DNA of 64,000 bases from Candidatus Omnitrophota bacterium (GCA_003141835.1 PLNR01000009.1:72307-136306), one strand, 5' to 3'. Shown: positions 1 to 64,000, counted from the stretch's first letter. Notes: generated by a model from the letters alone, not told the origin. Program-made: numbers and translations.

Positions 1-349
1 TTTTCAATATACCCTTCTCCTGGCGCTCGAGGACGTATAAGGCCCTCACGAGCGGCAGGCCTGACCCGATAAGCGTGGCCAGCTGCCTGGTAAAGACGGT
101 CACCTGTTTTTGGCTTACGCCGCCCAACGTAAGGTTCAGTAAGGACTCTTTAGCCGGGGCAGAAGTGCCTTCGCGCAGGTCTTTGCTTGCTCCGGGAGAG
201 GCTGTTTTCGACTTCTCCTCGCTTACACTTACCGGATAAAGACCCTTCTGGCGGAGCTGGGTGACCACCTCGTCGTTAGAGTTGACCTCGAGCTTGCCTT
301 TTGTCTCTTTCCCGTCTTTGTCGATCGCTACGTAATTGAATATTGCCAT
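1..349 (-). CDS. pilC: Type IV pilus/T2SS platform protein PilC/GspF family, N-terminal part. The gene runs off the left edge of the window.
   Basis: Minus-strand translation from the ATG at 349-347 gives MAIFNYVAIDKDGKETKGKLEVNSNDEVVTQLRQKGLYPVSV...FTRQLATLIGSGLPLVRALYVLE, a typical GspF/PilC N-terminus with a T2SSF motif. There is a GGAGGGG Shine-Dalgarno just upstream. The frame stays open to position 1. Confidence 0.8.
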   Translation of the reverse strand, partial: MAIFNYVAIDKDGKETKGKLEVNSNDEVVTQLRQKGLYPVSVSEEKSKTASPGASKDLREGTSAPAKESLLNLTLGGVSQKQVTVFTRQLATLIGSGLPLVRALYVLERQEKGILK

Positions 350-404
350 AGCTGTAGTTCCCCTCCCGCTTACAAAGCAAGTATACCCTATAAGTTACCG
401 AAAA

Positions 405-2138
405 TCAAAGTATCGCGGACTGGGCTTCCTTAAGGACCTCTTCGGCCGAAGTGGCGCCCAGAAATATCTTCTCGATGCCGTCGCTAAGGAGGGTCTTCAT
501 TCCGGCCTCTATCGCGGCATCTCTTATAAGCGCAGTATGGGCTTTTTCTATGACCAAAGCCCTGATCTTGTCGTTAAGGACGAGAAGTTCGAATAAGCCC
601 GTCCTCCCCTTGTATCCGGAATTATTGCATTTTACGCATCCGGCTCCCCTGTAAAATTTCTTTCCCGCCGCCATTTCGGGTGTTATCCCCAGGTCGGATA
701 GCATCTCCGGCTCGGGTGTATATTCCTCCTTGCAGAACTCGCATATCTTCCTGACGAGGCGCTGCGCCAGTACGGCCTCGAGCGTCGAGGTCACGAGGAA
801 CGGCTCCACGCCCATATCTATAAGCCTGGTGATCGTGCCGGACGCGTCGTTGGTGTGTATGGTCGAGAAGACGAGATGCCCGGTCAACGAGGCCTGGATG
901 GCTATCTGGGCCGTCTCGGCGTCGCGGATCTCGCCGACCATGATTATATCCGGGTCCTGCCTCAAGATGTGGCGCAGCGACGACGCGAAGGTAAGGCCGA
1001 TCTTGGCGTTTATCGGCACCTGGATAACGCCCTTGAGGTCGTACTCGACCGGGTCCTCGGTCGTGATGACCTTATATTCTATCTTGTTTATCTCTTTCAT
1101 GCATCCATACAAGGTGGTCGTCTTTCCGCAGCCGGTCGGGCCGGTAGCGAGGATTATTCCGTTGGGCTTGATGATCAGGGTGCGTATCCTTTTCTTCGTA
1201 TCCTCGAGCATCCCGACATCATCGATGGAAAGGCTGACCACCGTCCTGTCGAGGACCCTCATGACGACGCTCTCGCCGAATATCGTAGGTAATGTCGAGA
1301 TCCTGAGGTCGACGCTCTTGCCTTCTATCGTGACCATGATGCGCCCGTCCTGGGGAAGCCTGCGTTCGGCTATGTCGAGGTTCGCCATGACCTTGATCCT
1401 GGATGAGAGTCCGAGACTTAAGTTCTTAGGAGGTCTTGCGACTTCATATAGGACTCCATCCACCCTGTACCTGATCCTGTAATCCTGCTCGAACGGCTCA
1501 AAATGTATGTCCGAGGCCTTCTCTTTCACGCCCTGCAGCAATATCATGTTCAACAATTTTATGACCGGGGCGCGGGAAGCGAGGTCCTGCAGTGTGGCGA
1601 TATCGGTCGACTCTTCGCCGGCCGGCAGGAGTTCCATCTTTTCGCCGAATACTCCAAGGACGTCCTGTATCGTCTCGCCCTCGCTGCCGTAATATTTCTG
1701 TATCTCCTCTTTTATCTCCTCATCGCTGGCTACGACGCCCTTGATGTTCATCCCGAGGGTAAACCGCAGGTCGTCGAAGGCTGCCACATTCAACGGATCG
1801 GCGATAGCGACGGTGAGCTGGTTCCCGTCAATGGCGACGGGAAGTATGCTATATATCTTGGCGACCGAGGCCGGGACCTTGTCGATCACTTCCTTCGGGA
1901 TCTTCACGCCCTTAAGCCTGGCTACCGAGAAGCCGGAGCGCGCGCCGAGGACCTGGAGGATATCGTCCTCTTTGACCAGGCCCATATCTATCATGATGCG
2001 GCCCAGGAGTTTACCGGTCAGTTTCTGTTCTTCGAGGGCCTGTTCCAGCTGATGGTCGTTTATAAGGCCTTTTTCAAGGAGGAGCTGGCCTACCTTCTTG
2101 TATTTATCCTGTTTAGGCGGTTCTTTTTCCGGGGCCAT
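405..2138 (-). CDS. pilB: GspE/PilB-family secretion ATPase, paralog 1. It has an N-terminal MshEN-like domain.
   Basis: 577 aa. Walker A GPTGCGKTTT. C-terminal tetracysteine motif CEFC...CVKC. N-terminal KVGQLLLEKGLINDHQLEQALEEQK matches the MshEN RLGxxLLxxGLIxxxQLxxALxxQ pattern. Confidence 0.9.
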   Translation of the reverse strand: MAPEKEPPKQDKYKKVGQLLLEKGLINDHQLEQALEEQKLTGKLLGRIMIDMGLVKEDDILQVLGARSGFSVARLKGVKIPKEVIDKVPASVAKIYSILPVAIDGNQLTVAIADPLNVAAFDDLRFTLGMNIKGVVASDEEIKEEIQKYYGSEGETIQDVLGVFGEKMELLPAGEESTDIATLQDLASRAPVIKLLNMILLQGVKEKASDIHFEPFEQDYRIRYRVDGVLYEVARPPKNLSLGLSSRIKVMANLDIAERRLPQDGRIMVTIEGKSVDLRISTLPTIFGESVVMRVLDRTVVSLSIDDVGMLEDTKKRIRTLIIKPNGIILATGPTGCGKTTTLYGCMKEINKIEYKVITTEDPVEYDLKGVIQVPINAKIGLTFASSLRHILRQDPDIIMVGEIRDAETAQIAIQASLTGHLVFSTIHTNDASGTITRLIDMGVEPFLVTSTLEAVLAQRLVRKICEFCKEEYTPEPEMLSDLGITPEMAAGKKFYRGAGCVKCNNSGYKGRTGLFELLVLNDKIRALVIEKAHTALIRDAAIEAGMKTLLSDGIEKIFLGATSAEEVLKEAQSAIL

Positions 2139-2139
2139 A

Positions 2140-3849
2140 TTATTCCTCGTAGCCGTGCGTTATGCGCACGACCTCAGATATCGTGGTGATCCCTTCCATG
2201 GCTTTCGAGAGGCCGTCCTCGCGCAGTAACTTCATGCCGTGCTTGCGTGCCGCATCGCGGATCTCGGGAGAAGGCAGCCTCTTTATGATCATCTCCCTTA
2301 TCTCGTCGGTGTTGAGGAGGAGTTCGAAGATCCCTATCCTGCCCCTGTATCCCGTATAATTGCAGTTCTTGCATCCGCGCCCGCGCCATAATTTTATCCC
2401 GGCCGCGGCAGGATCGCCCTGCTTATGGCCGAGCACATATAATTCCTCGAGGGTCGGTGGGTACTCTTCCTTGCAATTGTCGCAGATCTTGCGGACGAGC
2501 CGCTGCGCCATTACCGCCTGCACCGTCGAGCTGACCAGGTAAGATTTCACTCCCATGTCTATCAGGCGCGTAAAAGCGCCGGCAGCGTCGTTGGTATGGA
2601 GCGTGCTGAAGAGGAGATGCCCGGTCAGGGCCGCCTGTATCGCGATGGATGCCGTTTCGAAATCGCGGATCTCGCCGACCATTATGACGTCAGGCGCCTG
2701 CCTCAGCATCGTCCTGAGGCCCGAAGCAAAAGTCAGCCCGATCGAAGGCCTGACGTGCACCTGGTTTATCCCGGAGATCTGGTATTCGACCGGGTCCTCG
2801 ATAGTTATTAATTTTTTGTTCGGTTTATTGATATAGCTGAGCGAGGCGTATAATGTAGTGGTCTTGCCGCTTCCGGTCGGGCCGGTTATAAGCAACATCC
2901 CGTAAGGGAGATGTATCAGCCTTTCGAACGTATCCGCGTCCCCGTGGAGGAATCCCAATTCCTTAAGGCCGAGCATGAAGCTCGATTTGTCGAGGATCCT
3001 CATGACCACGCTCTCGCCGTATAATGCGGGGAGGGTCGACACACGGAGGTCGAGGTCCTTGCCCGCGCCCGAGATCCTGATCCTGCCGTCCTGCGGCAGC
3101 CTCTTCTCCGCAATATTCATACCGGCCATGATCTTCAGGCGGCTTATGATGGAAGGCTGCAGCTGTTTCGGCGGGCCCGGCACTTCGTGCAGGACGCCGT
3201 CGATCCTGTACCTTATGCGAAATTTGTCCTCGAGCGGCTCCACGTGGATATCCGAGGCGCGGTTCTTCACGGCCTCGGCAATTATCTGCGTGACGAGCTT
3301 TATTATAGGGGCTTCCTCTTTCTCCTCTTCCTTGGCGACCTCGCCGGCCGCTCCCTTGAAAGAGACCGCTATCTCCGAGTCCTTTTTCGACGCGACCGCG
3401 TCCAGGATATTCTTGCTGCCCCCGTAATGTTTTTCGAGCGCGATAGAGAGGTTGGTCTCCGAGGTCAGGACAAAATTTAATTTACATCCGGTCAAAGCTT
3501 CGAGGTTATCCTGGGCAAGGAGGTTTATAGGATCATCGGTGCCGACGGTAAGCACGTCGTTTTCGTATTTCAGGGGTATCATCCTGTGCCGGTAAGCGAT
3601 GTTCGGCTTTACTTTCTGGAGCACGTCGAACGGTATCTCCATATCGAAGATCGGGGAACGGGCGAGGGAGAATTCCTGGACGATGAGGTCCCTAAGCTGT
3701 TCTATTTTTAAGAAACCTATACCTGCGAGGATCTCGGAGAGGCGGCCGCCTGATTCGACCTGGGTCTTTAGGATGTTCTTAACCTGGGATTCTTCCAGGA
3801 TCCCTATAGACCTGACGTATTCGGCTATGAGCCTGCTTTTATTCAGCAA
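2140..3849 (-). CDS. pilB: GspE/PilB-family secretion ATPase, paralog 2.
   Basis: 569 aa. Walker A GPTGSGKTTT. CDNC...CKNC zinc motif. GSPII_E N-domain present, but its MshEN motif is degenerate. Confidence 0.9.
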   Translation of the reverse strand: MLNKSRLIAEYVRSIGILEESQVKNILKTQVESGGRLSEILAGIGFLKIEQLRDLIVQEFSLARSPIFDMEIPFDVLQKVKPNIAYRHRMIPLKYENDVLTVGTDDPINLLAQDNLEALTGCKLNFVLTSETNLSIALEKHYGGSKNILDAVASKKDSEIAVSFKGAAGEVAKEEEKEEAPIIKLVTQIIAEAVKNRASDIHVEPLEDKFRIRYRIDGVLHEVPGPPKQLQPSIISRLKIMAGMNIAEKRLPQDGRIRISGAGKDLDLRVSTLPALYGESVVMRILDKSSFMLGLKELGFLHGDADTFERLIHLPYGMLLITGPTGSGKTTTLYASLSYINKPNKKLITIEDPVEYQISGINQVHVRPSIGLTFASGLRTMLRQAPDVIMVGEIRDFETASIAIQAALTGHLLFSTLHTNDAAGAFTRLIDMGVKSYLVSSTVQAVMAQRLVRKICDNCKEEYPPTLEELYVLGHKQGDPAAAGIKLWRGRGCKNCNYTGYRGRIGIFELLLNTDEIREMIIKRLPSPEIRDAARKHGMKLLREDGLSKAMEGITTISEVVRITHGYEE

Positions 3850-5036
3850 ATCCCTGTCTCTCCCCTTTTATGCTCCTGCGCGCTCCGGCGCGCTGCAGCA
3901 TCAGCCTCGCGGCGGACGGCCGAGAACGGGACCTTTTTCAGTTTCGCGGCCCTTTTGCAATCTTCGTATTCCGGAGAACAAATACTAATTACGTTTTTCC
4001 AAGAGCCAACCTTCACCTTTATATTACCATATTTTGTGTTTACTTCAACTATTTTACGCTTAAGTTTCCGGCGTCCGGCCGTATGCCTCCTTATGCCGAA
4101 TGTGGGCGTCTCTTCAAAGATGATCCCGGAGAGCGTCTCGGCCGTTTGCGGCTCGGAGACGACCGTCAATACGCAGGCCGGCCGCGATTTTTTCATGATC
4201 ACCGGCGTTATATAAACATCCAACGCGCCGGCCTCAAAAAGCCTCTCGATGATATACTCGTATATTTGGGGGTTCATATCATCGATGTTAGCCTCCAATA
4301 CCGTGACGACATCCGCATCGCCGTCCGCCTGCCGTTCTCCTATTATCGACTTGAGCAGGTTCGGCCTGTCCGGGATATCGCGGCTTCCGGCGCCGTATCC
4401 GGCCCTGAGGACCTTCATCGGCGGTATATCGTCCTGCGGCCTCGAAAATGTCTTAAGGAGCGAAGCTCCCGTCGGCGTCACCAATTCGAAAGGAACGCCG
4501 GCTATGGAGATATCGATCCCCTGCAACAGGTAGGCCGTGGCAGGAGCGACATTTGCCACTGCCAGGCGCGAAGAATATATCTCGTCGATGCCCAACTCTT
4601 CCAGCGCGATACAGGCGCCGACTATATCGACCACGGAATCTATATCACCCACTTCGTGGAAATGCACTTTCTCTACTGGAACGCCGTGGGCCCTGCTCTC
4701 CGCTTTCGCGAGATTGTTGAAAACGGCGACTGACATCTCCTTGACCCGGGCCGAGAGGCCCGATGACTTTATCGCCTTCACGATGCCTTTGAATGTCTTG
4801 TCATCCGTATGTTCGTGCCCGCGGCGCTTTTTATATATGACGTCGAATTTCACGCCTGATACGCCGGCGCGCGAGACTTTACGCGCCCCCAATTTATAAT
4901 CGCCTATCTTCATCTTGCGCAGCTGCGAGCCGAGGCGCTTGATATCCAGGCCGCAATCTATGAGCGACCCCAGGAACATATCGCCGCTTATCCCGCTTGG
5001 GCAATCAAGGTATAATATTTTTTTGGGATGGGTCAT
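3843..5036 (-). CDS. larC: LarC, the nickel insertion (pyridinium-3,5-bisthiocarboxylate mononucleotide nickel chelatase) protein, DUF111 family.
   Basis: The N-terminus MTHPKKILYLDCPSGISGDMFLGSLIDCGLD is the LarC/DUF111 signature. 397 aa. Confidence 0.85.
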   Translation of the reverse strand: MTHPKKILYLDCPSGISGDMFLGSLIDCGLDIKRLGSQLRKMKIGDYKLGARKVSRAGVSGVKFDVIYKKRRGHEHTDDKTFKGIVKAIKSSGLSARVKEMSVAVFNNLAKAESRAHGVPVEKVHFHEVGDIDSVVDIVGACIALEELGIDEIYSSRLAVANVAPATAYLLQGIDISIAGVPFELVTPTGASLLKTFSRPQDDIPPMKVLRAGYGAGSRDIPDRPNLLKSIIGERQADGDADVVTVLEANIDDMNPQIYEYIIERLFEAGALDVYITPVIMKKSRPACVLTVVSEPQTAETLSGIIFEETPTFGIRRHTAGRRKLKRKIVEVNTKYGNIKVKVGSWKNVISICSPEYEDCKRAAKLKKVPFSAVRREADAAARRSAQEHKRGETGIC

Positions 5037-5782
5037 TTATTTATGAGCCCCGCGAAATATCCCGCGCCGAAACCGTTATCGATATTCATCACGCACACCC
5101 CGGGCGCGCAGGAATTCAACATCGTTAAAAGCGACGACAGCCCGCCGAATGAAGCCCCGTATCCCACCGACGTCGGCACGGCGATGACCGGGCAGGCGAC
5201 GAGCCCGCCGACGATCGAGGCGAGCGCCCCCTCCATCCCTGCGACGACTATTATGACCTTAGCTTTCTTCAGGAGCGGTATGCTGCCGACGACCCTGTGT
5301 ATGCCGGCGACGCCGACATCGTAAAGCCGCGCCGTCCGGTTACCGAGGAGCTCGAGGGTCAACGCCGCCTCCTCCGCGACAGGGATATCCGACGTGCCGG
5401 CGGTCACGATGAGGACCTCGTCCTTCCCGGGCCTCGGCTTTTTTTTAGCGAAATATATCATCCTGGCATCCTCGTTGAACTTCAAGCCGGGGATGACGGC
5501 GCAAAGATACCTGTATAATTCGGGCGAGGCCTTCGTGATGAGGAGCGTATTGCCGCTGGCGATGATGCGCTGCGCTATCTCGGCGATATCGCGGTCTTTC
5601 TTGCCCGGCGCGAATATGACTTCGGGGAAACCCTTGCGGACAGCGCGGTGGAAATCGATCTTGGCAAAACCCATGTCGTGGAAAGGAAAATGCTCGAGCT
5701 TCTTGAAAGCGGCCCTTTTGGAGATCCTGCCGTCCTTAAGGTGAGAGAGCACTTTTTTTATCGAATGTTTGGAATAATCCAT
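5033..5782 (-). CDS. larB: LarB, pyridinium-3,5-biscarboxylic acid mononucleotide synthase (PurE-like).
   Basis: 249 aa. DMGFAKIDFHRAVRKGFPEVIFAPGKK...ITKASPELY and the C-terminal PurE-like domain GTSDIPVAEEAALTLELLG...IAVPTSVGYG match LarB. Confidence 0.85.
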   Translation of the reverse strand: MDYSKHSIKKVLSHLKDGRISKRAAFKKLEHFPFHDMGFAKIDFHRAVRKGFPEVIFAPGKKDRDIAEIAQRIIASGNTLLITKASPELYRYLCAVIPGLKFNEDARMIYFAKKKPRPGKDEVLIVTAGTSDIPVAEEAALTLELLGNRTARLYDVGVAGIHRVVGSIPLLKKAKVIIVVAGMEGALASIVGGLVACPVIAVPTSVGYGASFGGLSSLLTMLNSCAPGVCVMNIDNGFGAGYFAGLINK

Positions 5783-5787
5783 GGTGC

Positions 5788-6183
5788 CTATCTTCTTAAA
5801 AGTATCACCGCCACTAAAAGGACGATCAAAACGAACGCGAGTATATAGAAATCGTTGAAATAAACGAAATCCCTTATCCTGTCGAATGCAGAGTATCCGG
5901 CCTTCTTCTCTTCTTTCTGCGCCGGCCTGATGTCGAGGATCGGGACAGACTGGTGCTTGATTATGCGTATCCTGCTGCGCAGGGCATCGACCTGGCTCTT
6001 CCTGAACCTCAGGTATTCGCCGCCGATCCTGTAAGCCGGTATCTTCCCTTCGGCGACAAAACGCCTGAGCTCTTCCTCGCTCAAGTCGAGGATATCAGCG
6101 GCGTCATGGAGGCTTATGAGCTTCTCCCTTTCGGCCGGGGTATCGGATGCCTTATTTAATTCGTTCCGATGCAATCCATTCAT
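5788..6183 (-). CDS. Excisionase-family helix-turn-helix DNA-binding protein with a C-terminal transmembrane anchor.
   Basis: The segment LSEEELRRFVAEGKIPAYRIGGEYLRFRKSQVDAL is an HTH_17/excisionase-type motif. The C-terminus FYILAFVLIVLLVAVILL is hydrophobic. Confidence 0.6.
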   Translation of the reverse strand: MNGLHRNELNKASDTPAEREKLISLHDAADILDLSEEELRRFVAEGKIPAYRIGGEYLRFRKSQVDALRSRIRIIKHQSVPILDIRPAQKEEKKAGYSAFDRIRDFVYFNDFYILAFVLIVLLVAVILLRR

Positions 6184-6685
6184 CTATTTTCGCTTTATCA
6201 AAATGCAGCCTGTCGCCTTCCCTTATCGCCGGCAGCTTCCCGCTGACCGCCCAATCCCTGACGACCGATGAATCGACCTCGAGATACCTCGCGACCTCTT
6301 CCACTTCCATCAGTTCGGCCGCGGCCTGCGATGAGGCCCTTCCGCCGGAGACCATCTGGCAATTGCCGTTAAGGACGGCTCCCTTGCTTATCTCCAGGAG
6401 CGGCGTCTTTATGTTCCCGTCAACGCGCGCCGGCGAGATGAGTTTCAGGGATTTTTTCGCGACCACTTCGCCGGTCACCCTTCCCGCAATGGTTATCTCG
6501 TCTCCGACGATGTTCGCGTTCACGAACGCCTTCTCTCCGATGGTGAGCGTCCCTTTCGTGTCAAGCGTGCCTTCAAACCTACCGTTTATCTGCAGGTTCA
6601 CCGGGTCCTTGAAAGACATCGTTCCCTGCATGCTGGCATCGACATCCAATATCTTCTCTTCCGTCTTCTTACCTTTGCCTAGCAT
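6152..6685 (-). CDS. Bactofilin-domain protein fused to a C-terminal excisionase-type HTH.
   Basis: A bactofilin beta-helical repeat pattern (INGRFEGTLDTKGTLTIGEKAFVNANIVGDEITIAGRVTGEV...VDGNIKTPLLEISKGAVLNGNCQM) is followed by VEEVARYLEVDSSVVRDWAVSGKLPAIREGDRLHF, an HTH_17 motif. Confidence 0.75.
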   Translation of the reverse strand: MLGKGKKTEEKILDVDASMQGTMSFKDPVNLQINGRFEGTLDTKGTLTIGEKAFVNANIVGDEITIAGRVTGEVVAKKSLKLISPARVDGNIKTPLLEISKGAVLNGNCQMVSGGRASSQAAAELMEVEEVARYLEVDSSVVRDWAVSGKLPAIREGDRLHFDKAKIDEWIASERIK

Positions 6686-6709
6686 CTTGACACACCCCCT
6701 CTCGTGCCT

Positions 6710-7393
6710 TTATGAATCGGTCAACACCGACCAATCGGCCTTCTTGACCCCGTCCAGCCCGCGTACCTTCGAAAGGATCTCGTTATCGTGTTCGTTCGTC
6801 AATAGTTTTACGCTGATCTTTATGATGAGGTCCTCGGAAGACGAGGATTTTTTCACGTCGAAATCTTTTATCTCAACGTCGTACTCGGAAAGCAGCGCCC
6901 GTATCTCCTGGAGCTGCGATGCGCCGGCTTTCGTATCTATCTCGAGGGTCTTGTACCAGTCCCTCCTTATCATGACCCTCTCGACCCTGTTGAGGAAGAA
7001 AAGGGCGGCTAAGACTAAAAGCGTCGTAAAAGCGGCGGGCGCATACATCCCCGCGCCGACCGCGAGGCCGAGGCCGGCAACTGTCCAGAGGCTTGCAGCC
7101 GTGGTAAGGCCGCGGACAGAGGCCTTAAATCTTATTATCGTGCCGGCGCCGAGAAAACCTATACCGCTGACGACCTGCGCCGCTATCCGGCCCGGGTCTA
7201 CGGCGGCATGGCCCCTGTAGATGTCGAAGATATACATCGAAGTGAGCATCATGAGGGCTGAACCTACGCCGACCAGGATGTGCGTCCTGAAGCCTGCGAG
7301 CCTCCCGTGCACTTCGCGCTCGTAACCGATGAGTCCGCTTAAGACCGCCGCAATAAGCAACCTTAACATCATATCCAAATCGCTAAGTCCCAT
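6710..7393 (-). CDS. mgtC: MgtC/SapB family membrane protein.
   Basis: LRLLIAAVLSGLIGYEREVHGRLAGFRTHILVGVGSALMMLTS is the MgtC signature, and an ACT-like C-terminal domain follows. Confidence 0.85.
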   Translation of the reverse strand: MGLSDLDMMLRLLIAAVLSGLIGYEREVHGRLAGFRTHILVGVGSALMMLTSMYIFDIYRGHAAVDPGRIAAQVVSGIGFLGAGTIIRFKASVRGLTTAASLWTVAGLGLAVGAGMYAPAAFTTLLVLAALFFLNRVERVMIRRDWYKTLEIDTKAGASQLQEIRALLSEYDVEIKDFDVKKSSSSEDLIIKISVKLLTNEHDNEILSKVRGLDGVKKADWSVLTDS

Positions 7394-7405
7394 TGCCCTC
7401 TCCTT

Positions 7406-8422
7406 CTAGATGCCGAGGTTAGGTTCAGCTGTCAGGTCCAGACCGGACCTTTTGCCTTTTTTATATAACAGGTACCCGGTCGAGGCGATCATCGCGCCGT
7501 TATCGAGCGAAAGACGCATCGGCGGGAATATGACCTCTATCCCGTCCCTTGCGCCGGCTTCTGTAAGCTCTTTCCTTAAAAGCCTGTTGGCGCTCACGCC
7601 TCCGCCTACGATGAGGCGATCTATCTTCTTTTTTCCGCTTTCGCGGGACTTTGCTACACAGGCGGATACCGCTTTTTCAACGACCGCTCCGATCGCTGCC
7701 TTCTGGAAACTCGCCGCGATATCCGCGGTCATCTCCGCAGTGAGCTTCCGGCCTTTCACATGATATAATACCGCAGTTTTTATCCCGCTGAAACTAAAAT
7801 CGTATGAATCATCCCCGAGATAAGGCAAAGTGAATTTTACCGCATCCGGATCGCCGCGCCGCGCCGCCTTTTCGATCGCCGGCCCGCCGGGATAACCCAG
7901 CCCGAGTATTTTTGCGGCTTTGTCGAACGCTTCGCCTATCGCGTCGTCCCTGGTCTGGCCGAGCAGCCTGAACCTGCCTATATCTTCGCAAAGTACGAGG
8001 CTTGTATGCCCGCCGGAAACTACAAGGCCCATGACAGGGAATTTAATATCCGGACGGCCGATGAGCCCGGAGTAGATATGCGCCCAAAGATGGTTCACTC
8101 CCACTACCGGTATACCGAGGGAATAGCCGAGGGATTTTGCGAACGATATCCCGACGAGGAGTGCGCCGACCAGGCCGGGCCCCTGGGTCACCGCGACCAG
8201 GTCGATATCTTCCAGCGTTACGCCGGCTGCCTTGAGGGAATCCTTTACGACATAATCGATGACTTCAAGGTGATAACGCGTGGCTATCTCCGGGACCACG
8301 CCGCCGTATTTCTTGTGGAATTCGAGGGAAGAGGCGATAGTGTCGGAGATGACCTCGTTACCGTCCTTCACTACGCTGGCGCCCGTCTCGTCGCATGATG
8401 TCTCGATGCCGAGGACAAGCAT
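7406..8422 (-). CDS. tsaD: tRNA N6-adenosine threonylcarbamoyltransferase TsaD.
   Basis: MLVLGIETSCDETGASVV...GVNHLWAHIY...GGVSANRLLR, Kae1/TsaD family. Confidence 0.95.
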   Translation of the reverse strand: MLVLGIETSCDETGASVVKDGNEVISDTIASSLEFHKKYGGVVPEIATRYHLEVIDYVVKDSLKAAGVTLEDIDLVAVTQGPGLVGALLVGISFAKSLGYSLGIPVVGVNHLWAHIYSGLIGRPDIKFPVMGLVVSGGHTSLVLCEDIGRFRLLGQTRDDAIGEAFDKAAKILGLGYPGGPAIEKAARRGDPDAVKFTLPYLGDDSYDFSFSGIKTAVLYHVKGRKLTAEMTADIAASFQKAAIGAVVEKAVSACVAKSRESGKKKIDRLIVGGGVSANRLLRKELTEAGARDGIEVIFPPMRLSLDNGAMIASTGYLLYKKGKRSGLDLTAEPNLGI

Positions 8423-8427
8423 TATCC

Positions 8428-9618
8428 CTACCTCGCCAGGTCCGATACGAACGTCATCTCTATCCCCCTGCTTTCTATAAGCGGGATCATGTCTTTCAAA
8501 ACGGATATGGTGTTAGGGCGGTCGTGGCCTATCGCCACGGCGTACCCGTTCTTTACCGCGAGGTCCATCGCCTTGCCGATCTGCTTTTTTATGTAGGCCG
8601 GGTCGCTTTCGTTATCGAGGAATACGGACCTCTTGATAAACCTTATGCCCGCTTCCTTCGCGGCCGGCTCGCAAACGGAATAATTGGTGACGAGACTGTC
8701 GAGGAAGAACATGTTGTTCTTTTTTAATTCGCCGAATACGACTTTCATAAGCCTGCGGTCTTCGGTGGCCTTGGATCCCTCGTGGTTATTCATACCGACC
8801 GCGCCGGGAACGGTCTGGAGCGCCTTATAAAGGTTAGCCCTTATCTCGTCATCGGTCATGCCGGTATAAAGGGTTGTAAGCTCAAGCTTGATCTTCGCCT
8901 TCGGCTCCATGGGCATGTGTATTATCACCTGTTGGCCGCGGGCCTCCGCCTTCTGGGCGATCATTGTCGAATAAGGAAGGCCGGGCAATATGGAAATAGT
9001 GACCGGTTTATCCACTTGCAGGATAGCTTCCAGGTTCCTTGTGCTGTAACCCCAATCATCCAGCACTATCGCCAGTTTCGGGCGCGCCGGGACCGGGACC
9101 GGCTTTATTACTTCAGGAGTCACAGGGGGAATGACCGGGACCTTCGGCGGCACCGGCGGTACCGGCTTCGCCGTTACCCTCCGGATAAGTGTCAGGCGGA
9201 ATACCGGGTTGCTTGATGAGCGTTCCGCGATGATGAACGACGCTTCTTCCCTTAATTCCTTCTTGCTCCCTTCAGGGGCCAAGGCCCCTGAAGGGACCTT
9301 GCTCTTCACCGCGCTCTCTTTTACCGTCCTTGAGACCGAAAGCAATTTAAACCCGGCCTTATCGAGTGATTTCGAGATTCTCTTCTCGAAATCATCGAAA
9401 GAGAACCCGTCCGGGACCCAATACCTCTTTTCGAGGTAGACGTGTTTCGCTTTGCCTACCAGGTCCTTATTCGAGACCTTGGCCGCGGCGAGTTCGGAAG
9501 AAACGATCCGCTCAAGCGTCCTGTCATGGAACAGGTCCCTGGTGGTATTGTAGAGCAATACCACGCAGATCACCGCCGCGATGATGACTACAACGTTATA
9601 CGCGTTTGCTTTGTTCAT
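8428..9618 (-). CDS. Divergent polysaccharide deacetylase family protein (YibQ-like) with an N-terminal TM helix and a proline-rich linker.
   Basis: PKLAIVLDDWGYS...HMPMEP...IGHDRPNT motifs. PVPPVPPKVPVIPPVTPEV linker. Confidence 0.75.
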   Translation of the reverse strand: MNKANAYNVVVIIAAVICVVLLYNTTRDLFHDRTLERIVSSELAAAKVSNKDLVGKAKHVYLEKRYWVPDGFSFDDFEKRISKSLDKAGFKLLSVSRTVKESAVKSKVPSGALAPEGSKKELREEASFIIAERSSSNPVFRLTLIRRVTAKPVPPVPPKVPVIPPVTPEVIKPVPVPARPKLAIVLDDWGYSTRNLEAILQVDKPVTISILPGLPYSTMIAQKAEARGQQVIIHMPMEPKAKIKLELTTLYTGMTDDEIRANLYKALQTVPGAVGMNNHEGSKATEDRRLMKVVFGELKKNNMFFLDSLVTNYSVCEPAAKEAGIRFIKRSVFLDNESDPAYIKKQIGKAMDLAVKNGYAVAIGHDRPNTISVLKDMIPLIESRGIEMTFVSDLAR

Positions 9619-10904
9619 TTTTGCCCGTTTTGCACGATGCAGGACTTGTATATCTTCATCGTCTTTATCACGTCTATAGCGGCCTGGAGCTGGTTGTCAT
9701 ATTCCTCTTTCTTCACAGCAGGCTTTTGCGGCTGATCCTCGATCTTATCGAAGACCTCATCGGGATTTTGCTTTGATGCCTCTTCCTTCTTGACCGGCTT
9801 ATATTCCACGACTATATCGGGCATGATGCCCTTCCCGTGGATAGAGCGGCCGCTCGGCGTGTAATATTTGCTTGTTGTAAGCCGCATCGCGGAACCGTCG
9901 GATAGAGGTATGACGGTCTGCACCGATCCCTTGCCGAATGTCTTCATGCCGACCAATACTGCGCGTTTGTGGTCCTGCAACGCGCCGGCGACTATCTCGG
10001 AACCGGAGGCCGAGCCCTGGTCGACGAGCACGACCATCGGGTAATCGGTCCTGGGCTTCTTCTCCTTCACGCGGAACTCCATCTCTTTCTTCTCGTTCCG
10101 CCCTTTGGTATATACGATCATCTCCCCGGTCGGGAGGAATTTGCCCGCGACTTCGGCGGCGACATTCAAAAGCCCGCCCGGGTCGTTCCTCAGGTCGAGG
10201 ATAAGGCTGTCCATCCCTTGCTTCTCGAGATCGACCAGCGCGTCCTCGAGGTCCTTGGCCGAGCGCTCCTGGAATATGCTGAGTTTTACGTATGCTATCT
10301 TCTCTTCCAGTATCCTCGGGTTCTTTATCGACTTCACCTTGATGATATCCCTTGTTATCGTGAAATCAAGGACCTTGCTCTCGCTCTCGCGCAGGACCGT
10401 TATCGTGACAGGCGTCCCGGCTTTTCCCCGGAGTTTCTTTACCGCCTCGACCAGTGTGATGCCGCGCGTTATGTCTTTGTCTATCTTCACGATCCTGTCC
10501 CCGGCCTTCACCCCTGCTTTGAAGGCGGGGGTATCGTCTATCGGCGCGATGACGGTAAGCAAGTCGTCCTTGACGGCTATCTCGATGCCGATCCCGCCGA
10601 ATTCGCCTTCGGTCTCGACCTTCATCTCCGCATAAGACTCGGGATCCATGAACTCGCTGAATTTATCCAGCGATTGCACCATGCCCTTGAGCGCGCCGTA
10701 TATCAGCGCTTTCGACTTGACGTCATCGACGTATTCGGAGCGGACGATGGTAAGTGCGTCTGAAAAGAGCTCAAGCTGTTTATATATATCCTCTTCCTTC
10801 TCCGGCGTGGCCTTTACCGCAGGGGCGGTCGGCGCTGCAGAGAGGCAGTTGGAAAGCGCGAAAAATACGATCAAGAACCAAACTGCAAACCTGGTTTTAC
10901 GCAT
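9615..10904 (-). CDS. ctpA: Carboxyl-terminal processing protease (S41 family, PDZ domain).
   Basis: Signal peptide, a PDZ segment, then GSASGSEIVAGALQD...KGSVQT typical of S41 Ctp/Prc. Confidence 0.9.
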   Translation of the reverse strand: MRKTRFAVWFLIVFFALSNCLSAAPTAPAVKATPEKEEDIYKQLELFSDALTIVRSEYVDDVKSKALIYGALKGMVQSLDKFSEFMDPESYAEMKVETEGEFGGIGIEIAVKDDLLTVIAPIDDTPAFKAGVKAGDRIVKIDKDITRGITLVEAVKKLRGKAGTPVTITVLRESESKVLDFTITRDIIKVKSIKNPRILEEKIAYVKLSIFQERSAKDLEDALVDLEKQGMDSLILDLRNDPGGLLNVAAEVAGKFLPTGEMIVYTKGRNEKKEMEFRVKEKKPRTDYPMVVLVDQGSASGSEIVAGALQDHKRAVLVGMKTFGKGSVQTVIPLSDGSAMRLTTSKYYTPSGRSIHGKGIMPDIVVEYKPVKKEEASKQNPDEVFDKIEDQPQKPAVKKEEYDNQLQAAIDVIKTMKIYKSCIVQNGQK

Positions 10905-12351
10905 TCTGTTCTCCTTTGCTGTTTTTCGAAAGTTTATCCCTTAATATCTTGTTGACGACCGCGGGATTGGCCTTCCCCTTGGTCTTCTTCATCACCTGGC
11001 CGACGAGGAACATGAGCGCGTTATCTTTTCCGTTCATGAAATCTTCCGAGGTCTTCGCGTTTTCCGCGATCGCCTCTTCGGCGAATTTCTCGAGCTCCCC
11101 GGTATCGGATATCTGGACAAGCCCCTTCTCCGATATTATGGCGGCGGCTTCCTTGCCCGTATCGAGCATCTCAATGATGATATCTTTCGCCATCTTGCCG
11201 CTTATCTTTCCTGAGTCGATCTCTTTAAGGAGCCCGGCGAGGGCCTGCGGTTTCAATTTTGAATCTTTTACAGTCAGGTTCTTGGCGTTCAAATACCCCG
11301 AAACGTCGCCCATCAGCCAGTTCGAGACGGCCTTCGGCTTATTATAAAATTTTACGCATTCCTCGAAATAATCTGCCGTCGCCTTATCCTGGACCAGGAC
11401 CTCGGCGTCGTATTCGGTCAGGCTTAACGCGCCGATGAACCTCGCCTTCCTCGCTTCGGGCAGTTCCGGGAGATTTTTTCTTTCATTTTCCACCACGGCC
11501 GCCTCAAGCACGAACGGGACAAGATCAGGCTCGGGGAAATACCTGTAATCGTGCGCTTCTTCTTTAGAACGCATAGATACGGTCACCCCTTTATCCGGGT
11601 CCCAGAGCCGCGTCTCCTGGATTATCCTTTCGCCGGCCTCCAGGCATTTGGATTGCCTTTCGAATTCGAACTCTAGCGCGGACTTCACGGCCTTGAACGA
11701 ATTCATGTTCTTTACCTCGGCCTTGGTGCCGAGCCCGGTCTCGCCTTTCTTCCTGATCGATATGTTCGCGTCGCAGCGCAAGCTCCCCTTCTCCATGTCG
11801 CAATCCGATACGTCAAGGTAGCGCAGGAGCAGTTTCAGGTCGGTCAGGTACTGGTAGGCCTCTTCCGGGGAATTCATATCGGGCTCGCTCACTACTTCGA
11901 GGAGCGGCATCCCGGAGCGGTTGAAATCGACAAAACTCGAATCACCGCCCTCCTCATGGATGAGCTTTCCCGCGTCCTCCTCCATGTGCACCCTTTTTAT
12001 CTTTATCGTTTTTTCCTTACCCTCTATCGTTATCTTCAATTGGCCGTTCTCTGAAAGCGGCTCATCGTATTGCGATATCTGGTAATCCTTCGGCAAATCA
12101 GGATAGAAATAGTTCTTCCTGTGGAATTTTACCTGCTGGGATACTTTGCAGCCGACGGCGAGGGCAACCTTTATCGCCTCGACCAGCGCGCGCCGGTTCA
12201 GGACAGGCAGGGTGCCGGGGAAACCCAGGCAGACCGGGCACGTATGTGAATTCGGCGCGCCGCCGAACTCGGTCGTGCAGCCGCAGAACATCTTCGATAC
12301 GGTCTTAAGCTGGACGTGGACTTCAAGCCCTACGACTGGTTCATACGCCAT
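10897..12351 (-). CDS. gatB: Asp/Glu-tRNA amidotransferase subunit B.
   Basis: MAYEPVVGLEVHVQLKT...CGC. 484 aa, GatB/YqeY C-terminus. Confidence 0.95.
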   Translation of the reverse strand: MAYEPVVGLEVHVQLKTVSKMFCGCTTEFGGAPNSHTCPVCLGFPGTLPVLNRRALVEAIKVALAVGCKVSQQVKFHRKNYFYPDLPKDYQISQYDEPLSENGQLKITIEGKEKTIKIKRVHMEEDAGKLIHEEGGDSSFVDFNRSGMPLLEVVSEPDMNSPEEAYQYLTDLKLLLRYLDVSDCDMEKGSLRCDANISIRKKGETGLGTKAEVKNMNSFKAVKSALEFEFERQSKCLEAGERIIQETRLWDPDKGVTVSMRSKEEAHDYRYFPEPDLVPFVLEAAVVENERKNLPELPEARKARFIGALSLTEYDAEVLVQDKATADYFEECVKFYNKPKAVSNWLMGDVSGYLNAKNLTVKDSKLKPQALAGLLKEIDSGKISGKMAKDIIIEMLDTGKEAAAIISEKGLVQISDTGELEKFAEEAIAENAKTSEDFMNGKDNALMFLVGQVMKKTKGKANPAVVNKILRDKLSKNSKGEQNA

Positions 12352-12354
12352 ATT

Positions 12355-13800
12355 CTAAAGCTCCGGGCTCCTCTTGTGCCAATCGGTATTACTTTCGTAA
12401 GTATAAGCGACGCGAAATAAATCTTCTTCCTTAAAGAAATTCCCTATAAGCTGCATCCCTATCGGCAGGCCGCCCTTGGTGAATCCGCACGGCATAGATA
12501 ACGCCGGGACGCCCGCGAGGTTTACCGATATCGTGAATATGTCAGACAGGTACATAGAAAGCGGATCCGCGGATTTTTCCCCGACTTTGAACGCCGCTGT
12601 CGGTGAAGTCGGCGTTAATATGCAGTCGCAGCCGCCCTCAAAAACCTGATCAAAATCACTCTTTATCAGCCAACGGACTTTCTGCGCCTTAAGATAATAG
12701 GCGTCGTAATATCCGCTTGATAAGACATATGTGCCGAGGATTATCCTGCGCTTAGCCTCGGCGCCGAAACCTTCCCCGCGCGTCCTCTCGTACATATCCA
12801 GGAGGTTCGCCGGGTCCTCGCAACGGTATCCGTATTGCACTCCGTCAAAACGCGCAAGGTTCGATGACGCTTCTGCGGTCGCAAGGATATAATAGACTGC
12901 TACGGCATATTCGGTATGCGGCAGCGATACGTCGACGATCTGCGCGCCTTTGCCTTTAAGGAGGGCTATCGCTTCCCTGACCGCGGCCTCGACTTCTTTG
13001 TCCATCCCGGCCACGAAATATTCTTTGGGTATCCCGATCTTCATGCCTTTTACGTCGTTTTTCAGGCAAGACGCGTAATCGGGGACCGGGACATTAACCG
13101 ATGTCGAATCTTTTTCGTCAAAGCCCGCGATTACGCCGAGGAGGAGCGCCGCATCTTTGATATCCTTGGTGAACGGCCCGATCTGGTCCAGGCTTGAGGC
13201 GAACGCGATGAGCCCGTACCGCGATACCCTGCCGTATGTCGGTTTCATACCGACGACGCCGCAAAGCGAAGCCGGCTGCCTTATCGATCCGCCTGTATCC
13301 GAACCTATCGCCATTATCGCCTCGTCGGCCGAGACTACCGCCGCAGAACCGCCGCTCGAACCGCCGGGTATCCTCGATGTATCCCACGGGTTCAATGTCG
13401 GGAAATACGAGGAATTTTCGCAGGAAGAGCCGAACGCGAATTCGTCCATGTTAGTCCTGCCGAAGACCACCGCGCCGGCAGACCTTAATTTTTCGATGAC
13501 CGTGGCGTTATACGGGGGCTTGAAACCTCGGAGGATCTTTGAGGCGCAGGTAGTCAGCTCGCCCTCGACGCAGATATTGTCTTTTACCGCGACCGGGATG
13601 CCTTTCAACTTTCCGGTGGCCGGAAGGCTCTTGACATGGCGCAAGGCCATTTCTTTATCGAGGTTGATATAGCCTTTTATCTTTTTGTCTACGGATTGCG
13701 CGCGGGAATAGACCGATTCGATTATCTCTTCGGGTTTTACAGATTTCTTATCCAGCAGGCTCAAGAGTTCGCCGGCCGTGAGGGAATAAAGGTTATCCAT
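12355..13800 (-). CDS. gatA: Asp/Glu-tRNA amidotransferase subunit A (amidase).
   Basis: Amidase signature GGSSGGSAAVV. 481 aa, lies between gatC and gatB. Confidence 0.95.
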   Translation of the reverse strand: MDNLYSLTAGELLSLLDKKSVKPEEIIESVYSRAQSVDKKIKGYINLDKEMALRHVKSLPATGKLKGIPVAVKDNICVEGELTTCASKILRGFKPPYNATVIEKLRSAGAVVFGRTNMDEFAFGSSCENSSYFPTLNPWDTSRIPGGSSGGSAAVVSADEAIMAIGSDTGGSIRQPASLCGVVGMKPTYGRVSRYGLIAFASSLDQIGPFTKDIKDAALLLGVIAGFDEKDSTSVNVPVPDYASCLKNDVKGMKIGIPKEYFVAGMDKEVEAAVREAIALLKGKGAQIVDVSLPHTEYAVAVYYILATAEASSNLARFDGVQYGYRCEDPANLLDMYERTRGEGFGAEAKRRIILGTYVLSSGYYDAYYLKAQKVRWLIKSDFDQVFEGGCDCILTPTSPTAAFKVGEKSADPLSMYLSDIFTISVNLAGVPALSMPCGFTKGGLPIGMQLIGNFFKEEDLFRVAYTYESNTDWHKRSPEL

Positions 13801-13809
13801 ATACGCGAA

Positions 13810-14106
13810 TTATTCTTCTATTATCCTCGGGACCTTGAAGAAATCGCCTTTCTTCTGGGGGGCGTTCGAAAGCGCCTTTTCGGGCGGGAGCGACGGTTTT
13901 ACCTCATCCGCCCTAAAACTGTTAGAAGCGTCATGCGGATGGCTCATCGGAGGGGTGCGGTTCTGCACGTCGAGCTTCTGGTTCAGCTTATCGACATAAC
14001 CGAGTATCCCGTCCAGCTGGCGCGAGAAGAGGGCCACCTCTTCATCGGTCAGTTTTATCCTTGCCAACCGCGCGGCATATCTAACCTTCTCTTCCATTAC
14101 GCTCAT
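13810..14106 (-). CDS. gatC: Asp/Glu-tRNA amidotransferase subunit C.
   Basis: 98 aa. LARIKLTDEEVALFSRQLDGILGYVDKL is GatC-like. It precedes gatA. Confidence 0.9.
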   Translation of the reverse strand: MSVMEEKVRYAARLARIKLTDEEVALFSRQLDGILGYVDKLNQKLDVQNRTPPMSHPHDASNSFRADEVKPSLPPEKALSNAPQKKGDFFKVPRIIEE

Positions 14107-14154
14107 CTTAACTTGCTAAGATATCACAACTTACGCCGGATGTCAACCGGAGGA

Positions 14155-14994
14155 TTAGAGGGCGTTGGAGATGCGGGCGAATTCTTCGAGGGAGAGCTGT
14201 TCGGCCCTGATATTCGGGTCGATGCCTATCTTTTTGAGGAGTCCGGCGAGGCCTGCCTTATCGAGTTTTATCTCCTCGCTCGAAAGGAGGGAATTAAGCA
14301 GCATCTTCCTGCGCTGGCCGAAGCCCGCTTTGACGACTGCGAAAAATTTATCTTCGTCGTTGGCCTGGACCGGGGGTTTTTGTAGTATCGCGAGCTCGAC
14401 GAACGACGAATCGACCTCGGGTTCGGGATAGAACGCCTGCCTGCCTATGTCGAGCAATATGCGCGGCTTGGTGTAGTACTGCACGAAGACAGAGAGCGAA
14501 CCGTAATCCCTGCCGCCCGGCTTAGCGCATATCCTCTCGGCGACTTCCTTCTGGATCGTTATGAACACCGTCTCAAAATTATGCCTGCCGGCGATCAGTT
14601 TCTCTATTATCGGCGAGGTGATGTAATACGGGAGGTTGCCTATCACTTTGACTTTGTAAGGCGACTCGGCAAGCGCCCGCTCGAGATCGAGCTCCAGGAA
14701 ATCTTCGCAGACGATATTTACGTTGGTGAACCCCTTGAGGATATCGCCGAGCGCCACGCAGGTGCCCCTGTCCTTCTCTACGGCCAGGACATGCGATACA
14801 TGGTGCGCGAGGCGTTCCGTGACCGCGCCCAATCCCGCGCCTATCTCCATGACCCAGTCCGTATCGTTGAACTTGCAGGCTTCTATTATATCCTCGATGA
14901 CGTCGCTGTCGACAAGGTAGTTCTGGCCAAGATATTTCCTGGGCGTGAGCCCGTATCTTTTCAAGACAGATTTTAATTCGGATAGGTTGAGCAA
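14155..14994 (-). CDS. rsmA: 16S rRNA (adenine1518/1519-N6)-dimethyltransferase RsmA/KsgA.
   Basis: LGQNYLVDSDVIEDII...EIGAGLGAVT...VIGNLPYYITSPII. Confidence 0.95.
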   Translation of the reverse strand: MLNLSELKSVLKRYGLTPRKYLGQNYLVDSDVIEDIIEACKFNDTDWVMEIGAGLGAVTERLAHHVSHVLAVEKDRGTCVALGDILKGFTNVNIVCEDFLELDLERALAESPYKVKVIGNLPYYITSPIIEKLIAGRHNFETVFITIQKEVAERICAKPGGRDYGSLSVFVQYYTKPRILLDIGRQAFYPEPEVDSSFVELAILQKPPVQANDEDKFFAVVKAGFGQRRKMLLNSLLSSEEIKLDKAGLAGLLKKIGIDPNIRAEQLSLEEFARISNAL

Positions 14995-14996
14995 GT

Positions 14997-16001
14997 TCAG
15001 CCCTTCTTTTTCTTGAAGATATCTATGGCGAGTTTTACCGACTCGGTCAACGGCCTGTGATTGGCTATCCCTTTTCCGGCTATGTCGAAAGCCGTGCCGT
15101 GGCCGGGAGAGGTCCTTACGAACGGCAGGCCCAAGGTAATATTTATACTGGAGTCCCTGGCTATCATCTTCAACGGAGTAAGCCCCTGGTCATGGTACAT
15201 CGCTACGATGCAGTCGAGCTTCCGGCGGTAGGCCATGTAAAAGAGCGCCTCTGACGCGGCCGGCCCGACTATATTCTTAAAACGCTTCTTCGCTTCGTTG
15301 ACCGCGGGGGCTATTATTTCGATCTCCTCCGTGCCTATCTTCCCGCCTTCCCCGCCGTGCGGATTAAGGCTTGAGACCCCTATCCTCGGCTCGGCTATGC
15401 CGAAATAACCGGCCAGCGCCTCGTGGCTCAATCTTATGGCCCTGATTATCTCTTCTTTTGTGACCGCCTTCGGCACCGCGCGGACCGGGATGTGCCTCGT
15501 AACGAGAGTCACTTTAAGCGGCCCGCCTATAAGCATCATGGCAAAATCTTTCGTCCCAAATTTATTTGCCATATATTCCGTGTGCCCGATAAAATTTATG
15601 CCCGGGAACGCGGACGAGACCGCCTCTTTGCTTAACGGGGCGTTAACGAGGCAGTCAGCCTTCTTTTCTTTGATCAGTTTGAGCGCGAGGTCGAGATAGG
15701 CCAGGGAGGCCTCGCCGGAAAGCTTTGATTGGCGGCCGAATTTCACCTGGCTGGGGGCGATGATATACGGGTCTACCACCGAGATCCCTCGAAGGGACGC
15801 CACCGGGACCGCCGGGAGCCTCAACGCGGCGTTGATGACCGAGCTGTCGCCGACAATAATAAAATCGGCAAGCCTGCGTAACCTGCGGCTTACCAGCGTT
15901 TTTAATACTATCTCGGGCCCTATGCCGAAAGGATCACCTAAAGTAACGGCTACCCGCGGCCGCGACGGCTTGCGGGTTTTATTTGACCTGTATAAAAGCA
16001 T
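14997..16001 (-). CDS. pdxA: 4-hydroxythreonine-4-phosphate dehydrogenase PdxA.
   Basis: VAVTLGDPFGIGPEIVLK...GHTEY...NPHGGEGG. Confidence 0.9.
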   Translation of the reverse strand: MLLYRSNKTRKPSRPRVAVTLGDPFGIGPEIVLKTLVSRRLRRLADFIIVGDSSVINAALRLPAVPVASLRGISVVDPYIIAPSQVKFGRQSKLSGEASLAYLDLALKLIKEKKADCLVNAPLSKEAVSSAFPGINFIGHTEYMANKFGTKDFAMMLIGGPLKVTLVTRHIPVRAVPKAVTKEEIIRAIRLSHEALAGYFGIAEPRIGVSSLNPHGGEGGKIGTEEIEIIAPAVNEAKKRFKNIVGPAASEALFYMAYRRKLDCIVAMYHDQGLTPLKMIARDSSINITLGLPFVRTSPGHGTAFDIAGKGIANHRPLTESVKLAIDIFKKKKG

Positions 16002-16938
16002 CGCGTTTCAGTTTCGCTATCCAGTCCTGGTAACGTTTCTGGGCTTTTTCCCTGAAGATTATATTCTCTATATCCGACCGCGCTTCCGGAAGCGGACGCA
16101 CGTAGCTATCCTTCTTCTCGTCGACCTTGAAGATATAATATCCGGTATCGGTCTTTACCGGCTCGCTCACCTCGCCCGGCTTCAATGCGAATATAACCTT
16201 CTCGAAATCCTCGCGCATCTGGCCTCTCTCGACGGTCCCGAAATCCCCGCCTTCCTTCGCCTTGGCGCCCGTCGAATACGCTTTGGCCAACTCGCCGAAG
16301 TCGCGGCCTTCCTTGGCGAGTTTTACCATGTCATCGGCTTTCTGCTTGACGGCATCCTCGGTGCTATCCTGGTCGATACGGAGTATGATGCCGCGCAGAT
16401 GGACCGATTCCGGCGCCTTAAGTTCTTCCGCGTGTATTTTGTAATAATTCTCTATCTCGGTAGGCGTAACTACTACCTTACCCCTTACCTGGCTATCCAC
16501 GAGCTTGGTCATTATTATATTTTCCCTGTAGCGCTTTTTCAGGATCTCGGTAGAGACGCCTGACTTCTCGAGCTCGCCGTAAAATACCTCTTCCGAAGGA
16601 AAACGGGATTTCACTTCCTTTAACCTTTGTTCCACCTCGGCATCCGCTGCGGTGATATTGTCTTTTTTGGCTTCCTGGAGTATCAGCTTGTTCTCTATCA
16701 TCTGGTTCAGGAGGTCTTTGCGCACCTCTTCGGTCTTTGCCTTAAGTTCGTCCCCGGAATATTCTTTTTTCAGGTCATCGATGCTGGAAAGGAGGGCCTC
16801 GTCCAGGTCCGCCTCGGTGACGACATCATCGTTGACGACCGCGAGTATCTTGTTCACGGCGCCGGTCGTCTGGCATAACGCCAGGGACTGCAGCGCCAAG
16901 ACGAAGACCAGCAATAATATGCTTAACTTTGCCTTCAT
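15979..16938 (-). CDS. surA: SurA-like periplasmic chaperone / parvulin-type peptidyl-prolyl isomerase.
   Basis: Signal peptide, SurA N-domain, then a parvulin domain GGDFGTVERGQM...GEVSEPVKTDTGYYIFKV. Confidence 0.8.
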   Translation of the reverse strand: MKAKLSILLLVFVLALQSLALCQTTGAVNKILAVVNDDVVTEADLDEALLSSIDDLKKEYSGDELKAKTEEVRKDLLNQMIENKLILQEAKKDNITAADAEVEQRLKEVKSRFPSEEVFYGELEKSGVSTEILKKRYRENIIMTKLVDSQVRGKVVVTPTEIENYYKIHAEELKAPESVHLRGIILRIDQDSTEDAVKQKADDMVKLAKEGRDFGELAKAYSTGAKAKEGGDFGTVERGQMREDFEKVIFALKPGEVSEPVKTDTGYYIFKVDEKKDSYVRPLPEARSDIENIIFREKAQKRYQDWIAKLKRDAFIQVK

Positions 16939-17768
16939 TTACCCTGCCCTGCTTCCAGTAATTTCTCGTTTATCTTGACATGCGCTTTTGACCTCAGGCT
17001 TTTGACGAGGTCGTCGAGCGTCCTCTGCTGCGCCTTATCCTTCAATTCTTTTTCGATGGCGTCCCTGACCTCGGAAAGCTCCACCGTCCTCGGCTCGATC
17101 CTGTCGGTCAATTTTATGATATGGTATCCGAATTTTGTCTTGATTATGCCGCTCAACTGGCCGACCTGGAGCTTGAAACAGACCTCTTCTATCTCCGGCA
17201 TCAACTGGCCTTTTATGAAATAGCCCAAGTCGCCGCCCCTCGCTTTCGAGGGATCCTTCGAATATTGCTTAGCCAATTCGGCGAAATCGCCGCCGTCTTT
17301 GAGCTTCTGGAGGACTTCGTTGGCCTCGGCCTCGGTATCGACCATTATATGGCTCGCGCGCAGTTTTAACGGCGTGACAAAATCGTCCTTGTGTATAGCG
17401 TAAAACTCTTTTATCTTCTCCTCGCTCACCGCGGATTTCTTGACTTCGGTCTCCATCAGCCTGGCTATAAGTATCTTCCGCTTCGCCTCATCCAAAAGTT
17501 CCTTCACCTCAGGCTCCTTGTTGATGCCGCGCCTGAGCGCTTCCTTATAGATGAGCTGCTCATTTATCATATCGTCGAGGAAGTCTTTTTTCCGCTCGCC
17601 CACGAGCGTCTTATAGTAAGCGGGCATCTTGGAAACCCTCTTCTCGAAATCCCCTACGGTTATAGCCCTGCCGTCAACGGTCGCGAGAGGCTTGGATTTC
17701 GCATTACCGCACCCGGAAAAGGCGAAAATAGAGGCTATAAGCATAGTGATCAGGCAAAGTTTTTTCAT
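16935..17768 (-). CDS. Second SurA/PrsA-like parvulin PPIase, probably a lipoprotein.
   Basis: Parvulin domain GGDLGYFIKGQLMPEIE...KTKFGYHIIKL. The likely start is the ATG at 17768 (MKKLCLITMLIASIFAFSGC, a lipobox-like FSGC), rather than the 17852 start in the ORF track, which overlaps the mfd end. Confidence 0.75.
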   Translation of the reverse strand: MKKLCLITMLIASIFAFSGCGNAKSKPLATVDGRAITVGDFEKRVSKMPAYYKTLVGERKKDFLDDMINEQLIYKEALRRGINKEPEVKELLDEAKRKILIARLMETEVKKSAVSEEKIKEFYAIHKDDFVTPLKLRASHIMVDTEAEANEVLQKLKDGGDFAELAKQYSKDPSKARGGDLGYFIKGQLMPEIEEVCFKLQVGQLSGIIKTKFGYHIIKLTDRIEPRTVELSEVRDAIEKELKDKAQQRTLDDLVKSLRSKAHVKINEKLLEAGQGK

Positions 17769-17785
17769 ATTTAGGATATAATATA

Positions 17786-19708
17786 TCATAACCGGCTCCG
17801 GATAGGCAAGCCCTTTCGGAGCCCGGCTATCGTGCTCCTTAACAGCCTGCAATACATGTCGAAACCTATCGCCTGGATAAAGCCGTGCTGTTCGGTGCCC
17901 AAAAGGTTGCCGGCGCCGCGCAGCTCAAGGTCCTCCATCGCTATCTTAAAACCGGAACCGAGCTCGGTATGCTCCTCTATCGCCTTGAGCCTCGCCTCGG
18001 CATCCTTCGGCAATTGCCACCCCTTTGGATAAAGGAAATATGAATACGCCTGGACGATATACCTGCCCACCCTCCCCCTCAGCTGGTAGAGGTCGGCCAG
18101 GCCGAACATATCTGCGCGGTTCACAAATATAGTGTTCGCATTGGGGATATCGATGCCGGACTGGATTATGGCGGTCGAGACGAGCACGTCGATCCTGCCT
18201 TTTATGAAACCGACCATGATATTCTCCAGTTCGTGCGCAGGCATCTGCCCGTGCGCCTCTTCTATTTTGGCGTTGGGGACGATCTCCTTCAACCGCTGCG
18301 CCAGCTTATTCAGCCCCTGTATCCTGTTATTAACAAAGAAGACCTGGCCGCCGCGTTTCAGTTCGCGGGTTATCCCTTCTTTTATTATCCGCTCGTCGAA
18401 CTCCGCGATCCTCGTCGCGACCGGTATCCTGTTCGCCGGCGGGGTGTCGATGACCGACATATCCTTTATGCCCATCAGCGACATATAGAGGGTGCGCGGG
18501 ATCGGCGTGGCAGTAAGCGTCAGGACGTCGACTAAAAGCCTCATTCTCTTCAACCGCTCCTTGTGTTTTACCCCGAACCTCTGTTCCTCGTCGATTATCA
18601 CAAGTCCGAGCTCCTTGAACGCCACGTCCTGCGAGAGTAGCCTGTGCGTCCCTATTATGATATCGATCGAACCATCCTTTACCCCGGCGATTATCACGTC
18701 CTGTTCCGAACCGCTCCTGAAACGCGAGAGCATCTCGATATTTACCGGGTATTCCTTCATCCTCTCCTTGAAGGTTGCGTAATGCTGTTCGGCGAGGATG
18801 GTAGTCGGCACGAGCATCGCGACCTGTTTGTTGTCAGTCACCGCCTTGAACGCGGCGCGCAAAGCGACTTCGGTCTTTCCGTATCCCACGTCGCCGCAGA
18901 CGAGCCTGTCCATCGGCTTCGGGCTTTCCATATCGCGTTTTATCTCCCGGGTCGCCCTTACCTGCGCCGGCGTATCCTTGAACCGGAACGACTTCTCGAG
19001 CCCGGCCTGCCACTCGGTATCTTTTGAAAATGCGTAGCCCTTCAACGACTCCCGCTTCGCCTGGATCTCGATGTATTCGAGGGCGAGCGAATAGATGCCT
19101 TTCCTGGCTCGCGCCTTCGCCAGCGCCCACGCCTTAGTCCCGAGCTTATAGAGCTTGGGCGGGCGCCCCTCGAAACCTATATATTTCTGGACGAGGCCCA
19201 TATCCGACATAGGCACGAAAAGTTTCGCGGCCTCGGCGTATTCGAGGACGATATAGTCGACGAATCCCTTCGGCTCCTTTACCCTCTCTATCCCTTTATA
19301 CCGGCCTATGCCGTGTTTTACGTGGACGACGTGATCGCCCGGGGATATGTCGACGAAGTTGCTTATCGGCAGCTCTTCGGATATGTCCAGTCCGGGAATG
19401 CGGCGGGTCTTTAGTTTGCGCGGGACTATGCCTTTGACCGGAAGGATGATCGCCATCTGGTGGTCGAGGAAAGAAGTGCCTGTGGCGATGTCGAACGATT
19501 TGATATGCGCGAGCCTGTCCGCGTCGAACTCGAGGCGCACCGGCTCGTCGAAGGTCATAGGAAAGATATCGAGGATCCCGCCGCGCTGGGCAAAGTCCCC
19601 CTCTTCGGCAACTTTCGGCCGCCGCTCATAACCCAGCTCGACCAGGCGGCCGTGCACCTTATCGAGGCTCAATTCCTCGTTCTTATAGAGTTTAAGTGAT
19701 TCGAACAT
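17786..19708 (-). CDS. mfd: Transcription-repair coupling factor Mfd, compact form lacking domains D1a, D1b, D3 and D7.
   Basis: D2-like [13 protein letters not shown]-interaction domain [17 protein letters not shown]. Translocase motifs [41 protein letters not shown]. The most likely start is the ATG at 19708, which is preceded by GGAGA-5nt. The ORF-track extension to 19999 reads through a repeat element. Confidence 0.85.
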
Positions 19709-19858
19709 AAATTTCTCCACGGCTTGTGTCACGTCTATCAACAGGTCCTTAGACCTCGTACGGGCGGGTCCTGCCTGCCGAGCACCTCGTCCCATTTTGC
19801 TTCGGGCAAAAGGGACAAGGGCTCCGTCGGCAGTCACCCGCTTGAACCAAAAGCAGTG

Positions 19859-20051
19859 CCGCAAATTCATTGCTCGGAAAACGAGGGTCTTTTGCCCCTC
19901 ATCGCCTGGAAAGACTCGAGCGGGCACGGATCGCCCGCTTATAATATCCTGCGAGAGCGAGAGGATTTCAAGCGGCGCGGGCCTCGCAGGGGCCCGCAAG
20001 CGCGCGATGAGGGGAAAAGAACCCGAGTTTTAGACCGCTGTGAATTTGCGG
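19859..20051 (-). mobile_element. MITE-like 193-bp GC-rich structured repeat with 11-bp terminal inverted repeats (CCGCAAATTCA...TGAATTTGCGG), copy A.
   Basis: About 90% identical to 55677-55867 in the opposite orientation. It fills most of the mfd-argS intergenic region. There is an internal long-range stem CCCCTCATCGC/GCGATGAGGGG and nested hairpins. Confidence 0.7.
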
Positions 20052-20066
20052 CCGGCACTGCGAAAG

Positions 20067-21728
20067 CTACATCTTTGCGGGACAGGAGACTCCGAGCAGG
20101 GTCAGGCCGTTGGCGAGTGTCTGCTTGACGCATGAGACCAGGTACAGCCTCGCGCGGCTGAGTTCCGCGTCGTCAGAGATAACCTTGTTCGCCTCGTAGA
20201 ATTTATGGAAACACGCAGCCAGTTCCTGCAGGTATGTTATTATCCTGTAAGGGTCGAGCTCCTGCGCGGCAAGTTTCACCGACGGCGGGAACTGCCTCAA
20301 TTCCTTGAATAAACTCAATTCCTCAGGCGCGCCGAGCAGCTCGAGGTCCGCGCCGGCGATATCATTATCCGGTAATTTCGACAAGGCAAGTATGCTGCAT
20401 ATCCTCGCGTGGGCGTACTGGACATAATAGACCGGGTTCTCCGGCGTCTGTTTCTTCGCAAGCTCCAGGTCGAAATCGAGGTGCGCATTGGCCTTCCTCA
20501 TCAGGAAGAAGAACCGCGCCGCGTCCTTGCCGACCTCATCGAGGACTTCGCGCAGGGTTATGTACTCGCCGGCCCGCGTGGACATCTTGACCGGCTGGCC
20601 GTTCTTATATAACGTCGCCAGCTGGATTATTATTATCGATACGGCGTCGGCCGGATAGCCTAGCGCCTGGACCGCGGCCTTTATCCTGTTTATATATCCG
20701 TGGTGGTCCGGCCCGAGTATGTCGATGACGCGCGAGAAGCCGCGTTCGAATTTATCCTTGTGATAGGCGATGTCCGGCGTCACGTACGTGTATGTGCCGT
20801 CGCTCTTTTTCAAGACCCTGTCCTTGTCGTCGCCGAACTGCGTGGACTTGAACCAGAGCGCGCCTTCTGCCTCGTACAATAATCCCTTATCCTTAAGGAG
20901 GCCGAGCGTCTTCTCTATCTTGCCTGACGCGCCCAGCGCCTTCTGGCTGAACCAGACGTCGAATTTCACGCCGAAATCCAGGAGCTCTTGTCTAATTTCT
21001 TTCAAGAGGTAATGACAACCCCAGACCGAGAATACCTTGAGGTCTTCAGCCGACCCGGCCTTGTATTTGTCACCGTGCTCCTTGCGGAACTCCTCGGCCA
21101 TCTCCTTAATATACTCGCCTTTATAGCCGTTCTCCGGGAACTCATACTGGTCGCCGATCTCCTGCCTGTACCTGGCGTATATAGACTGGCCGAGTATCGT
21201 TATCTGGACGCCTTCGTCGTTTATGTAATATTCGCGGGTCACATCGAAACCGTTGGCCTTGATTATATTGGCGAGTGAGTCGCCGAACGCGGCCTGGCGC
21301 GCGTGCGCGACGCTCAGCGTGCCGGTAGGGTTCGCACTGACGAACTCGACCTGTATCTTCTTTCCCTTCCCGGAATCGTTATGGCCGAACTTCTCTTTCC
21401 CGGACCTTATATCCTTGAGCACCTGGCGCAGCGCACCGGCAGAAAGCCTGATATTTATAAAACCGTTGAGCGGCTCTACGGCATCGATGGTGCTTTTGAG
21501 CGGTGAGGACGCGAGGGCGCCGGTGAGCGCCTTGGCTATCTCCTTGGCCAGCTCGGCCGGATTTATCTTCAGCGGCTTTGCCAGCCTGAAGGCAATATTC
21601 GTCGAGATGTCGCCGTGGGAGGGATCCCTGGGGTTCTCGAGAAAAAGGAAATCAGCGGAGTAAAGGCCCTTAAGCCTTTCCAACCCGCTTAAATTCCTGT
21701 CTATAAATCCGAGTATTTGTTTTTCCAT
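20067..21728 (-). CDS. argS: Arginine--tRNA ligase.
   Basis: SANPTGTLSVAHARQAAFGD (HIGH-like) and KMSTRAGE (KMSK). The likely start is the ATG at 21728 (MEKQILGFIDRNL), downstream of a hairpin. Confidence 0.9.
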   Translation of the reverse strand: MEKQILGFIDRNLSGLERLKGLYSADFLFLENPRDPSHGDISTNIAFRLAKPLKINPAELAKEIAKALTGALASSPLKSTIDAVEPLNGFINIRLSAGALRQVLKDIRSGKEKFGHNDSGKGKKIQVEFVSANPTGTLSVAHARQAAFGDSLANIIKANGFDVTREYYINDEGVQITILGQSIYARYRQEIGDQYEFPENGYKGEYIKEMAEEFRKEHGDKYKAGSAEDLKVFSVWGCHYLLKEIRQELLDFGVKFDVWFSQKALGASGKIEKTLGLLKDKGLLYEAEGALWFKSTQFGDDKDRVLKKSDGTYTYVTPDIAYHKDKFERGFSRVIDILGPDHHGYINRIKAAVQALGYPADAVSIIIIQLATLYKNGQPVKMSTRAGEYITLREVLDEVGKDAARFFFLMRKANAHLDFDLELAKKQTPENPVYYVQYAHARICSILALSKLPDNDIAGADLELLGAPEELSLFKELRQFPPSVKLAAQELDPYRIITYLQELAACFHKFYEANKVISDDAELSRARLYLVSCVKQTLANGLTLLGVSCPAKM

Positions 21729-21748
21729 CTTACCTGTTAAATATAATG

Positions 21749-21770
21749 CCACCCGCATTGACGCGGGTGG
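21749..21770 (-). terminator. Putative intrinsic terminator hairpin between rsfS and argS.
   Basis: CCACCCGC-attgac-GCGGGTGG is a perfect 8-bp stem. On the minus strand it is followed by CAUUAUAUUU. Confidence 0.45.
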
Positions 21771-21789
21771 CATTAATGTGAACTATCGC

Positions 21790-22050
21790 TTAGCTGAGTT
21801 TTTCCTGAGGCACATCGCCCCAAAGACTCTCCAGGTCGTAGAATTTCCGGGCTTCGGGTTCGAATATATGCACGACGCAATTGCCGAAATCCAGCAAAAC
21901 CCAATTCGACTCCCTGCCTTCCCTGTGCCAGAGCCTTATCCCTTCTTCCTCCAGCTTCGATTCTATCTCTTCCGATATGGCCTTCGCCTGGCGGATATTG
22001 GCCGCGGTCATCACGATGAAATAATCGCAGAATGCCGAAACCTTACCCAC
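21790..22050 (-). CDS. rsfS: Ribosomal silencing factor RsfS (Iojap).
   Basis: 86 aa. IVMTAANIRQAKAISEEIESKLEEEGI...WVLLDFGNCVVHIF. Confidence 0.9.
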   Translation of the reverse strand: MGKVSAFCDYFIVMTAANIRQAKAISEEIESKLEEEGIRLWHREGRESNWVLLDFGNCVVHIFEPEARKFYDLESLWGDVPQEKLS

Positions 22051-22129
22051 ATCGACTAGGACTATATCCTCGGCCTTCTTCTCTATAGCTGCATCAGCTA
22101 TAAGGACGGCCTTTGATCTGGTATCTATC

Positions 22130-22270
22130 TTACTTTCCTAATATCCTGTACATGCCGGTACCGCAAGCGGGGCATTTGCCCTTCATAGCTTTACGGCCGT
22201 TCTTCATCGTTTCTTCTTTCGCGTCTTTCATTTCCTGTTTTTTCTTGCATTTCACGCAATACCCTTCCAT
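22130..22270 (-). CDS. Small (46 aa) lysine-rich zinc-ribbon protein, DUF5679-like. It is not in the ORF track because it is shorter than 60 aa.
   Basis: The minus-strand ORF MEGYCVKCKKKQEMKDAKEETMKNGRKAMKGKCPACGTGMYRILGK has two CxxC pairs. It is preceded by GGAGG-6nt-ATG and a TTGACA-17-TAGACT promoter. Confidence 0.6.
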   Translation of the reverse strand: MEGYCVKCKKKQEMKDAKEETMKNGRKAMKGKCPACGTGMYRILGK

Positions 22271-22302
22271 AGAACACCTCCTCTTAGGTTTGGAATACGG
22301 TT

Positions 22303-22331
22303 AGTCTACCACACCTCACTGCGCCTGTCAA
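22303..22331 (-). promoter_or_regulatory. Putative sigma70 promoter (TTGACA-17-TAGACT) for the small zinc-ribbon gene.
   Basis: Read directly on the minus strand. The spacing is correct and a GGAGG Shine-Dalgarno lies downstream. Confidence 0.4.
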
Positions 22332-22349
22332 GGCAGACGGCAGGCGGGA

Positions 22350-23360
22350 CTATCCTATCGATTCGTCCATCTCTCCTACAATCTCTTCCAGCAGGTCTTT
22401 AAGGGTCACGAGGCCTACCGCCTGCTTCTTCGCGTCCGTCACTATCGCTATCTGCACCTTCATGTGCTGGAAATCCTTGAGCAGGTCGCTGACCCTTTTG
22501 TTCTTCTGCACAAAATAAGCCTCGCGGACCAGGTCCGGTATTATAACGAGGCCCTTGTTCTGCCAGATATAGAGCAGGTCCCTCGCGTAAATGACACCGA
22601 CGATGTTATCCTGTGAGCCCTTGTAGACCGGGATCCTCGAATGCCCCTCCTCGACGAGGAGGTTGAGCAGGTCCTCGGCCGTCGCCTCGATATCTATCGC
22701 GATCACCTTTTCCTTCGGCACCATCACCTCGCTTACGAGCGTGTCGCCGAACTCGAATATCTTATGGAGCATCTTGCGCTCCTCGTCGCCGAGGACGCCC
22801 TCTTCCTTGCCCAGCTCTATCATGAGCCTTATCTCTTCCTCTGTTATGAGCGGGCCGCGCTTCGTCTCGCCGCCGAATATTTTTATGATACCGTTACCGA
22901 TGGCGTAAAATACCCGGGCGATGGGAGCTAATACGTCAAGGACAAATTTTAGCGGTACGGCTATTTCCATTGATGTCTTTTCCGCGCGCTGGACCGCGAA
23001 GACCTTGGGCACTATCTCGCCGAAGACCACGATCACTGTCGCGCCTACCACGGTCGCGAGCGCCATTCCGATATCCTCGCCGTATATATGGATAAGCACG
23101 AAAGCGATGAGGACCGATATTGCGGTATTTACTATATTATTGCCCACGAGGATGGAGGTGATGAGGCGGTCCGGGTTCGAGAGGAGCGTATAGACCAGTT
23201 TGGCGTTCTTTGAACCCTTATTCATCAGGTTGCGCAGGCGTATCTTGTTCAATGATATGAGCGCCGTCTCGGAGAGCGAGAAGAAAGCCGAGACAATAAG
23301 GAGGATCCCTATCGTTATAAAAAGAGGCCAAAAATGCCCGACTTCCTGGAGCTTTGTCAT
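22350..23360 (-). CDS. CNNM/DUF21 transmembrane domain plus CBS-pair protein (HlyC/CorC-type putative Mg/Co transporter).
   Basis: Four TM helices at the N-terminus, then a CBS pair (LVSEVMVPKEKVIAID...RIPVY). No CorC_HlyC C-terminal domain. Confidence 0.8.
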   Translation of the reverse strand: MTKLQEVGHFWPLFITIGILLIVSAFFSLSETALISLNKIRLRNLMNKGSKNAKLVYTLLSNPDRLITSILVGNNIVNTAISVLIAFVLIHIYGEDIGMALATVVGATVIVVFGEIVPKVFAVQRAEKTSMEIAVPLKFVLDVLAPIARVFYAIGNGIIKIFGGETKRGPLITEEEIRLMIELGKEEGVLGDEERKMLHKIFEFGDTLVSEVMVPKEKVIAIDIEATAEDLLNLLVEEGHSRIPVYKGSQDNIVGVIYARDLLYIWQNKGLVIIPDLVREAYFVQKNKRVSDLLKDFQHMKVQIAIVTDAKKQAVGLVTLKDLLEEIVGEMDESIG

Positions 23361-23367
23361 CTATATC

Positions 23368-23937
23368 CTATCTATAAAGCCTGCGGGCTATTATGTATTC
23401 CCTTACCGGCTCAGGGACAAGATACCTTATCGACTTGCTTTCCGATATCTTCTTCCTTATAAGCGAGGATGATATCTCAAGCGATGTTATCGTGACGACA
23501 TCGATGCCGCTCGGGACGTTAGCTATGTCGTATCCCGGGCGGTTTGCGACTATGAAATGCGAGAGCTTGAATATCTGGTCGATCTCTTTCCATGAATAGA
23601 TCTCGCCCAGCGAATCCGCGCCGGTGATAAAGAATAGCTTCGCCTCCTCGCCGTATTTCTGCTTGAACGCCTTTAACGTCTCCACCGAATAAGACGTCGT
23701 CTTCGAATCTATCTCGAACGATGATACCTCAAAATCCGAATTGCCCCTCAACGCCAGCTCGACCATCTTGAACCTGTCGTTCGGCTCGGCGAGCGCCTCT
23801 TCCTTCTTGTGCGGCGGTATGTAAGCCGGGACAAAAATTACCTTGTCGAGATTGAGCTTCTCCCTCGCCTCTTCGGCAAGGACGAGATGCCCTACGTGGA
23901 TCGGGTTGAAAGTGCCTCCGAGTATGCCTATGCGCAT
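23368..23937 (-). CDS. nadD: Nicotinate-nucleotide adenylyltransferase.
   Basis: MRIGILGGTFNPIHVGHL. 189 aa. Confidence 0.9.
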   Translation of the reverse strand: MRIGILGGTFNPIHVGHLVLAEEAREKLNLDKVIFVPAYIPPHKKEEALAEPNDRFKMVELALRGNSDFEVSSFEIDSKTTSYSVETLKAFKQKYGEEAKLFFITGADSLGEIYSWKEIDQIFKLSHFIVANRPGYDIANVPSGIDVVTITSLEISSSLIRKKISESKSIRYLVPEPVREYIIARRLYR

Positions 23938-23941
23938 GATG

Positions 23942-25201
23942 TCACTCCCTTATCTGTCCGTCGCCGTAGATGATATATTTGTAGCTTGTCAGTTCTTCGA
24001 CGCCAACCGGGCCGCGCGCGTGGAACTTGTCGGTCGAGATGCCTATCTCGGCGCCGAAACCGAACTCTCCGCCGTCGGTAAAGCGCGTCGAGGCGTTTAC
24101 ATAGACCGCAGCCGAATCGACCCTGCGGAGGAACTCGACGGCATTATGGTAGTTCTCGGTCACTATCGCGTCCGAGAGTTTGGTGCTGTATTTGTTTATG
24201 TGTTCGACCGCCTCATGCAGGTCCTTGACGACCTTTATCGAGATTATCAGGTCGAGGTATTCGGTAGACCAATCCTTCTCGGTGGCAGCCTTTATCCCTT
24301 TGACGATCCTCCTGGTCATAGGGCAGCCCCTTATCTCGACGCCGGCCTCTTTATATTTCTTTGCCATCGACGGCAGGAACCTCGCCGCGATATCTTCGCT
24401 CACAAGCAGGGTCTCCATCGCGTTGCAGACCGAAGGCCTCTGGACTTTCGCGTTGAAACAGATCTTCTCGGCCATGTTGAGGTCCGCGTCATCGTCCACA
24501 TAGACGTGGCATATGCCTTTGTAATGCTTGAGGACCGGGATCTTCGAACGCTGCGCGACTTCTTTTATTAAACTCTCTCCGCCTCTCGGGATTATAAGGT
24601 CGACATAATCGCTCAGCGTCAGCAGTATATGCACGGCCTTCCTGTCAGTCGTCTTTATAAGGTTGATGGCGCCGTCAGGGATGCCGTTCGCTTTCGCCGC
24701 GTCATTGAGCGCCTCAAATATCGCGATATTGGAGTTTATCGCCTCGCTGCCGCCGCGCAGTATCGCGCAGTTGCCGGCCTTGAGGCATAATCCTATGCAA
24801 TCTGCCGTGACATTCGGGCGCGATTCATATATGACGCCGATCACGCCGAGCGGCACCCTTAATTTCCCTATCCATAACCCGTTCGGGCGCGTCCACATCT
24901 TAATGACTTCGCCGATAGGGTCGTGCTGGGCCGCGACCTGGCGCAAAGAATCGGCCATAGCCTTTATGCGTTTATCATCCAGCGTGAGCCGGTCGATGAA
25001 GGCGGCGTTAAGTTTTTTAGCCTTTGCGGCTTTCACGTCTTTCTTGTTCGCGGCAATTATGGAGGCTTTATTCCTCTCGAGCCCGTCTGCCATCGCGGTG
25101 AGCGCGCCGTCCTTCACCCTGGACGAAAGCTGGCCCATTATAAACGATGCCTTCTTCGCGCCCCGGGCGATAGCTAATATATCATTCTTCAAGCCGCCCA
25201 T
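23942..25201 (-). CDS. proA: Gamma-glutamyl phosphate reductase.
   Basis: 419 aa aldehyde dehydrogenase fold. It sits directly downstream of proB. Confidence 0.9.
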   Translation of the reverse strand: MGGLKNDILAIARGAKKASFIMGQLSSRVKDGALTAMADGLERNKASIIAANKKDVKAAKAKKLNAAFIDRLTLDDKRIKAMADSLRQVAAQHDPIGEVIKMWTRPNGLWIGKLRVPLGVIGVIYESRPNVTADCIGLCLKAGNCAILRGGSEAINSNIAIFEALNDAAKANGIPDGAINLIKTTDRKAVHILLTLSDYVDLIIPRGGESLIKEVAQRSKIPVLKHYKGICHVYVDDDADLNMAEKICFNAKVQRPSVCNAMETLLVSEDIAARFLPSMAKKYKEAGVEIRGCPMTRRIVKGIKAATEKDWSTEYLDLIISIKVVKDLHEAVEHINKYSTKLSDAIVTENYHNAVEFLRRVDSAAVYVNASTRFTDGGEFGFGAEIGISTDKFHARGPVGVEELTSYKYIIYGDGQIRE

Positions 25202-25999
25202 CTATGGAACACTCCTTTTACGCTTAGGAACAAAAATAGTGCCGACTTTTTCCTTATTCACGATCTTCGTAAGTATCTCTTCGGCCTTGCCGTTGGCGAT
25301 GACCATCGGAATGCCGGCTTCGGTAGCCGTCTTCGCGGCCTTTATCTTCGTAGACATCCCGCCGACGCACGTCTCTTTGTCGGTGCCGCAAGCAAGCTTT
25401 TCTATGCCGGCGTCTATCTCCTCCACCACATCGATGACTTCCTTCTTTTCCATGTGGCAGTAGAGCCCGTCAACGTCGGAAAGTACTATCAGCAAGTCCG
25501 CCTCCAGGAGTTTTGCCACGAGGCTCGCGAGAGTGTCGTTATCGCCGAATTTTATCTCATCGACCGAGACCGTATCGTTCTCGTTGACAATAGGTACGGC
25601 GCCGTATTCGAGGATGGTGTGTATCGTGTTCTTTACGCTCGTATACCTCTTCTTCTCCTCGAGGTCGTCTCGCGTCAATAAAACCTGGGCGACCTTCCGG
25701 CCGTAGCCCTTGAAATATTCGTCATACGCCTTCATAAGCTGGGCCTGGCCTATGGCCGCGGCAGCCTGTAAGTGTTCGAGAGTCTTCGGGCGCGACTTCA
25801 GCCCCAGGAGGTGCATGCCGGCGCCTATAGCGCCGGAGCTTACGAGCACGACCTTTATCCCCTTATCGCACATCTCACAGACCTGCTTTGAAATGCTCTT
25901 AATGGCGCTCTTATCCATGGGCGAGGTCTTAGACGTTAATGTCGATGTCCCGACCTTTACGACCACTAATTTTAAATTCGAAAGGTATTTTTCCCTCAT
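25202..25999 (-). CDS. proB: Glutamate 5-kinase, short form without a PUA domain.
   Basis: VVKVGTSTLT...VLVSSGAIGAG. 265 aa. Confidence 0.9.
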   Translation of the reverse strand: MREKYLSNLKLVVVKVGTSTLTSKTSPMDKSAIKSISKQVCEMCDKGIKVVLVSSGAIGAGMHLLGLKSRPKTLEHLQAAAAIGQAQLMKAYDEYFKGYGRKVAQVLLTRDDLEEKKRYTSVKNTIHTILEYGAVPIVNENDTVSVDEIKFGDNDTLASLVAKLLEADLLIVLSDVDGLYCHMEKKEVIDVVEEIDAGIEKLACGTDKETCVGGMSTKIKAAKTATEAGIPMVIANGKAEEILTKIVNKEKVGTIFVPKRKRSVP

Positions 26000-26964
26000 C
26001 CTATCTCTTCCAGTTTTTTCGCTATCAGGTCCACGAGTTCCTTCGTACCGTCACCGGTCTTTGCCGATATGGGTATTATATCCCTTTTTATTTTTTCTTT
26101 AAACTTTTTTAGGTTCTCTTCCGCCTGCGGAAGGTCCATCTTATTGGCAACCAGGATCTGCGGTTTCTTTTCCGCGCTTGCGCCGTATTGCTTCAGTTCG
26201 TTATTTAAGATCTTATAATCCTCGACCGGGTCCCTGGTGTCTACCCCGGCCATGTCTACGATATGCACCAGCACTTTCGTGCGGTCGATATGCTTAAGGA
26301 ATTTATGGCCGAGCCCCTTGCCTTCATGCGCGCCTTCTATCAGCCCGGGGATATCGGCTATCTTAAAATGGCGGCCGTCCTTATATTCGACTATTCCGAG
26401 TACCGGCTCTAATGTCGTGAACGGGTACGCCGCTATCTTAGGCTTGGCCTTGGAGATGTACGATATGAGCGATGACTTTCCCGCGTTCGGGAAACCGAGG
26501 AGCCCGCAATCGGCTATCAGTTTCAGCTCGAGCGAGAGCAATCTCTCTTCGCCGGGTTCGCCGGGTGTCGCGGGTTTCTTGCAGGCGTTGCCGCGCCCGC
26601 CGTGGCCGCCTTTGACTACGATAAAGCTCTCTCCGGACGAGGTCAGGTCCCTTAAGACGCGGCCTGTATCAAAATCCTTTATGACGGTCCCGCATGGGAC
26701 CTCCATGACGCAGTCCTCCCCCGTCTTTCCGTTCTTATTATTGGATGAGCCGTTCTCGCCTTTGTGGGCTTTGAAGTGCCTGCGGTACTGGAAGTCCAGG
26801 AGGGTGTGTATGTTCTCGTTCGCGCGTATGACGACGTTGCCCCCGTTGCCGCCCGGCCCGCCGTTCATGACCGGGAAACGGGAATACCTGTCCTTATACA
26901 CACTCGAGCAACCGTCGCCGCCGTGGCCTGCTTTGACCTCGATCTTCGCGGTATCTACAAACAC
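25996..26964 (-). CDS. obg: GTPase Obg, Obg fold plus G domain only.
   Basis: MFVDTAKIEVKAGHGGDGC...GGPGGNGGNV glycine-rich Obg fold. GFPNAGKSSL G1 motif. 322 aa. Confidence 0.9.
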   Translation of the reverse strand: MFVDTAKIEVKAGHGGDGCSSVYKDRYSRFPVMNGGPGGNGGNVVIRANENIHTLLDFQYRRHFKAHKGENGSSNNKNGKTGEDCVMEVPCGTVIKDFDTGRVLRDLTSSGESFIVVKGGHGGRGNACKKPATPGEPGEERLLSLELKLIADCGLLGFPNAGKSSLISYISKAKPKIAAYPFTTLEPVLGIVEYKDGRHFKIADIPGLIEGAHEGKGLGHKFLKHIDRTKVLVHIVDMAGVDTRDPVEDYKILNNELKQYGASAEKKPQILVANKMDLPQAEENLKKFKEKIKRDIIPISAKTGDGTKELVDLIAKKLEEIG

Positions 26965-26985
26965 CTTGGCTTTCGGCTTCTTATT

Positions 26986-27225
26986 TTATTGTGGCAGGAT
27001 GCTTACAGTTTTGGACTTGAAAGTTACTATTCCGTCTTTTAAGGCGAAAAGCGTATCGTCTTTGCCCTTGCCGACATTGATGCCCGCTTTGAACGGGGTC
27101 CCGCGCTGCCTTATTATAATGCTTCCGGCTGTGACCTTCTGTCCGCCTGAAGCCTTTAACCCTAACCTCTGGGAATTGCTGTCGCGGCCGTTACGTGTAG
27201 ATCCTTGTCCTTTATGATGAGCCAT
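26986..27225 (-). CDS. rpmA: 50S ribosomal protein L27.
   Basis: [24 protein letters not shown]... Confidence 0.95.
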
Positions 27226-27234
27226 TGTCTCCTC

Positions 27235-27549
27235 CTAAACCTTTATCTCTTTTATCTTAAGTTTCGTCAACTCCTGGCGGTGGCCCTTCTTCCAGTGCGA
27301 GTCCTTCCGTCTCCTGTACTTATAGGACATCAGCTTCTTGCCCCTGAAGTCGGAAATGACCTCCGCGACCACCTTGGCGTCCTTGAGGTAAGGCCTGCCA
27401 AACTTGACTTCCTTACCGTCGTGGACCATAAGCACTTCTTTTATCGTAACTTCATTGTCTTTTTCGGGATGCGTCAGGCGCTCGACCGTGATGGTGCCGC
27501 CCTTTTCTACCTTATATTGCTTCCCGCCTGTCATTATTACGGCGTACAT
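27235..27549 (-). CDS. rplU: 50S ribosomal protein L21.
   Basis: MYAVIMTGGKQYKVEKGGTITVERL... Confidence 0.95.
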   Translation of the reverse strand: MYAVIMTGGKQYKVEKGGTITVERLTHPEKDNEVTIKEVLMVHDGKEVKFGRPYLKDAKVVAEVISDFRGKKLMSYKYRRRKDSHWKKGHRQELTKLKIKEIKV

Positions 27550-27627
27550 AGAGACACTCCTTCCGTTCGGTTATTTTATTGCTAATCCCCAGACTTAAAT
27601 AAGTGTTGGGGAGGTGAATGTCGTGAA

Positions 27628-27656
27628 ATTATACCTTAAAACGGGGTAAGTGTCAA
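27628..27656 (-). promoter_or_regulatory. Consensus sigma70 promoter (TTGACA-17-TATAAT) for rplU-rpmA. An approximately 85-nt leader contains the hairpin CCCCA-15nt-TGGGG.
   Basis: The minus strand reads TTGACActtaccccgttttaaggTATAAT. A GGAAGGAG Shine-Dalgarno lies before the rplU ATG. Confidence 0.55.
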
Positions 27657-27904
27657 TTGATTTCCCGCTTATAGATGTAGCGAAATCATCCCTCGCCTGC
27701 GCAGTACTTTTTGCGGCAATCTGCAAAAAACACAAGCGTTTAGGCAAGGGAAATAGGCTGCATTACAAGCCGACCAGTCAATCGGTTCGCTCGGGCTGTC
27801 TTCTTTCCTTGTCCCGGGGTATCCCGGGACGTACGGAAAGAATCGCCTCTTCGCTCACCAGATTGCCTGGTCGTCATAGCAAGTTAACAATTCTCCCTCC
27901 CCCT

Positions 27905-28219
27905 TCAGATGTTTATATCAAAATTGGTGCCGCAATAAGGGCAATATTTGAGTTCTGGCGAGACAGAGAAAGATCCACCTGTGTTCATGATAAGATGTCC
28001 AAGGCGGCCGCGACATTTCGGGCAACGAATTCCCAGTAGGGCAAGCGTAAGAGAGATAAAAGCTACCGCGAAACCAATAAGCGAAATAACCGTTAACCAC
28101 ACATGTTTACCTTGGCTAAAGAAACCTAACACAAAGATAGCGAACCCAGAGTACATTAAGATTGTGAGACGGCGTTTATATTGTGCAATCCGGTCACGAA
28201 TAGTCATGTTATTCTCCAT
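27905..28219 (-). CDS. Hypothetical membrane protein with a C-terminal zinc ribbon, AT-rich gene.
   Basis: Two predicted TM helices, then CPKC...CPYC. Its codon usage is visibly AT-rich compared with its neighbours. Confidence 0.55.
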   Translation of the reverse strand: MENNMTIRDRIAQYKRRLTILMYSGFAIFVLGFFSQGKHVWLTVISLIGFAVAFISLTLALLGIRCPKCRGRLGHLIMNTGGSFSVSPELKYCPYCGTNFDINI

Positions 28220-28234
28220 AAATTCGGGGACGTG

Positions 28235-28816
28235 TCATTTTTGGACGTGACCCTTCTCCCCTCTTGTCTTGCAATAAATTCTTATACTCTCAAGAAGTTT
28301 TTGTTTTCCTTCAATTGCTTTACCTTTACTAGTCAAGAGTTCCATACTTTGCCTACCGACGGTGGCTGGCTGATAATAAGGACCTTCTGGAAACTTATCT
28401 GTTATTTTCCCATTGAGAAAAAATCTAGAGCTAGATGTCAATTCTGGTTTCATCGCTTCTTTCTTCAGAAATAATACAACGGTATCGCCCGGGCCCAAAT
28501 ACATGCCTTCTTCGCTGATAGCTATCTCCTGCAAAATAAAAACTTCTCTAGAGTTTTCCTCCCCAAATAAAATTTCTTTTATTTCAATCCTTTTTATGGA
28601 CCCCGATGCGTCGCCTGTTAAGCGTTTCTTTTCTTGGTCATAGTCTGCAATTATTCCCGATTCAACAACAGTACCGATAATTATCAAGTCTGATTCGTCC
28701 ACTTTTTCATGAAGAGGGATCCACTGGGAAAGAGCATTCACATTACTAATACAAAACAACAAAAATCCCATAATAAATAATGCTATTGTTCCATATTTAG
28801 ATTTCAAAAATGGCAT
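28235..28816 (-). CDS. Hypothetical secreted protein, AT-rich gene.
   Basis: N-terminal signal/anchor MPFLKSKYGTIALFIMGFLLFCISNVNA. I recognise no family. Confidence 0.55.
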   Translation of the reverse strand: MPFLKSKYGTIALFIMGFLLFCISNVNALSQWIPLHEKVDESDLIIIGTVVESGIIADYDQEKKRLTGDASGSIKRIEIKEILFGEENSREVFILQEIAISEEGMYLGPGDTVVLFLKKEAMKPELTSSSRFFLNGKITDKFPEGPYYQPATVGRQSMELLTSKGKAIEGKQKLLESIRIYCKTRGEKGHVQK

Positions 28817-28864
28817 TTCGTCCTTCTTATCTAATTGGGGATGTGTCAGTTTGATATACCCCGC

Positions 28865-29386
28865 TCAAGCCCTGTCCTTCCTATATATACTATCATAAAC
28901 ACTTAAATCCCGCTCGGAGAAAAGGACGAAGATGACCTTATCCAAAGCGCCGGGGTTTTGGGCGATGAAATCCCGAGTGGTCTTGATGGCAATGGGCGCG
29001 GCTAATTCTATGGGAAACCTGTAGACACCGGTGGAGATTGACGGGAAAGCGATGGTTTTAAGGCCGTGTTCTTTCGCGAGATTAAGGGAGTTGCGGTAAC
29101 AGGAGGCGAGCAATTCAGGCTCGTTGTGCTTGCCGTCGCGCCAGACAGGGCCGACCGTGTGTATCACGTGTTTCGCCGGCAAGTTGTAACCCTTCGTTAT
29201 CTTTGCCCCGCCTGTTTCGCAGCCGCCTAGGGTGGCGCATTCGACAAGGAGTTTTGGGCCGGCTGCGCGGTGGATCGCGCCGTCTACTCCCCCGCCTCCG
29301 AGCAATGTTTTATTGGCGGCATTGACAATGGCGTCGACCGCCAGCGTCGTGATATCTCCCTGGAATAACTCTATCTTTGTTGCCAT
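28865..29386 (-). CDS. Macro-domain protein (O-acetyl-ADP-ribose deacetylase, YmdB-like).
   Basis: [40 protein letters not shown]. Confidence 0.9.
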
Positions 29387-29979
29387 TATGCAGCCAGTTT
29401 TTTTCCCAAAAGGCGGGCTTGTTTCTTGTGCCGCGGGTTGAGGTCCTGTTTCGGCTTTTGCGCGGCGAGGCCCATGAAGAGAACGCCTATCGTCTTGGCG
29501 CCGAAGGTCTCGGCGGTAAGCTTTGACAGGTGCACTATATTCGAAGAAAAAGGAGCGAATATCGCGGGAGCGGCCGAGGAAGCTACGACTACCGCGCGTT
29601 TATTTTTCAGTTTGCTCCTAATTTTGGGAGCCATTCCTTCCCACGGCCAGTAGGCATACGGGGTAAGCCTCTCCAAAAATCTCTTCATCAAGGCCGTTAC
29701 CGTGTAATCATTCATGGGCGAGGCGATAACGATAGAATCCGAACGTTCGATCTCATCGAGTATACCGTTCATATCATCGGAGATCGGGCATTCCCCGCGC
29801 TTCGTCCCCTCTTTCTGGGTGCACGCCCTGCAATTTGTGCAGAATTCGATGTGCTTATCGAGAAGGAAGATCTTCGACACCTCGGCGCCGGATTCCTTGG
29901 CCGAGGCGAGGATCTCATCGACGGCGGTATCGGTAATTCCGCCCTTACGGTAGGTCCCGACTATCGCGGTTATTTTCAT
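29386..29979 (-). CDS. Flavodoxin-like fold NAD(P)H-dependent FMN reductase / iron-sulfur flavoprotein family.
   Basis: [24 protein letters not shown]...CTNCRACTQ. Confidence 0.7.
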
Positions 29980-31472
29980 TAAATAAGTTTCATCTCTTCG
30001 ACATGAAGCAGAGGGTCGGCCTTGATGATTATCTTCGCGTGGAAGGTGCGCTCGATGGATTCTATCGCCTGGCGGTCCTCATTGAAGAGGCGCGAGGTGA
30101 CCTCGGGGTTAACGAGGAGCTCGACCTGTTTTTTCTTCGTCTCCTTGAGATATTTCTTGACCTTCCTCAACGCCTGGATAGAGACGGTTGAGACCGATTT
30201 TATGAGGCCGCGCCCCTGGCAATACGGGCATTCGCGGAATGACATGCTCTCGACGCTGCGGCGCATCCTCTGGCGCGTCATCTCGACGAGGCAGATCTCG
30301 GATAACGGTGAGACATCTGTCTTCGCCTTGTCGCGCTTCAACGAATCTGTGAGCGCCTCAAAGACCTTGCGCCTCTTGCCTGCCTGCATCATATCGATGA
30401 AATCTATGACGATGATGCCGCCGAGGTCGCGCAGCCGTATCTGGCGCGCGACTTCGCGCGCGGCTTCCATATTCACTGCGAACGCCGTCTCCTCGAGGCT
30501 CTTCTTCTCGGTGAACTTACCGCTGTTGACGTCTATCGCGACGAGCCCTTCGGTCGGCTCGATGACAATGTAGCCGCCGCATCTTAACGGTACCTTGCGC
30601 TCGAATAATTTCTCGACGTCCTTCTCTATTCCCTTCCTGTCGTAGAGCGGTATGTCGCCTTCGTAAAGCTCGACTTTAGACCTCAGGTGCGGGGCGACAG
30701 CGCTCAGGAAATGCTGTATCTTCCTGTATTCGTCGCGGTTGTCTATTACAAGTTTTTCGACGTCCTCGGTCAGGTAGTCGCGGGCGACCCTCAATACAAG
30801 ATCATATTCTTCATGTAATTGCGCCGGCGCCTGTTTCTTGGCCGCGCCGAACTTTATCTTCCTCCATATGCCCAAAAGATATTTAAGGTCCCTGCCTAAT
30901 TCACGCTTCGACTGGCCGATACCGGCTGTCCTTATAATTACGCCCATCTCCTTCGGGACTTCAAGCCCCCTCAATATCTCCTTGAGCCGCTGGCGCTCCT
31001 TATCGTCCGATATGCGGCGCGAGATCCCGAGGTGCCTGTCGTACGGCAACAAGACAATGTAACGGCCGGGTAACGAGATATGCGTCGTCAGGCGAGCGCC
31101 TTTCGTGCCGAACGGCTCCTTCGTGATCTGGACGAGGACTTCCTGCCCTTTTTTCACAAGCTGTTCTATCGACTGGTGCGGCTGCATGCCCCTCGGGGGC
31201 TTGAGCTCTTCCTCTTCCTTGTCGATCGAGTCAAAATCCATTCCCATGCCGACGATATCGGCCAGGTATAAATAACCGTTCTTCTCCAGGCCGAGGCCGA
31301 CGAACGCGGCCTTGACGGCCGGGACGACCGAGTTCACCCTGCCCTTGATGACATTACCGACCAGCGTCTTCTGCCCTATCCTCTCGACCGAGAACTCCTC
31401 GAGGACCTTATTCTCGAGTATAGCGAGCCGCGTCTCCTGCGGCTCTACGTTGATCAAAATTTCTTTTCCCAT
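29979..31472 (-). CDS. rng: Ribonuclease G/E family endoribonuclease.
   Basis: S1 domain, RNase E/G catalytic core and zinc-link CPYCQGRG. 497 aa. Confidence 0.9.
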   Translation of the reverse strand: MGKEILINVEPQETRLAILENKVLEEFSVERIGQKTLVGNVIKGRVNSVVPAVKAAFVGLGLEKNGYLYLADIVGMGMDFDSIDKEEEELKPPRGMQPHQSIEQLVKKGQEVLVQITKEPFGTKGARLTTHISLPGRYIVLLPYDRHLGISRRISDDKERQRLKEILRGLEVPKEMGVIIRTAGIGQSKRELGRDLKYLLGIWRKIKFGAAKKQAPAQLHEEYDLVLRVARDYLTEDVEKLVIDNRDEYRKIQHFLSAVAPHLRSKVELYEGDIPLYDRKGIEKDVEKLFERKVPLRCGGYIVIEPTEGLVAIDVNSGKFTEKKSLEETAFAVNMEAAREVARQIRLRDLGGIIVIDFIDMMQAGKRRKVFEALTDSLKRDKAKTDVSPLSEICLVEMTRQRMRRSVESMSFRECPYCQGRGLIKSVSTVSIQALRKVKKYLKETKKKQVELLVNPEVTSRLFNEDRQAIESIERTFHAKIIIKADPLLHVEEMKLI

Positions 31473-31774
31473 TAATTTGTTTCCTCTATAGTTTTAATGA
31501 TTATCCCCTCAGGCAACTGCGCCTGCAATCTGTTACCGAAATCCTCTTTCGATACCAATTCCTTCATATGGAAAACCGCTTCCTCGGACTCGCTCTCTAC
31601 GCCGAGTTTCAACGCGCGTTTAAAACTTATTTTGGGCCTGGGGCTGAATCCCTGCGATATGATGAGCGATATCTCGGCCCGGCGCGCCGCGCGCTGGAAA
31701 AGCCGGACGAGGTCGAGGTGCGATATGAACTTCATTTGGCCCGTCTTGGCGAAAATGACCCGGAGCTTATTCAA
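31472..31774 (-). CDS. Short DUF2344/TIGR03936-like protein, the usual partner of TIGR03960 radical SAM enzymes.
   Basis: KTGQMKFISHLDLVRLFQRAARRAEISLIISQGFSPRPKISF resembles the DUF2344 N-terminal consensus. It is only 100 aa. Confidence 0.6.
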   Translation of the reverse strand: MNKLRVIFAKTGQMKFISHLDLVRLFQRAARRAEISLIISQGFSPRPKISFKRALKLGVESESEEAVFHMKELVSKEDFGNRLQAQLPEGIIIKTIEETN

Positions 31775-32054
31775 CCTGGCCTTTGATAGTCTTGACGTCC
31801 TTCTTCAGGTCGGCGAGCTCCTTATGCAGCTTCGCGAGCTCGTCGAGTATCGCCATATGTTCCTTGTGCAGGGCGTCTGACGTATTCTTTACGAGAAGAT
31901 CCGTCCCCACGTATTCGCCGCGGGCGTACCGGGGCATCTTGGTGGCAGCATCGAAGTCGCTGTCCAAGCTGGAATTATCCTTACCGTTATCCTGCGCCAC
32001 CGACGGCAGTACAAATACCAGCATGAATATCAACGCAAAGAAAATCCTTTTCAC
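31767..32054 (-). CDS. Small secreted coiled-coil protein downstream of pilQ.
   Basis: Signal peptide MKRIFFALIFMLVFVLPSVAQ. C-terminal heptad-like LAKLHKELADLKKDVKTIKGQ. Confidence 0.5.
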   Translation of the reverse strand: MKRIFFALIFMLVFVLPSVAQDNGKDNSSLDSDFDAATKMPRYARGEYVGTDLLVKNTSDALHKEHMAILDELAKLHKELADLKKDVKTIKGQVE

Positions 32055-32074
32055 CGCGTCCTCCTTGTGACGTA

Positions 32075-33928
32075 CTATTTATCCAGGTAACCCCTGTTCG
32101 TGCCGCTGAACCCTTCAGCCGGCGCTACCACTGTCGCTGCGGCGGGTTTCTCTGATTTTTTATCTTCCTTCTTGTTGTTCTTCTTATTATCCTTCTTCGC
32201 GGGCTCGGGAGCGGGAACGACATTGGCCTGTCCCGCCGCGAGGGCTGACTTGACCTGCGCGATCTCCTCTGCGGTAAGCTCTCCCGGCCTTATCACCCTC
32301 GCCGTTATGAATATAAGCAGGTCTATCTTGCTGGTTTCGTTCGTCGCGCGCGAGAAGAGGTTGCCGATTATGGGGATGTCGCCCAGTATCGGTATGCCTA
32401 TCCGCCCTTTAGATTTTACGTCTTTCAATAACCCGCCTATGACGATAGTCTCGCCGTCCGCCATCAGGACCTGCGTCTCGGCCTCCCTGGTCAGAAGTAT
32501 CGGGTATTCGTTAGTACCTTTCGTATTTGTGTAAGACGAGACGACAGGATGGACTATCATATTGACGAATTTCTCGTCGCCGCTCACCTGCGGGACGACG
32601 TAAAGTTGTATGCCGACATCCTGGTAATAAGCAAGGGTTGTCGTAGCCGTAGCCTGGGCGGTGCCCGAGATATTAGATTCGATGATAGGATATTTTTGCC
32701 CTACCAGAATAAGCGCTTCCTGCCCGGAGAGCGTCACCAGCTTCGGCGCCGAGAGCGTATTGGTCCTTACGTCTTCCTCAAGCGCGTGGAGCATCGCCTC
32801 CATCTGCGTCCCGAAGATCTTCGACCATAACAGCTGGAGTCCCGCGTTATACGGGTTCAGGCCCGTGGCGAGCGGGGTAAAATTAGAGGGCTTATAAGTG
32901 ACAACGCCGCCGTTGGCCGTTACCTCTGACTGCGAATAACTGCTTCCCGTTAACAGGCCTCTCGTATCGTTACTTCCGAATTTTGTGGGAACCGTGCCGA
33001 GCAGGGCCCCGTTTGCGTCCGTCAGGAGCTGGTGGCTCTGCAGCCTTGAACCGGTGCTCCACTCCATTCCCAGGTCCCTCAACAGATCTTTACTTACTTC
33101 CATTATCCTCGCCTCAATGAGGACCTGGACCGGTTTTAGATCTATATCTTTTAATATCTTAGTGATCCTGTCGAGATATGTCGGCGTATCGGTCACCACC
33201 AGCGAATGCGACCTGGCATTCTCCCTTTCCCTCCTGGTTTTGCCTTCTTCTGTCGTCGCGGTTCCGGCTGCCGAAGCGCCCACTTTCCACCCCTTCTGTC
33301 CGGTTATCTCAAGGACCGATATCTTTCCCTGGGGAGAGAGCTGCGGCTCGAGCACCTTCTTGGCGTCCGTGGCGTCGATATACTGCAAAGTGAAGACCTT
33401 GCTGGTGATGCCCTCTATCTCGGTCAATTCCCTCTTCTTCTCCCTGCGCTCTTTCAACCCATCCACAGTCGCTACGGTGATGATATTGCCCTGGCGCTCA
33501 TACGCAAACCCGTATGTGCTAAGTATGACGTCCAGCGCCTGCTCCCATGGTACGTCCACAAGCCGTATAGTGATCGTACCGACGACTTCTTTGCCCGCGA
33601 CGATATTTACACCGCTCTTGTAAGCCAGTACCCTTAGGACATTTTGTATATCGGCATCCTTAAAATCAAGGGTCACGGTGTTATTCTTGTCTTCTTCGGC
33701 CTTCGCTTGTTCCGGGGAGATCTCCTGGGGCGCGGCTTCAAACACGGGTTGCTGCGCGGCTACCGGTGCTGTCTCAACCGGAGGCGGCAAAGCTACCGGC
33801 TGCTCAACGGTAGTAGGCGGTACGGACTGCGATTCCTGCCCGTATGCGTGCCCGAAAAATAATGCTGCAATAAACAGGACGCCGATGACCGAGATCTTTG
33901 CGCGATTGGACATGTTATTCCTCCTCAC
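32075..33928 (-). CDS. pilQ: Type IV pilus secretin PilQ.
   Basis: C-terminal secretin domain (VVTDTPTYLDRI, IVIGGL...GIPILGDIPIIGNLF). Pro/Gln-rich N-terminus and Lys-rich C-terminal tail. The start could instead be the ATG at 33913. Confidence 0.9.
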   Translation of the reverse strand: MRRNNMSNRAKISVIGVLFIAALFFGHAYGQESQSVPPTTVEQPVALPPPVETAPVAAQQPVFEAAPQEISPEQAKAEEDKNNTVTLDFKDADIQNVLRVLAYKSGVNIVAGKEVVGTITIRLVDVPWEQALDVILSTYGFAYERQGNIITVATVDGLKERREKKRELTEIEGITSKVFTLQYIDATDAKKVLEPQLSPQGKISVLEITGQKGWKVGASAAGTATTEEGKTRRERENARSHSLVVTDTPTYLDRITKILKDIDLKPVQVLIEARIMEVSKDLLRDLGMEWSTGSRLQSHQLLTDANGALLGTVPTKFGSNDTRGLLTGSSYSQSEVTANGGVVTYKPSNFTPLATGLNPYNAGLQLLWSKIFGTQMEAMLHALEEDVRTNTLSAPKLVTLSGQEALILVGQKYPIIESNISGTAQATATTTLAYYQDVGIQLYVVPQVSGDEKFVNMIVHPVVSSYTNTKGTNEYPILLTREAETQVLMADGETIVIGGLLKDVKSKGRIGIPILGDIPIIGNLFSRATNETSKIDLLIFITARVIRPGELTAEEIAQVKSALAAGQANVVPAPEPAKKDNKKNNKKEDKKSEKPAAATVVAPAEGFSGTNRGYLDK

Positions 33929-34295
33929 CTCTCAAATTTATGACTGATTCTTCGCCGCCCCTGTCGAGGATCACCCTCGTCTTCTCTATAGTCTTGACCT
34001 TGTAATCTCCCAGTATATCTCCGGCCCTCACGACCGAGCCGCCGATGATAGCGTATGAATCCCCGCTCTTCGACCAGACTATCCCCTCGAGGTTCAGCTC
34101 TACATTAGCCGTCACCGGCCTCAACTCGGGAAGCAGGTTGCCGTCCCTGTCGATGAGCGGCCTGAACGGGTCGCGCTTGTTCTTTGCGTCATATTTAAAA
34201 TTCTCATCCCCGGGCGCGAACGGCGAGAACGCGATAAAGATCAAAAGTGACAATAATACCGCGGTCCTCATTTTAGTTGTAAACCGCGTCCTCAT
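33915..34295 (-). CDS. pilP: Pilus assembly protein PilP.
   Basis: 126 aa, signal/anchor, KRDPFRPL motif, sits between pilO and pilQ. Confidence 0.8.
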   Translation of the reverse strand: MRTRFTTKMRTAVLLSLLIFIAFSPFAPGDENFKYDAKNKRDPFRPLIDRDGNLLPELRPVTANVELNLEGIVWSKSGDSYAIIGGSVVRAGDILGDYKVKTIEKTRVILDRGGEESVINLRGEEE

Positions 34296-34942
34296 TTTGA
34301 TTGTGTCTCCTCGCGCAGGACATATACCACTATCAGGAATCTCGCACTGTGGTTCTGTATGTCGTCAGGGTTGGCCTTTATGTCGAAATCGCCGACCGAC
34401 ATTATATTATCGGAGGTCTCAACGCCGTTTATGAACTCGCCTAACGCATGATAACTTCCCCTGACCTCGACCGTTACGGGTAGCTCCGTATAGATAGCGG
34501 CCGGCTTCTTAGCCTCGGTCTTAGCCCCGGGTTTCGCCGCCGGGACTGCTTTGACTACCTTAGCAGCTTCGGGCGGTTTCTGTACCGGTTCTATCTTTAT
34601 TATCTTGACCTTATTCCCGTAGGCGATCTCCGCGATCTTCTGCAGGATGTTAGGCATCTCGCGGTTCGGCGGCAGCGCTTTTTCATATTCCTTGAGTTTC
34701 CCCTGGACCGAGGCGAGGCGCGCCTCAAGCCGCGACTTGCTCGCTATGAGCGCCCGGTCTTTTTTCAGGGTTTCGCTTTCCTTTATGATCTCTTTCTTGA
34801 GTTCGCCTAACTTCCGGAAGGAAGGGATCATCGCGAACTGTATCAGGCTCAACGCTATTATGAAGCCGGCTATCCCTATCAGCACCACCTTCTCCAGGTC
34901 GGCCTTCGGCATTTTCGACATGAAATTAGAGAGTCCGGACAT
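34292..34942 (-). CDS. pilO: Pilus assembly protein PilO.
   Basis: TM helix plus coiled coil, then a PilO C-terminal domain. Positioned between pilN and pilP. Confidence 0.8.
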   Translation of the reverse strand: MSGLSNFMSKMPKADLEKVVLIGIAGFIIALSLIQFAMIPSFRKLGELKKEIIKESETLKKDRALIASKSRLEARLASVQGKLKEYEKALPPNREMPNILQKIAEIAYGNKVKIIKIEPVQKPPEAAKVVKAVPAAKPGAKTEAKKPAAIYTELPVTVEVRGSYHALGEFINGVETSDNIMSVGDFDIKANPDDIQNHSARFLIVVYVLREETQSK

Positions 34943-34945
34943 ATC

Positions 34946-35563
34946 TTATAACCCCTTCCCCTTCTTGAAATGGCAGATCACTATAAAATCCATTACCTCG
35001 GTCTTCTGCAATTTCTTGCGCTCTTCCTTGGCGATCTCGATCTCATCGAAATCGGACGAGAAAGAGGCGTTCTCTTTCAGGGAATTCACGAATTTCCCTA
35101 TCGCGGCTTCGCCGGCCTCGCTTGAGAGGATATCGGAACCCTCGATGACGAGCGTTTCCTTTAAACTTCCCGGTTCGTTCGGCGTTTCACTCTTCTTTAT
35201 GGAAAGGCTCCTCAGCCAGACCCCGGATACCAGGGAATTCGAAATGTCGTTGAGCTTCCTGCCGAGGTTGAACCTCAAGCCGGACAGCTTGTCGATCACA
35301 TCGACCTTTGAGGATATATCCCTGAGGGTATTGTCTATGTTGATCGCCTCTTTATTCGTGGCGGCGATCGACGCTATTTTTTTCTTGAGGGAATCCCTTG
35401 ATACGCTCTTCACCTGGATAAAGAACCATAACAGGACCTGTACGGCGAACAGGAGGACGACGATGCCTGCGGCGACCGGTATGACAGGCAGTGAAGGCAG
35501 CTTCATCGGCTCCCTCCTCCTGACGCGTAGATGCGGCGGTAAAAGATTTATCTCTATCATCAT
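34946..35563 (-). CDS. pilN: Pilus assembly protein PilN.
   Basis: MMIEINLLPPHLR then a TM helix. Confidence 0.85.
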   Translation of the reverse strand: MMIEINLLPPHLRVRRREPMKLPSLPVIPVAAGIVVLLFAVQVLLWFFIQVKSVSRDSLKKKIASIAATNKEAINIDNTLRDISSKVDVIDKLSGLRFNLGRKLNDISNSLVSGVWLRSLSIKKSETPNEPGSLKETLVIEGSDILSSEAGEAAIGKFVNSLKENASFSSDFDEIEIAKEERKKLQKTEVMDFIVICHFKKGKGL

Positions 35564-36490
35564 CTACCTTCTTATCGCGAGCCCGACGCAAACGGCCAAT
35601 TGGCCGGAGGCGTCCTTAAGGGCCTGCGGATCCACTTTAACGGAAACCGTGAGGTTTTTTACCGGGTCCCAGGCCGAGACCTCGAACCCGAAAGCCTGCG
35701 AGAAGCGCTGCAGCAGCGCCGTGTCTTTCGCGCCGCCGCCGCTGACGTATATCCCGTCTATACCCTTGCCGAACTGGTTCTCATAATAGTCGAACGAGAG
35801 CCTGACCTGGTTCTCGAGCGTATCCGCGTTCTTTACATCCACCGGGATATCGCGGGTAAAATTGAGCGTCTCGTTCTTGAGTATGCAGACGTTGGTCATG
35901 CTCGCGCCGATATTCAAAAGGGCGAGCGTCTTGTCCTTGCCCAACCCGGGATTGTTGAATATGAATGCGTTCGTCACGGCGATGGCGTCGCAGTCGATAG
36001 CCCCGGCCTCTAATCCCGCTTCGTTTATATATCCGAGATATTCGTCCACGAGATCTTTTTTCGAAGCCACGATGAGGACCTTCATCTTATTGCCTTCGGC
36101 GTTCTGGTCGATCACCTGGGCGTCTATATAGACCTCATTTATGTTGAACGGGATATGTTTTTCGGCCTCGAATTGCAAAGCGGATTTTAATTCGCCCTCG
36201 CTCATCTTCGGGAAGAGCACTTGGCGGACAACGACCCCCTGCCCGGATACGGACATCGTTACGTTTTGGACCTTCGTCTCCGATGAGGAGATCGCCTGCT
36301 TTATCGCCCCGACGACCTTTTCTTTCGTCTTTTCTCCCTCGATCGCCCGGACGGCGAAAAAATCGAGCTGGAACGCGCCGGCCTTTTGCCGCGACAGCGC
36401 CAATACCTTCACGGAAGAAGTGCCGATGTCGATCCCGACCTTGACCTTCGTCCTGTTAAAATTCAAAAACGGGAACTTTATCTCTTTCAT
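35564..36490 (-). CDS. pilM: Pilus assembly protein PilM (actin-like).
   Basis: VGIDIGTSSVKVLAL... Confidence 0.9.
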   Translation of the reverse strand: MKEIKFPFLNFNRTKVKVGIDIGTSSVKVLALSRQKAGAFQLDFFAVRAIEGEKTKEKVVGAIKQAISSSETKVQNVTMSVSGQGVVVRQVLFPKMSEGELKSALQFEAEKHIPFNINEVYIDAQVIDQNAEGNKMKVLIVASKKDLVDEYLGYINEAGLEAGAIDCDAIAVTNAFIFNNPGLGKDKTLALLNIGASMTNVCILKNETLNFTRDIPVDVKNADTLENQVRLSFDYYENQFGKGIDGIYVSGGGAKDTALLQRFSQAFGFEVSAWDPVKNLTVSVKVDPQALKDASGQLAVCVGLAIRR

Positions 36491-36493
36491 ATC

Positions 36494-36952
36494 CTATTCA
36501 ATCGGGGGATCGGACACGCCCGCTTTCCCCCCGCTCTTTGCCCTTATTATGCCTGTGCTGTCGGTAAAAAAATACCTGTTCCCTGTCCTGCCCGGGGTAG
36601 TCGGTTCGGCGCTCAGCTCAAAATTTTCCGGGTCGACGAACGTATAATTGAACCTGTAGCCCTGTTTCTGCTTGTTTACGGCCAGGACCGAATCGAGGTA
36701 GGGCGGATCGGAATCAGGCGCGACCAGGTTATCCAGGGCTGCCGGGAAAGTATGGGGGCTCGAATTCGTATAATAGCTGTTGCAGGCCGACCCGATCGTC
36801 CGGCACGACACTATGGCCGATGCCTCGTTCGCGTTTATGCGGGATGTAAGGAAGACAGGAATGGCAATTGCCGCCAAAGTAGCTATAATGGCGATAACTA
36901 TCATTATTTCTACGAGAGTAAAACCGTAATATGATAGTTTTTCTTCTTTCAT
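36494..36952 (-). CDS. pilA: Type IVa major pilin, paralog 1.
   Basis: Prepilin leader MKEEKLSYYG, then FTLVEIMIVIAIIATLAAIAIP (class III signal with Glu at +5). Confidence 0.9.
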   Translation of the reverse strand: MKEEKLSYYGFTLVEIMIVIAIIATLAAIAIPVFLTSRINANEASAIVSCRTIGSACNSYYTNSSPHTFPAALDNLVAPDSDPPYLDSVLAVNKQKQGYRFNYTFVDPENFELSAEPTTPGRTGNRYFFTDSTGIIRAKSGGKAGVSDPPIE

Positions 36953-36960
36953 TGGATTTT

Positions 36961-36989
36961 AGTTTATATTTTTTAAGCAAAAAAGTCAA
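36961..36989 (-). promoter_or_regulatory. Putative sigma70 promoter (TTGACT-17-TAAACT) for pilin paralog 1. It implies a leaderless or near-leaderless mRNA.
   Basis: The -10 element ends about 9 nt before the ATG at 36952 and there is no Shine-Dalgarno. Confidence 0.3.
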
Positions 36990-37057
36990 GGAAAATTGCC
37001 AAATATTACGATATTTCCCTCTTGACAGCCCCGCTGCGGCGGGACGTTGCAAAACTC

Positions 37058-37086
37058 TTGATATTAACAGGGCGTTATAGTAAACT
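37058..37086 (+). promoter_or_regulatory. Putative sigma70 promoter (TTGATA-17-TAAACT) for the plus-strand minor-pilin operon.
   Basis: Followed by a GGAGGGA Shine-Dalgarno and the ATG at 37107. Confidence 0.35.
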
Positions 37087-37106
37087 TTTAATTGGAGGGA
37101 TGCGAG

Positions 37107-37586
37107 ATGCGGTACAATCCGCTTAAACGCGGTTTTACTCTGATGGAAGTGATGTTCGCGGCCGGGATAATGCTCATCGCCATAGGCGGACTTTTGGGGG
37201 GATACGTTCTCTGTTTTAACCTGAGCGAGACGGCAAAGAACTTGACCTTAGCCGATAACGCTATCCAGCAGAAACTTGAAGAGATACACTACCAGATGCT
37301 CGAAACAACCACTTATTATGATAATACTACATTCGATATTCCGGGTTTCGCGCCTGGGAATGCCAAAGGCGCGATCTACGTAGACGCCATTCCCAATAGC
37401 ACGGACCTCAAAAGAGTGACTATCTCCGTCTCCTGGCGGCAAAAAAGCGGAAGGATAATCGGGTCGGATAACGGCAGCGGCGGCGGGATGGCGCTTAACG
37501 GGATACGCGACGGTACGGAGCAGGTGGACGCGAACGGTTGCCTGACATCTCCGGCGATGATCTCAGAGGTGGTGACGGACAGATGA
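37107..37586 (+). CDS. Minor pilin/pseudopilin with a prepilin-type N-terminal methylation domain (PilV-like).
   Basis: MRYNPLKRG then FTLMEVMFAAGIMLIAIGGL. The ORF-track start at 37092 is a TTG inside the Shine-Dalgarno. Confidence 0.8.
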   Translation: MRYNPLKRGFTLMEVMFAAGIMLIAIGGLLGGYVLCFNLSETAKNLTLADNAIQQKLEEIHYQMLETTTYYDNTTFDIPGFAPGNAKGAIYVDAIPNSTDLKRVTISVSWRQKSGRIIGSDNGSGGGMALNGIRDGTEQVDANGCLTSPAMISEVVTDR

Positions 37587-38182
37587 ACGCAAGATCTCGC
37601 AAAGGATTAAGCCTGGTTGAATTGATGGTAACCATAGGCATAATGGTTATAGTCGGGGGGATCCTGGCGCGTTTCCTTGTTATAGGAGGCGCGGCATGGC
37701 ATTCCGGGGACGCCGCTATACAGGCAGCCCAGGAAGCAAGAAAAGGCATAATGTACATGACAAGGGAATTACGGCAGGCCAATTTAGCCTCCCTGGCTAA
37801 TACGGCAGGCGCGAAATACGCGCAACATCCAAATACCGACTATAACTCCGTCGTCTTCCGGGTCGTGACCGTCTTTGCCGGTAACAATAATTACGGCGCC
37901 TACGGTTCCGTGATGACTAATGCCGGCGTGCCGAACTTGTCCGCTCCTATCTCTTATTACATAAATAACAACCAGCTGATAAGGCTCAAGGACAATGTCA
38001 CCAAAGTGCTTGCGAACAATGTGACCGGACTGGCGTTCCGCCTGCAAAAAGATTCTTATACGCTGAATGGCCAGGAATGCGCGGTCACGACTCTCTTGAT
38101 AACGCTGCAGACATCGAAGACCACTGCAGAGAGAAGGCAAATCCCGATGACTTTAACCAGCGCCGTCTTATTGAGGAACTAA
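37583..38182 (+). CDS. Minor pilin/pseudopilin (PilW-like).
   Basis: MNARSRKG then LSLVELMVTIGIMVIVGGIL. ATGA overlap with the upstream gene. Confidence 0.8.
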   Translation: MNARSRKGLSLVELMVTIGIMVIVGGILARFLVIGGAAWHSGDAAIQAAQEARKGIMYMTRELRQANLASLANTAGAKYAQHPNTDYNSVVFRVVTVFAGNNNYGAYGSVMTNAGVPNLSAPISYYINNNQLIRLKDNVTKVLANNVTGLAFRLQKDSYTLNGQECAVTTLLITLQTSKTTAERRQIPMTLTSAVLLRN

Positions 38183-38185
38183 AAA

Positions 38186-39508
38186 ATGGGACACAAAAAA
38201 GGGTTTATGCTGATCGTGGCTTACTCGGTAGTCGCTGTCATCCTTATCCTTGTCGCCGCTTATGTCTCCCGCAGCGTAGCCGAGGTGAGGATAGCACAAA
38301 GGGAAAAAAATTCCTTAGCGGCGCTTAAAGCGGCGGAATCAGGGATAGACTACGGCTTTGCGTGGCTGAGCCTCCAGCCTGCCCCGCCTGCAGGCGTGAC
38401 CCCTATAGTAAACCCCACGATAACCGGGGTACCGAAACCTGCCCTGACAACCGGGGCATACTCGGTAACGATCATCCCGAACGCCAGCAATCCGACAAAC
38501 TGGCCGAAAAAATACGAAATAGTGGCTGTCGGGACGTCCGGGGACTCGACCCGCACCGTATATTACGAGGTCCAGCGCGATACCTTTGCCAAGAATATCT
38601 GGTTCACGAATACCGAGAGTTACGGCGGGACGAACGTGTGGTTCGTAACGGCTGACTCGCTGGACGGCCCGGTACATACTAACGACAGCTTCAACATCTC
38701 CGGGAACCCGTCTTTCCCCGACCTGATAGATCCGCATCCGACCGAACAGTGCGGTCCGGACATAAATTACATGCACCCGGGCGTGGATAATCCGTATTTT
38801 GCCCAGCCGGTTGATTTCAACGTCGATCCTATAGTGATGCCCGGTCATGAACGTACGGAACCCCTTCGCACCGCAGCCGCGTCCGGCGGCCGCGTCTTTG
38901 CGGGAAGCACTACGATAATTTTGAACGCCGACGGCACGATGAACGTGACGAACGCGACCGGTGGTTACAATAATACCAATATGCCCATACCGGCGAACGG
39001 GGCCATATACGTCCAGAACAGGGTACAGGGGAACCACATCGCCGAATACGGCGATGTCAACGTACGAGGGACGTTGAACGGCCGCCTCACTATAGGGGCA
39101 AACGATGACGTGACTATCACGGGAAATGTCCTGTACAACAACAATCCCCAGACGAACCCAAACTCGACCGACACGCTGGGGCTCGTAGCCGAGGGGGATG
39201 TCATCATCTCGCAAAACGCGTGCCCGAACGGCGCCAATTCAAACCTTACGATCCAGGCGGCCGTAATGGCCATGGCGGATTCGTTCTACCTGGATAATTG
39301 GACCTCAACGATGAAAGGCATCTTGAACGTATACGGCGGGATAACCCAGAACCAGCGGGGGCCTGTCGGGACTTTCAATACGAATAATAACAGCAAGGCA
39401 AGCGGTTTTTCAAAAAATTATCTCTACGACAGGAGGCTGCGCGACGCGCCGCCCCCTTATTATCCGGATACTAATAGATATGAAGGGGCAGCCTGGAGGG
39501 ATCAATGA
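38186..39508 (+). CDS. PilX-like large minor-pilin / pilus tip-associated protein.
   Basis: N-terminus MGHKKGFMLIVAYSVVAVILILVAAYVSRSV is PilX_N-like and lacks Glu at +5. 440 aa, with an Asn/Thr/Gly-rich predicted beta-rich region. Confidence 0.65.
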   Translation: MGHKKGFMLIVAYSVVAVILILVAAYVSRSVAEVRIAQREKNSLAALKAAESGIDYGFAWLSLQPAPPAGVTPIVNPTITGVPKPALTTGAYSVTIIPNASNPTNWPKKYEIVAVGTSGDSTRTVYYEVQRDTFAKNIWFTNTESYGGTNVWFVTADSLDGPVHTNDSFNISGNPSFPDLIDPHPTEQCGPDINYMHPGVDNPYFAQPVDFNVDPIVMPGHERTEPLRTAAASGGRVFAGSTTIILNADGTMNVTNATGGYNNTNMPIPANGAIYVQNRVQGNHIAEYGDVNVRGTLNGRLTIGANDDVTITGNVLYNNNPQTNPNSTDTLGLVAEGDVIISQNACPNGANSNLTIQAAVMAMADSFYLDNWTSTMKGILNVYGGITQNQRGPVGTFNTNNNSKASGFSKNYLYDRRLRDAPPPYYPDTNRYEGAAWRDQ

Positions 39509-39930
39509 AGATATCAAAAACTCAAATAGCCATAATAATATGTTTATGCATCCTCGCGGTAATAATCATCCTCTCGCTCGGCAGGCCACAATCAAAACCT
39601 GCCGCGACGGCGGGACCTGAAGCCAGGCCGGAAGAACAAGCGCTCCCGCAGGCCGGGAAATATGAATTGCCGCCGCAGGAGAATGCCGGATATCCGGCTT
39701 CGCAACCCGTGAACACTCAGTCCGCGAAACCGGCATCGACGCCTTCGGCGTCGACAACACCCGGGACTTTATCTGAAAATACGCAAAGTCCCAATAACAG
39801 CTCGAACGGCGGGATATTGAATCCGGAGCAAGTTTACGAACCGTCGCCTGACCTGCCGCAAAAACCGCCTAAGCTGCCGCCTCCGGAAAAAATGCAGGAG
39901 ATGCAAAGAAGGGGCATAGTGGCGTTCTGA
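39505..39930 (+). CDS. Small membrane-anchored Pro/Ser/Thr-rich protein, last gene of the minor-pilin operon.
   Basis: TM helix IAIIICLCILAVIIILSL, then a low-complexity P/S/T/Q-rich tail. Overlaps the upstream gene by 4 nt. Confidence 0.5.
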   Translation: MKISKTQIAIIICLCILAVIIILSLGRPQSKPAATAGPEARPEEQALPQAGKYELPPQENAGYPASQPVNTQSAKPASTPSASTTPGTLSENTQSPNNSSNGGILNPEQVYEPSPDLPQKPPKLPPPEKMQEMQRRGIVAF

Positions 39931-39946
39931 AAACGGGCGAGGGTCC

Positions 39947-40381
39947 CTATTCTACCGGGACGCCTGACGCGTCGTCTATCCTTATCACCCCGGACTCATC
40001 CACAAAGAAGATCCTGATGCCGGTGATGTTGGGAGTTATCGGGGTCGCCGTGCAGGTGTACTGGTTCGGGCCCACAAAAGTGTAATTGAAATTATATCCC
40101 TGCTTCGCTCCCCCACCCAGGGTAGGATCTATATATGGCGGGTTTTCAGTGCTTAATGTCACAAGGTCCGGAGGGTATGTGGGCGGGTTCTGCATGCTGC
40201 GGTAACTCTCGCAGCCGGTGCTTATCGTCCTCATCGAGCCTATCGCCGACGATTCATTCGCGATGACCCTCGCCCGCAGGAAACCGGGTATCGCGATGAC
40301 CGCGAGCGTGACAAGTATGGCCACGACGATCATTATCTCGACAAGCGTAAAACCTTTCCTGCGGTCCTGGCCCTTACACAT
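39947..40381 (-). CDS. pilA: Type IVa major pilin, paralog 3.
   Basis: MCKGQDRRKG then FTLVEIMIVVAILVTLAVIAIP. C-terminal Cys pair CESY...YTCTATP. The ORF-track start at 40417 is a TTG lying inside a -35 box. Confidence 0.85.
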   Translation of the reverse strand: MCKGQDRRKGFTLVEIMIVVAILVTLAVIAIPGFLRARVIANESSAIGSMRTISTGCESYRSMQNPPTYPPDLVTLSTENPPYIDPTLGGGAKQGYNFNYTFVGPNQYTCTATPITPNITGIRIFFVDESGVIRIDDASGVPVE

Positions 40382-40389
40382 GCTATTTA

Positions 40390-40417
40390 ATCTATAACCA
40401 AAACATAAAAATGTCAA
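40390..40417 (-). promoter_or_regulatory. Putative sigma70 promoter (TTGACA-16-ATAGAT) for pilin paralog 3. It implies a leaderless mRNA.
   Basis: The -10 element ends about 9 nt before the ATG at 40381 and there is no Shine-Dalgarno. Confidence 0.3.
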
Positions 40418-40444
40418 CCCTTCGTTTCGCGCAGGGCAGGCATA

Positions 40445-40480
40445 ACAAAAAGGCGAGGACTTTACTCCTCGCCTTTTCGC
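40445..40480 (-). terminator. Intrinsic terminator after pilin paralog 2.
   Basis: GGCGAGGA-cttta-TCCTCGCC is a perfect 8-bp stem. It is flanked by an A-tract and a T-tract (minus-strand RNA ...GGCGAGGAguaaagUCCUCGCCuuuuuguu). Confidence 0.7.
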
Positions 40481-40499
40481 ATACTTTACGCCCTGAGCG

Positions 40500-40931
40500 T
40501 TATTCTATCGGGTTGCCCGCGGCGTTCGTCAATCTTATTACGCCCGACTCGTCAACGAAGAACACCCTCGTACCGGTTACGTTAGCCGTAACAGGCGTAG
40601 CCGTGCAGGTATACTGGTTCGCGTTTACCAAAGCGTAAACGAAACCGTAACCCTGCTTTGTACCACCGGCCAACGTCGTATCGATGTACGGAGGAGTAGC
40701 GGCGCCTAAAGCTGCCAAGGTGGCCGGATATGTAACCGGGCTCTGGGCTGCTCTGAAGCTTTCACATGCCGTGCTTATCGTACGGAGTGAACTTATCGCT
40801 GCTGCTTCGTTAGCATTGAGTCTAGCGCGTAGTAAGTTGGGTATCGCTATGGCGGCTAAAAGAGCTATAATGGCAACTACGATCATGATCTCAACGAGCG
40901 TAAAACCCTTTCTTCCTACTAGCATTCTCAT
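40500..40931 (-). CDS. pilA: Type IVa major pilin, paralog 2.
   Basis: MRMLVGRKG then FTLVEIMIVVAIIALLAAIAIP. Cys pair CESF...YTCTATP. AGGAGGGG-7nt-ATG. Confidence 0.9.
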   Translation of the reverse strand: MRMLVGRKGFTLVEIMIVVAIIALLAAIAIPNLLRARLNANEAAAISSLRTISTACESFRAAQSPVTYPATLAALGAATPPYIDTTLAGGTKQGYGFVYALVNANQYTCTATPVTANVTGTRVFFVDESGVIRLTNAAGNPIE

Positions 40932-40982
40932 TTTCTTTCCCCTCCTTTCTTCCTAGATTGGGACTTCCTTACTTTCAACTAA

Positions 40983-41010
40983 AGTATAACATAAAAGTTA
41001 TCTCTGTCAA
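40983..41010 (-). promoter_or_regulatory. Sigma70 promoter (TTGACA-16-TATACT) for pilin paralog 2.
   Basis: Read directly from the sequence. It lies in the pilC-pilin intergenic region. Confidence 0.5.
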
Positions 41011-41015
41011 GCGTT

Positions 41016-42227
41016 CTATTTGCCGACGACCTGGATCAGCTTCACTATCGGCAGGAACATCGATACGACGATGCCGCCTACCACGATCCCGAGGAAAGCG
41101 ATTATAAGCGGCTCTATCAGGCTCGTCAACCCGGATACGGCCGCGTCGACTTCGCTCTCGTAAAAATCGGCGACCTTCCCGAGCATCTCCTCGAGCTTGC
41201 CTGTCTGCTCCCCCACCGAGATCATCCTCGTTACCATCGGCGGGAAGACCTTGCTTGCTGTCAGCGGCTGCGCTATCGACTCGCCTTCCTTGATGCTCAT
41301 CTTGGTCTTCAGGACCGCCGCCTCTATTACCCTGTTGCCCGAGGTCTTTCCCACTATTTCAAGCGCCGTCAATATCGAAACGCCGCTCTTCTGTAACGTC
41401 GAAAGCGTGCGCGCGAACCTCGCGATGGCCACCTTCCTTAATAACGGCCCGATAACGGGTATCTTCAACAAGAAAGTGTCGAAGGCAAGCCTTCCCTTAT
41501 CCGTCTTTATGACCTGCGAAAGCGATATGGAACCTATCACCAATCCTATAATAACGAAAAGCAGGTAGCCCCTCACGATATGGGAGATCTTTATCAGTAT
41601 AAGCGTAGGCAGAGGCAGTGTTACGCCGATGGTGGCGAATATGCTCTCGAACGTCGGGACTACTTTGACTATCAGGAAAGTCGTGATAAGGATCGCCATC
41701 GTAACAACGACCGCCGGATATATGAGGCTCGATTTTACTTTCCTTATCAGGGCGATCGTCTTTTCCATGTAGATGGCGACCCTGTCGAGGATCTCATCAA
41801 GGTTGCCGCTCGACTCGCCTGCCCTGACCATGTTTATGAAGAAAGGAGAAAATACATTCGGCTGTTTGCCCAGCGCCTCGGAGAGGCTCAGCCCTCCCTC
41901 GACATTATCGCGGACCCTCTTTACGACGTTCTTGAAACCCTTGCTCTCCATCTGATCCTGGAGCGCGTCAAGGGCGCCGACGAGCGGTATGCCGGCGTCG
42001 ACCATCGTGGCGAGCTGCCTGGAGAAGACGACCAGGTCATCCATTTTTACCTTCCCGCCGCCTCCGAAGGACAGCCCCTTGGCCGTTTCCTTCGCCTCGC
42101 TCAGCGAAATTATCACGTATTCCTTCTGCCTGAGCATGTCTACCAGGGCGATGCTGCTGGGCGCTTCCATGGTGCCGGATATCGTCCTGCCGTCCTTATC
42201 CTTCGCGGTATATTTGAATTGGGGCAC
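41016..42227 (-). CDS. pilC: Type IV pilus platform protein PilC (GspF family).
   Basis: MPQFKYTAKDKDGRTISGTMEAPS, two T2SSF domains, three TM helices. Confidence 0.9.
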   Translation of the reverse strand: MPQFKYTAKDKDGRTISGTMEAPSSIALVDMLRQKEYVIISLSEAKETAKGLSFGGGGKVKMDDLVVFSRQLATMVDAGIPLVGALDALQDQMESKGFKNVVKRVRDNVEGGLSLSEALGKQPNVFSPFFINMVRAGESSGNLDEILDRVAIYMEKTIALIRKVKSSLIYPAVVVTMAILITTFLIVKVVPTFESIFATIGVTLPLPTLILIKISHIVRGYLLFVIIGLVIGSISLSQVIKTDKGRLAFDTFLLKIPVIGPLLRKVAIARFARTLSTLQKSGVSILTALEIVGKTSGNRVIEAAVLKTKMSIKEGESIAQPLTASKVFPPMVTRMISVGEQTGKLEEMLGKVADFYESEVDAAVSGLTSLIEPLIIAFLGIVVGGIVVSMFLPIVKLIQVVGK

Positions 42228-42228
42228 T

Positions 42229-43938
42229 TTATTCCTCCGACGTTACCCTTAAGACTTCCTCTATGGTGGTATGGCCCAAAGCCAGGTTCTCGAGCGCGGC
42301 CGCGCGCAGGGTGAGCATCCCCTTCTCTTTCACGCAATATTCTTTTATCTTATCGCTCTGCACCCTGTCAAGTATCATCTCTTTTATCTTGTCGTCTACG
42401 GTGAGGTTCTCGAGGATGGCGAACCTGCCGTAATACCCCGTATTATTGCATTTGGCGCACCCTTTTCCCTTAAAGAAGGCCGCTTTCTCCTTTTCCTTAT
42501 ATCCTATTTTGTCCAGTATCTCCTTTGGGATGACGATCTTCTCTTTGCAATTCGCGCATACCCTCTTCATCAACCTCTGCGCGCATATAAATACCACGCT
42601 GGACGCTACCAAAAACGGCTCGACGCCCATGTCTATAAGCCTTGTTATGGCGCTCGGCGCGTCGTTCGTGTGCAGGGTCGAAAGGAGTAATTGTCCGGTG
42701 AGCGACGCCTTGATAGCTATATCCGCGGTCTCGAAATCGCGGATCTCGCCGACCATGACGATATCCGGCGCCTGGCGCAGGAAAGCGCGCAGGCCGCCCG
42801 CAAAGGTAAGGCCTATCTCCGGCTTGACCTGAACCTGGGTTATCCCCATGAGCTCGTATTCGATCGGGTCCTCTATCGTGACGATATTCTTTTCCGGCGT
42901 ATTCAATATATTAAGGATGGAATAAAGGGTCGTGGACTTGCCGCTCCCGGTCGGCCCGGTCACAAGGAACATCCCGTAAGGCCTGGAGATCGCCTCCCTT
43001 AATTCCTCCAGGGTCTTGGGGAGGAAGCCGAGTTTTTCCGGGGAAACTTTAATGCTCGATTTATCGAGGACCCTCAGGACGACCTTCTCGCCGTGGACCA
43101 GAGGCAGGGTTGAAACGCGGAAATCTATCTCCCTCTCCTCCATCCTCACCTTGAACCTGCCGTCCTGCGGGAGGCGCCATTCGGTGATATCCATGTCCGA
43201 CATTATCTTGATCCTGGTAAGCACCGCGTTCTGGTTCGATTTCGGCAGGTGCGAGAATTCCGTAAGCGCGCCGTCGATACGGTAGCGTATGCGCAAGTCT
43301 GTCTCCATGGGTTCCACATGGATGTCGGAGGCGCGGCGTTTGAGCGCCTCGCTTATTATGACGTCGACCATCTTGAGTATCGGCGCCTTCTGGCTCTCTA
43401 TGGCCAGCGTGGAAACATCGAACCGTTCCGCATCCCCGGTCTGGAGGAGTTCCAGTTCGTCGTCCTTGACGTCTTTTACTATCTTATCTATGGAAAGCGT
43501 CTCTTCCCCGTAATAGGCCGCGATCGAGGCGATGATATCCTTATCCGTAGCTATGACCGGGTCTATCTCGTATTTAGTCAGGATCTTCAGGTCATCGAGG
43601 GCGAATATGTCGAGCGGATCGGACATGGCCACGGTCATGCGGTTGCCGATCTTCGAAACCGGGATAAGATGGTAAAGGCGCGCGATCTTCACTGGGACAA
43701 GGGAGATGATCTCCTTGTCTATCTTGTATTTCGCCAGGTTTATCGGAGTTATGTTGAGTTCCTGGCTGAATATCGATAAAAGCTCGTTCTCATTGACGAG
43801 CCCCTTCTGCACAAGGATCTTGCTCAGGCTGCCGCCCTTCTCTTTCTGGGTCTTTATGGCCTCGTCCAGTTTCTCCCTGGATATGGAGCCTTTATTCACC
43901 AGGACTTCGGCTAATTTATCTCTTATGCTCTGTGCCAT
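42229..43938 (-). CDS. pilB: GspE/PilB-family pilus assembly ATPase, paralog 3, with an MshEN-type N-domain.
   Basis: Walker A GPTGSGKSTT. CANC...CAKC. N-terminal KLAEVLVNKGSISREKLDEAIKTQKE is an MshEN motif. Confidence 0.9.
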   Translation of the reverse strand: MAQSIRDKLAEVLVNKGSISREKLDEAIKTQKEKGGSLSKILVQKGLVNENELLSIFSQELNITPINLAKYKIDKEIISLVPVKIARLYHLIPVSKIGNRMTVAMSDPLDIFALDDLKILTKYEIDPVIATDKDIIASIAAYYGEETLSIDKIVKDVKDDELELLQTGDAERFDVSTLAIESQKAPILKMVDVIISEALKRRASDIHVEPMETDLRIRYRIDGALTEFSHLPKSNQNAVLTRIKIMSDMDITEWRLPQDGRFKVRMEEREIDFRVSTLPLVHGEKVVLRVLDKSSIKVSPEKLGFLPKTLEELREAISRPYGMFLVTGPTGSGKSTTLYSILNILNTPEKNIVTIEDPIEYELMGITQVQVKPEIGLTFAGGLRAFLRQAPDIVMVGEIRDFETADIAIKASLTGQLLLSTLHTNDAPSAITRLIDMGVEPFLVASSVVFICAQRLMKRVCANCKEKIVIPKEILDKIGYKEKEKAAFFKGKGCAKCNNTGYYGRFAILENLTVDDKIKEMILDRVQSDKIKEYCVKEKGMLTLRAAALENLALGHTTIEEVLRVTSEE

Positions 43939-43941
43939 AAT

Positions 43942-45645
43942 TTAATCCTGCTCCCCGAGGGTCACGCGCACCACCTCTTCAAGGGTCGTGGTCCCGTCAA
44001 AAACCTTCCTCAAGCCGCTCTCCCTTAAAGTCACGAGTCCGGCCCTGCGCGCCGCTTCGTAGACGACGGACTCGTGCGCCCTCTTGGCTATAAGCTCCCT
44101 CAGCTCCGGGTTTATAGCTACCGCCTCTATAAGGCCTATCCTTCCCCTGAAGCCGGTCTTGAAACAATGGTCGCAGCCTTTGCCCTTGTAGAACTTCACG
44201 TTCTCAGGCGCCTTTATCTTAAGTTTTTCGAGCAATGACTTGTGTATTTCCTGGACCTCTTTGCAGCGCGGGCAGATCTTCCTGACAAGCCGCTGGGCAG
44301 CTACAAGGACCACCGAAGAACTGATAAGGAACGGCTCGACTCCCATATTCATCAGCCTCATTATGACGCCGGTCGCCGTGTTGGTATGCAGCGTGCTGAG
44401 CACGAGGTGCCCGGTCAGCGCGGCTTTTATCGCGATGTCGACGGTCTCCAGGTCCCTTATCTCGCCGACCATTATGACGTTAGGATCCTGCCGCAGTATG
44501 GAGCGCAGCGTCGCCGCGTACGTCAACCCGATATTTGTATTTATATTGACCTGGTTTATCCCCGGCAGCAGGTATTCGACGGGATCTTCTACGGTGACGA
44601 AATTCTTTTCCGGCGCGTCTATATGCTTGATGACCGAATACAGGGTCGTCGTCTTCCCTGAACCTGCAGGGCCGCAGACGAGTATCATACCGTGGGGCCT
44701 CCTCGAGGCCTTCTTTAATTCATCGAGGGGTTCCTTCTCGAACCCCAGCCTGTCGACATCGAGCATGGCCTGGGACCTGTCGAGGATCCTGAGCGCTACC
44801 TTTTCGCCGAACGCGGTCGGGACGGTCGAGACCCTGAAGTCGACCTCCCTCTCCTGCACCTTTATCTTGAACCTTCCGTCCTGGGGCAGGCGCCGCTCGG
44901 CGATATTGAGGTTCGACATGACCTTGATCCTGGATATTATGCCCGACTGTATCGTCCTCGGCAGCGATTGCGCCTCCCTGAATATCCCGTCGATCTTATA
45001 CCTGATGCGCAGGTGGTCTTCCATCGGTTCTATGAGGATATCGCTCGCCCTCGCTTTCGTCGCTTCCAGGACTATAGCGCTAGTGAGTTTTACAACCGGC
45101 GTATCGGCTACCGCGCCCAGCACCTCGATCGACTCATCTTCCGGTCTCCTGGAAGAGATGAGCTCTATGTTAGTCTCTTTTACCAGCGCTTCGATGGTCG
45201 AGGTCGCCGCGGTCCCGTAATGCTGGTCTATCGCGGCCTTGACGTCGTCCTGCGTGGTTATGATAGGCGTGATGTCCATGCCGGTGACGTTCTTTATGTC
45301 GTCAAGGGCGAAGACATTAAGCGGGTCTGCCATCGCGACGGTGAGGATGTTGCCCATCTTCGATATAGGCATGATCTGGTAATTGACGGCTATCTTTTTC
45401 GGGATGAACTTGGTTATTTCCGGGTCTATCTTGAACTTGGAAAGGGATATCGGCGGGATGCCGAGTTCCTGGCTTACGATCGCAAGTAATTCCCTCTGCG
45501 TTATCGCGCCCAGGGAGACAAGGATATCTCCCAGCGAACCGCCCTTCTCTTTCTGGGCTTGAAGGGCCTGGTTCAATTTCTCTTCGGTGATCGCCCCTTT
45601 TTTTAACAGTATCTCGCTTAGCCGTTCCTTGATCCCAGATGGCAT
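43942..45645 (-). CDS. pilB: GspE/PilB-family pilus assembly ATPase, paralog 4, with an MshEN-type N-domain.
   Basis: GPAGSGKTTT. CPRC...CDHC. N-terminal RLSEILLKKGAITEEKLNQALQAQKE. Confidence 0.9.
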   Translation of the reverse strand: MPSGIKERLSEILLKKGAITEEKLNQALQAQKEKGGSLGDILVSLGAITQRELLAIVSQELGIPPISLSKFKIDPEITKFIPKKIAVNYQIMPISKMGNILTVAMADPLNVFALDDIKNVTGMDITPIITTQDDVKAAIDQHYGTAATSTIEALVKETNIELISSRRPEDESIEVLGAVADTPVVKLTSAIVLEATKARASDILIEPMEDHLRIRYKIDGIFREAQSLPRTIQSGIISRIKVMSNLNIAERRLPQDGRFKIKVQEREVDFRVSTVPTAFGEKVALRILDRSQAMLDVDRLGFEKEPLDELKKASRRPHGMILVCGPAGSGKTTTLYSVIKHIDAPEKNFVTVEDPVEYLLPGINQVNINTNIGLTYAATLRSILRQDPNVIMVGEIRDLETVDIAIKAALTGHLVLSTLHTNTATGVIMRLMNMGVEPFLISSSVVLVAAQRLVRKICPRCKEVQEIHKSLLEKLKIKAPENVKFYKGKGCDHCFKTGFRGRIGLIEAVAINPELRELIAKRAHESVVYEAARRAGLVTLRESGLRKVFDGTTTLEEVVRVTLGEQD

Positions 45646-45661
45646 CGGCTGTCAGGGTCTC

Positions 45662-46108
45662 CTATTTTTTGTAGAACTTATCGATCGCCTGCTTTATGTC
45701 TGTCGCGGTAGAAACGAATATCTGTATCGAACAGCCTGTCACCATCTCTATGTCCTCGACCGCCTGGATGTTCAGCGGGTCGGCCATCGCGATGGTCACG
45801 GTATTGCCGATCTTATCTATCGGTATGAGGCAATACTGGCGCGCGACGTTCTCCGGCACCATCTTTATCGCCGACTCGTCCATCTCGTAATTGGCAAGCG
45901 GCAGGTACGGGAAACCGTACTGGACCGTGATGGCTTGGGCAATTTGCTCCTCAGTTACATATCCGAGCCCAGCCAGGATCTGGCCCAAAAGCCCGCCCTT
46001 CTCCTTCTGGATCTTCAGGGCCTCGTCGAGATGCGCCTGTTTTATCACGCCTTTTTCCAGGAGGAGCTGTCCGATCGTTTTAGTTATTACGCGCTTTACC
46101 GACGCCAT
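45662..46108 (-). CDS. Stand-alone GSPII_E N-terminal (MshEN-like) domain protein, a putative c-di-GMP receptor.
   Basis: 148 aa. KTIGQLLLEKGVIKQAHLDEALKIQKE matches the MshEN c-di-GMP-binding motif. There is no ATPase domain. Confidence 0.75.
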   Translation of the reverse strand: MASVKRVITKTIGQLLLEKGVIKQAHLDEALKIQKEKGGLLGQILAGLGYVTEEQIAQAITVQYGFPYLPLANYEMDESAIKMVPENVARQYCLIPIDKIGNTVTIAMADPLNIQAVEDIEMVTGCSIQIFVSTATDIKQAIDKFYKK

Positions 46109-46114
46109 ATGGCC

Positions 46115-47182
46115 CTATTTCCTGAATAACCTGTCAAGATCGTCCGGATCAGTGCTGCGAAGTATCGCGTCCTCGTAACTTATCAATTTCTTGTTGTAGA
46201 GCTCGAATAGGGTCTGGTTCATCGTCCTCATGCCCTCTTTCTGGCTCGTCTGTATCACCGAATATAATTGGTGCGTCTTCGCCTCGCGCACCAGGCTCCT
46301 AACCGCCGGGGTAGCGATCAATACCTCGGTCGCCAGTACCCTGCCGTGGCCGCTGGCCTTGGGTATGAGCTGCTGGGCGAGGATCCCCAGGAGCACAAAT
46401 GAAAGCTGTATCCTGACCTGCTGCTGCTGGTGGGAAGGAAATACGTCTATGACCCTGTTTATCGTCTGGACCGCGTCAGAGGTATGGAGCGTCGAAAGTA
46501 CGAGATGGCCCGTCTCTGCGATATCCAGGGCGGCCTCGATCGTCTCGAGGTCGCGCATTTCACCGATGAGTATGACATTCGGGTCCTGCCTTAATACATG
46601 TTTCAAGGATTGCGCGAATGACTGCGTATCCGACCCGACCTCGCGCTGGTCGACCAGCGCTTTCTTGTTCTTGTGGACATACTCGATCGGGTCCTCCACG
46701 ATCACTATGTGGCAATTCTTCTCCGAGTTTATCTTGTCAACCATCGAGGCGAGCGTCGTGGACTTGCCGCTTCCGGTGGCTCCCGTGACAAGGACCAGCC
46801 CTTTGGGCCTTTTGCACAGGTCCTCTACGACATTGAGCGGGAGGCCGCACTCCTCGAAACTCATTATGTGGAGCGGAAGCAGCCTTACCGCCGCGCTGAC
46901 ATAACCTCTCTGGAGGAAGACATTGACCCTGAAACGCCCGAGCCCTTCTATGCCGAACGAGACATCAAGCTCAAGTTCCCGCTCGAACTTCTCTATATGC
47001 TGGGGCTTGAGCATGCTGTAAGCCAGCCTCTTGGTGTCCTCGGCCGCGAGGGTGCCGAATTCGGTCGGCACTAATTGCTCGTCTATCCTAAGCAGGGGCG
47101 GGGCAAATACGGAAATATGCAGGTCGGACGCCCCTTTCTGGACCATCAGTTTAAGCAGTGTCTCTATCTGGACATTCACCAT
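46115..47182 (-). CDS. pilT: Twitching motility retraction ATPase PilT.
   Basis: MVNVQIETLLKLMVQKGASDLHISV...VTGATGSGKSTTLASMVD...GEMRDLETIE. Confidence 0.95.
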   Translation of the reverse strand: MVNVQIETLLKLMVQKGASDLHISVFAPPLLRIDEQLVPTEFGTLAAEDTKRLAYSMLKPQHIEKFERELELDVSFGIEGLGRFRVNVFLQRGYVSAAVRLLPLHIMSFEECGLPLNVVEDLCKRPKGLVLVTGATGSGKSTTLASMVDKINSEKNCHIVIVEDPIEYVHKNKKALVDQREVGSDTQSFAQSLKHVLRQDPNVILIGEMRDLETIEAALDIAETGHLVLSTLHTSDAVQTINRVIDVFPSHQQQQVRIQLSFVLLGILAQQLIPKASGHGRVLATEVLIATPAVRSLVREAKTHQLYSVIQTSQKEGMRTMNQTLFELYNKKLISYEDAILRSTDPDDLDRLFRK

Positions 47183-47198
47183 GGGACCTCCTTAAGGA

Positions 47199-48638
47199 TT
47201 AAGAGACTATCGTATTCTTTCCCTTTGCTTTCGCTTCGTTCAGGGCTGAATTCGCTTTTTTTATCAGGTCTTCGGCGGCCACGCCGTCTATCGGGTTCTC
47301 GCTCACGCCGCCGCTTACGGTCACGAAGTTGCGCGGATAACCTTTGCCGCCGGTGATGCCGAAAGCCTCTACGCGCTGCTTGAGGACTTCAGCCGCCGTA
47401 TTCCCCTGTTTCTTGTTCTTCTCCGGCAGTATCACGGCGAACGTATCTCCGCTCAATCTGCCGACCCTGTCAACCTCGGTAATGTTGGATTCTATTATCT
47501 TGCCGATCTTTTTTATGGTATCTTCGGCCGCCAACTCCCCGTTTATGTCCCTGTATAAATTGAGGTCGTCGATATTAAAAAGCAAAAACGAGCACGGCCG
47601 CTGGTACAGCACGGCGCGCTTAATCTCTTCCTCGAGACGGGACATGATGAATTTCTCGTTATAGAGGCCGGTGAGTTCGTCCTTGATGGCCAGTTCCTTT
47701 GCCTTGGCCGTCAATAATTCGTTCTCAACGGCTATGGCCGTCTGTTTCGCGAAAAGTTTTATAAGTTCAGCGTCCTCTTCCTTGAACTCATAATCCGGCG
47801 CCGTATTGCATAACCCTATTACCCCGAAGCCGCGCCCGTGCGCGACAATGGGAGAAAGGAGGCAATTCGTTACGCTGAAGACCTTCCGGAATTCCTCGAT
47901 GTCCGGCGTAATGCGCGACCGCCTGTCTATGGTGGCCATCTTGTTATCGGCGACGAGTTTTCCGAGGAGCCCCGTGCCTATCTTGATCCGGAACGAATTC
48001 AGGCTGCCGCTCAGGTTCTCGCTCTCTTTCATCACGAGGGTATTCTTCTCCTCGGTAAGCATCACGAACGCGGACGAATCTTCCTCGACTTGGCTGATCT
48101 TGCCGATGGTTATCTTAAGTATCTCCTCGAGCGAAGCTCCCTGCGAGATGAGATTGCTGACCTGAAGGAGGCTCGACATGATAAGGACCTTCTTGTTGAT
48201 CTCTACGTTTATCTCTTTGGTCCTCTCGCCGTAGGAACGCAGTTCGTCCATGTTCTCGCGTATACGGCGGGTGAGCACGTTAAGGGTGGTGCCGAGCTCT
48301 CCCACCTCGTCCTCGGTCTTGACATCTATGCTCCTCGAGAAATCGCCGTTAGCGATGCCCTTGGCCCTGGCAGCCATATCGATTATCGGCGAGGCGATGT
48401 CCCAGATGATCTTGAAGCCGAGCACGGCGATGAGCATGGTTATACCTATGATCAGCGAGACGTTTTTCGTCGTGAAATCCAAGTCGATATTCGGCTGGAG
48501 GAACGGGAAATAAATGAAATTGTAAGCGAGATAGACACAGATGGCAAGCGGTATGAAGGACATCAACACGAAAACAACGGTTAGCTTATAACGGAGACCG
48601 GCGGGTATAAGCGACAGTTTCTTGATTATTCCTGCCAT
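47199..48638 (-). CDS. Membrane sensor protein with TM, HAMP, GAF and a degenerate GGDEF domain (SGDTF in place of GG[DE]EF).
   Basis: Two TM helices and a HAMP-like segment. A GAF-like region. The C-terminal GGDEF fold (LTGLYNEKF...RLSGDTFAVILPE) has a degenerate active site and no RxxD I-site. The likely start is the ATG at 48638, after a GGGAGA Shine-Dalgarno. Confidence 0.75.
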   Translation of the reverse strand: MAGIIKKLSLIPAGLRYKLTVVFVLMSFIPLAICVYLAYNFIYFPFLQPNIDLDFTTKNVSLIIGITMLIAVLGFKIIWDIASPIIDMAARAKGIANGDFSRSIDVKTEDEVGELGTTLNVLTRRIRENMDELRSYGERTKEINVEINKKVLIMSSLLQVSNLISQGASLEEILKITIGKISQVEEDSSAFVMLTEEKNTLVMKESENLSGSLNSFRIKIGTGLLGKLVADNKMATIDRRSRITPDIEEFRKVFSVTNCLLSPIVAHGRGFGVIGLCNTAPDYEFKEEDAELIKLFAKQTAIAVENELLTAKAKELAIKDELTGLYNEKFIMSRLEEEIKRAVLYQRPCSFLLFNIDDLNLYRDINGELAAEDTIKKIGKIIESNITEVDRVGRLSGDTFAVILPEKNKKQGNTAAEVLKQRVEAFGITGGKGYPRNFVTVSGGVSENPIDGVAAEDLIKKANSALNEAKAKGKNTIVS

Positions 48639-48671
48639 CTTTATCATCTCCCTTCGTAATTTATTATAAAA

Positions 48672-48700
48672 AGTATACCTGTTCCTAAATTAGGTGTCAA
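48672..48700 (-). promoter_or_regulatory. Sigma70 promoter (TTGACA-17-TATACT) upstream of the sensor-pilT-mshEN-pilB-pilB-pilC gene string.
   Basis: Read directly from the sequence. It is followed by a GGGAGA Shine-Dalgarno. Confidence 0.5.
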
Positions 48701-48706
48701 ACATAA

Positions 48707-50341
48707 TTATCGCAACGCGATAAATCCCCAGGGCAGCCTTTCGTCTAACCCACGCTCTCTCAATGAATAACGATCCGGGTCTATGCCTGCTTCGCGGAAA
48801 GCCGGCAGCCACTTTTCGAGGTCGAAATTTTCCTTCCAGCTGTCGAACCGGCACCCGTTTTTCCAGGCAAGATAAAGCGCCTTTGAGAGTTCCCTGTCCC
48901 CGCGCGCGAAGACCGCCTCCAGGTAGCTCATCTTCGGGTCATGGAAAACAAATTTTACCCTTGTCCGCCTCGCCTTCTCCCTTATATACCTCTGCCTCCT
49001 GTATACCTCATCGGCCGGAAGCATCGCCTCGCGTTCAAACCTCGTATGCGGCTTCGGGATAAAGACCGATACCGCGGCATTTATGTCGGCGGGCCTGCCG
49101 TCGACCTTCTTTTTTGTCTCGGAGACCTCCCTGGCCAGGTCGACGATGGCATCGAGGTCGCTGTCATCCTCTCCGGGCAGGCCGATCATGAAATATAGCT
49201 TTATCCTGCGCCAATTGTTCTTGAAAGCCTGGTACGCGCATTCTTTTAGCGCCTCCGGCGGTATATTTTTATTGATCGCCTTTCGCAACTTATCGCTGCC
49301 GACCTCCGGAGCGAAGGTAAGACCCGTATGCCTGCCCGAGGTGAGCTCGAGCGGGAACCGGCTCGTCATCTCCTCGACCCTGAGCGACGGGAAAGAGATG
49401 CTTACCGCCCTCTCCTTGAAGGCCCCTGTCAGCGATGTCACTATCTCCATTATCTGCGGGTGGTCGCCCGAGGATAATGAGACGAGCGATATCTCGTCAT
49501 AGCCCGTATTTTTATATATCTTCTCAGCCAGCGAGAGTATCTTCGACGGCGAACGGAAACGGTTGGGCCCGTATATCGCGCACGCCTGGCAGAAATTGCA
49601 CGCCCTCCTGCAGCCGCGCATTATCTCTATCTGTATCCTGTCATGGACGACGTTTATGAAAGGCACTACCGGCTTTTCCGGGAACGGCGCGGCCTCGAGG
49701 TCGGCGATGAACCTTTTATTTACCTTCTTCGAAATGGAGGGTACATACACGCCTTCGAGCGCGGCAAGTTTTTCCAACAACGCGCGCCGGCCCGAGCCGT
49801 CTTTCTTGTTCTCTATCACCGCGTCGACGACTTCCAGTATCGCCTCCTCGGCCTCGCCGATGATGAAACAATCGAAGAAATCCGCGACCGGTTCGGGATT
49901 GAAAGCGCACGGCCCGCCGCCCACTATGAGAGGACTGGAGCCGTCGCGGTCTTTCGAAAAGAGCGGTATGCCGGAAAGGTCGAGCATGTTAAGGATATTC
50001 GTATAACTCAACTCATACTGGAGGGAAAATCCAACTATGTCGAACTTGCCGAGCGGCCGGCGCGTCTCAAGGGAAAAAAGCGGTATCTTATTCTCCCTCA
50101 TGGCCTTTTCCATATCGTGCCACGGCGCGAACGAGCGTTCGCATGCGACATCGCCCCTGTCATTGAGGATGGAATAGAGGATCTTCAACCCGAGATGGCT
50201 CATCCCGACTTCGTAGAGGTCGGGGAAACATAAGGCGACCCTGCAGCCTATCCCCTTATCCCCTTTTACGACGCTGTTCCATTCGCCGCCCGTGTACCGG
50301 GCGGGTTTTTCCACGCCGAGGAGTATCTCGTCGGTCAGCAT
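48707..50341 (-). CDS. B12-binding-domain radical SAM protein, TIGR03960 family.
   Basis: CRRACNFCQAC (CxxxCxxC) radical SAM cluster motif. 544 aa. Its start overlaps the rodA stop (ATGA). Confidence 0.85.
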   Translation of the reverse strand: MLTDEILLGVEKPARYTGGEWNSVVKGDKGIGCRVALCFPDLYEVGMSHLGLKILYSILNDRGDVACERSFAPWHDMEKAMRENKIPLFSLETRRPLGKFDIVGFSLQYELSYTNILNMLDLSGIPLFSKDRDGSSPLIVGGGPCAFNPEPVADFFDCFIIGEAEEAILEVVDAVIENKKDGSGRRALLEKLAALEGVYVPSISKKVNKRFIADLEAAPFPEKPVVPFINVVHDRIQIEIMRGCRRACNFCQACAIYGPNRFRSPSKILSLAEKIYKNTGYDEISLVSLSSGDHPQIMEIVTSLTGAFKERAVSISFPSLRVEEMTSRFPLELTSGRHTGLTFAPEVGSDKLRKAINKNIPPEALKECAYQAFKNNWRRIKLYFMIGLPGEDDSDLDAIVDLAREVSETKKKVDGRPADINAAVSVFIPKPHTRFEREAMLPADEVYRRQRYIREKARRTRVKFVFHDPKMSYLEAVFARGDRELSKALYLAWKNGCRFDSWKENFDLEKWLPAFREAGIDPDRYSLRERGLDERLPWGFIALR

Positions 50342-51447
50342 CAGAAGACTTTGCGTTTATTTTTTATGTTCTCGAGGATGCCTACGCAGGCGAGGGACAT
50401 TATAAGGAAGGAACCGCCGTATGAGACGAAAGGAAGCGGCAGGCCGACTACAGGCATTATGCCGCAGACCATGCCGATATTCACTATCACATGCACGGTG
50501 AACATCGTGGTTATCCCGTAGGCAAGGGTCTTGCCGTATGTGTCGCTTGTCGTCTCGGCGATCCTTATCCCCTTATCCACGAAACTGTAAAAAAGGAACA
50601 AGAGCAAGGCGCCGCCTATGAACCCCCACTCCTCGCCCACCACCGAGAAGATGAAATCCGTGTGGCGCTCAGGCAGGAAGTTCAGCTGGTTCTGCGTCCC
50701 GGCGAGCCATCCCTTGCCTAATATCCCTCCCGATCCTATCGCTATCTTGGATTGTATGATCGTATATCCCGCGCCGAGCGGGTCCAGGTTGGGGTTGAGG
50801 AAGACTAAAAGCCGCGCCCTCTGGTAATCCTTCAGGATGAACCACAAAAACGGCACGCACGCCAGCCCTGCGCCGATCATGAAAAGAAGGTATTTCGGCC
50901 GCGCCCCGGCGATCAGCAGCATGGTAAAGAGGATCGGCACGAAGATCAATGCCGTCCCGAGGTCCGGTTCCTTGAATATGAGGAGCATCGGGACCACGGC
51001 CATGGCGAAAGGAATGATCAGGGCCTTCATCTCTCCTATGCCTTCCTTTATGTCGCCGAGATATTTTGCCAGCGCGAATATAAAAGTGACCTTCGCGAAT
51101 TCAGACGGCTGGAACGCGAACGAGCCGAACTCTATCCACCTCCTCGCCCCGTAACGGACATCCCCGATGCCGGGGACGAGGACAAGGACCAGGAACAGGA
51201 CGTTCAGGCCGAAGATGTAATAACTGAAATCTATTATCCTCTGGTAGCCTATCCTGAATATCACCACGGCGACAACAAGGCCGATCGCCGCGGAATTGAC
51301 CTGCCTCATCGCGAGGTTCGCGTTCGAGGAGACGAGTTTCTGGTACGAGGCGCTGTAGACGACGAAGAGCCCCATGAGCAGGATTATCGCCGTTATGAGC
51401 ACGAGCCCGTAATCGAATTCGCCTTTTAACTTATACCCGTTCTTCAT
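50341..51447 (-). CDS. rodA: Peptidoglycan glycosyltransferase RodA (SEDS family).
   Basis: 368 aa polytopic membrane protein, FtsW/RodA motifs, located downstream of mrdA. Confidence 0.9.
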   Translation of the reverse strand: MKNGYKLKGEFDYGLVLITAIILLMGLFVVYSASYQKLVSSNANLAMRQVNSAAIGLVVAVVIFRIGYQRIIDFSYYIFGLNVLFLVLVLVPGIGDVRYGARRWIEFGSFAFQPSEFAKVTFIFALAKYLGDIKEGIGEMKALIIPFAMAVVPMLLIFKEPDLGTALIFVPILFTMLLIAGARPKYLLFMIGAGLACVPFLWFILKDYQRARLLVFLNPNLDPLGAGYTIIQSKIAIGSGGILGKGWLAGTQNQLNFLPERHTDFIFSVVGEEWGFIGGALLLFLFYSFVDKGIRIAETTSDTYGKTLAYGITTMFTVHVIVNIGMVCGIMPVVGLPLPFVSYGGSFLIMSLACVGILENIKNKRKVF

Positions 51448-53168
51448 TTGAATATTTCCGTGTTATCCTTGGCGAAATCCAGCACCTTCTTCGCTATGTC
51501 CGCGGCAGTCACGCCGCCGTGGCCGCCGTGTTCGACCATGACCACAAAAGCTATCTTCGGGTCTTCAGCCGGCGCGAAACCCAAGAACCACGCGTGCGGA
51601 TCGCCGTTAGGCGTCTGCGCGGTGCCGGTCTTCGCAGCAACCTTTATCCCCTCTATCCTGGCCCTCTGCCCGGTACCGGTATCCGAGGCGACGACGTTCA
51701 CCATCGCGGACTTTATCGTCTGCATCGCTGCCTTTGAGACCGGTATCGTCCTCGGTTTAGGCACCTGCACATAGTCATTGCCGACCTTCTTTAAAATATG
51801 CGGCCTCGGCGCGCTGCCCTCGGTCGCAAGCGCCGAAACGACCTCGACCATCTGCAGCGGCGTCACAAGGAGATCGCCCTGGCCTATGGCGTAATTGATC
51901 GTCTCGCCCTCATACCAGGCCTGCCCTCTCCTCGCTTTTTTCCAGGCGGGATTCGGCACGAGGCCGGCGCTTTCGCCGGCGATATCAATGCCTGTGGGCC
52001 TCCCCAAGCCGAACTTCTGGGCATATTCAGAGATCGTATCCGGCCCCAGCTTGTGCCCGAGATTGTAAAAATAAACGTTGCATGAATGCGTTATCGCATC
52101 GCGAAGGTCCTGCGGCCCGTGGCCTCCTTCTTTCCAGCAGTCGAACTCGGCCCTTCCGAGGTAGAATTTCCCGGTGCAGACGAAAGTCGTATGCTCGGTA
52201 ATTGTCTTCGTCTCGAGGCCTGCGTCCGACATTATTATTTTAAAAATTGAGCCGGGCGGGTACTGGCCGTTCACCGCGCGGTTGAGCATCGGGTGCGAGC
52301 CGGACTTCATGTAATCAAGCACCTGTTCGCCCTTGCCCCGCTCTACGAATATATTCGAGTCGAATGACGGAGATGAAACCAAGGCTAATATCTCCCCATT
52401 GCGCGGGTCCATGATGACAAGCGAACCCTTGACCCCTTCGAGGCAATCGGCCGCGTAGGCCTGCAATTTCGCATCGACGGTCAGGGTGATATCCTCGCCC
52501 TTCTTCTGGTTCTTGCTCCCGAGGATCTTGACCAGCCTGCCTGAGGCATCCACTTCCAGCTGCGTGCCGCCGTCCTCGCCCTTGAGGTATTTGTCGTATG
52601 CCCTCTCGATGCCGGAACGGCCGACCAGGTCATCTCCCGAATACCCGTAATCCCTGAGCCTCTCAAGCTCTTCCTTGTTTATGAGGCTTAGGTAACCGAT
52701 GAGGTGCGATGTTCTTTCGCCGTAGATATACCACCGCAGCGTCCTCGGGAGGACCAGGACCCCGGGCAGCTCCTGTTTCTTCTCCTCCAGGCGGAAGGCG
52801 AGATCCTTATCTACGTCGCCTGCTATGGTTATCGGCGCGAACGGCGCGGTATAATCTTTTTTCACTATCGATTCGATGCGGGACCTCGAAATGCCGAGGG
52901 CCTGGGAGAGGCGGCCGTATGTCGTATCGACATTCTCGACCTCCTGCGGGATTATGACGACATCAAAAGAGAGGCGGTTGTCGACTATCGCGAGGCCGTT
53001 CCTGTCGTAGATAGTGCCGCGAAGGCCGGGCAGCGGTATGAGCCTTATGTGGTTCTTCTTGGACAGGTCGTGATAGAGCGGCCATCTCAATATCTGCAGA
53101 TAGACGAGCCCCGCCAGTATGACCAGGAACAATATATCGACTATGACCGAATATATCCTACCGCGCAT
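51444..53168 (-). CDS. mrdA: Penicillin-binding protein 2 (elongasome transpeptidase).
   Basis: PBP dimerisation domain and transpeptidase motifs STFK-like (GSIFK), SxN, KTGT. Confidence 0.9.
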   Translation of the reverse strand: MRGRIYSVIVDILFLVILAGLVYLQILRWPLYHDLSKKNHIRLIPLPGLRGTIYDRNGLAIVDNRLSFDVVIIPQEVENVDTTYGRLSQALGISRSRIESIVKKDYTAPFAPITIAGDVDKDLAFRLEEKKQELPGVLVLPRTLRWYIYGERTSHLIGYLSLINKEELERLRDYGYSGDDLVGRSGIERAYDKYLKGEDGGTQLEVDASGRLVKILGSKNQKKGEDITLTVDAKLQAYAADCLEGVKGSLVIMDPRNGEILALVSSPSFDSNIFVERGKGEQVLDYMKSGSHPMLNRAVNGQYPPGSIFKIIMSDAGLETKTITEHTTFVCTGKFYLGRAEFDCWKEGGHGPQDLRDAITHSCNVYFYNLGHKLGPDTISEYAQKFGLGRPTGIDIAGESAGLVPNPAWKKARRGQAWYEGETINYAIGQGDLLVTPLQMVEVVSALATEGSAPRPHILKKVGNDYVQVPKPRTIPVSKAAMQTIKSAMVNVVASDTGTGQRARIEGIKVAAKTGTAQTPNGDPHAWFLGFAPAEDPKIAFVVMVEHGGHGGVTAADIAKKVLDFAKDNTEIFK

Positions 53169-53177
53169 ATTTATATT

Positions 53178-53708
53178 TTATTGAGGGCGCCTGCCCTCAA
53201 ACACCTTTTTCTTGAAGACTATCTCTTTATAGTCCGTTTCTACGGACGGCATGAAAAATTCGAGGACCTTGAAGACAAGAGGCGCCAATAACGAAGTATA
53301 TACCGCCGCGGGTATGGCGAGGAAGAAGACCGCCCTGTAATAAGGAAATCCGGACGAGCAGATGAACAGGTCGTAGATGAGCATCGAAGACGCGGCCGCG
53401 GCGGCAGCCATTATCATCTGCGCCGACGCCAAATGCCTGTAAAGCGCTTCTTTATATAAGCCCGCGATATAACCGATCGCCCCGTAAAGTATGAGTATCA
53501 AAGGATGCGCGCCTGAGAAGGCCATCTCCAGGAGCCCGCCGAAGAAGCCGCAGGCCGCGCCCTTCTCTTTATTGGAATTAAGCGAGAAAAAGAGGACGCC
53601 TATGAGGACGAGTTCCGGGCTTACGCCGAGAAGTTTTATGTAATTACAGCTTCCCGCCTCAAGGATAGAAATTATAACCAGCGTTATGATGATCCTGGGC
53701 CAGCTCAT
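53178..53708 (-). CDS. mreD: Rod shape-determining protein MreD.
   Basis: 176 aa polytopic membrane protein following mreC. Confidence 0.8.
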   Translation of the reverse strand: MSWPRIIITLVIISILEAGSCNYIKLLGVSPELVLIGVLFFSLNSNKEKGAACGFFGGLLEMAFSGAHPLILILYGAIGYIAGLYKEALYRHLASAQMIMAAAAAASSMLIYDLFICSSGFPYYRAVFFLAIPAAVYTSLLAPLVFKVLEFFMPSVETDYKEIVFKKKVFEGRRPQ

Positions 53709-54484
53709 TCTACCGCTAATACCTCCTCGATCGCCATCGGGTTTATCGCCGGCTCTATTACCGCGAACTGGTACATCTGGTTGAATTCAAGCCTGGCATC
53801 TATCACTTTCCCGGCGAGGAACCCCTGCGGATAGACGCCGCTCGTTCCGGAGGCGACGACAGTGTCGCCGGCCTTTATGTCCGCGTCCTTGGGTATGAAC
53901 TTCATTATGCACCGGCCGTGTGTGATGCCGTACATAAGGCCGCTCGCCCTCCCCCTCTGCGAGACGACCGCGACCCTTATCTCGGGATCCGTTACCAGCG
54001 ATACGCGCGAGCTCGATAAGCCGACCGCGGTGACTTTACCGATAATGACCCCGTCGGCCAGCACGGCCATGTCTTCCTTCATGCGGTCGTTGGCGCCTTT
54101 GTTTATTACCAGGCTCTCGGACCAGTTCGTCAGGTCCAGTTTGGTGACTTTGGCGGCTACGGAGCGCCGCCCGATCTTGTCCTTCATGGAGAGTATGCCC
54201 TTGAGCCTCCTGTTCTCGGAGACGGCCTCATCAAGCGCGGCGGCCCGGGACTTCAACGCCGCGGCATCGCGCTGCAATCTTTTATTTTCATTGGCTATGC
54301 TCTTGAAATGCAGGAGCTCGAACCCGGTTTCGACGACCGCGGACGCGATCTGCGCCGGGAGATGGAGGATGGAATTCAAACCTAAGGTAGTTCTGTTTGC
54401 GAGGGATTCAAACGCGATAAGCAGGATTATAAAAAGAGATACTGCGGCGACAAGAGTTAGAGGTTTGTTCTGGAATTTTTTCAC
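53705..54484 (-). CDS. mreC: Rod shape-determining protein MreC.
   Basis: TM helix, coiled coil and a beta-rich C-terminal domain. Sits between mreB and mreD. Confidence 0.85.
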   Translation of the reverse strand: MKKFQNKPLTLVAAVSLFIILLIAFESLANRTTLGLNSILHLPAQIASAVVETGFELLHFKSIANENKRLQRDAAALKSRAAALDEAVSENRRLKGILSMKDKIGRRSVAAKVTKLDLTNWSESLVINKGANDRMKEDMAVLADGVIIGKVTAVGLSSSRVSLVTDPEIRVAVVSQRGRASGLMYGITHGRCIMKFIPKDADIKAGDTVVASGTSGVYPQGFLAGKVIDARLEFNQMYQFAVIEPAINPMAIEEVLAVE

Positions 54485-54489
54485 ATCGT

Positions 54490-55566
54490 TTACTGTGATT
54501 CAGGGGACTTCGACGCGGTAGTGACCGTCACCTTCTTGAGATATTTTATTTCGCTTAAGACCATCCCTGTCCCGAGCGCGACCGCTGTGATCGGGTCCTC
54601 GGCTATGTGTACGGGAAGGCCTGTCTGTTCCGAAAGGAGTTTGTCCAGGCCCCTGAGCAACCCGCCGCCGCCTGCCAATACCATCCCGCGCTCTATGAGG
54701 TCCGCGGAAAGCTCCGGCGGTGTGCGCTCGAGGGTTATCCTGACCGCCTCGACTATGGCAGCTATTGGCTCCGCAAGAGCTTCTCTTACTTCCTCGGAAG
54801 AGATCGTGACCGTCTTCGGGAGGCCGGCAACCAGGTCGCGGCCGCGGACTTCCATCGTCATCTCCTCATCAAGCGGATAAGCCGAGCCTATCTTTATCTT
54901 TACCTCCTCGGCGGTGCGTTCGCCGATCATAAGATTATAAGTCTTTTTCAGGTGCTGTATTATCGCGTCGTCCATCTCGTCGCCGCCTATGCGGATAGAT
55001 TTCGAGTAGACTATATCGGAGAGTGAGACTACGGCCATCTCTGTCGTGCCGCCGCCGATATCGATAATCATGTTGCCGGCGGGTTCCTGTATCGGCAGCC
55101 CGACGCCTATCGCGGCCGCTATCGGCTCCTCGACGAGGTATACCTCGCGGGCGCCTGCCCTCTCGGCCGAATCCTTGACCGCGCGCTTCTCGACCTCGGT
55201 AATGCCCGAGGGGATGGCGATTACCATGCGCGGCCTGACCAAAACTCTCCTGTTGTGGACCTTATTAATAAAATACCGAAGCATAGCTTCGGTGATCTCA
55301 AAATCAGCAATAACTCCGTCTTTCATCGGCCTTATGGCCACTATCGAACCGGGGGTGCGGCCTAACATCCGCTTCGCCTCTTCGCCGACCGCCAGGACAT
55401 GGTTAGTCCCTTTCTGAATGGCGACGACCGAAGGTTCGCAAAGCACTATCCCTTGGCCTTTTACGTAAACAAGCGTGCTCGCCGTGCCAAGGTCGATGCC
55501 CATGTCGTTTGAGAACATGCCGGAGATATTGTTAAATCCCCTCTTTAAGACATCGAAAATGTTCAC
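54490..55566 (-). CDS. mreB: Rod shape-determining actin homolog MreB.
   Basis: [13 protein letters not shown]...IDIGGGTTE... Confidence 0.95.
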
Positions 55567-55676
55567 CCTATACCTCTTTCTTTTTTATGGGAAAATGGGG
55601 TTCATTTTGACCCACCCTCCCAGTATCATAAGAGGATACCAAACCACCCTCAAATTGTCAATACATAAAGCGCCGG

Positions 55677-55867
55677 CCGCAAATTCACAGCGGTCTAAAA
55701 CTCGGGTTCTTTTCCCCTCATCGCCCGCTTGCGGGCCCCTGCGAGGCCCGCGCCGCTTGAAATCCTCTCGCTCTGCCTTAAGTAATAGCGGGGCAGCCGT
55801 GCCCGCTCGAGTCTTTCCAGGCGATGAGGGGCAAAAGACCCTCGTTTTCCGAGCAATGAATTCGCGG
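55677..55867 (+). mobile_element. MITE-like 191-bp GC-rich structured repeat with 11-bp TIRs (CCGCAAATTCA...TGAATTCGCGG), copy B.
   Basis: Inverted homolog of 19859-20051. It contains the stem CCCCTCATCGCC/GGCGATGAGGGG enclosing about 110 nt of nested hairpins. Confidence 0.7.
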
Positions 55868-55924
55868 AGGCGGCTTGTGCTTTAAGCCTAATATATGGCC
55901 CATAGACCTTCGTGTTATTGCAGG

Positions 55925-55990
55925 GCTTTACTAATCCGAGCGGGCCGGTTCGCCAGGCAATCTTTTATCTGCGAGAGCGAGGAGTATAGT
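55925..55990 (-). repeat. Degenerate fragment of the same repeat family, in the opposite orientation to copy B.
   Basis: The shared blocks CGAGCGGGC and CTGCGAGAGCGAGGA are collinear with the middle of the element. Confidence 0.4.
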
Positions 55991-56091
55991 ACAGAGTGAT
56001 CCCATCTGCTGGGATGGGAGAACGTCCCTGCAAGAACACAAGGTCGAAGGGCCAGCATATAGATGCCGGGATGAAGAGACAAGCCGCGGGA

Positions 56092-57378
56092 TTATACTAA
56101 AAGGGAATCGAGGTCTTTGAGGAAGTTGGGATATGACTTGGCGATGCAGGAGGTGTCGTCAATGACGGTGTCGCCCTTCGCCGCGAGGCCTGCGACGGCT
56201 ATCGACATCGCGGTCCTGTGGTCGCCGAAGCTCATCGCGGTTATGCCATTAAGCGCGCCGGTCCCCTCGATGACGATATCGTCGCCCTTCAGGTTGAACT
56301 TCGCGCCCATGTTCTTTAAGTTCGCGGCCATCGAGCTTATCCTGTCGGTCTCCTTGACCTTGAGTTCCTGAACGCCTTTTATTATCGTAATGCCTCTGGC
56401 GTAAGCGGCCGCGACCATGACAACGGGCAATTCATCTATCGAACGCGGGATGAGGTCCCCCTCTATGACCGCGCCGCGCAACTCGCTGCTCTCTATGGTT
56501 ATGTCGCCGACCGGCTCTGACGCTGCCTCCCTCGCATTTTCTATCGTGATCTTCGCGCCCATCTTATTGAGGATATCTATTATCCCGGTCCGCGTGGGAT
56601 TTACGCCGATCGACTTAAGCGTCACTGACGAATCCTTTACTATCGTCGCGGCAACCATGAAGAACGCTGCGGCGGATATATCTCCGGGGACATCTATATC
56701 CTGCGCGCGCAAATTCGCCCCGCCCTCGACCGATACCTTAAGCCCTTCGGCCGAGACACGCGCGCCGAACGCCTTGAGCATTCGCTCCGTATGGTCCCTC
56801 GACTTCGACGGCTCGGTGACAGAGGTCTTCCCGCCGGCGTAAAGCCCGGCTAGGAGGATCGCGGATTTGACCTGCGCGCTCGCGACCGGCGAAACATAAT
56901 CTATGGGTTTTAATTTCCCGCCGCGCACGGTTATCGGCGCGTAATCGGCGTTGTTCTTACCCTCGAATTTAGCGCCCATCAGGGAGAGCGGCTCGGTGAC
57001 GCGGCGCATCGGCCGCGCGGCCAATCCCTTATCAGCGGTCAAGGTCGCCGCGAAAGGCTGGCCTGCCAGGATGCCGAGGAGCAGGCGCATCGACGTGCCG
57101 GAATTGCGCATGAAAATCGGCCCTGAGGGTTCTTTTAGGCCTTTAATGCCGAGGCCTATTATGGTTATTTCATCAGGACTTTCTTTGATATCGATGCCGA
57201 GGGCGCGGAACGCCTCTATCGTGGTGAGGGTATCGTCTGAATGGAGTATATTCTTGATGACGCTCGTGCCGTTAGCGAGCGAGGCGAGCATAACGGCCCT
57301 GTGGGAGATGGACTTATCGCCGGGTAAAGCCAGGGATCCGCGCAATCTTTTTGCGGGTCTTATCGTGGCGGAGCTCAA
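56092..57378 (-). CDS. aroA: 3-phosphoshikimate 1-carboxyvinyltransferase.
   Basis: LPGDKSISHRAVMLASLANG...RPM... Confidence 0.95.
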   Translation of the reverse strand: MSSATIRPAKRLRGSLALPGDKSISHRAVMLASLANGTSVIKNILHSDDTLTTIEAFRALGIDIKESPDEITIIGLGIKGLKEPSGPIFMRNSGTSMRLLLGILAGQPFAATLTADKGLAARPMRRVTEPLSLMGAKFEGKNNADYAPITVRGGKLKPIDYVSPVASAQVKSAILLAGLYAGGKTSVTEPSKSRDHTERMLKAFGARVSAEGLKVSVEGGANLRAQDIDVPGDISAAAFFMVAATIVKDSSVTLKSIGVNPTRTGIIDILNKMGAKITIENAREAASEPVGDITIESSELRGAVIEGDLIPRSIDELPVVMVAAAYARGITIIKGVQELKVKETDRISSMAANLKNMGAKFNLKGDDIVIEGTGALNGITAMSFGDHRTAMSIAVAGLAAKGDTVIDDTSCIAKSYPNFLKDLDSLLV

Positions 57379-57379
57379 C

Positions 57380-58150
57380 TTACATAGCTTTCGCTATGTC
57401 GCCCTCTTTGATCTCACCGCTGTCAGGCAGTATGTTGGCGGCCGACATCGTCTCGTATACCTTCTCGACCTGGGCCTTGGCGACAAGCTTGTTATTCCTG
57501 AAGACTCCGAATGTCACGCCCGGGGTTATGCCTTTATTGTTGCCCGCGGCGACGACTATAAAATTAAATTCCTTGTTTACTACGAGGACTTTGCCTTCGG
57601 CCTCAACGCCGGGCTTGACGACTATCTTGTCAAGCTCTACTTCCTTTTTCGCATTAAGGTCCTCTACCTGTTTTGAAAGGCTCTGGTTGGTGACCTGCAG
57701 GTCGTTAAGTTTCTTCTGGGCCGCGGCGTATTCCTTCTGTAATTTATCGAACTGGTCCTGGATGGCTGCGCGTCCGGTCTTCTCGCTCTCCCAATTCGTC
57801 TTCACTTCCTCTATCTCTTTATCCTTATCGGACAACTTGGCGAGGGCGCCTTCCTTGGCTTTCCTCTCGTCCGCGATCTGCGACGCGAGCTGCTCGGCCT
57901 TATCCTGTAATGAGGTCACCTTGCCCTTGAGGTCGGCAAGCTGGGACTCGAGATCGGTCTTGAGCTTTTTCTGCTCGTCGAGCTGCTTCTGCAGGTCATC
58001 CTTGTTGGCCTGTAGATCTTTTAGGGAATTCTCGGTTGCAATACGGGTTTTCTTTTCGGATTGGAGCCCGCTGAAAGTAACGAAAGAAAATGCCAGGAAT
58101 ACAACGCATAGGATCGCTAATAATATGACTATAAGCCGGAACGATTTCAT
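57380..58150 (-). CDS. Membrane-anchored coiled-coil protein with a C-terminal beta-rich domain, hypothetical.
   Basis: N-terminal TM helix, about 150 aa of heptad-rich Q/K/E/L sequence, then a globular C-terminus (VLVVNKEFNFIVVAAGNNKGITPG). Confidence 0.55.
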   Translation of the reverse strand: MKSFRLIVILLAILCVVFLAFSFVTFSGLQSEKKTRIATENSLKDLQANKDDLQKQLDEQKKLKTDLESQLADLKGKVTSLQDKAEQLASQIADERKAKEGALAKLSDKDKEIEEVKTNWESEKTGRAAIQDQFDKLQKEYAAAQKKLNDLQVTNQSLSKQVEDLNAKKEVELDKIVVKPGVEAEGKVLVVNKEFNFIVVAAGNNKGITPGVTFGVFRNNKLVAKAQVEKVYETMSAANILPDSGEIKEGDIAKAM

Positions 58151-58200
58151 TTGTTCCTCCTTTTTAATTTCTATTGAAAAGTATTATATAGAACCGGGCT

Positions 58201-59112
58201 TCAAAATGCAAGAGAAATATCTGGGCCCATTATATTTTTCATGTCATCCGGCAGGTCGGCCCTGAATTCCATCTCCCTGCCGTCCTTGGGATGGCGCAGC
58301 TTCAGGTAATACGAATGGAGCGCCTGCCTGGGGAATTTCCCTTTCGAGCCGTACTTCTCATCACCCAGCACGGGATGGCCGATGTAGGCCATATGGACGC
58401 GTATCTGGTGCGTCCTGCCGGTCTTGAGGTCCAGCTTGACAAGGGTGAAACCGTCAAACCTCTTTATGACCTTATATTCGGTCACGGCATTGCGCTCCGA
58501 GTCATGCCTGACCGCCATCTTCTGCCGGTTGCTCGGGTGCCTGCCGATGGGCAGGTCCACGACGCCGTTGTCCATCTCCACGACGCCCTTGACCAGGGCC
58601 AGGTAATTTTTCTTCACGACGCGGTCCTTGAACTGCCTCGCGAGTTCCGCATGGCTGGCGTTGTTCTTCGCCGCGACCATCACGCCGGAGGTGTCCTTGT
58701 CCAGGCGGTGGACTATGCCGGGCCTGCCCTCGTTCATGTCGGAAAGTTTCCTGCAGTGGAAAAGCAGGGCGTTTACTATCGTGCCGGAACGCGTGCCCGG
58801 CGCGGGATGGACGGCGATCCCCGGCTGCTTGTTTATCACTATCATGTCGTCGTCTTCGTAAATTATCTCAAGGGGAATATCCTCGGCCTTCAGTTCAGGG
58901 GACGCGGGCTCCTCAAACGAGACCTCTATCTTCTCACCGGGCTTGACCTTGTGGTGCGCTTTGGCCGGCTTGCCGTCGACGAGGATATGCCCGGCGCCGA
59001 TAAGTTTTTTCAGGTGGGAGCGCGAGACAGTCTCGGGCAAGACCGAAACGAGATATTGGTCGAGGCGCGCGGATCCCGCCTCCGGCCCTACTTCGAAGGT
59101 ATAATTTTCCAT
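58201..59112 (-). CDS. rluD: RluA-family 23S rRNA pseudouridine synthase with an N-terminal S4 domain (RluD-type).
   Basis: S4-like N-terminus and catalytic HRLDKDTSG. The likely start is the ATG at 59112 (MENYTFEV...). The ORF-track extension overlaps lgt. Confidence 0.85.
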   Translation of the reverse strand: MENYTFEVGPEAGSARLDQYLVSVLPETVSRSHLKKLIGAGHILVDGKPAKAHHKVKPGEKIEVSFEEPASPELKAEDIPLEIIYEDDDMIVINKQPGIAVHPAPGTRSGTIVNALLFHCRKLSDMNEGRPGIVHRLDKDTSGVMVAAKNNASHAELARQFKDRVVKKNYLALVKGVVEMDNGVVDLPIGRHPSNRQKMAVRHDSERNAVTEYKVIKRFDGFTLVKLDLKTGRTHQIRVHMAYIGHPVLGDEKYGSKGKFPRQALHSYYLKLRHPKDGREMEFRADLPDDMKNIMGPDISLAF

Positions 59113-59810
59113 AATATCACCGCCGTAGCGAATACCACTATTGATACTGCCTGTGAGAAGGTCAATCCCATTACGGCGAGCATGTTGTCGCCGCGCAGGA
59201 ACTCGATGAAGAACCTGAAAACGGAATAAAGTATAAGGTACAGGAAGAGCGTCCTCCCGTTCGACGGTGCGCGCTTCCTTAATAGCAGGTATACGATAAA
59301 CATCGCGGCGGATTCGAAGAGCTGGGTCGGCAGTACCGCGCCCTGCTCCGGGTTGAAGACGACCCCTATTGGCAGCGATGTAGGCTTGCCGTAGCAGCAG
59401 CCGTTCAGGAAGCATCCTATGCGGCCGATCGCCTGGCCCAAGGCAATATACGGCATCAGGAGGTCCGCGGTCTTTAATACCGGCATCTTATACATACGCA
59501 GGAAGACGGCCCCGCTTATGACTGCCAGGATGAGCCCGCCGTACCAGACCAGGCCTCCCTCCCAGAGCTTGAATACATCCATCGGCCTGGATTTGAAATA
59601 ATCGAGGTCCAAAAGCACGAACATCAGCCTTCCGCCTATTACGCCGGATACGATAAGGGTGACCATGAGGTCGAGGATCTTCTCGCCGTCCATGCCGATG
59701 GCGGACGCGCGGCGTCTCGCCAGGAACGAGCATACCAGGAAAGCCAGCGCGAGCATCGCGCCGTATGAGTATACCGGAAAGCAGCCTGCCTTAAATAATA
59801 CGGGATGCAT
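59088..59810 (-). CDS. lgt: Prolipoprotein diacylglyceryl transferase.
   Basis: MHPVLFKAGCFPVYSYGAMLALAFL...GGRL... Confidence 0.9.
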   Translation of the reverse strand: MHPVLFKAGCFPVYSYGAMLALAFLVCSFLARRRASAIGMDGEKILDLMVTLIVSGVIGGRLMFVLLDLDYFKSRPMDVFKLWEGGLVWYGGLILAVISGAVFLRMYKMPVLKTADLLMPYIALGQAIGRIGCFLNGCCYGKPTSLPIGVVFNPEQGAVLPTQLFESAAMFIVYLLLRKRAPSNGRTLFLYLILYSVFRFFIEFLRGDNMLAVMGLTFSQAVSIVVFATAVILWKIIPSK

Positions 59811-60255
59811 CTTCCCCCCTCAATATCATCACGAAAAGCAATACCGCCCCTATCGTTATGCAGGAATCAGCGACATTGAAGACCGGCCAAAAGTGCAGGT
59901 CTATGAAATCCACTACATGACCGAAACGGAGCCTGTCTATCAGGTTCCCTATCGCGCCGCCGAGTATCAAGGCGAAAGGCAGGTAAAGGGAGGGTTTCTT
60001 CTTTACCAGGTAGAAAATAGTGAACGCTATCGCTATGACGGAAATTGCCACGAAGACGGTGGTCTGGCACCTGAAGAGGCCGAAAGCGGCCCCGGTATTC
60101 TTGACGAGGGTGAAACTTACGATGGTGCCGATCGCGGGAATAGAACCTGCGGAAGTCAATTTCGTTATCGCTATCGCCTTGGTCACCTGGTCTATGATGA
60201 CTACCAAGGCGGCGATAATGAAGGGCGCTAGTCCCTTCCGCAGAAGGGGCAGCAT
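59791..60255 (-). CDS. lspA: Lipoprotein signal peptidase II.
   Basis: 154 aa, four TM helices, conserved Asn/Asp motifs (FNVAD). Confidence 0.9.
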   Translation of the reverse strand: MLPLLRKGLAPFIIAALVVIIDQVTKAIAITKLTSAGSIPAIGTIVSFTLVKNTGAAFGLFRCQTTVFVAISVIAIAFTIFYLVKKKPSLYLPFALILGGAIGNLIDRLRFGHVVDFIDLHFWPVFNVADSCITIGAVLLFVMILRGEDASRII

Positions 60256-60650
60256 CAGATTATCTTCTTCTGCGGATCCTCTTTAGCCTGGCATTCGAGG
60301 CAAAGGCCGGCCCAGGGCATAGCGGAAAGGCGTTGTTTGGGTATCGGCTTTTCGCATTCGGTGCATATGCCGAAGGTCTTATCCTCGATGCGTTTGAGCG
60401 CCTCTTCTATGGCATAAAGTATCTTCTGCTGGACGTTCGTGGCGATGCCGAGCGAGAATTCCCTCTCGAAGCTGTCCGTAGCGACATCAGCCATGTGGAA
60501 AGAATAAGCCGACAGGTCGCCGGAGGCGTCCCTCTGCGACGTATTCAGGGAATCCTTCTGTACGCCGCGGACCTCTTTGAGCATCTCCTCTTTTTTCTTG
60601 AGGAGCATCTTCTTAAATTTTTCGAGCTCTTCTTTATCTAGCTTCATCAT
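60255..60650 (-). CDS. DksA/TraR-family C4 zinc-finger regulator.
   Basis: Coiled-coil N-terminus and CTECEKPI...CLECQ. The likely start is the ATG 2 nt after the ileS stop. Confidence 0.75.
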   Translation of the reverse strand: MMKLDKEELEKFKKMLLKKKEEMLKEVRGVQKDSLNTSQRDASGDLSAYSFHMADVATDSFEREFSLGIATNVQQKILYAIEEALKRIEDKTFGICTECEKPIPKQRLSAMPWAGLCLECQAKEDPQKKII

Positions 60651-60652
60651 TA

Positions 60653-63430
60653 TTATTCTCCTTTTAATACCTTTGAACAGCGCCCGCAAAGTTCCGGATG
60701 TTCCGCGTCGCTTCCAACCTCTTTTTTGTACGTCCAGCACCTGCCGCATTTGCCTCCGGAGGCCTTATCCACGTAGATGCCCAGCCCTTCGGCTTCGAGC
60801 AACCCGTCTTTTCCCGCCGGCATTCCGCTTACTTCCTCCAGCCTGAAATCCGAGACCAGGAATACGGCGGCCAGCTCTTTCGCGAAATCATGCAGGAACC
60901 TGTATTTCCCGGCATCCTTTACATATAACGTGACGCTTGCTTCCATCGAATCGCCGATGACTGCCTTAGCCCTCTTCTCCTCTATCGCCTTCATTACGAA
61001 AGGCCGCAGGGCGAAGATCTTCTCCCATTTCTCCTCAAGGGACCTGTCTATGTATCCCTCTTTGGGCTCGGGCCAAAGCGAGGCGTGTATGCACGATTCC
61101 GGGTCGTCGCGCTTCATCTTCTGCCATATCTCGTCGGCAGTGAATGGCGCGACCGGCGCGAGGACTTTCGCCAGGACCGACACTATCTCATAGATAGCGG
61201 CCTGGCACGACCTCCGCTCTTTCGAGTTCGGCGCATAAGTATACAACCTGTCCTTTGATACGTCAAGATAAAAACTGGAAAGCTCGACGGTGCAAAAATT
61301 ATACAGCGCGCGGAAGACCTTGTGGAACTCGAACGCGTCATAATAACCCGCGGCTTCCGCGGCAAGCGAATATGCCTTCGAGACCGCCCATTTATCCACC
61401 TCGAGCAGGTCCTTGTGCGCGAGCCTGTCTTTATTCGGGTCGAAATCGAAAAGATTTCCCAGTATGAAGCGCGCTGTGTTCCTGATCTTGCGGTACGCCT
61501 CTGAAGTGCGCTCGATTATCTCTTTCGATATCCTTATATCCTCGTAGTAATCGCACGATGCGACCCACATCCTCAACACGTCTGCACCGTGCGTCTTTAT
61601 CACGTCCTGCGGTGAGATGGTGTTGCCCAGCGATTTCGACATCTTCCTGCCTTCGCCGTCGACAACGAACCCGTGCGTCAGGACGTTATTGAACGGAGGC
61701 CTGCCCTCTATGGGCATCGAGGTCAGTATCGCCGCCTGGAACCACCCGCGGTGCTGGTCGCTGCCTTCAAGATAAAGGTCGGCCGGGAACGCTAGCTCTT
61801 TCCTGCTCCTTAATACGGACTGGTGGCTGACGCCGGAATCGAACCAGACGTCGAGTATATCTTCTTCCTTCCTGAATTTCTTGCCTTTACATTCCGGGCA
61901 CTCGAACCCGCCAGGCAACAGCTCTTCCGCGGGCTTGCTGAACCAGACGTTCGAGCCATCAACCTCCATCAGCCCTGCGATATGGTTTATCACTTTGGTG
62001 TCGAGTATGGGTTTCTTGCACGACTCGCAATAGAATGCGGGTATGGGAACCCCCCAGTACCTCTGGCGCGAAAGGCACCAGTCAGGCCGGTTCTCTATCA
62101 TCGCCGAGATCCTGTTCTCGCCGACAGCAGGGACCCATTTCACTTTCTTTACTTCTTCGAGCGTTTTCTTCCTCAAAGAATTGTGGTCGACGTTTATGAA
62201 CCACTGGACGGTGGCCCTGAAGATGACAGGCTCCTTACACCTCCAGCAATGCGGATATGAATGCGAGATCGTCCCGCTGCTGAGAAGCGCACCGTCTTTC
62301 CTTAATCTCTCTAATATGGGTTCGTTGGCCTTGAAGACATGCATGCCGGCGAATTCCCCGGCCGTCTTGTCGAAGATTCCCCTCTCGTCGACAGGCATTA
62401 TCGTCGGCAGGCCGTATCTCTGCCCGGTAAGATAATCTTCCATGCCGTGGCCCGGCGCTGTGTGGACGCATCCTGAGCCTTCCTCGTTCGATACATAATC
62501 CGCGAGGACAACTTTTCCTTCCCTCTCGATGAACGGATGCTTATATGTTATCCCCTCAATGTCTTTCCCTTTTACCGTGGAGATGACTTTATAGTCTTTA
62601 AAGCCGGCCTTCTCCGCGACTGATCCGAGAAGGTCCTTCGCGAGGATATAATGTTCGCCGTTCGCCTCGATCGTCACGTAATCGAGCGACGGATGGACTG
62701 CGACCGCGACATTCGCGACCAACGTCCACGGCGTAGTCGTCCAGATGATGAGATGATCCTCGCCGCCTTTTACTTTGGGACCGGTCATCTTGAATCTGAC
62801 GAATACGGACGGGGATGCATGGTCCGCGTATTCGACCTCGGCCTCGGCTAAAGCAGTCTCGCAGCGCACGCACCAGTTGACCGGCTTTACGCCTTTATAG
62901 ACATAACCGCCTTCGACGAGCTTGCCGAACGAGCGGATGATGCCGGCGACATATCCGGGCTTGAGCGTAAGATACGGGTCATCCCAGTCGCCGAATACCC
63001 CCAGGCGTTTAAATTGTTCCTTCTGGGTGCCGACAAATTTGAGCGCGTAATCGGCCGCTTTCTTCCTGAACTCAAGCTGGCCTATCTGGCCCTTCGATAT
63101 CTTGAGCTCCTTAAATAAAGCGTGCTCGACCGGCAGCCCGTGGCAGTCCCAACCCGGGACATACGGCGAATCGAACCCGCGCATCGTCTTATATTTTACG
63201 ACTATGTCCTTGAGCGTCTTATTGAGCGCGTGGCCGATATGGATGTCGCCGTTAGCGTACGGTGGTCCGTCATGCAGGATATACTTCGGTTTCCCGGCGA
63301 ATTTCTTCCTGATGCGGCCGTATATATCATTCTCCTGCCAGGATTTCAGCATCTCAGGCTCCCTCTTGGGGAGGTCGGCCTTCATCGGGAAATCGGTCTT
63401 CGGCAGATTTAACGTGTCTTTATAATTCAT
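60653..63430 (-). CDS. ileS: Isoleucine--tRNA ligase.
   Basis: HIGH ([13 protein letters not shown]) and KMSKS ([10 protein letters not shown]). C-terminal zinc finger CGRCW...CGRC. Confidence 0.95.
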
Positions 63431-63453
63431 CCCGCACCTTTCTTTAATTCAAA

Positions 63454-63474
63454 CCGCACCTTAATAAGGTGCGG
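63454..63474 (-). terminator. Intrinsic terminator hairpin downstream of the PNP-family gene. Its 3' arm is duplicated as the ileS Shine-Dalgarno.
   Basis: CCGCACCTT-aat-AAGGTGCGG is a perfect 9-bp stem, followed on the minus strand by UUUGAAUU. Confidence 0.55.
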
Positions 63475-63477
63475 GGT

Positions 63478-64000
63478 TCATATCTTCTCTATCAGTTTAC
63501 AGATCAGTTTAGTCAATTTCGGTTCGGCTTCGTTTGCAGTCTTTATTATCTCATCTATATTGCACGGCTTGAGGGTTTCGGGGAGGCATACGTCCGTGAT
63601 TACGCTCGCGCCGAAGATCCGCAATCCCGCGTGCCTTGCGACAATGACTTCCGGTACGGTCGACATCCCGACCGCGTCCGCGCCGATCACCTGGAAGAAC
63701 TTATACTCGGCGCGCGTCTCGAGGTTGGGGCCGCTGACGCCGATATAAATACCTTTGTGCATCCTTATCTTCTCTTCCTTGGCGACCTGCTCGGCCAGTT
63801 TGATAAGCTCCGGGTCGTAGAGGTCGCAGAAATCAGGGAACCTGGGCCCGAGGGATTCGTCGTTCGGCCCTATCAACGGGTTGACACCGGTGAAATTTAT
63901 GTGGTCGGATATCGCCATGAGGTCGCCGGCCTTGTAGCCCGGATTCATCCCGCCAGCCGCGTTCGAGACGATGAGTATCTTCGCTCCGAGAGCCTTTACC
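63478..64000 (-). CDS. Purine nucleoside / methylthioadenosine phosphorylase family protein (PNP_UDP_1 fold), C-terminal part. The gene continues beyond the right edge of the window.
   Basis: [50 protein letters not shown] is the PNP signature region. The frame is open to position 64000. Confidence 0.8.

Follow-up and report, generated by a model that had tools for sequence, protein, structure and literature searches.

A conserved stand-alone MshEN protein as a candidate c-di-GMP receptor in an Omnitrophota type IV pilus operon

The question touched by this locus is how c-di-GMP, bound to an N-domain, governs type IV pilus motors, whose ATPase activity in vitro is barely altered by the ligand. 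The locus lies in a stretch of 64,000 nucleotides from a Candidatus Omnitrophota bacterium, here called the window. Omnitrophota are an uncultivated, largely ultra-small and pili-rich phylum. The window encodes PilB, PilT, PilC, pilins, PilM/N/O and a secretin together, and thus holds a type IVa pilus cluster. On the minus strand, the genes follow the order sensor, pilT, a stand-alone MshEN protein (SA), pilB, pilB, pilC and pilins. The main features are listed below with the evidence for each.

48672-48700, minus strand: sigma-70-like promoter match TTGACA-17-TATACT, 11/12 (consensus scan only)
47199-48647, minus strand: sensor, 482 aa (Pfam, hydropathy, PleD alignment, 70 orthologues that share the degenerate active site)
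46115-47182, minus strand: PilT-type retraction ATPase, 355 aa, without an MshEN domain (Pfam T2SSE match)
45662-46108, minus strand: SA, the stand-alone MshEN protein, 148 aa (Pfam, PDB sequence matches, AF2, Foldseek, 117 orthologues, dN/dS)
43942-45645, minus strand: PilB paralogue 4 (PilB-4), 567 aa, MshEN and T2SSE (Pfam)
42229-43938, minus strand: PilB paralogue 3 (PilB-3), 569 aa, MshEN and T2SSE (Pfam)
41016-42227, minus strand: PilC platform protein, T2SSF (Pfam)
40500-40931 and 39947-40417, minus strand: two pilin genes with an N-methylation motif (motif)
35564-36490: PilM, type IVa pilus cluster component
34292-34942: PilO, type IVa pilus cluster component
32075-33928: secretin, type IVa pilus cluster component
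2140-3849, minus strand: PilB-2 of a separate tandem PilB pair (Pfam and motif reading)
405-2138, minus strand: PilB-1 of the same separate pair (Pfam and motif reading)

The start codon of SA lies 6 nt past the stop codon of pilT, and its end lies 16 nt ahead of pilB. The putative promoter match sits in the 59-nt gap between a radical-SAM gene and the sensor.

An earlier note on this DNA described a protein of 148 aa at 45662-46108, between pilT and pilB, that consists only of an MshEN domain. This description is borne out. The open reading frame has one Pfam MshEN match (PF05157), which covers residues 64-147 and scores 75.5 bits (cut-off 23.1). In a phmmer search of the PDB it matches the N-domains of PilB, PilF and MshE over its full length, with E-values of 1.7e-18 for MshE (5HTL) and 3.6e-46 for PilF. 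The AF2 model (pLDDT 85) has helices at residues 12-18, 24-37, 41-47 and 53-64, followed by an alpha/beta part. The predicted fold thus consists of two subdomains, a four-helix N-subdomain and an N1-like alpha/beta C-subdomain. Its best Foldseek match is 5HTL, the MshE of V. cholerae with c-di-GMP (TM 0.80-0.84, rmsd 2.2).

The dN/dS of SA is 0.04-0.07, and at least 512 species genomes hold a relative. Within the operon, only PilT (66%) is more conserved than SA, which has a median identity of 62%; the PilBs reach 55% and the sensor 41%. By these measures of sequence, SA is real as a stand-alone MshEN protein and is under strong conservation. A gene fragment or a split PilB was also considered and rejected: both PilBs have full N-domains, and SA is a complete open reading frame in 80 species under the same constraint.

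Since MshEN domains are homologous, chance is not at issue, and the question becomes which of the ligand-contacting residues survive. The orthologue alignment places two motifs in SA:

46007-46078, minus strand: SA motif I, residues 11-34, TIGQLLLEKGVIKQAHLDEALKIQ
45920-45991, minus strand: SA motif II, residues 40-63, LLGQILAGLGYVTEEQIAQAITVQ

The two 24-residue motifs are separated by a 5-residue spacer (KEKGG, residues 35-39), a layout that matches the geometry of c-di-GMP-binding MshEN domains exactly. SA holds all four motif glycines (G13, G20, G42 and G49), both glutamines (Q34 and Q63) and the hydrophobic positions. For counts across species, MshE numbering is used, in which SA G13, G20, Q34, G42, G49 and Q63 become G11, G18, Q32, G40, G47 and Q61. 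Among 80 Omnitrophota species, G11 is found in 79, G18 in 70 and Q32 in 78, such that Gly13, Gly20 and Gln34 of motif I are nearly invariant; in motif II, G40 and Q61 are found in all 80 and G47 in 67. Some of these positions are known to matter. For instance, G11I/L abolishes c-di-GMP binding in MshE, and in PilF the replacement of Gly by Ala costs 10-fold in binding. The contact residues for the ligand are retained in SA phylum-wide.

The motif had been quoted earlier as RLG...Q. SA keeps the Gly and Gln pattern and lacks the opening Arg, since its motifs read TIG...Q and LLG...Q. In the experimentally extended consensus, (R/K/L)LG..., the first residue is Arg, Lys or Leu (PMC11731258). Motif II of SA fits with Leu40, which is conserved in 79 of the 80 species. 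Motif I opens with Thr in the window and does not fit; the counts across species are Q50, T14, H6, K4, P3 and R2. This Thr is the sole departure of SA from the extended consensus.

PilF GSPII-B also has Leu at motif II position 1 and binds c-di-GMP with a KD of 6 nM. Because SA shares this state, high affinity is predicted. In PilF GSPII-A, binding was lost when Ser stood at the matching position of motif II, although that construct had Ala at the Gly position as well. Full-length GSPII-A did not regain binding even with a perfect consensus, which shows that context matters too. Helix 1 of the SA model begins at motif position 2, which would leave SA without the N-terminal extension that blocks binding in GSPII-A.

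All four PilB paralogues of the window have a Pfam MshEN match. PilB-1 is close to consensus (KVG...Q and LLG...R) and PilB-2 is degenerate. The two PilBs beside SA are likewise degenerate, with RLS...Q and SLG...E in PilB-4 and KLA...Q and SLS...E in PilB-3. Both have replaced the position-3 Gly of motif I and the final Gln of motif II, at position 24, which are experimentally critical. The same is seen among their orthologues: Gly11 is found in 0 of 72 for PilB-4 and 0 of 59 for PilB-3, and Gln61 in 2 of 72 and 12 of 59. A pattern scan that is independent of the alignment agrees that SA retains these residues whereas the adjacent PilBs do not.

PilB-3 and PilB-4 of the pilus operon are predicted not to bind c-di-GMP, and SA is the sole MshEN domain in the operon that looks binding-competent. 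The earlier note had recognized the MshEN motif in PilB-1, PilB-3 and PilB-4. This is right for the near-consensus PilB-1, but in PilB-3 and PilB-4 the resemblance is superficial, and the proposed c-di-GMP “layer” of several receptors does not survive. A Pfam match that is read alone as an “MshEN motif” over-predicts c-di-GMP receptors. Since PilB N-domains fold without these residues, the fact that SA keeps them speaks for ligand binding.

Gene order suggests the partners of SA. The sensor lies upstream of SA in 62 of 68 loci. In 44 of the 68, pilT stands between them, and the gap between pilT and SA is mostly 2-25 nt. About 20 lineages have no pilT at this locus but keep SA and the two PilBs. 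Of 20 loci without an intervening pilT, 19 have the sensor directly next to SA or overlapping it (-10 to +61 nt), and a gap of 995 nt is found in one further locus. Two PilBs follow SA in 52 of 58 loci. Judged from this order, the core module is sensor-SA-PilB-PilB, with the sensor, not pilT, as the conserved partner of SA. A literature search found no description of this module or of a stand-alone MshEN cofactor of PilB.

Evidence for contact between two proteins can also be provided by gene fusion. Among 85 related MshEN proteins that lack an ATPase, there is no fusion to a GGDEF, GAF or HAMP domain, and Rosetta-stone support for contact between the sensor and SA is therefore absent. The fusions that do occur among these 85 are to DUF4388, PilZ, GT2 and REC.

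The sensor has two hydrophobic N-terminal segments in the hydropathy plot, followed by HAMP (80-131), GAF (171-308) and GGDEF (321-478) domains in Pfam. It had been described as a membrane HAMP-GAF protein at 47199-48638. The domains and hydrophobic segments agree with this, but the gene starts at 48647, and 48638 corresponds to a second ATG in the same frame, four codons downstream. The signature of its GGDEF domain is found as follows:

47439-47453, minus strand: SGDTF codons, sensor residues 399-403, at the position of the GG[DE]EF signature (PleD alignment)

A gap-free alignment sets SGDTF against GGEEF 368-372 of PleD and TEVD against the RxxD position. Five catalytic positions differ at once: D327N, K332N, N335R, D344E and GGEEF to SGDTF. 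The sensor thus lacks the residues of an active cyclase (GG[DE]EF with PleD D327, N335 and D344), and it lacks the RxxD, five residues upstream of the signature, of a PelD-type I-site receptor. Among 71 sensor sequences (the window and 70 orthologues), Asn335 and Asp344 occur once each. The signature is hypervariable in these 71, but other blocks show conservation of 90% or more. It reads SGDTF, SGDEF, GGDEF, GDHEF, TSDKF and others, apparently free of constraint, and is GGDEF in 6 of the 71. Arg at the first RxxD position is found in none of the 70 orthologues.

As a check on sequence error, an intact GG[DE]EF was looked for in the PleD alignment and is absent. Because the signature varies freely in the 70 orthologues, the degeneracy of the sensor is no sequencing error. 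A pseudogene was rejected on the same ground, since the orthologues are equally degenerate, and a relative with 89% DNA identity is colinear in this region. By its residues the sensor is no cyclase and has no I-site. In this the earlier note, which had read SGDTF and no RxxD, was correct. It had also suggested a possible receptor or scaffold, but no evidence ties the GGDEF domain itself to c-di-GMP.

Certain non-catalytic surface blocks of the sensor are conserved, namely YQRPC, PE.NK and SENP.DG, and would recruit SA in the fuller, doubtful version of the model given below.

The source of c-di-GMP would lie elsewhere in the genome. Apart from the sensor, a regex search of the 64-kb window in all six frames turned up no GGDEF, EAL, HD-GYP or PilZ, and an Rfam scan of the window found no c-di-GMP riboswitch or other family. 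REC-GGDEF proteins are common in Omnitrophota, and 119 of 120 have GGEEF. At the loci L035 and L048, the same operon also holds a canonical REC-GGDEF protein (GGEEF and RxxD) and a second stand-alone MshEN protein. Since canonical REC-GGDEF cyclases exist in Omnitrophota, c-di-GMP is plausibly made in the phylum.

Computed here were the identities of the genes, the fold, the conservation of residues and of gene order, and the degeneracy of both the cyclase domain and the PilB motifs. They suggest a model, put forward tentatively and with slightly less than even confidence, in which SA is a trans-acting c-di-GMP receptor for ligand-blind motors and the sensor is a scaffold or signal input. SA would bind one c-di-GMP in its N-terminal four-helix bundle, as MshE and PilF GSPII-B do. 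It would then act in trans on the motor complex, via PilB and/or the PilM/PilC platform, the N-domains of the operon PilBs having lost their ligand-contacting residues. The sensor would make no c-di-GMP. It may instead give a second input via HAMP and GAF, and/or anchor SA at the membrane via its GGDEF domain, which is non-catalytic yet conserved. The c-di-GMP itself would come from canonical cyclases elsewhere in the genome. The inferred parts of this model are that SA binds the ligand, which proteins it partners and in which direction it regulates. The Thr that opens motif I, the dependence of binding on context, the use of MshEN-type domains for protein docking, the lack of fusions to the sensor domains and the lack of other c-di-GMP components in the window weigh against it.

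A fuller version is doubtful in its entirety. It holds that in Omnitrophota c-di-GMP sensing may have moved off the extension motor, such that the PilB N-domains are ligand-blind docking modules and the near-invariant SA carries the site. The dead-GGDEF sensor would recruit SA, and extension would need both an envelope/GAF signal and c-di-GMP.

The closest known systems are the N-domains of V. cholerae MshE (MshEN, 5HTL) and T. thermophilus PilF GSPII-B (8PDK). They have the two-subdomain fold in common with SA (TM 0.72-0.84), as well as two 24-residue motifs, the 5-residue spacer, and the Gly, Gln and Leu/Ile contact positions; GSPII-B, the 6-nM binder, also shares the Leu that opens motif II. 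Unlike them, SA is a separate 148-aa polypeptide that is not fused to a T2SSE ATPase, its motif I opens with Thr, Gln or His instead of Arg, Lys or Leu, and the ATPases beside it have N-domains of their own, though degenerate ones.

A precedent for an MshEN receptor without an ATPase is PA3740 of P. aeruginosa, an MshEN-type protein that Wang et al. 2016 list as a c-di-GMP binder by experiment and as having a role in swarming motility. It differs from SA in its highly diverged C-subdomain (N1) and occurs in beta- and gamma-proteobacteria. In this comparison, made by description only, no report was found of its pairing with a pil operon, a dead-GGDEF sensor or a motif-less PilB.

The FimX-PilZ-PilB system of Xanthomonas and Pseudomonas resembles the module in another way. 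It likewise pairs a degenerate GGDEF (and EAL) protein with a small adaptor in the control of pilus extension. The adaptor binds the N1 domain of PilB, and the sensing of c-di-GMP falls to an accessory protein and not to PilB, as is proposed for SA. However, it is the EAL domain in FimX that binds the ligand, and the fold of the adaptor is that of PilZ. The Omnitrophota module has neither EAL nor PilZ; its candidate receptor is a copy of the PilB N1/MshEN, and its GGDEF protein, which has HAMP and GAF domains, sits in the membrane.

A further example is the pair of DgcJ and NfrB in E. coli, a membrane GGDEF protein and an MshEN-domain effector whose physical pairing has been shown. DgcJ is an active cyclase whose catalysis is required, whereas the Omnitrophota sensor lacks the catalytic residues, and the output of NfrB is a glycosyltransferase, not a pilus motor.

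Another explanation, unlikely although it deserves weight, is that SA is an adaptor or decoy without c-di-GMP. A free copy of the PilB N1 would dock PilM/PilC or the sensor, and would either compete with the PilB N-domains or form a bridge. The conserved motif residues would then serve a protein interface and not a nucleotide. MshEN-type domains also act as pure protein-docking modules. For instance, the ATPases of type II secretion dock GspL/PilM by their N1/MshEN_C subdomain, and PilB probably does so as well. [quoted passage not shown] Likewise, the C-subdomain of SA and the linker QYGFPYLPL are as invariant as the N-motifs, and motif I position 1 is non-canonical.

However, Gly11, Gly40 and Gln61 are freely replaced in PilB N-domains, which fold and presumably dock, yet are kept in 79-80 of 80 SA sequences. 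The residues preserved in SA are exactly the set that contacts the ligand in the crystal structures, and the second SA paralogue of L035 and L048 adjoins a canonical cyclase. These points favor the reading of SA as a c-di-GMP receptor.

An improbable alternative is that SA provides an N-domain in trans for PilT, by which the retraction motor docks to the platform or responds to c-di-GMP. PilT has no MshEN domain, and SA is translationally coupled to it at 6 nt in the window, with pilT directly upstream of SA in the 44 loci counted above. But in the lineages without pilT at the locus, SA directly follows the sensor and the PilB pair is kept, and pilB always comes after SA.

It is quite improbable that SA is a c-di-GMP sink, one of the roles that the earlier note had suggested, or a buffer, and has no specific protein target. 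Its small size, its solubility and its single domain, together with a pocket of likely high affinity (the Leu of motif II), would suit such a role, but nothing specific supports it. The position of SA in the operon is fixed, and its coupling to the sensor and PilBs is tight across hundreds of species. The MshEN C-subdomain is dispensable for ligand binding and yet is as conserved in SA as the N-subdomain, which argues for specific partners.

Finally, an active diguanylate cyclase that feeds SA locally, with SGDTF as an error or tolerated variant, can be virtually dismissed despite the precedent of DgcJ and NfrB and the six sequences with GGDEF, given the five catalytic changes, the near loss of Asn335 and Asp344, the hypervariable signature and the colinear relative.

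If the fuller version of the model is true, SA would serve a PilT-family motor as its detachable second-messenger subunit, and such an arrangement is so far undescribed. A separate receptor and a ligand-blind copy on the motor would make ligand binding, partner docking and ATPase activity experimentally separable. The module would offer a conserved, testable regulatory handle for Omnitrophota.

Short MshEN proteins are also found outside Omnitrophota. In the 50% library, 46 of the top 150 are at most 220 aa long, a count that is unreliable. At least one of these short proteins, P0216, is a contig-end fragment, and another, P0221, is a genuine stand-alone gene.

The free MshEN domain of the window is a 148-residue protein, called SA here, encoded in a string of genes on the reverse strand. 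The order of this string is mreB, mreC, a 176-aa ORF, pbp2, rodA, a radical-SAM gene, a membrane sensor, pilT, SA, pilB, pilB, pilC and pilins. PilM, PilO and the secretin are encoded further downstream of the pilins.

Genes around SA and the second PilB pair
48707-50341, reverse strand: B12/radical-SAM gene, upstream of the sensor
47199-48647, reverse strand: sensor, HAMP-GAF-GGDEF membrane protein, 482 aa
46115-47182, reverse strand: pilT
45662-46108, reverse strand: SA, MshEN-only protein, 148 aa
43942-45645, reverse strand: pilB paralogue (PilB-4)
42229-43938, reverse strand: pilB paralogue (PilB-3)
after PilB-3, reverse strand: pilC and two pilin genes
405-3849: second tandem PilB pair (PilB-1 and PilB-2)

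The genes from mreB to the B12/radical-SAM gene (48707-55566) are colinear and lie directly 5' of the pilus sensor; the 176-aa ORF, at the mreD position, has no Pfam match. Omnitrophota in general keep RodA ahead of the sensor, sometimes with radical SAM in between. A consensus scan of the 59-nt gap 5' of the sensor found a sigma-70-like match (11/12), and because of this match the sensor may head a transcription unit. The window comes from Omnitrophota; a stretch of 14.5 kb is colinear, at about 89% identity, with CAISWF010000137.1 from a Candidatus Omnitrophica MAG. Between the pilins and pilM, the reverse-strand cluster is split by a forward-strand block (37092-39930), which encodes, among others, a 440-aa protein and a 214-aa pilin-like protein containing GLSLVELMV (read from the translation).

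An earlier note had described SA as consisting of an MshEN domain only and lying between pilT and pilB. Gene order bears this out, as do Pfam, where MshEN is the single match, and full-length alignments to the N-domains of Geobacter PilB, Thermus PilF and V. cholerae MshE. In the AlphaFold2 model (pLDDT 85), four helices precede an alpha/beta subdomain, and the structure closest to the model is c-di-GMP-bound MshE (5HTL; TM 0.80-0.84, rmsd 2.2 A). By fold and motif, SA thus belongs to the MshEN family. Its two 24-residue motifs, I (TIGQLLLEKGVIKQAHLDEALKIQ, residues 11-34) and II (LLGQILAGLGYVTEEQIAQAITVQ, residues 40-63), are exactly in register, with the 5-residue spacer KEKGG (residues 35-39) between them.

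The most sensitive residue of the MshEN motif is the Gly at position 3: G11I/L abolishes binding, and Ala causes an about 10-fold loss. The terminal Gln forms a hydrogen bond to the c-di-GMP ribose-phosphate, while Leu to Ile changes in the hydrophobic cluster cost only about 2.4-fold. [quoted passage not shown] It follows from the positions studied experimentally in MshE and PilF that SA, on its sequence, fits the binding motif everywhere except for the Thr with which motif I begins.

A search of one genome per species placed relatives of SA in 512 genomes or more; the top 80 all lie in Omnitrophota-type loci, and all named homologues are from Omnitrophota. Many MAGs with this operon (L009, L012, L017, L018 and others; SA 82-92% identical) bear the record title "uncultured Planctomycetia/Planctomycetales bacterium", which probably reflects mislabelling at deposit. 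SA is under strong purifying selection (dN/dS 0.04-0.07), its conservation being second to PilT within the operon. The key result is the comparison of its ligand-contacting residues with those of the PilBs, which an alignment-free pattern scan confirmed.

Retention of residues, V. cholerae MshE numbering (SA equivalents G13, Q34, G42, Q63)
SA: Gly11 79/80; Gln32 78/80; Gly40 80/80; Gln61 80/80
First PilB: Gly11 0/72; Gln32 68/72; Gly40 14/72; Gln61 2/72
Second PilB: Gly11 0/59; Gln32 49/59; Gly40 21/59; Gln61 12/59

The N-domains of the PilBs can evidently do without these residues. That SA keeps them almost without exception is best accounted for by selection for the ligand pocket. All four PilBs of the window match Pfam MshEN, a model that spans mainly the C-subdomain and not the binding site.

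N-subdomain motifs of the PilBs
PilB-4: motif I RLS...Q; motif II SLG...E
PilB-3: motif I KLA...Q; motif II SLS...E
PilB-2: motif I LIA...Q; motif II RLS...E
PilB-1: motif I KVG...Q; motif II LLG...R

A relaxed motif regex matches only SA (motif II) and PilB-1. The earlier note had called the motif recognisable in PilB paralogues 1, 3 and 4; this holds only in a loose sense, and PilB-3 and PilB-4 lack residues found critical by mutagenesis. PilB-1 (405-2138) keeps the motifs best of the four, its sole deviation at a key position being Arg for the final Gln. Unlike the PilBs adjacent to SA, it may retain c-di-GMP binding. The four paralogues, in two tandem pairs (405-3849 and 42229-45645), are 41-50% identical.

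The best-supported reading, still tentative, is that SA would be the c-di-GMP receptor of the pilus machine, acting in trans on motors with ligand-blind N-domains as its putative partners, whichever sign such regulation may take. Rather than the messenger, the sensor would contribute a further input, a membrane anchor or both. The main rival, less probable than this, takes SA for an adaptor or decoy that works independently of a nucleotide. Some MshEN-type domains serve purely for docking, for example the N-domain of X. citri PilB with PilZ; context can block binding even for a perfect motif, and motif I of SA begins with a non-canonical residue.

Gene order bears on two further, less likely alternatives. 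Of 68 loci with sufficient flank, 62 have the sensor upstream of SA; pilT separates the two in 44 of the 68 and is absent from that place in 20 more distant loci. In 19 of these 20, sensor and SA are directly adjacent or overlap (-10 to +61 nt), and in one the gap is 995 nt. Two PilBs follow SA in 52/58 loci. This leaves sensor-SA-PilB-PilB as the invariant core. A role of SA as a helper for PilT is weakened by the lineages without pilT at the locus; against a c-di-GMP sink stand the constant position in the operon and the conservation of the SA C-subdomain. Conservation of the PilB pair 3' of SA in those 52 Omnitrophota loci hints at two distinct motors or hetero-oligomers. In some lineages the second pilB is separated from pilC by a further stand-alone MshEN paralogue with 34-44% identity to SA (L047, 6240-6740; L063, 14027-14482; L081, 8758-9216).

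The sensor had been judged probably not a cyclase, with SGDTF and no RxxD. A gap-free alignment with PleD agrees, placing SGDTF at the GGEEF position and TEVD at the RxxD I-site, with the changes D327N, K332N, N335R and D344E. Among 71 sequences (the window and 70 orthologues) the signature is hypervariable (SGDTF, SGDEF, GDHEF, GDDEF, TSDKF and others), with GGDEF in 6. Asn335 occurs in 1, Asp344 is Glu in 65, and RxxD is found in none. This recurrence rules out a sequence error behind SGDTF, and the multi-site degeneracy contradicts an active cyclase. The blocks YQRPC, PE.NK and SENP.DG are at least 90% conserved; the domain is under selection, yet not for catalysis or I-site binding. The dead domain (47199-48240) retains a conserved surface despite its unconstrained catalytic signature.

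Parts of this arrangement have precedents. PA3740 of P. aeruginosa is an ATPase-less MshEN-type c-di-GMP binder, FimX-PilZ-PilB shows control of PilB by accessory proteins, and DgcJ-NfrB pairs a GGDEF protein with an MshEN effector. A stand-alone MshEN protein is not among the PilB cofactors named in a 2024 review, and none of the papers searched describes the Omnitrophota sensor-SA-PilB-PilB module. What is new is the combination, fixed throughout the phylum, of a free MshEN subunit with PilB N-domains that appear ligand-blind and a sensor whose GGDEF domain is dead.

The 64-kb window contains neither a cyclase nor a phosphodiesterase, and no PilZ protein or riboswitch. In two other Omnitrophota genomes the operon continues past the PilB pair with three extra genes (L035, 13919-19653; L048, 13863-19528). 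One encodes a canonical REC-GGDEF protein that has both GGEEF and RxxD, another a GGDEF-AAA_16-HEAT protein of 1383 aa (L035) or about 1425 aa (L048), and the third a further stand-alone MshEN whose motifs are near consensus (LLG...Q / VLG...Q). Homologues of the REC-GGDEF protein are common in Omnitrophota MAGs, with GGEEF in 119 of the best 120.

Among the closest non-ATPase MshEN proteins in a global library (P0121-P0270) are arrays with as many as seven MshEN repeats, about 1300 aa long. Others are fused to DUF4388 (18/85), GT2 glycosyltransferases (9/85) or PilZ (8/85); the PilZ fusion would put two receptor domains for c-di-GMP on a single polypeptide.
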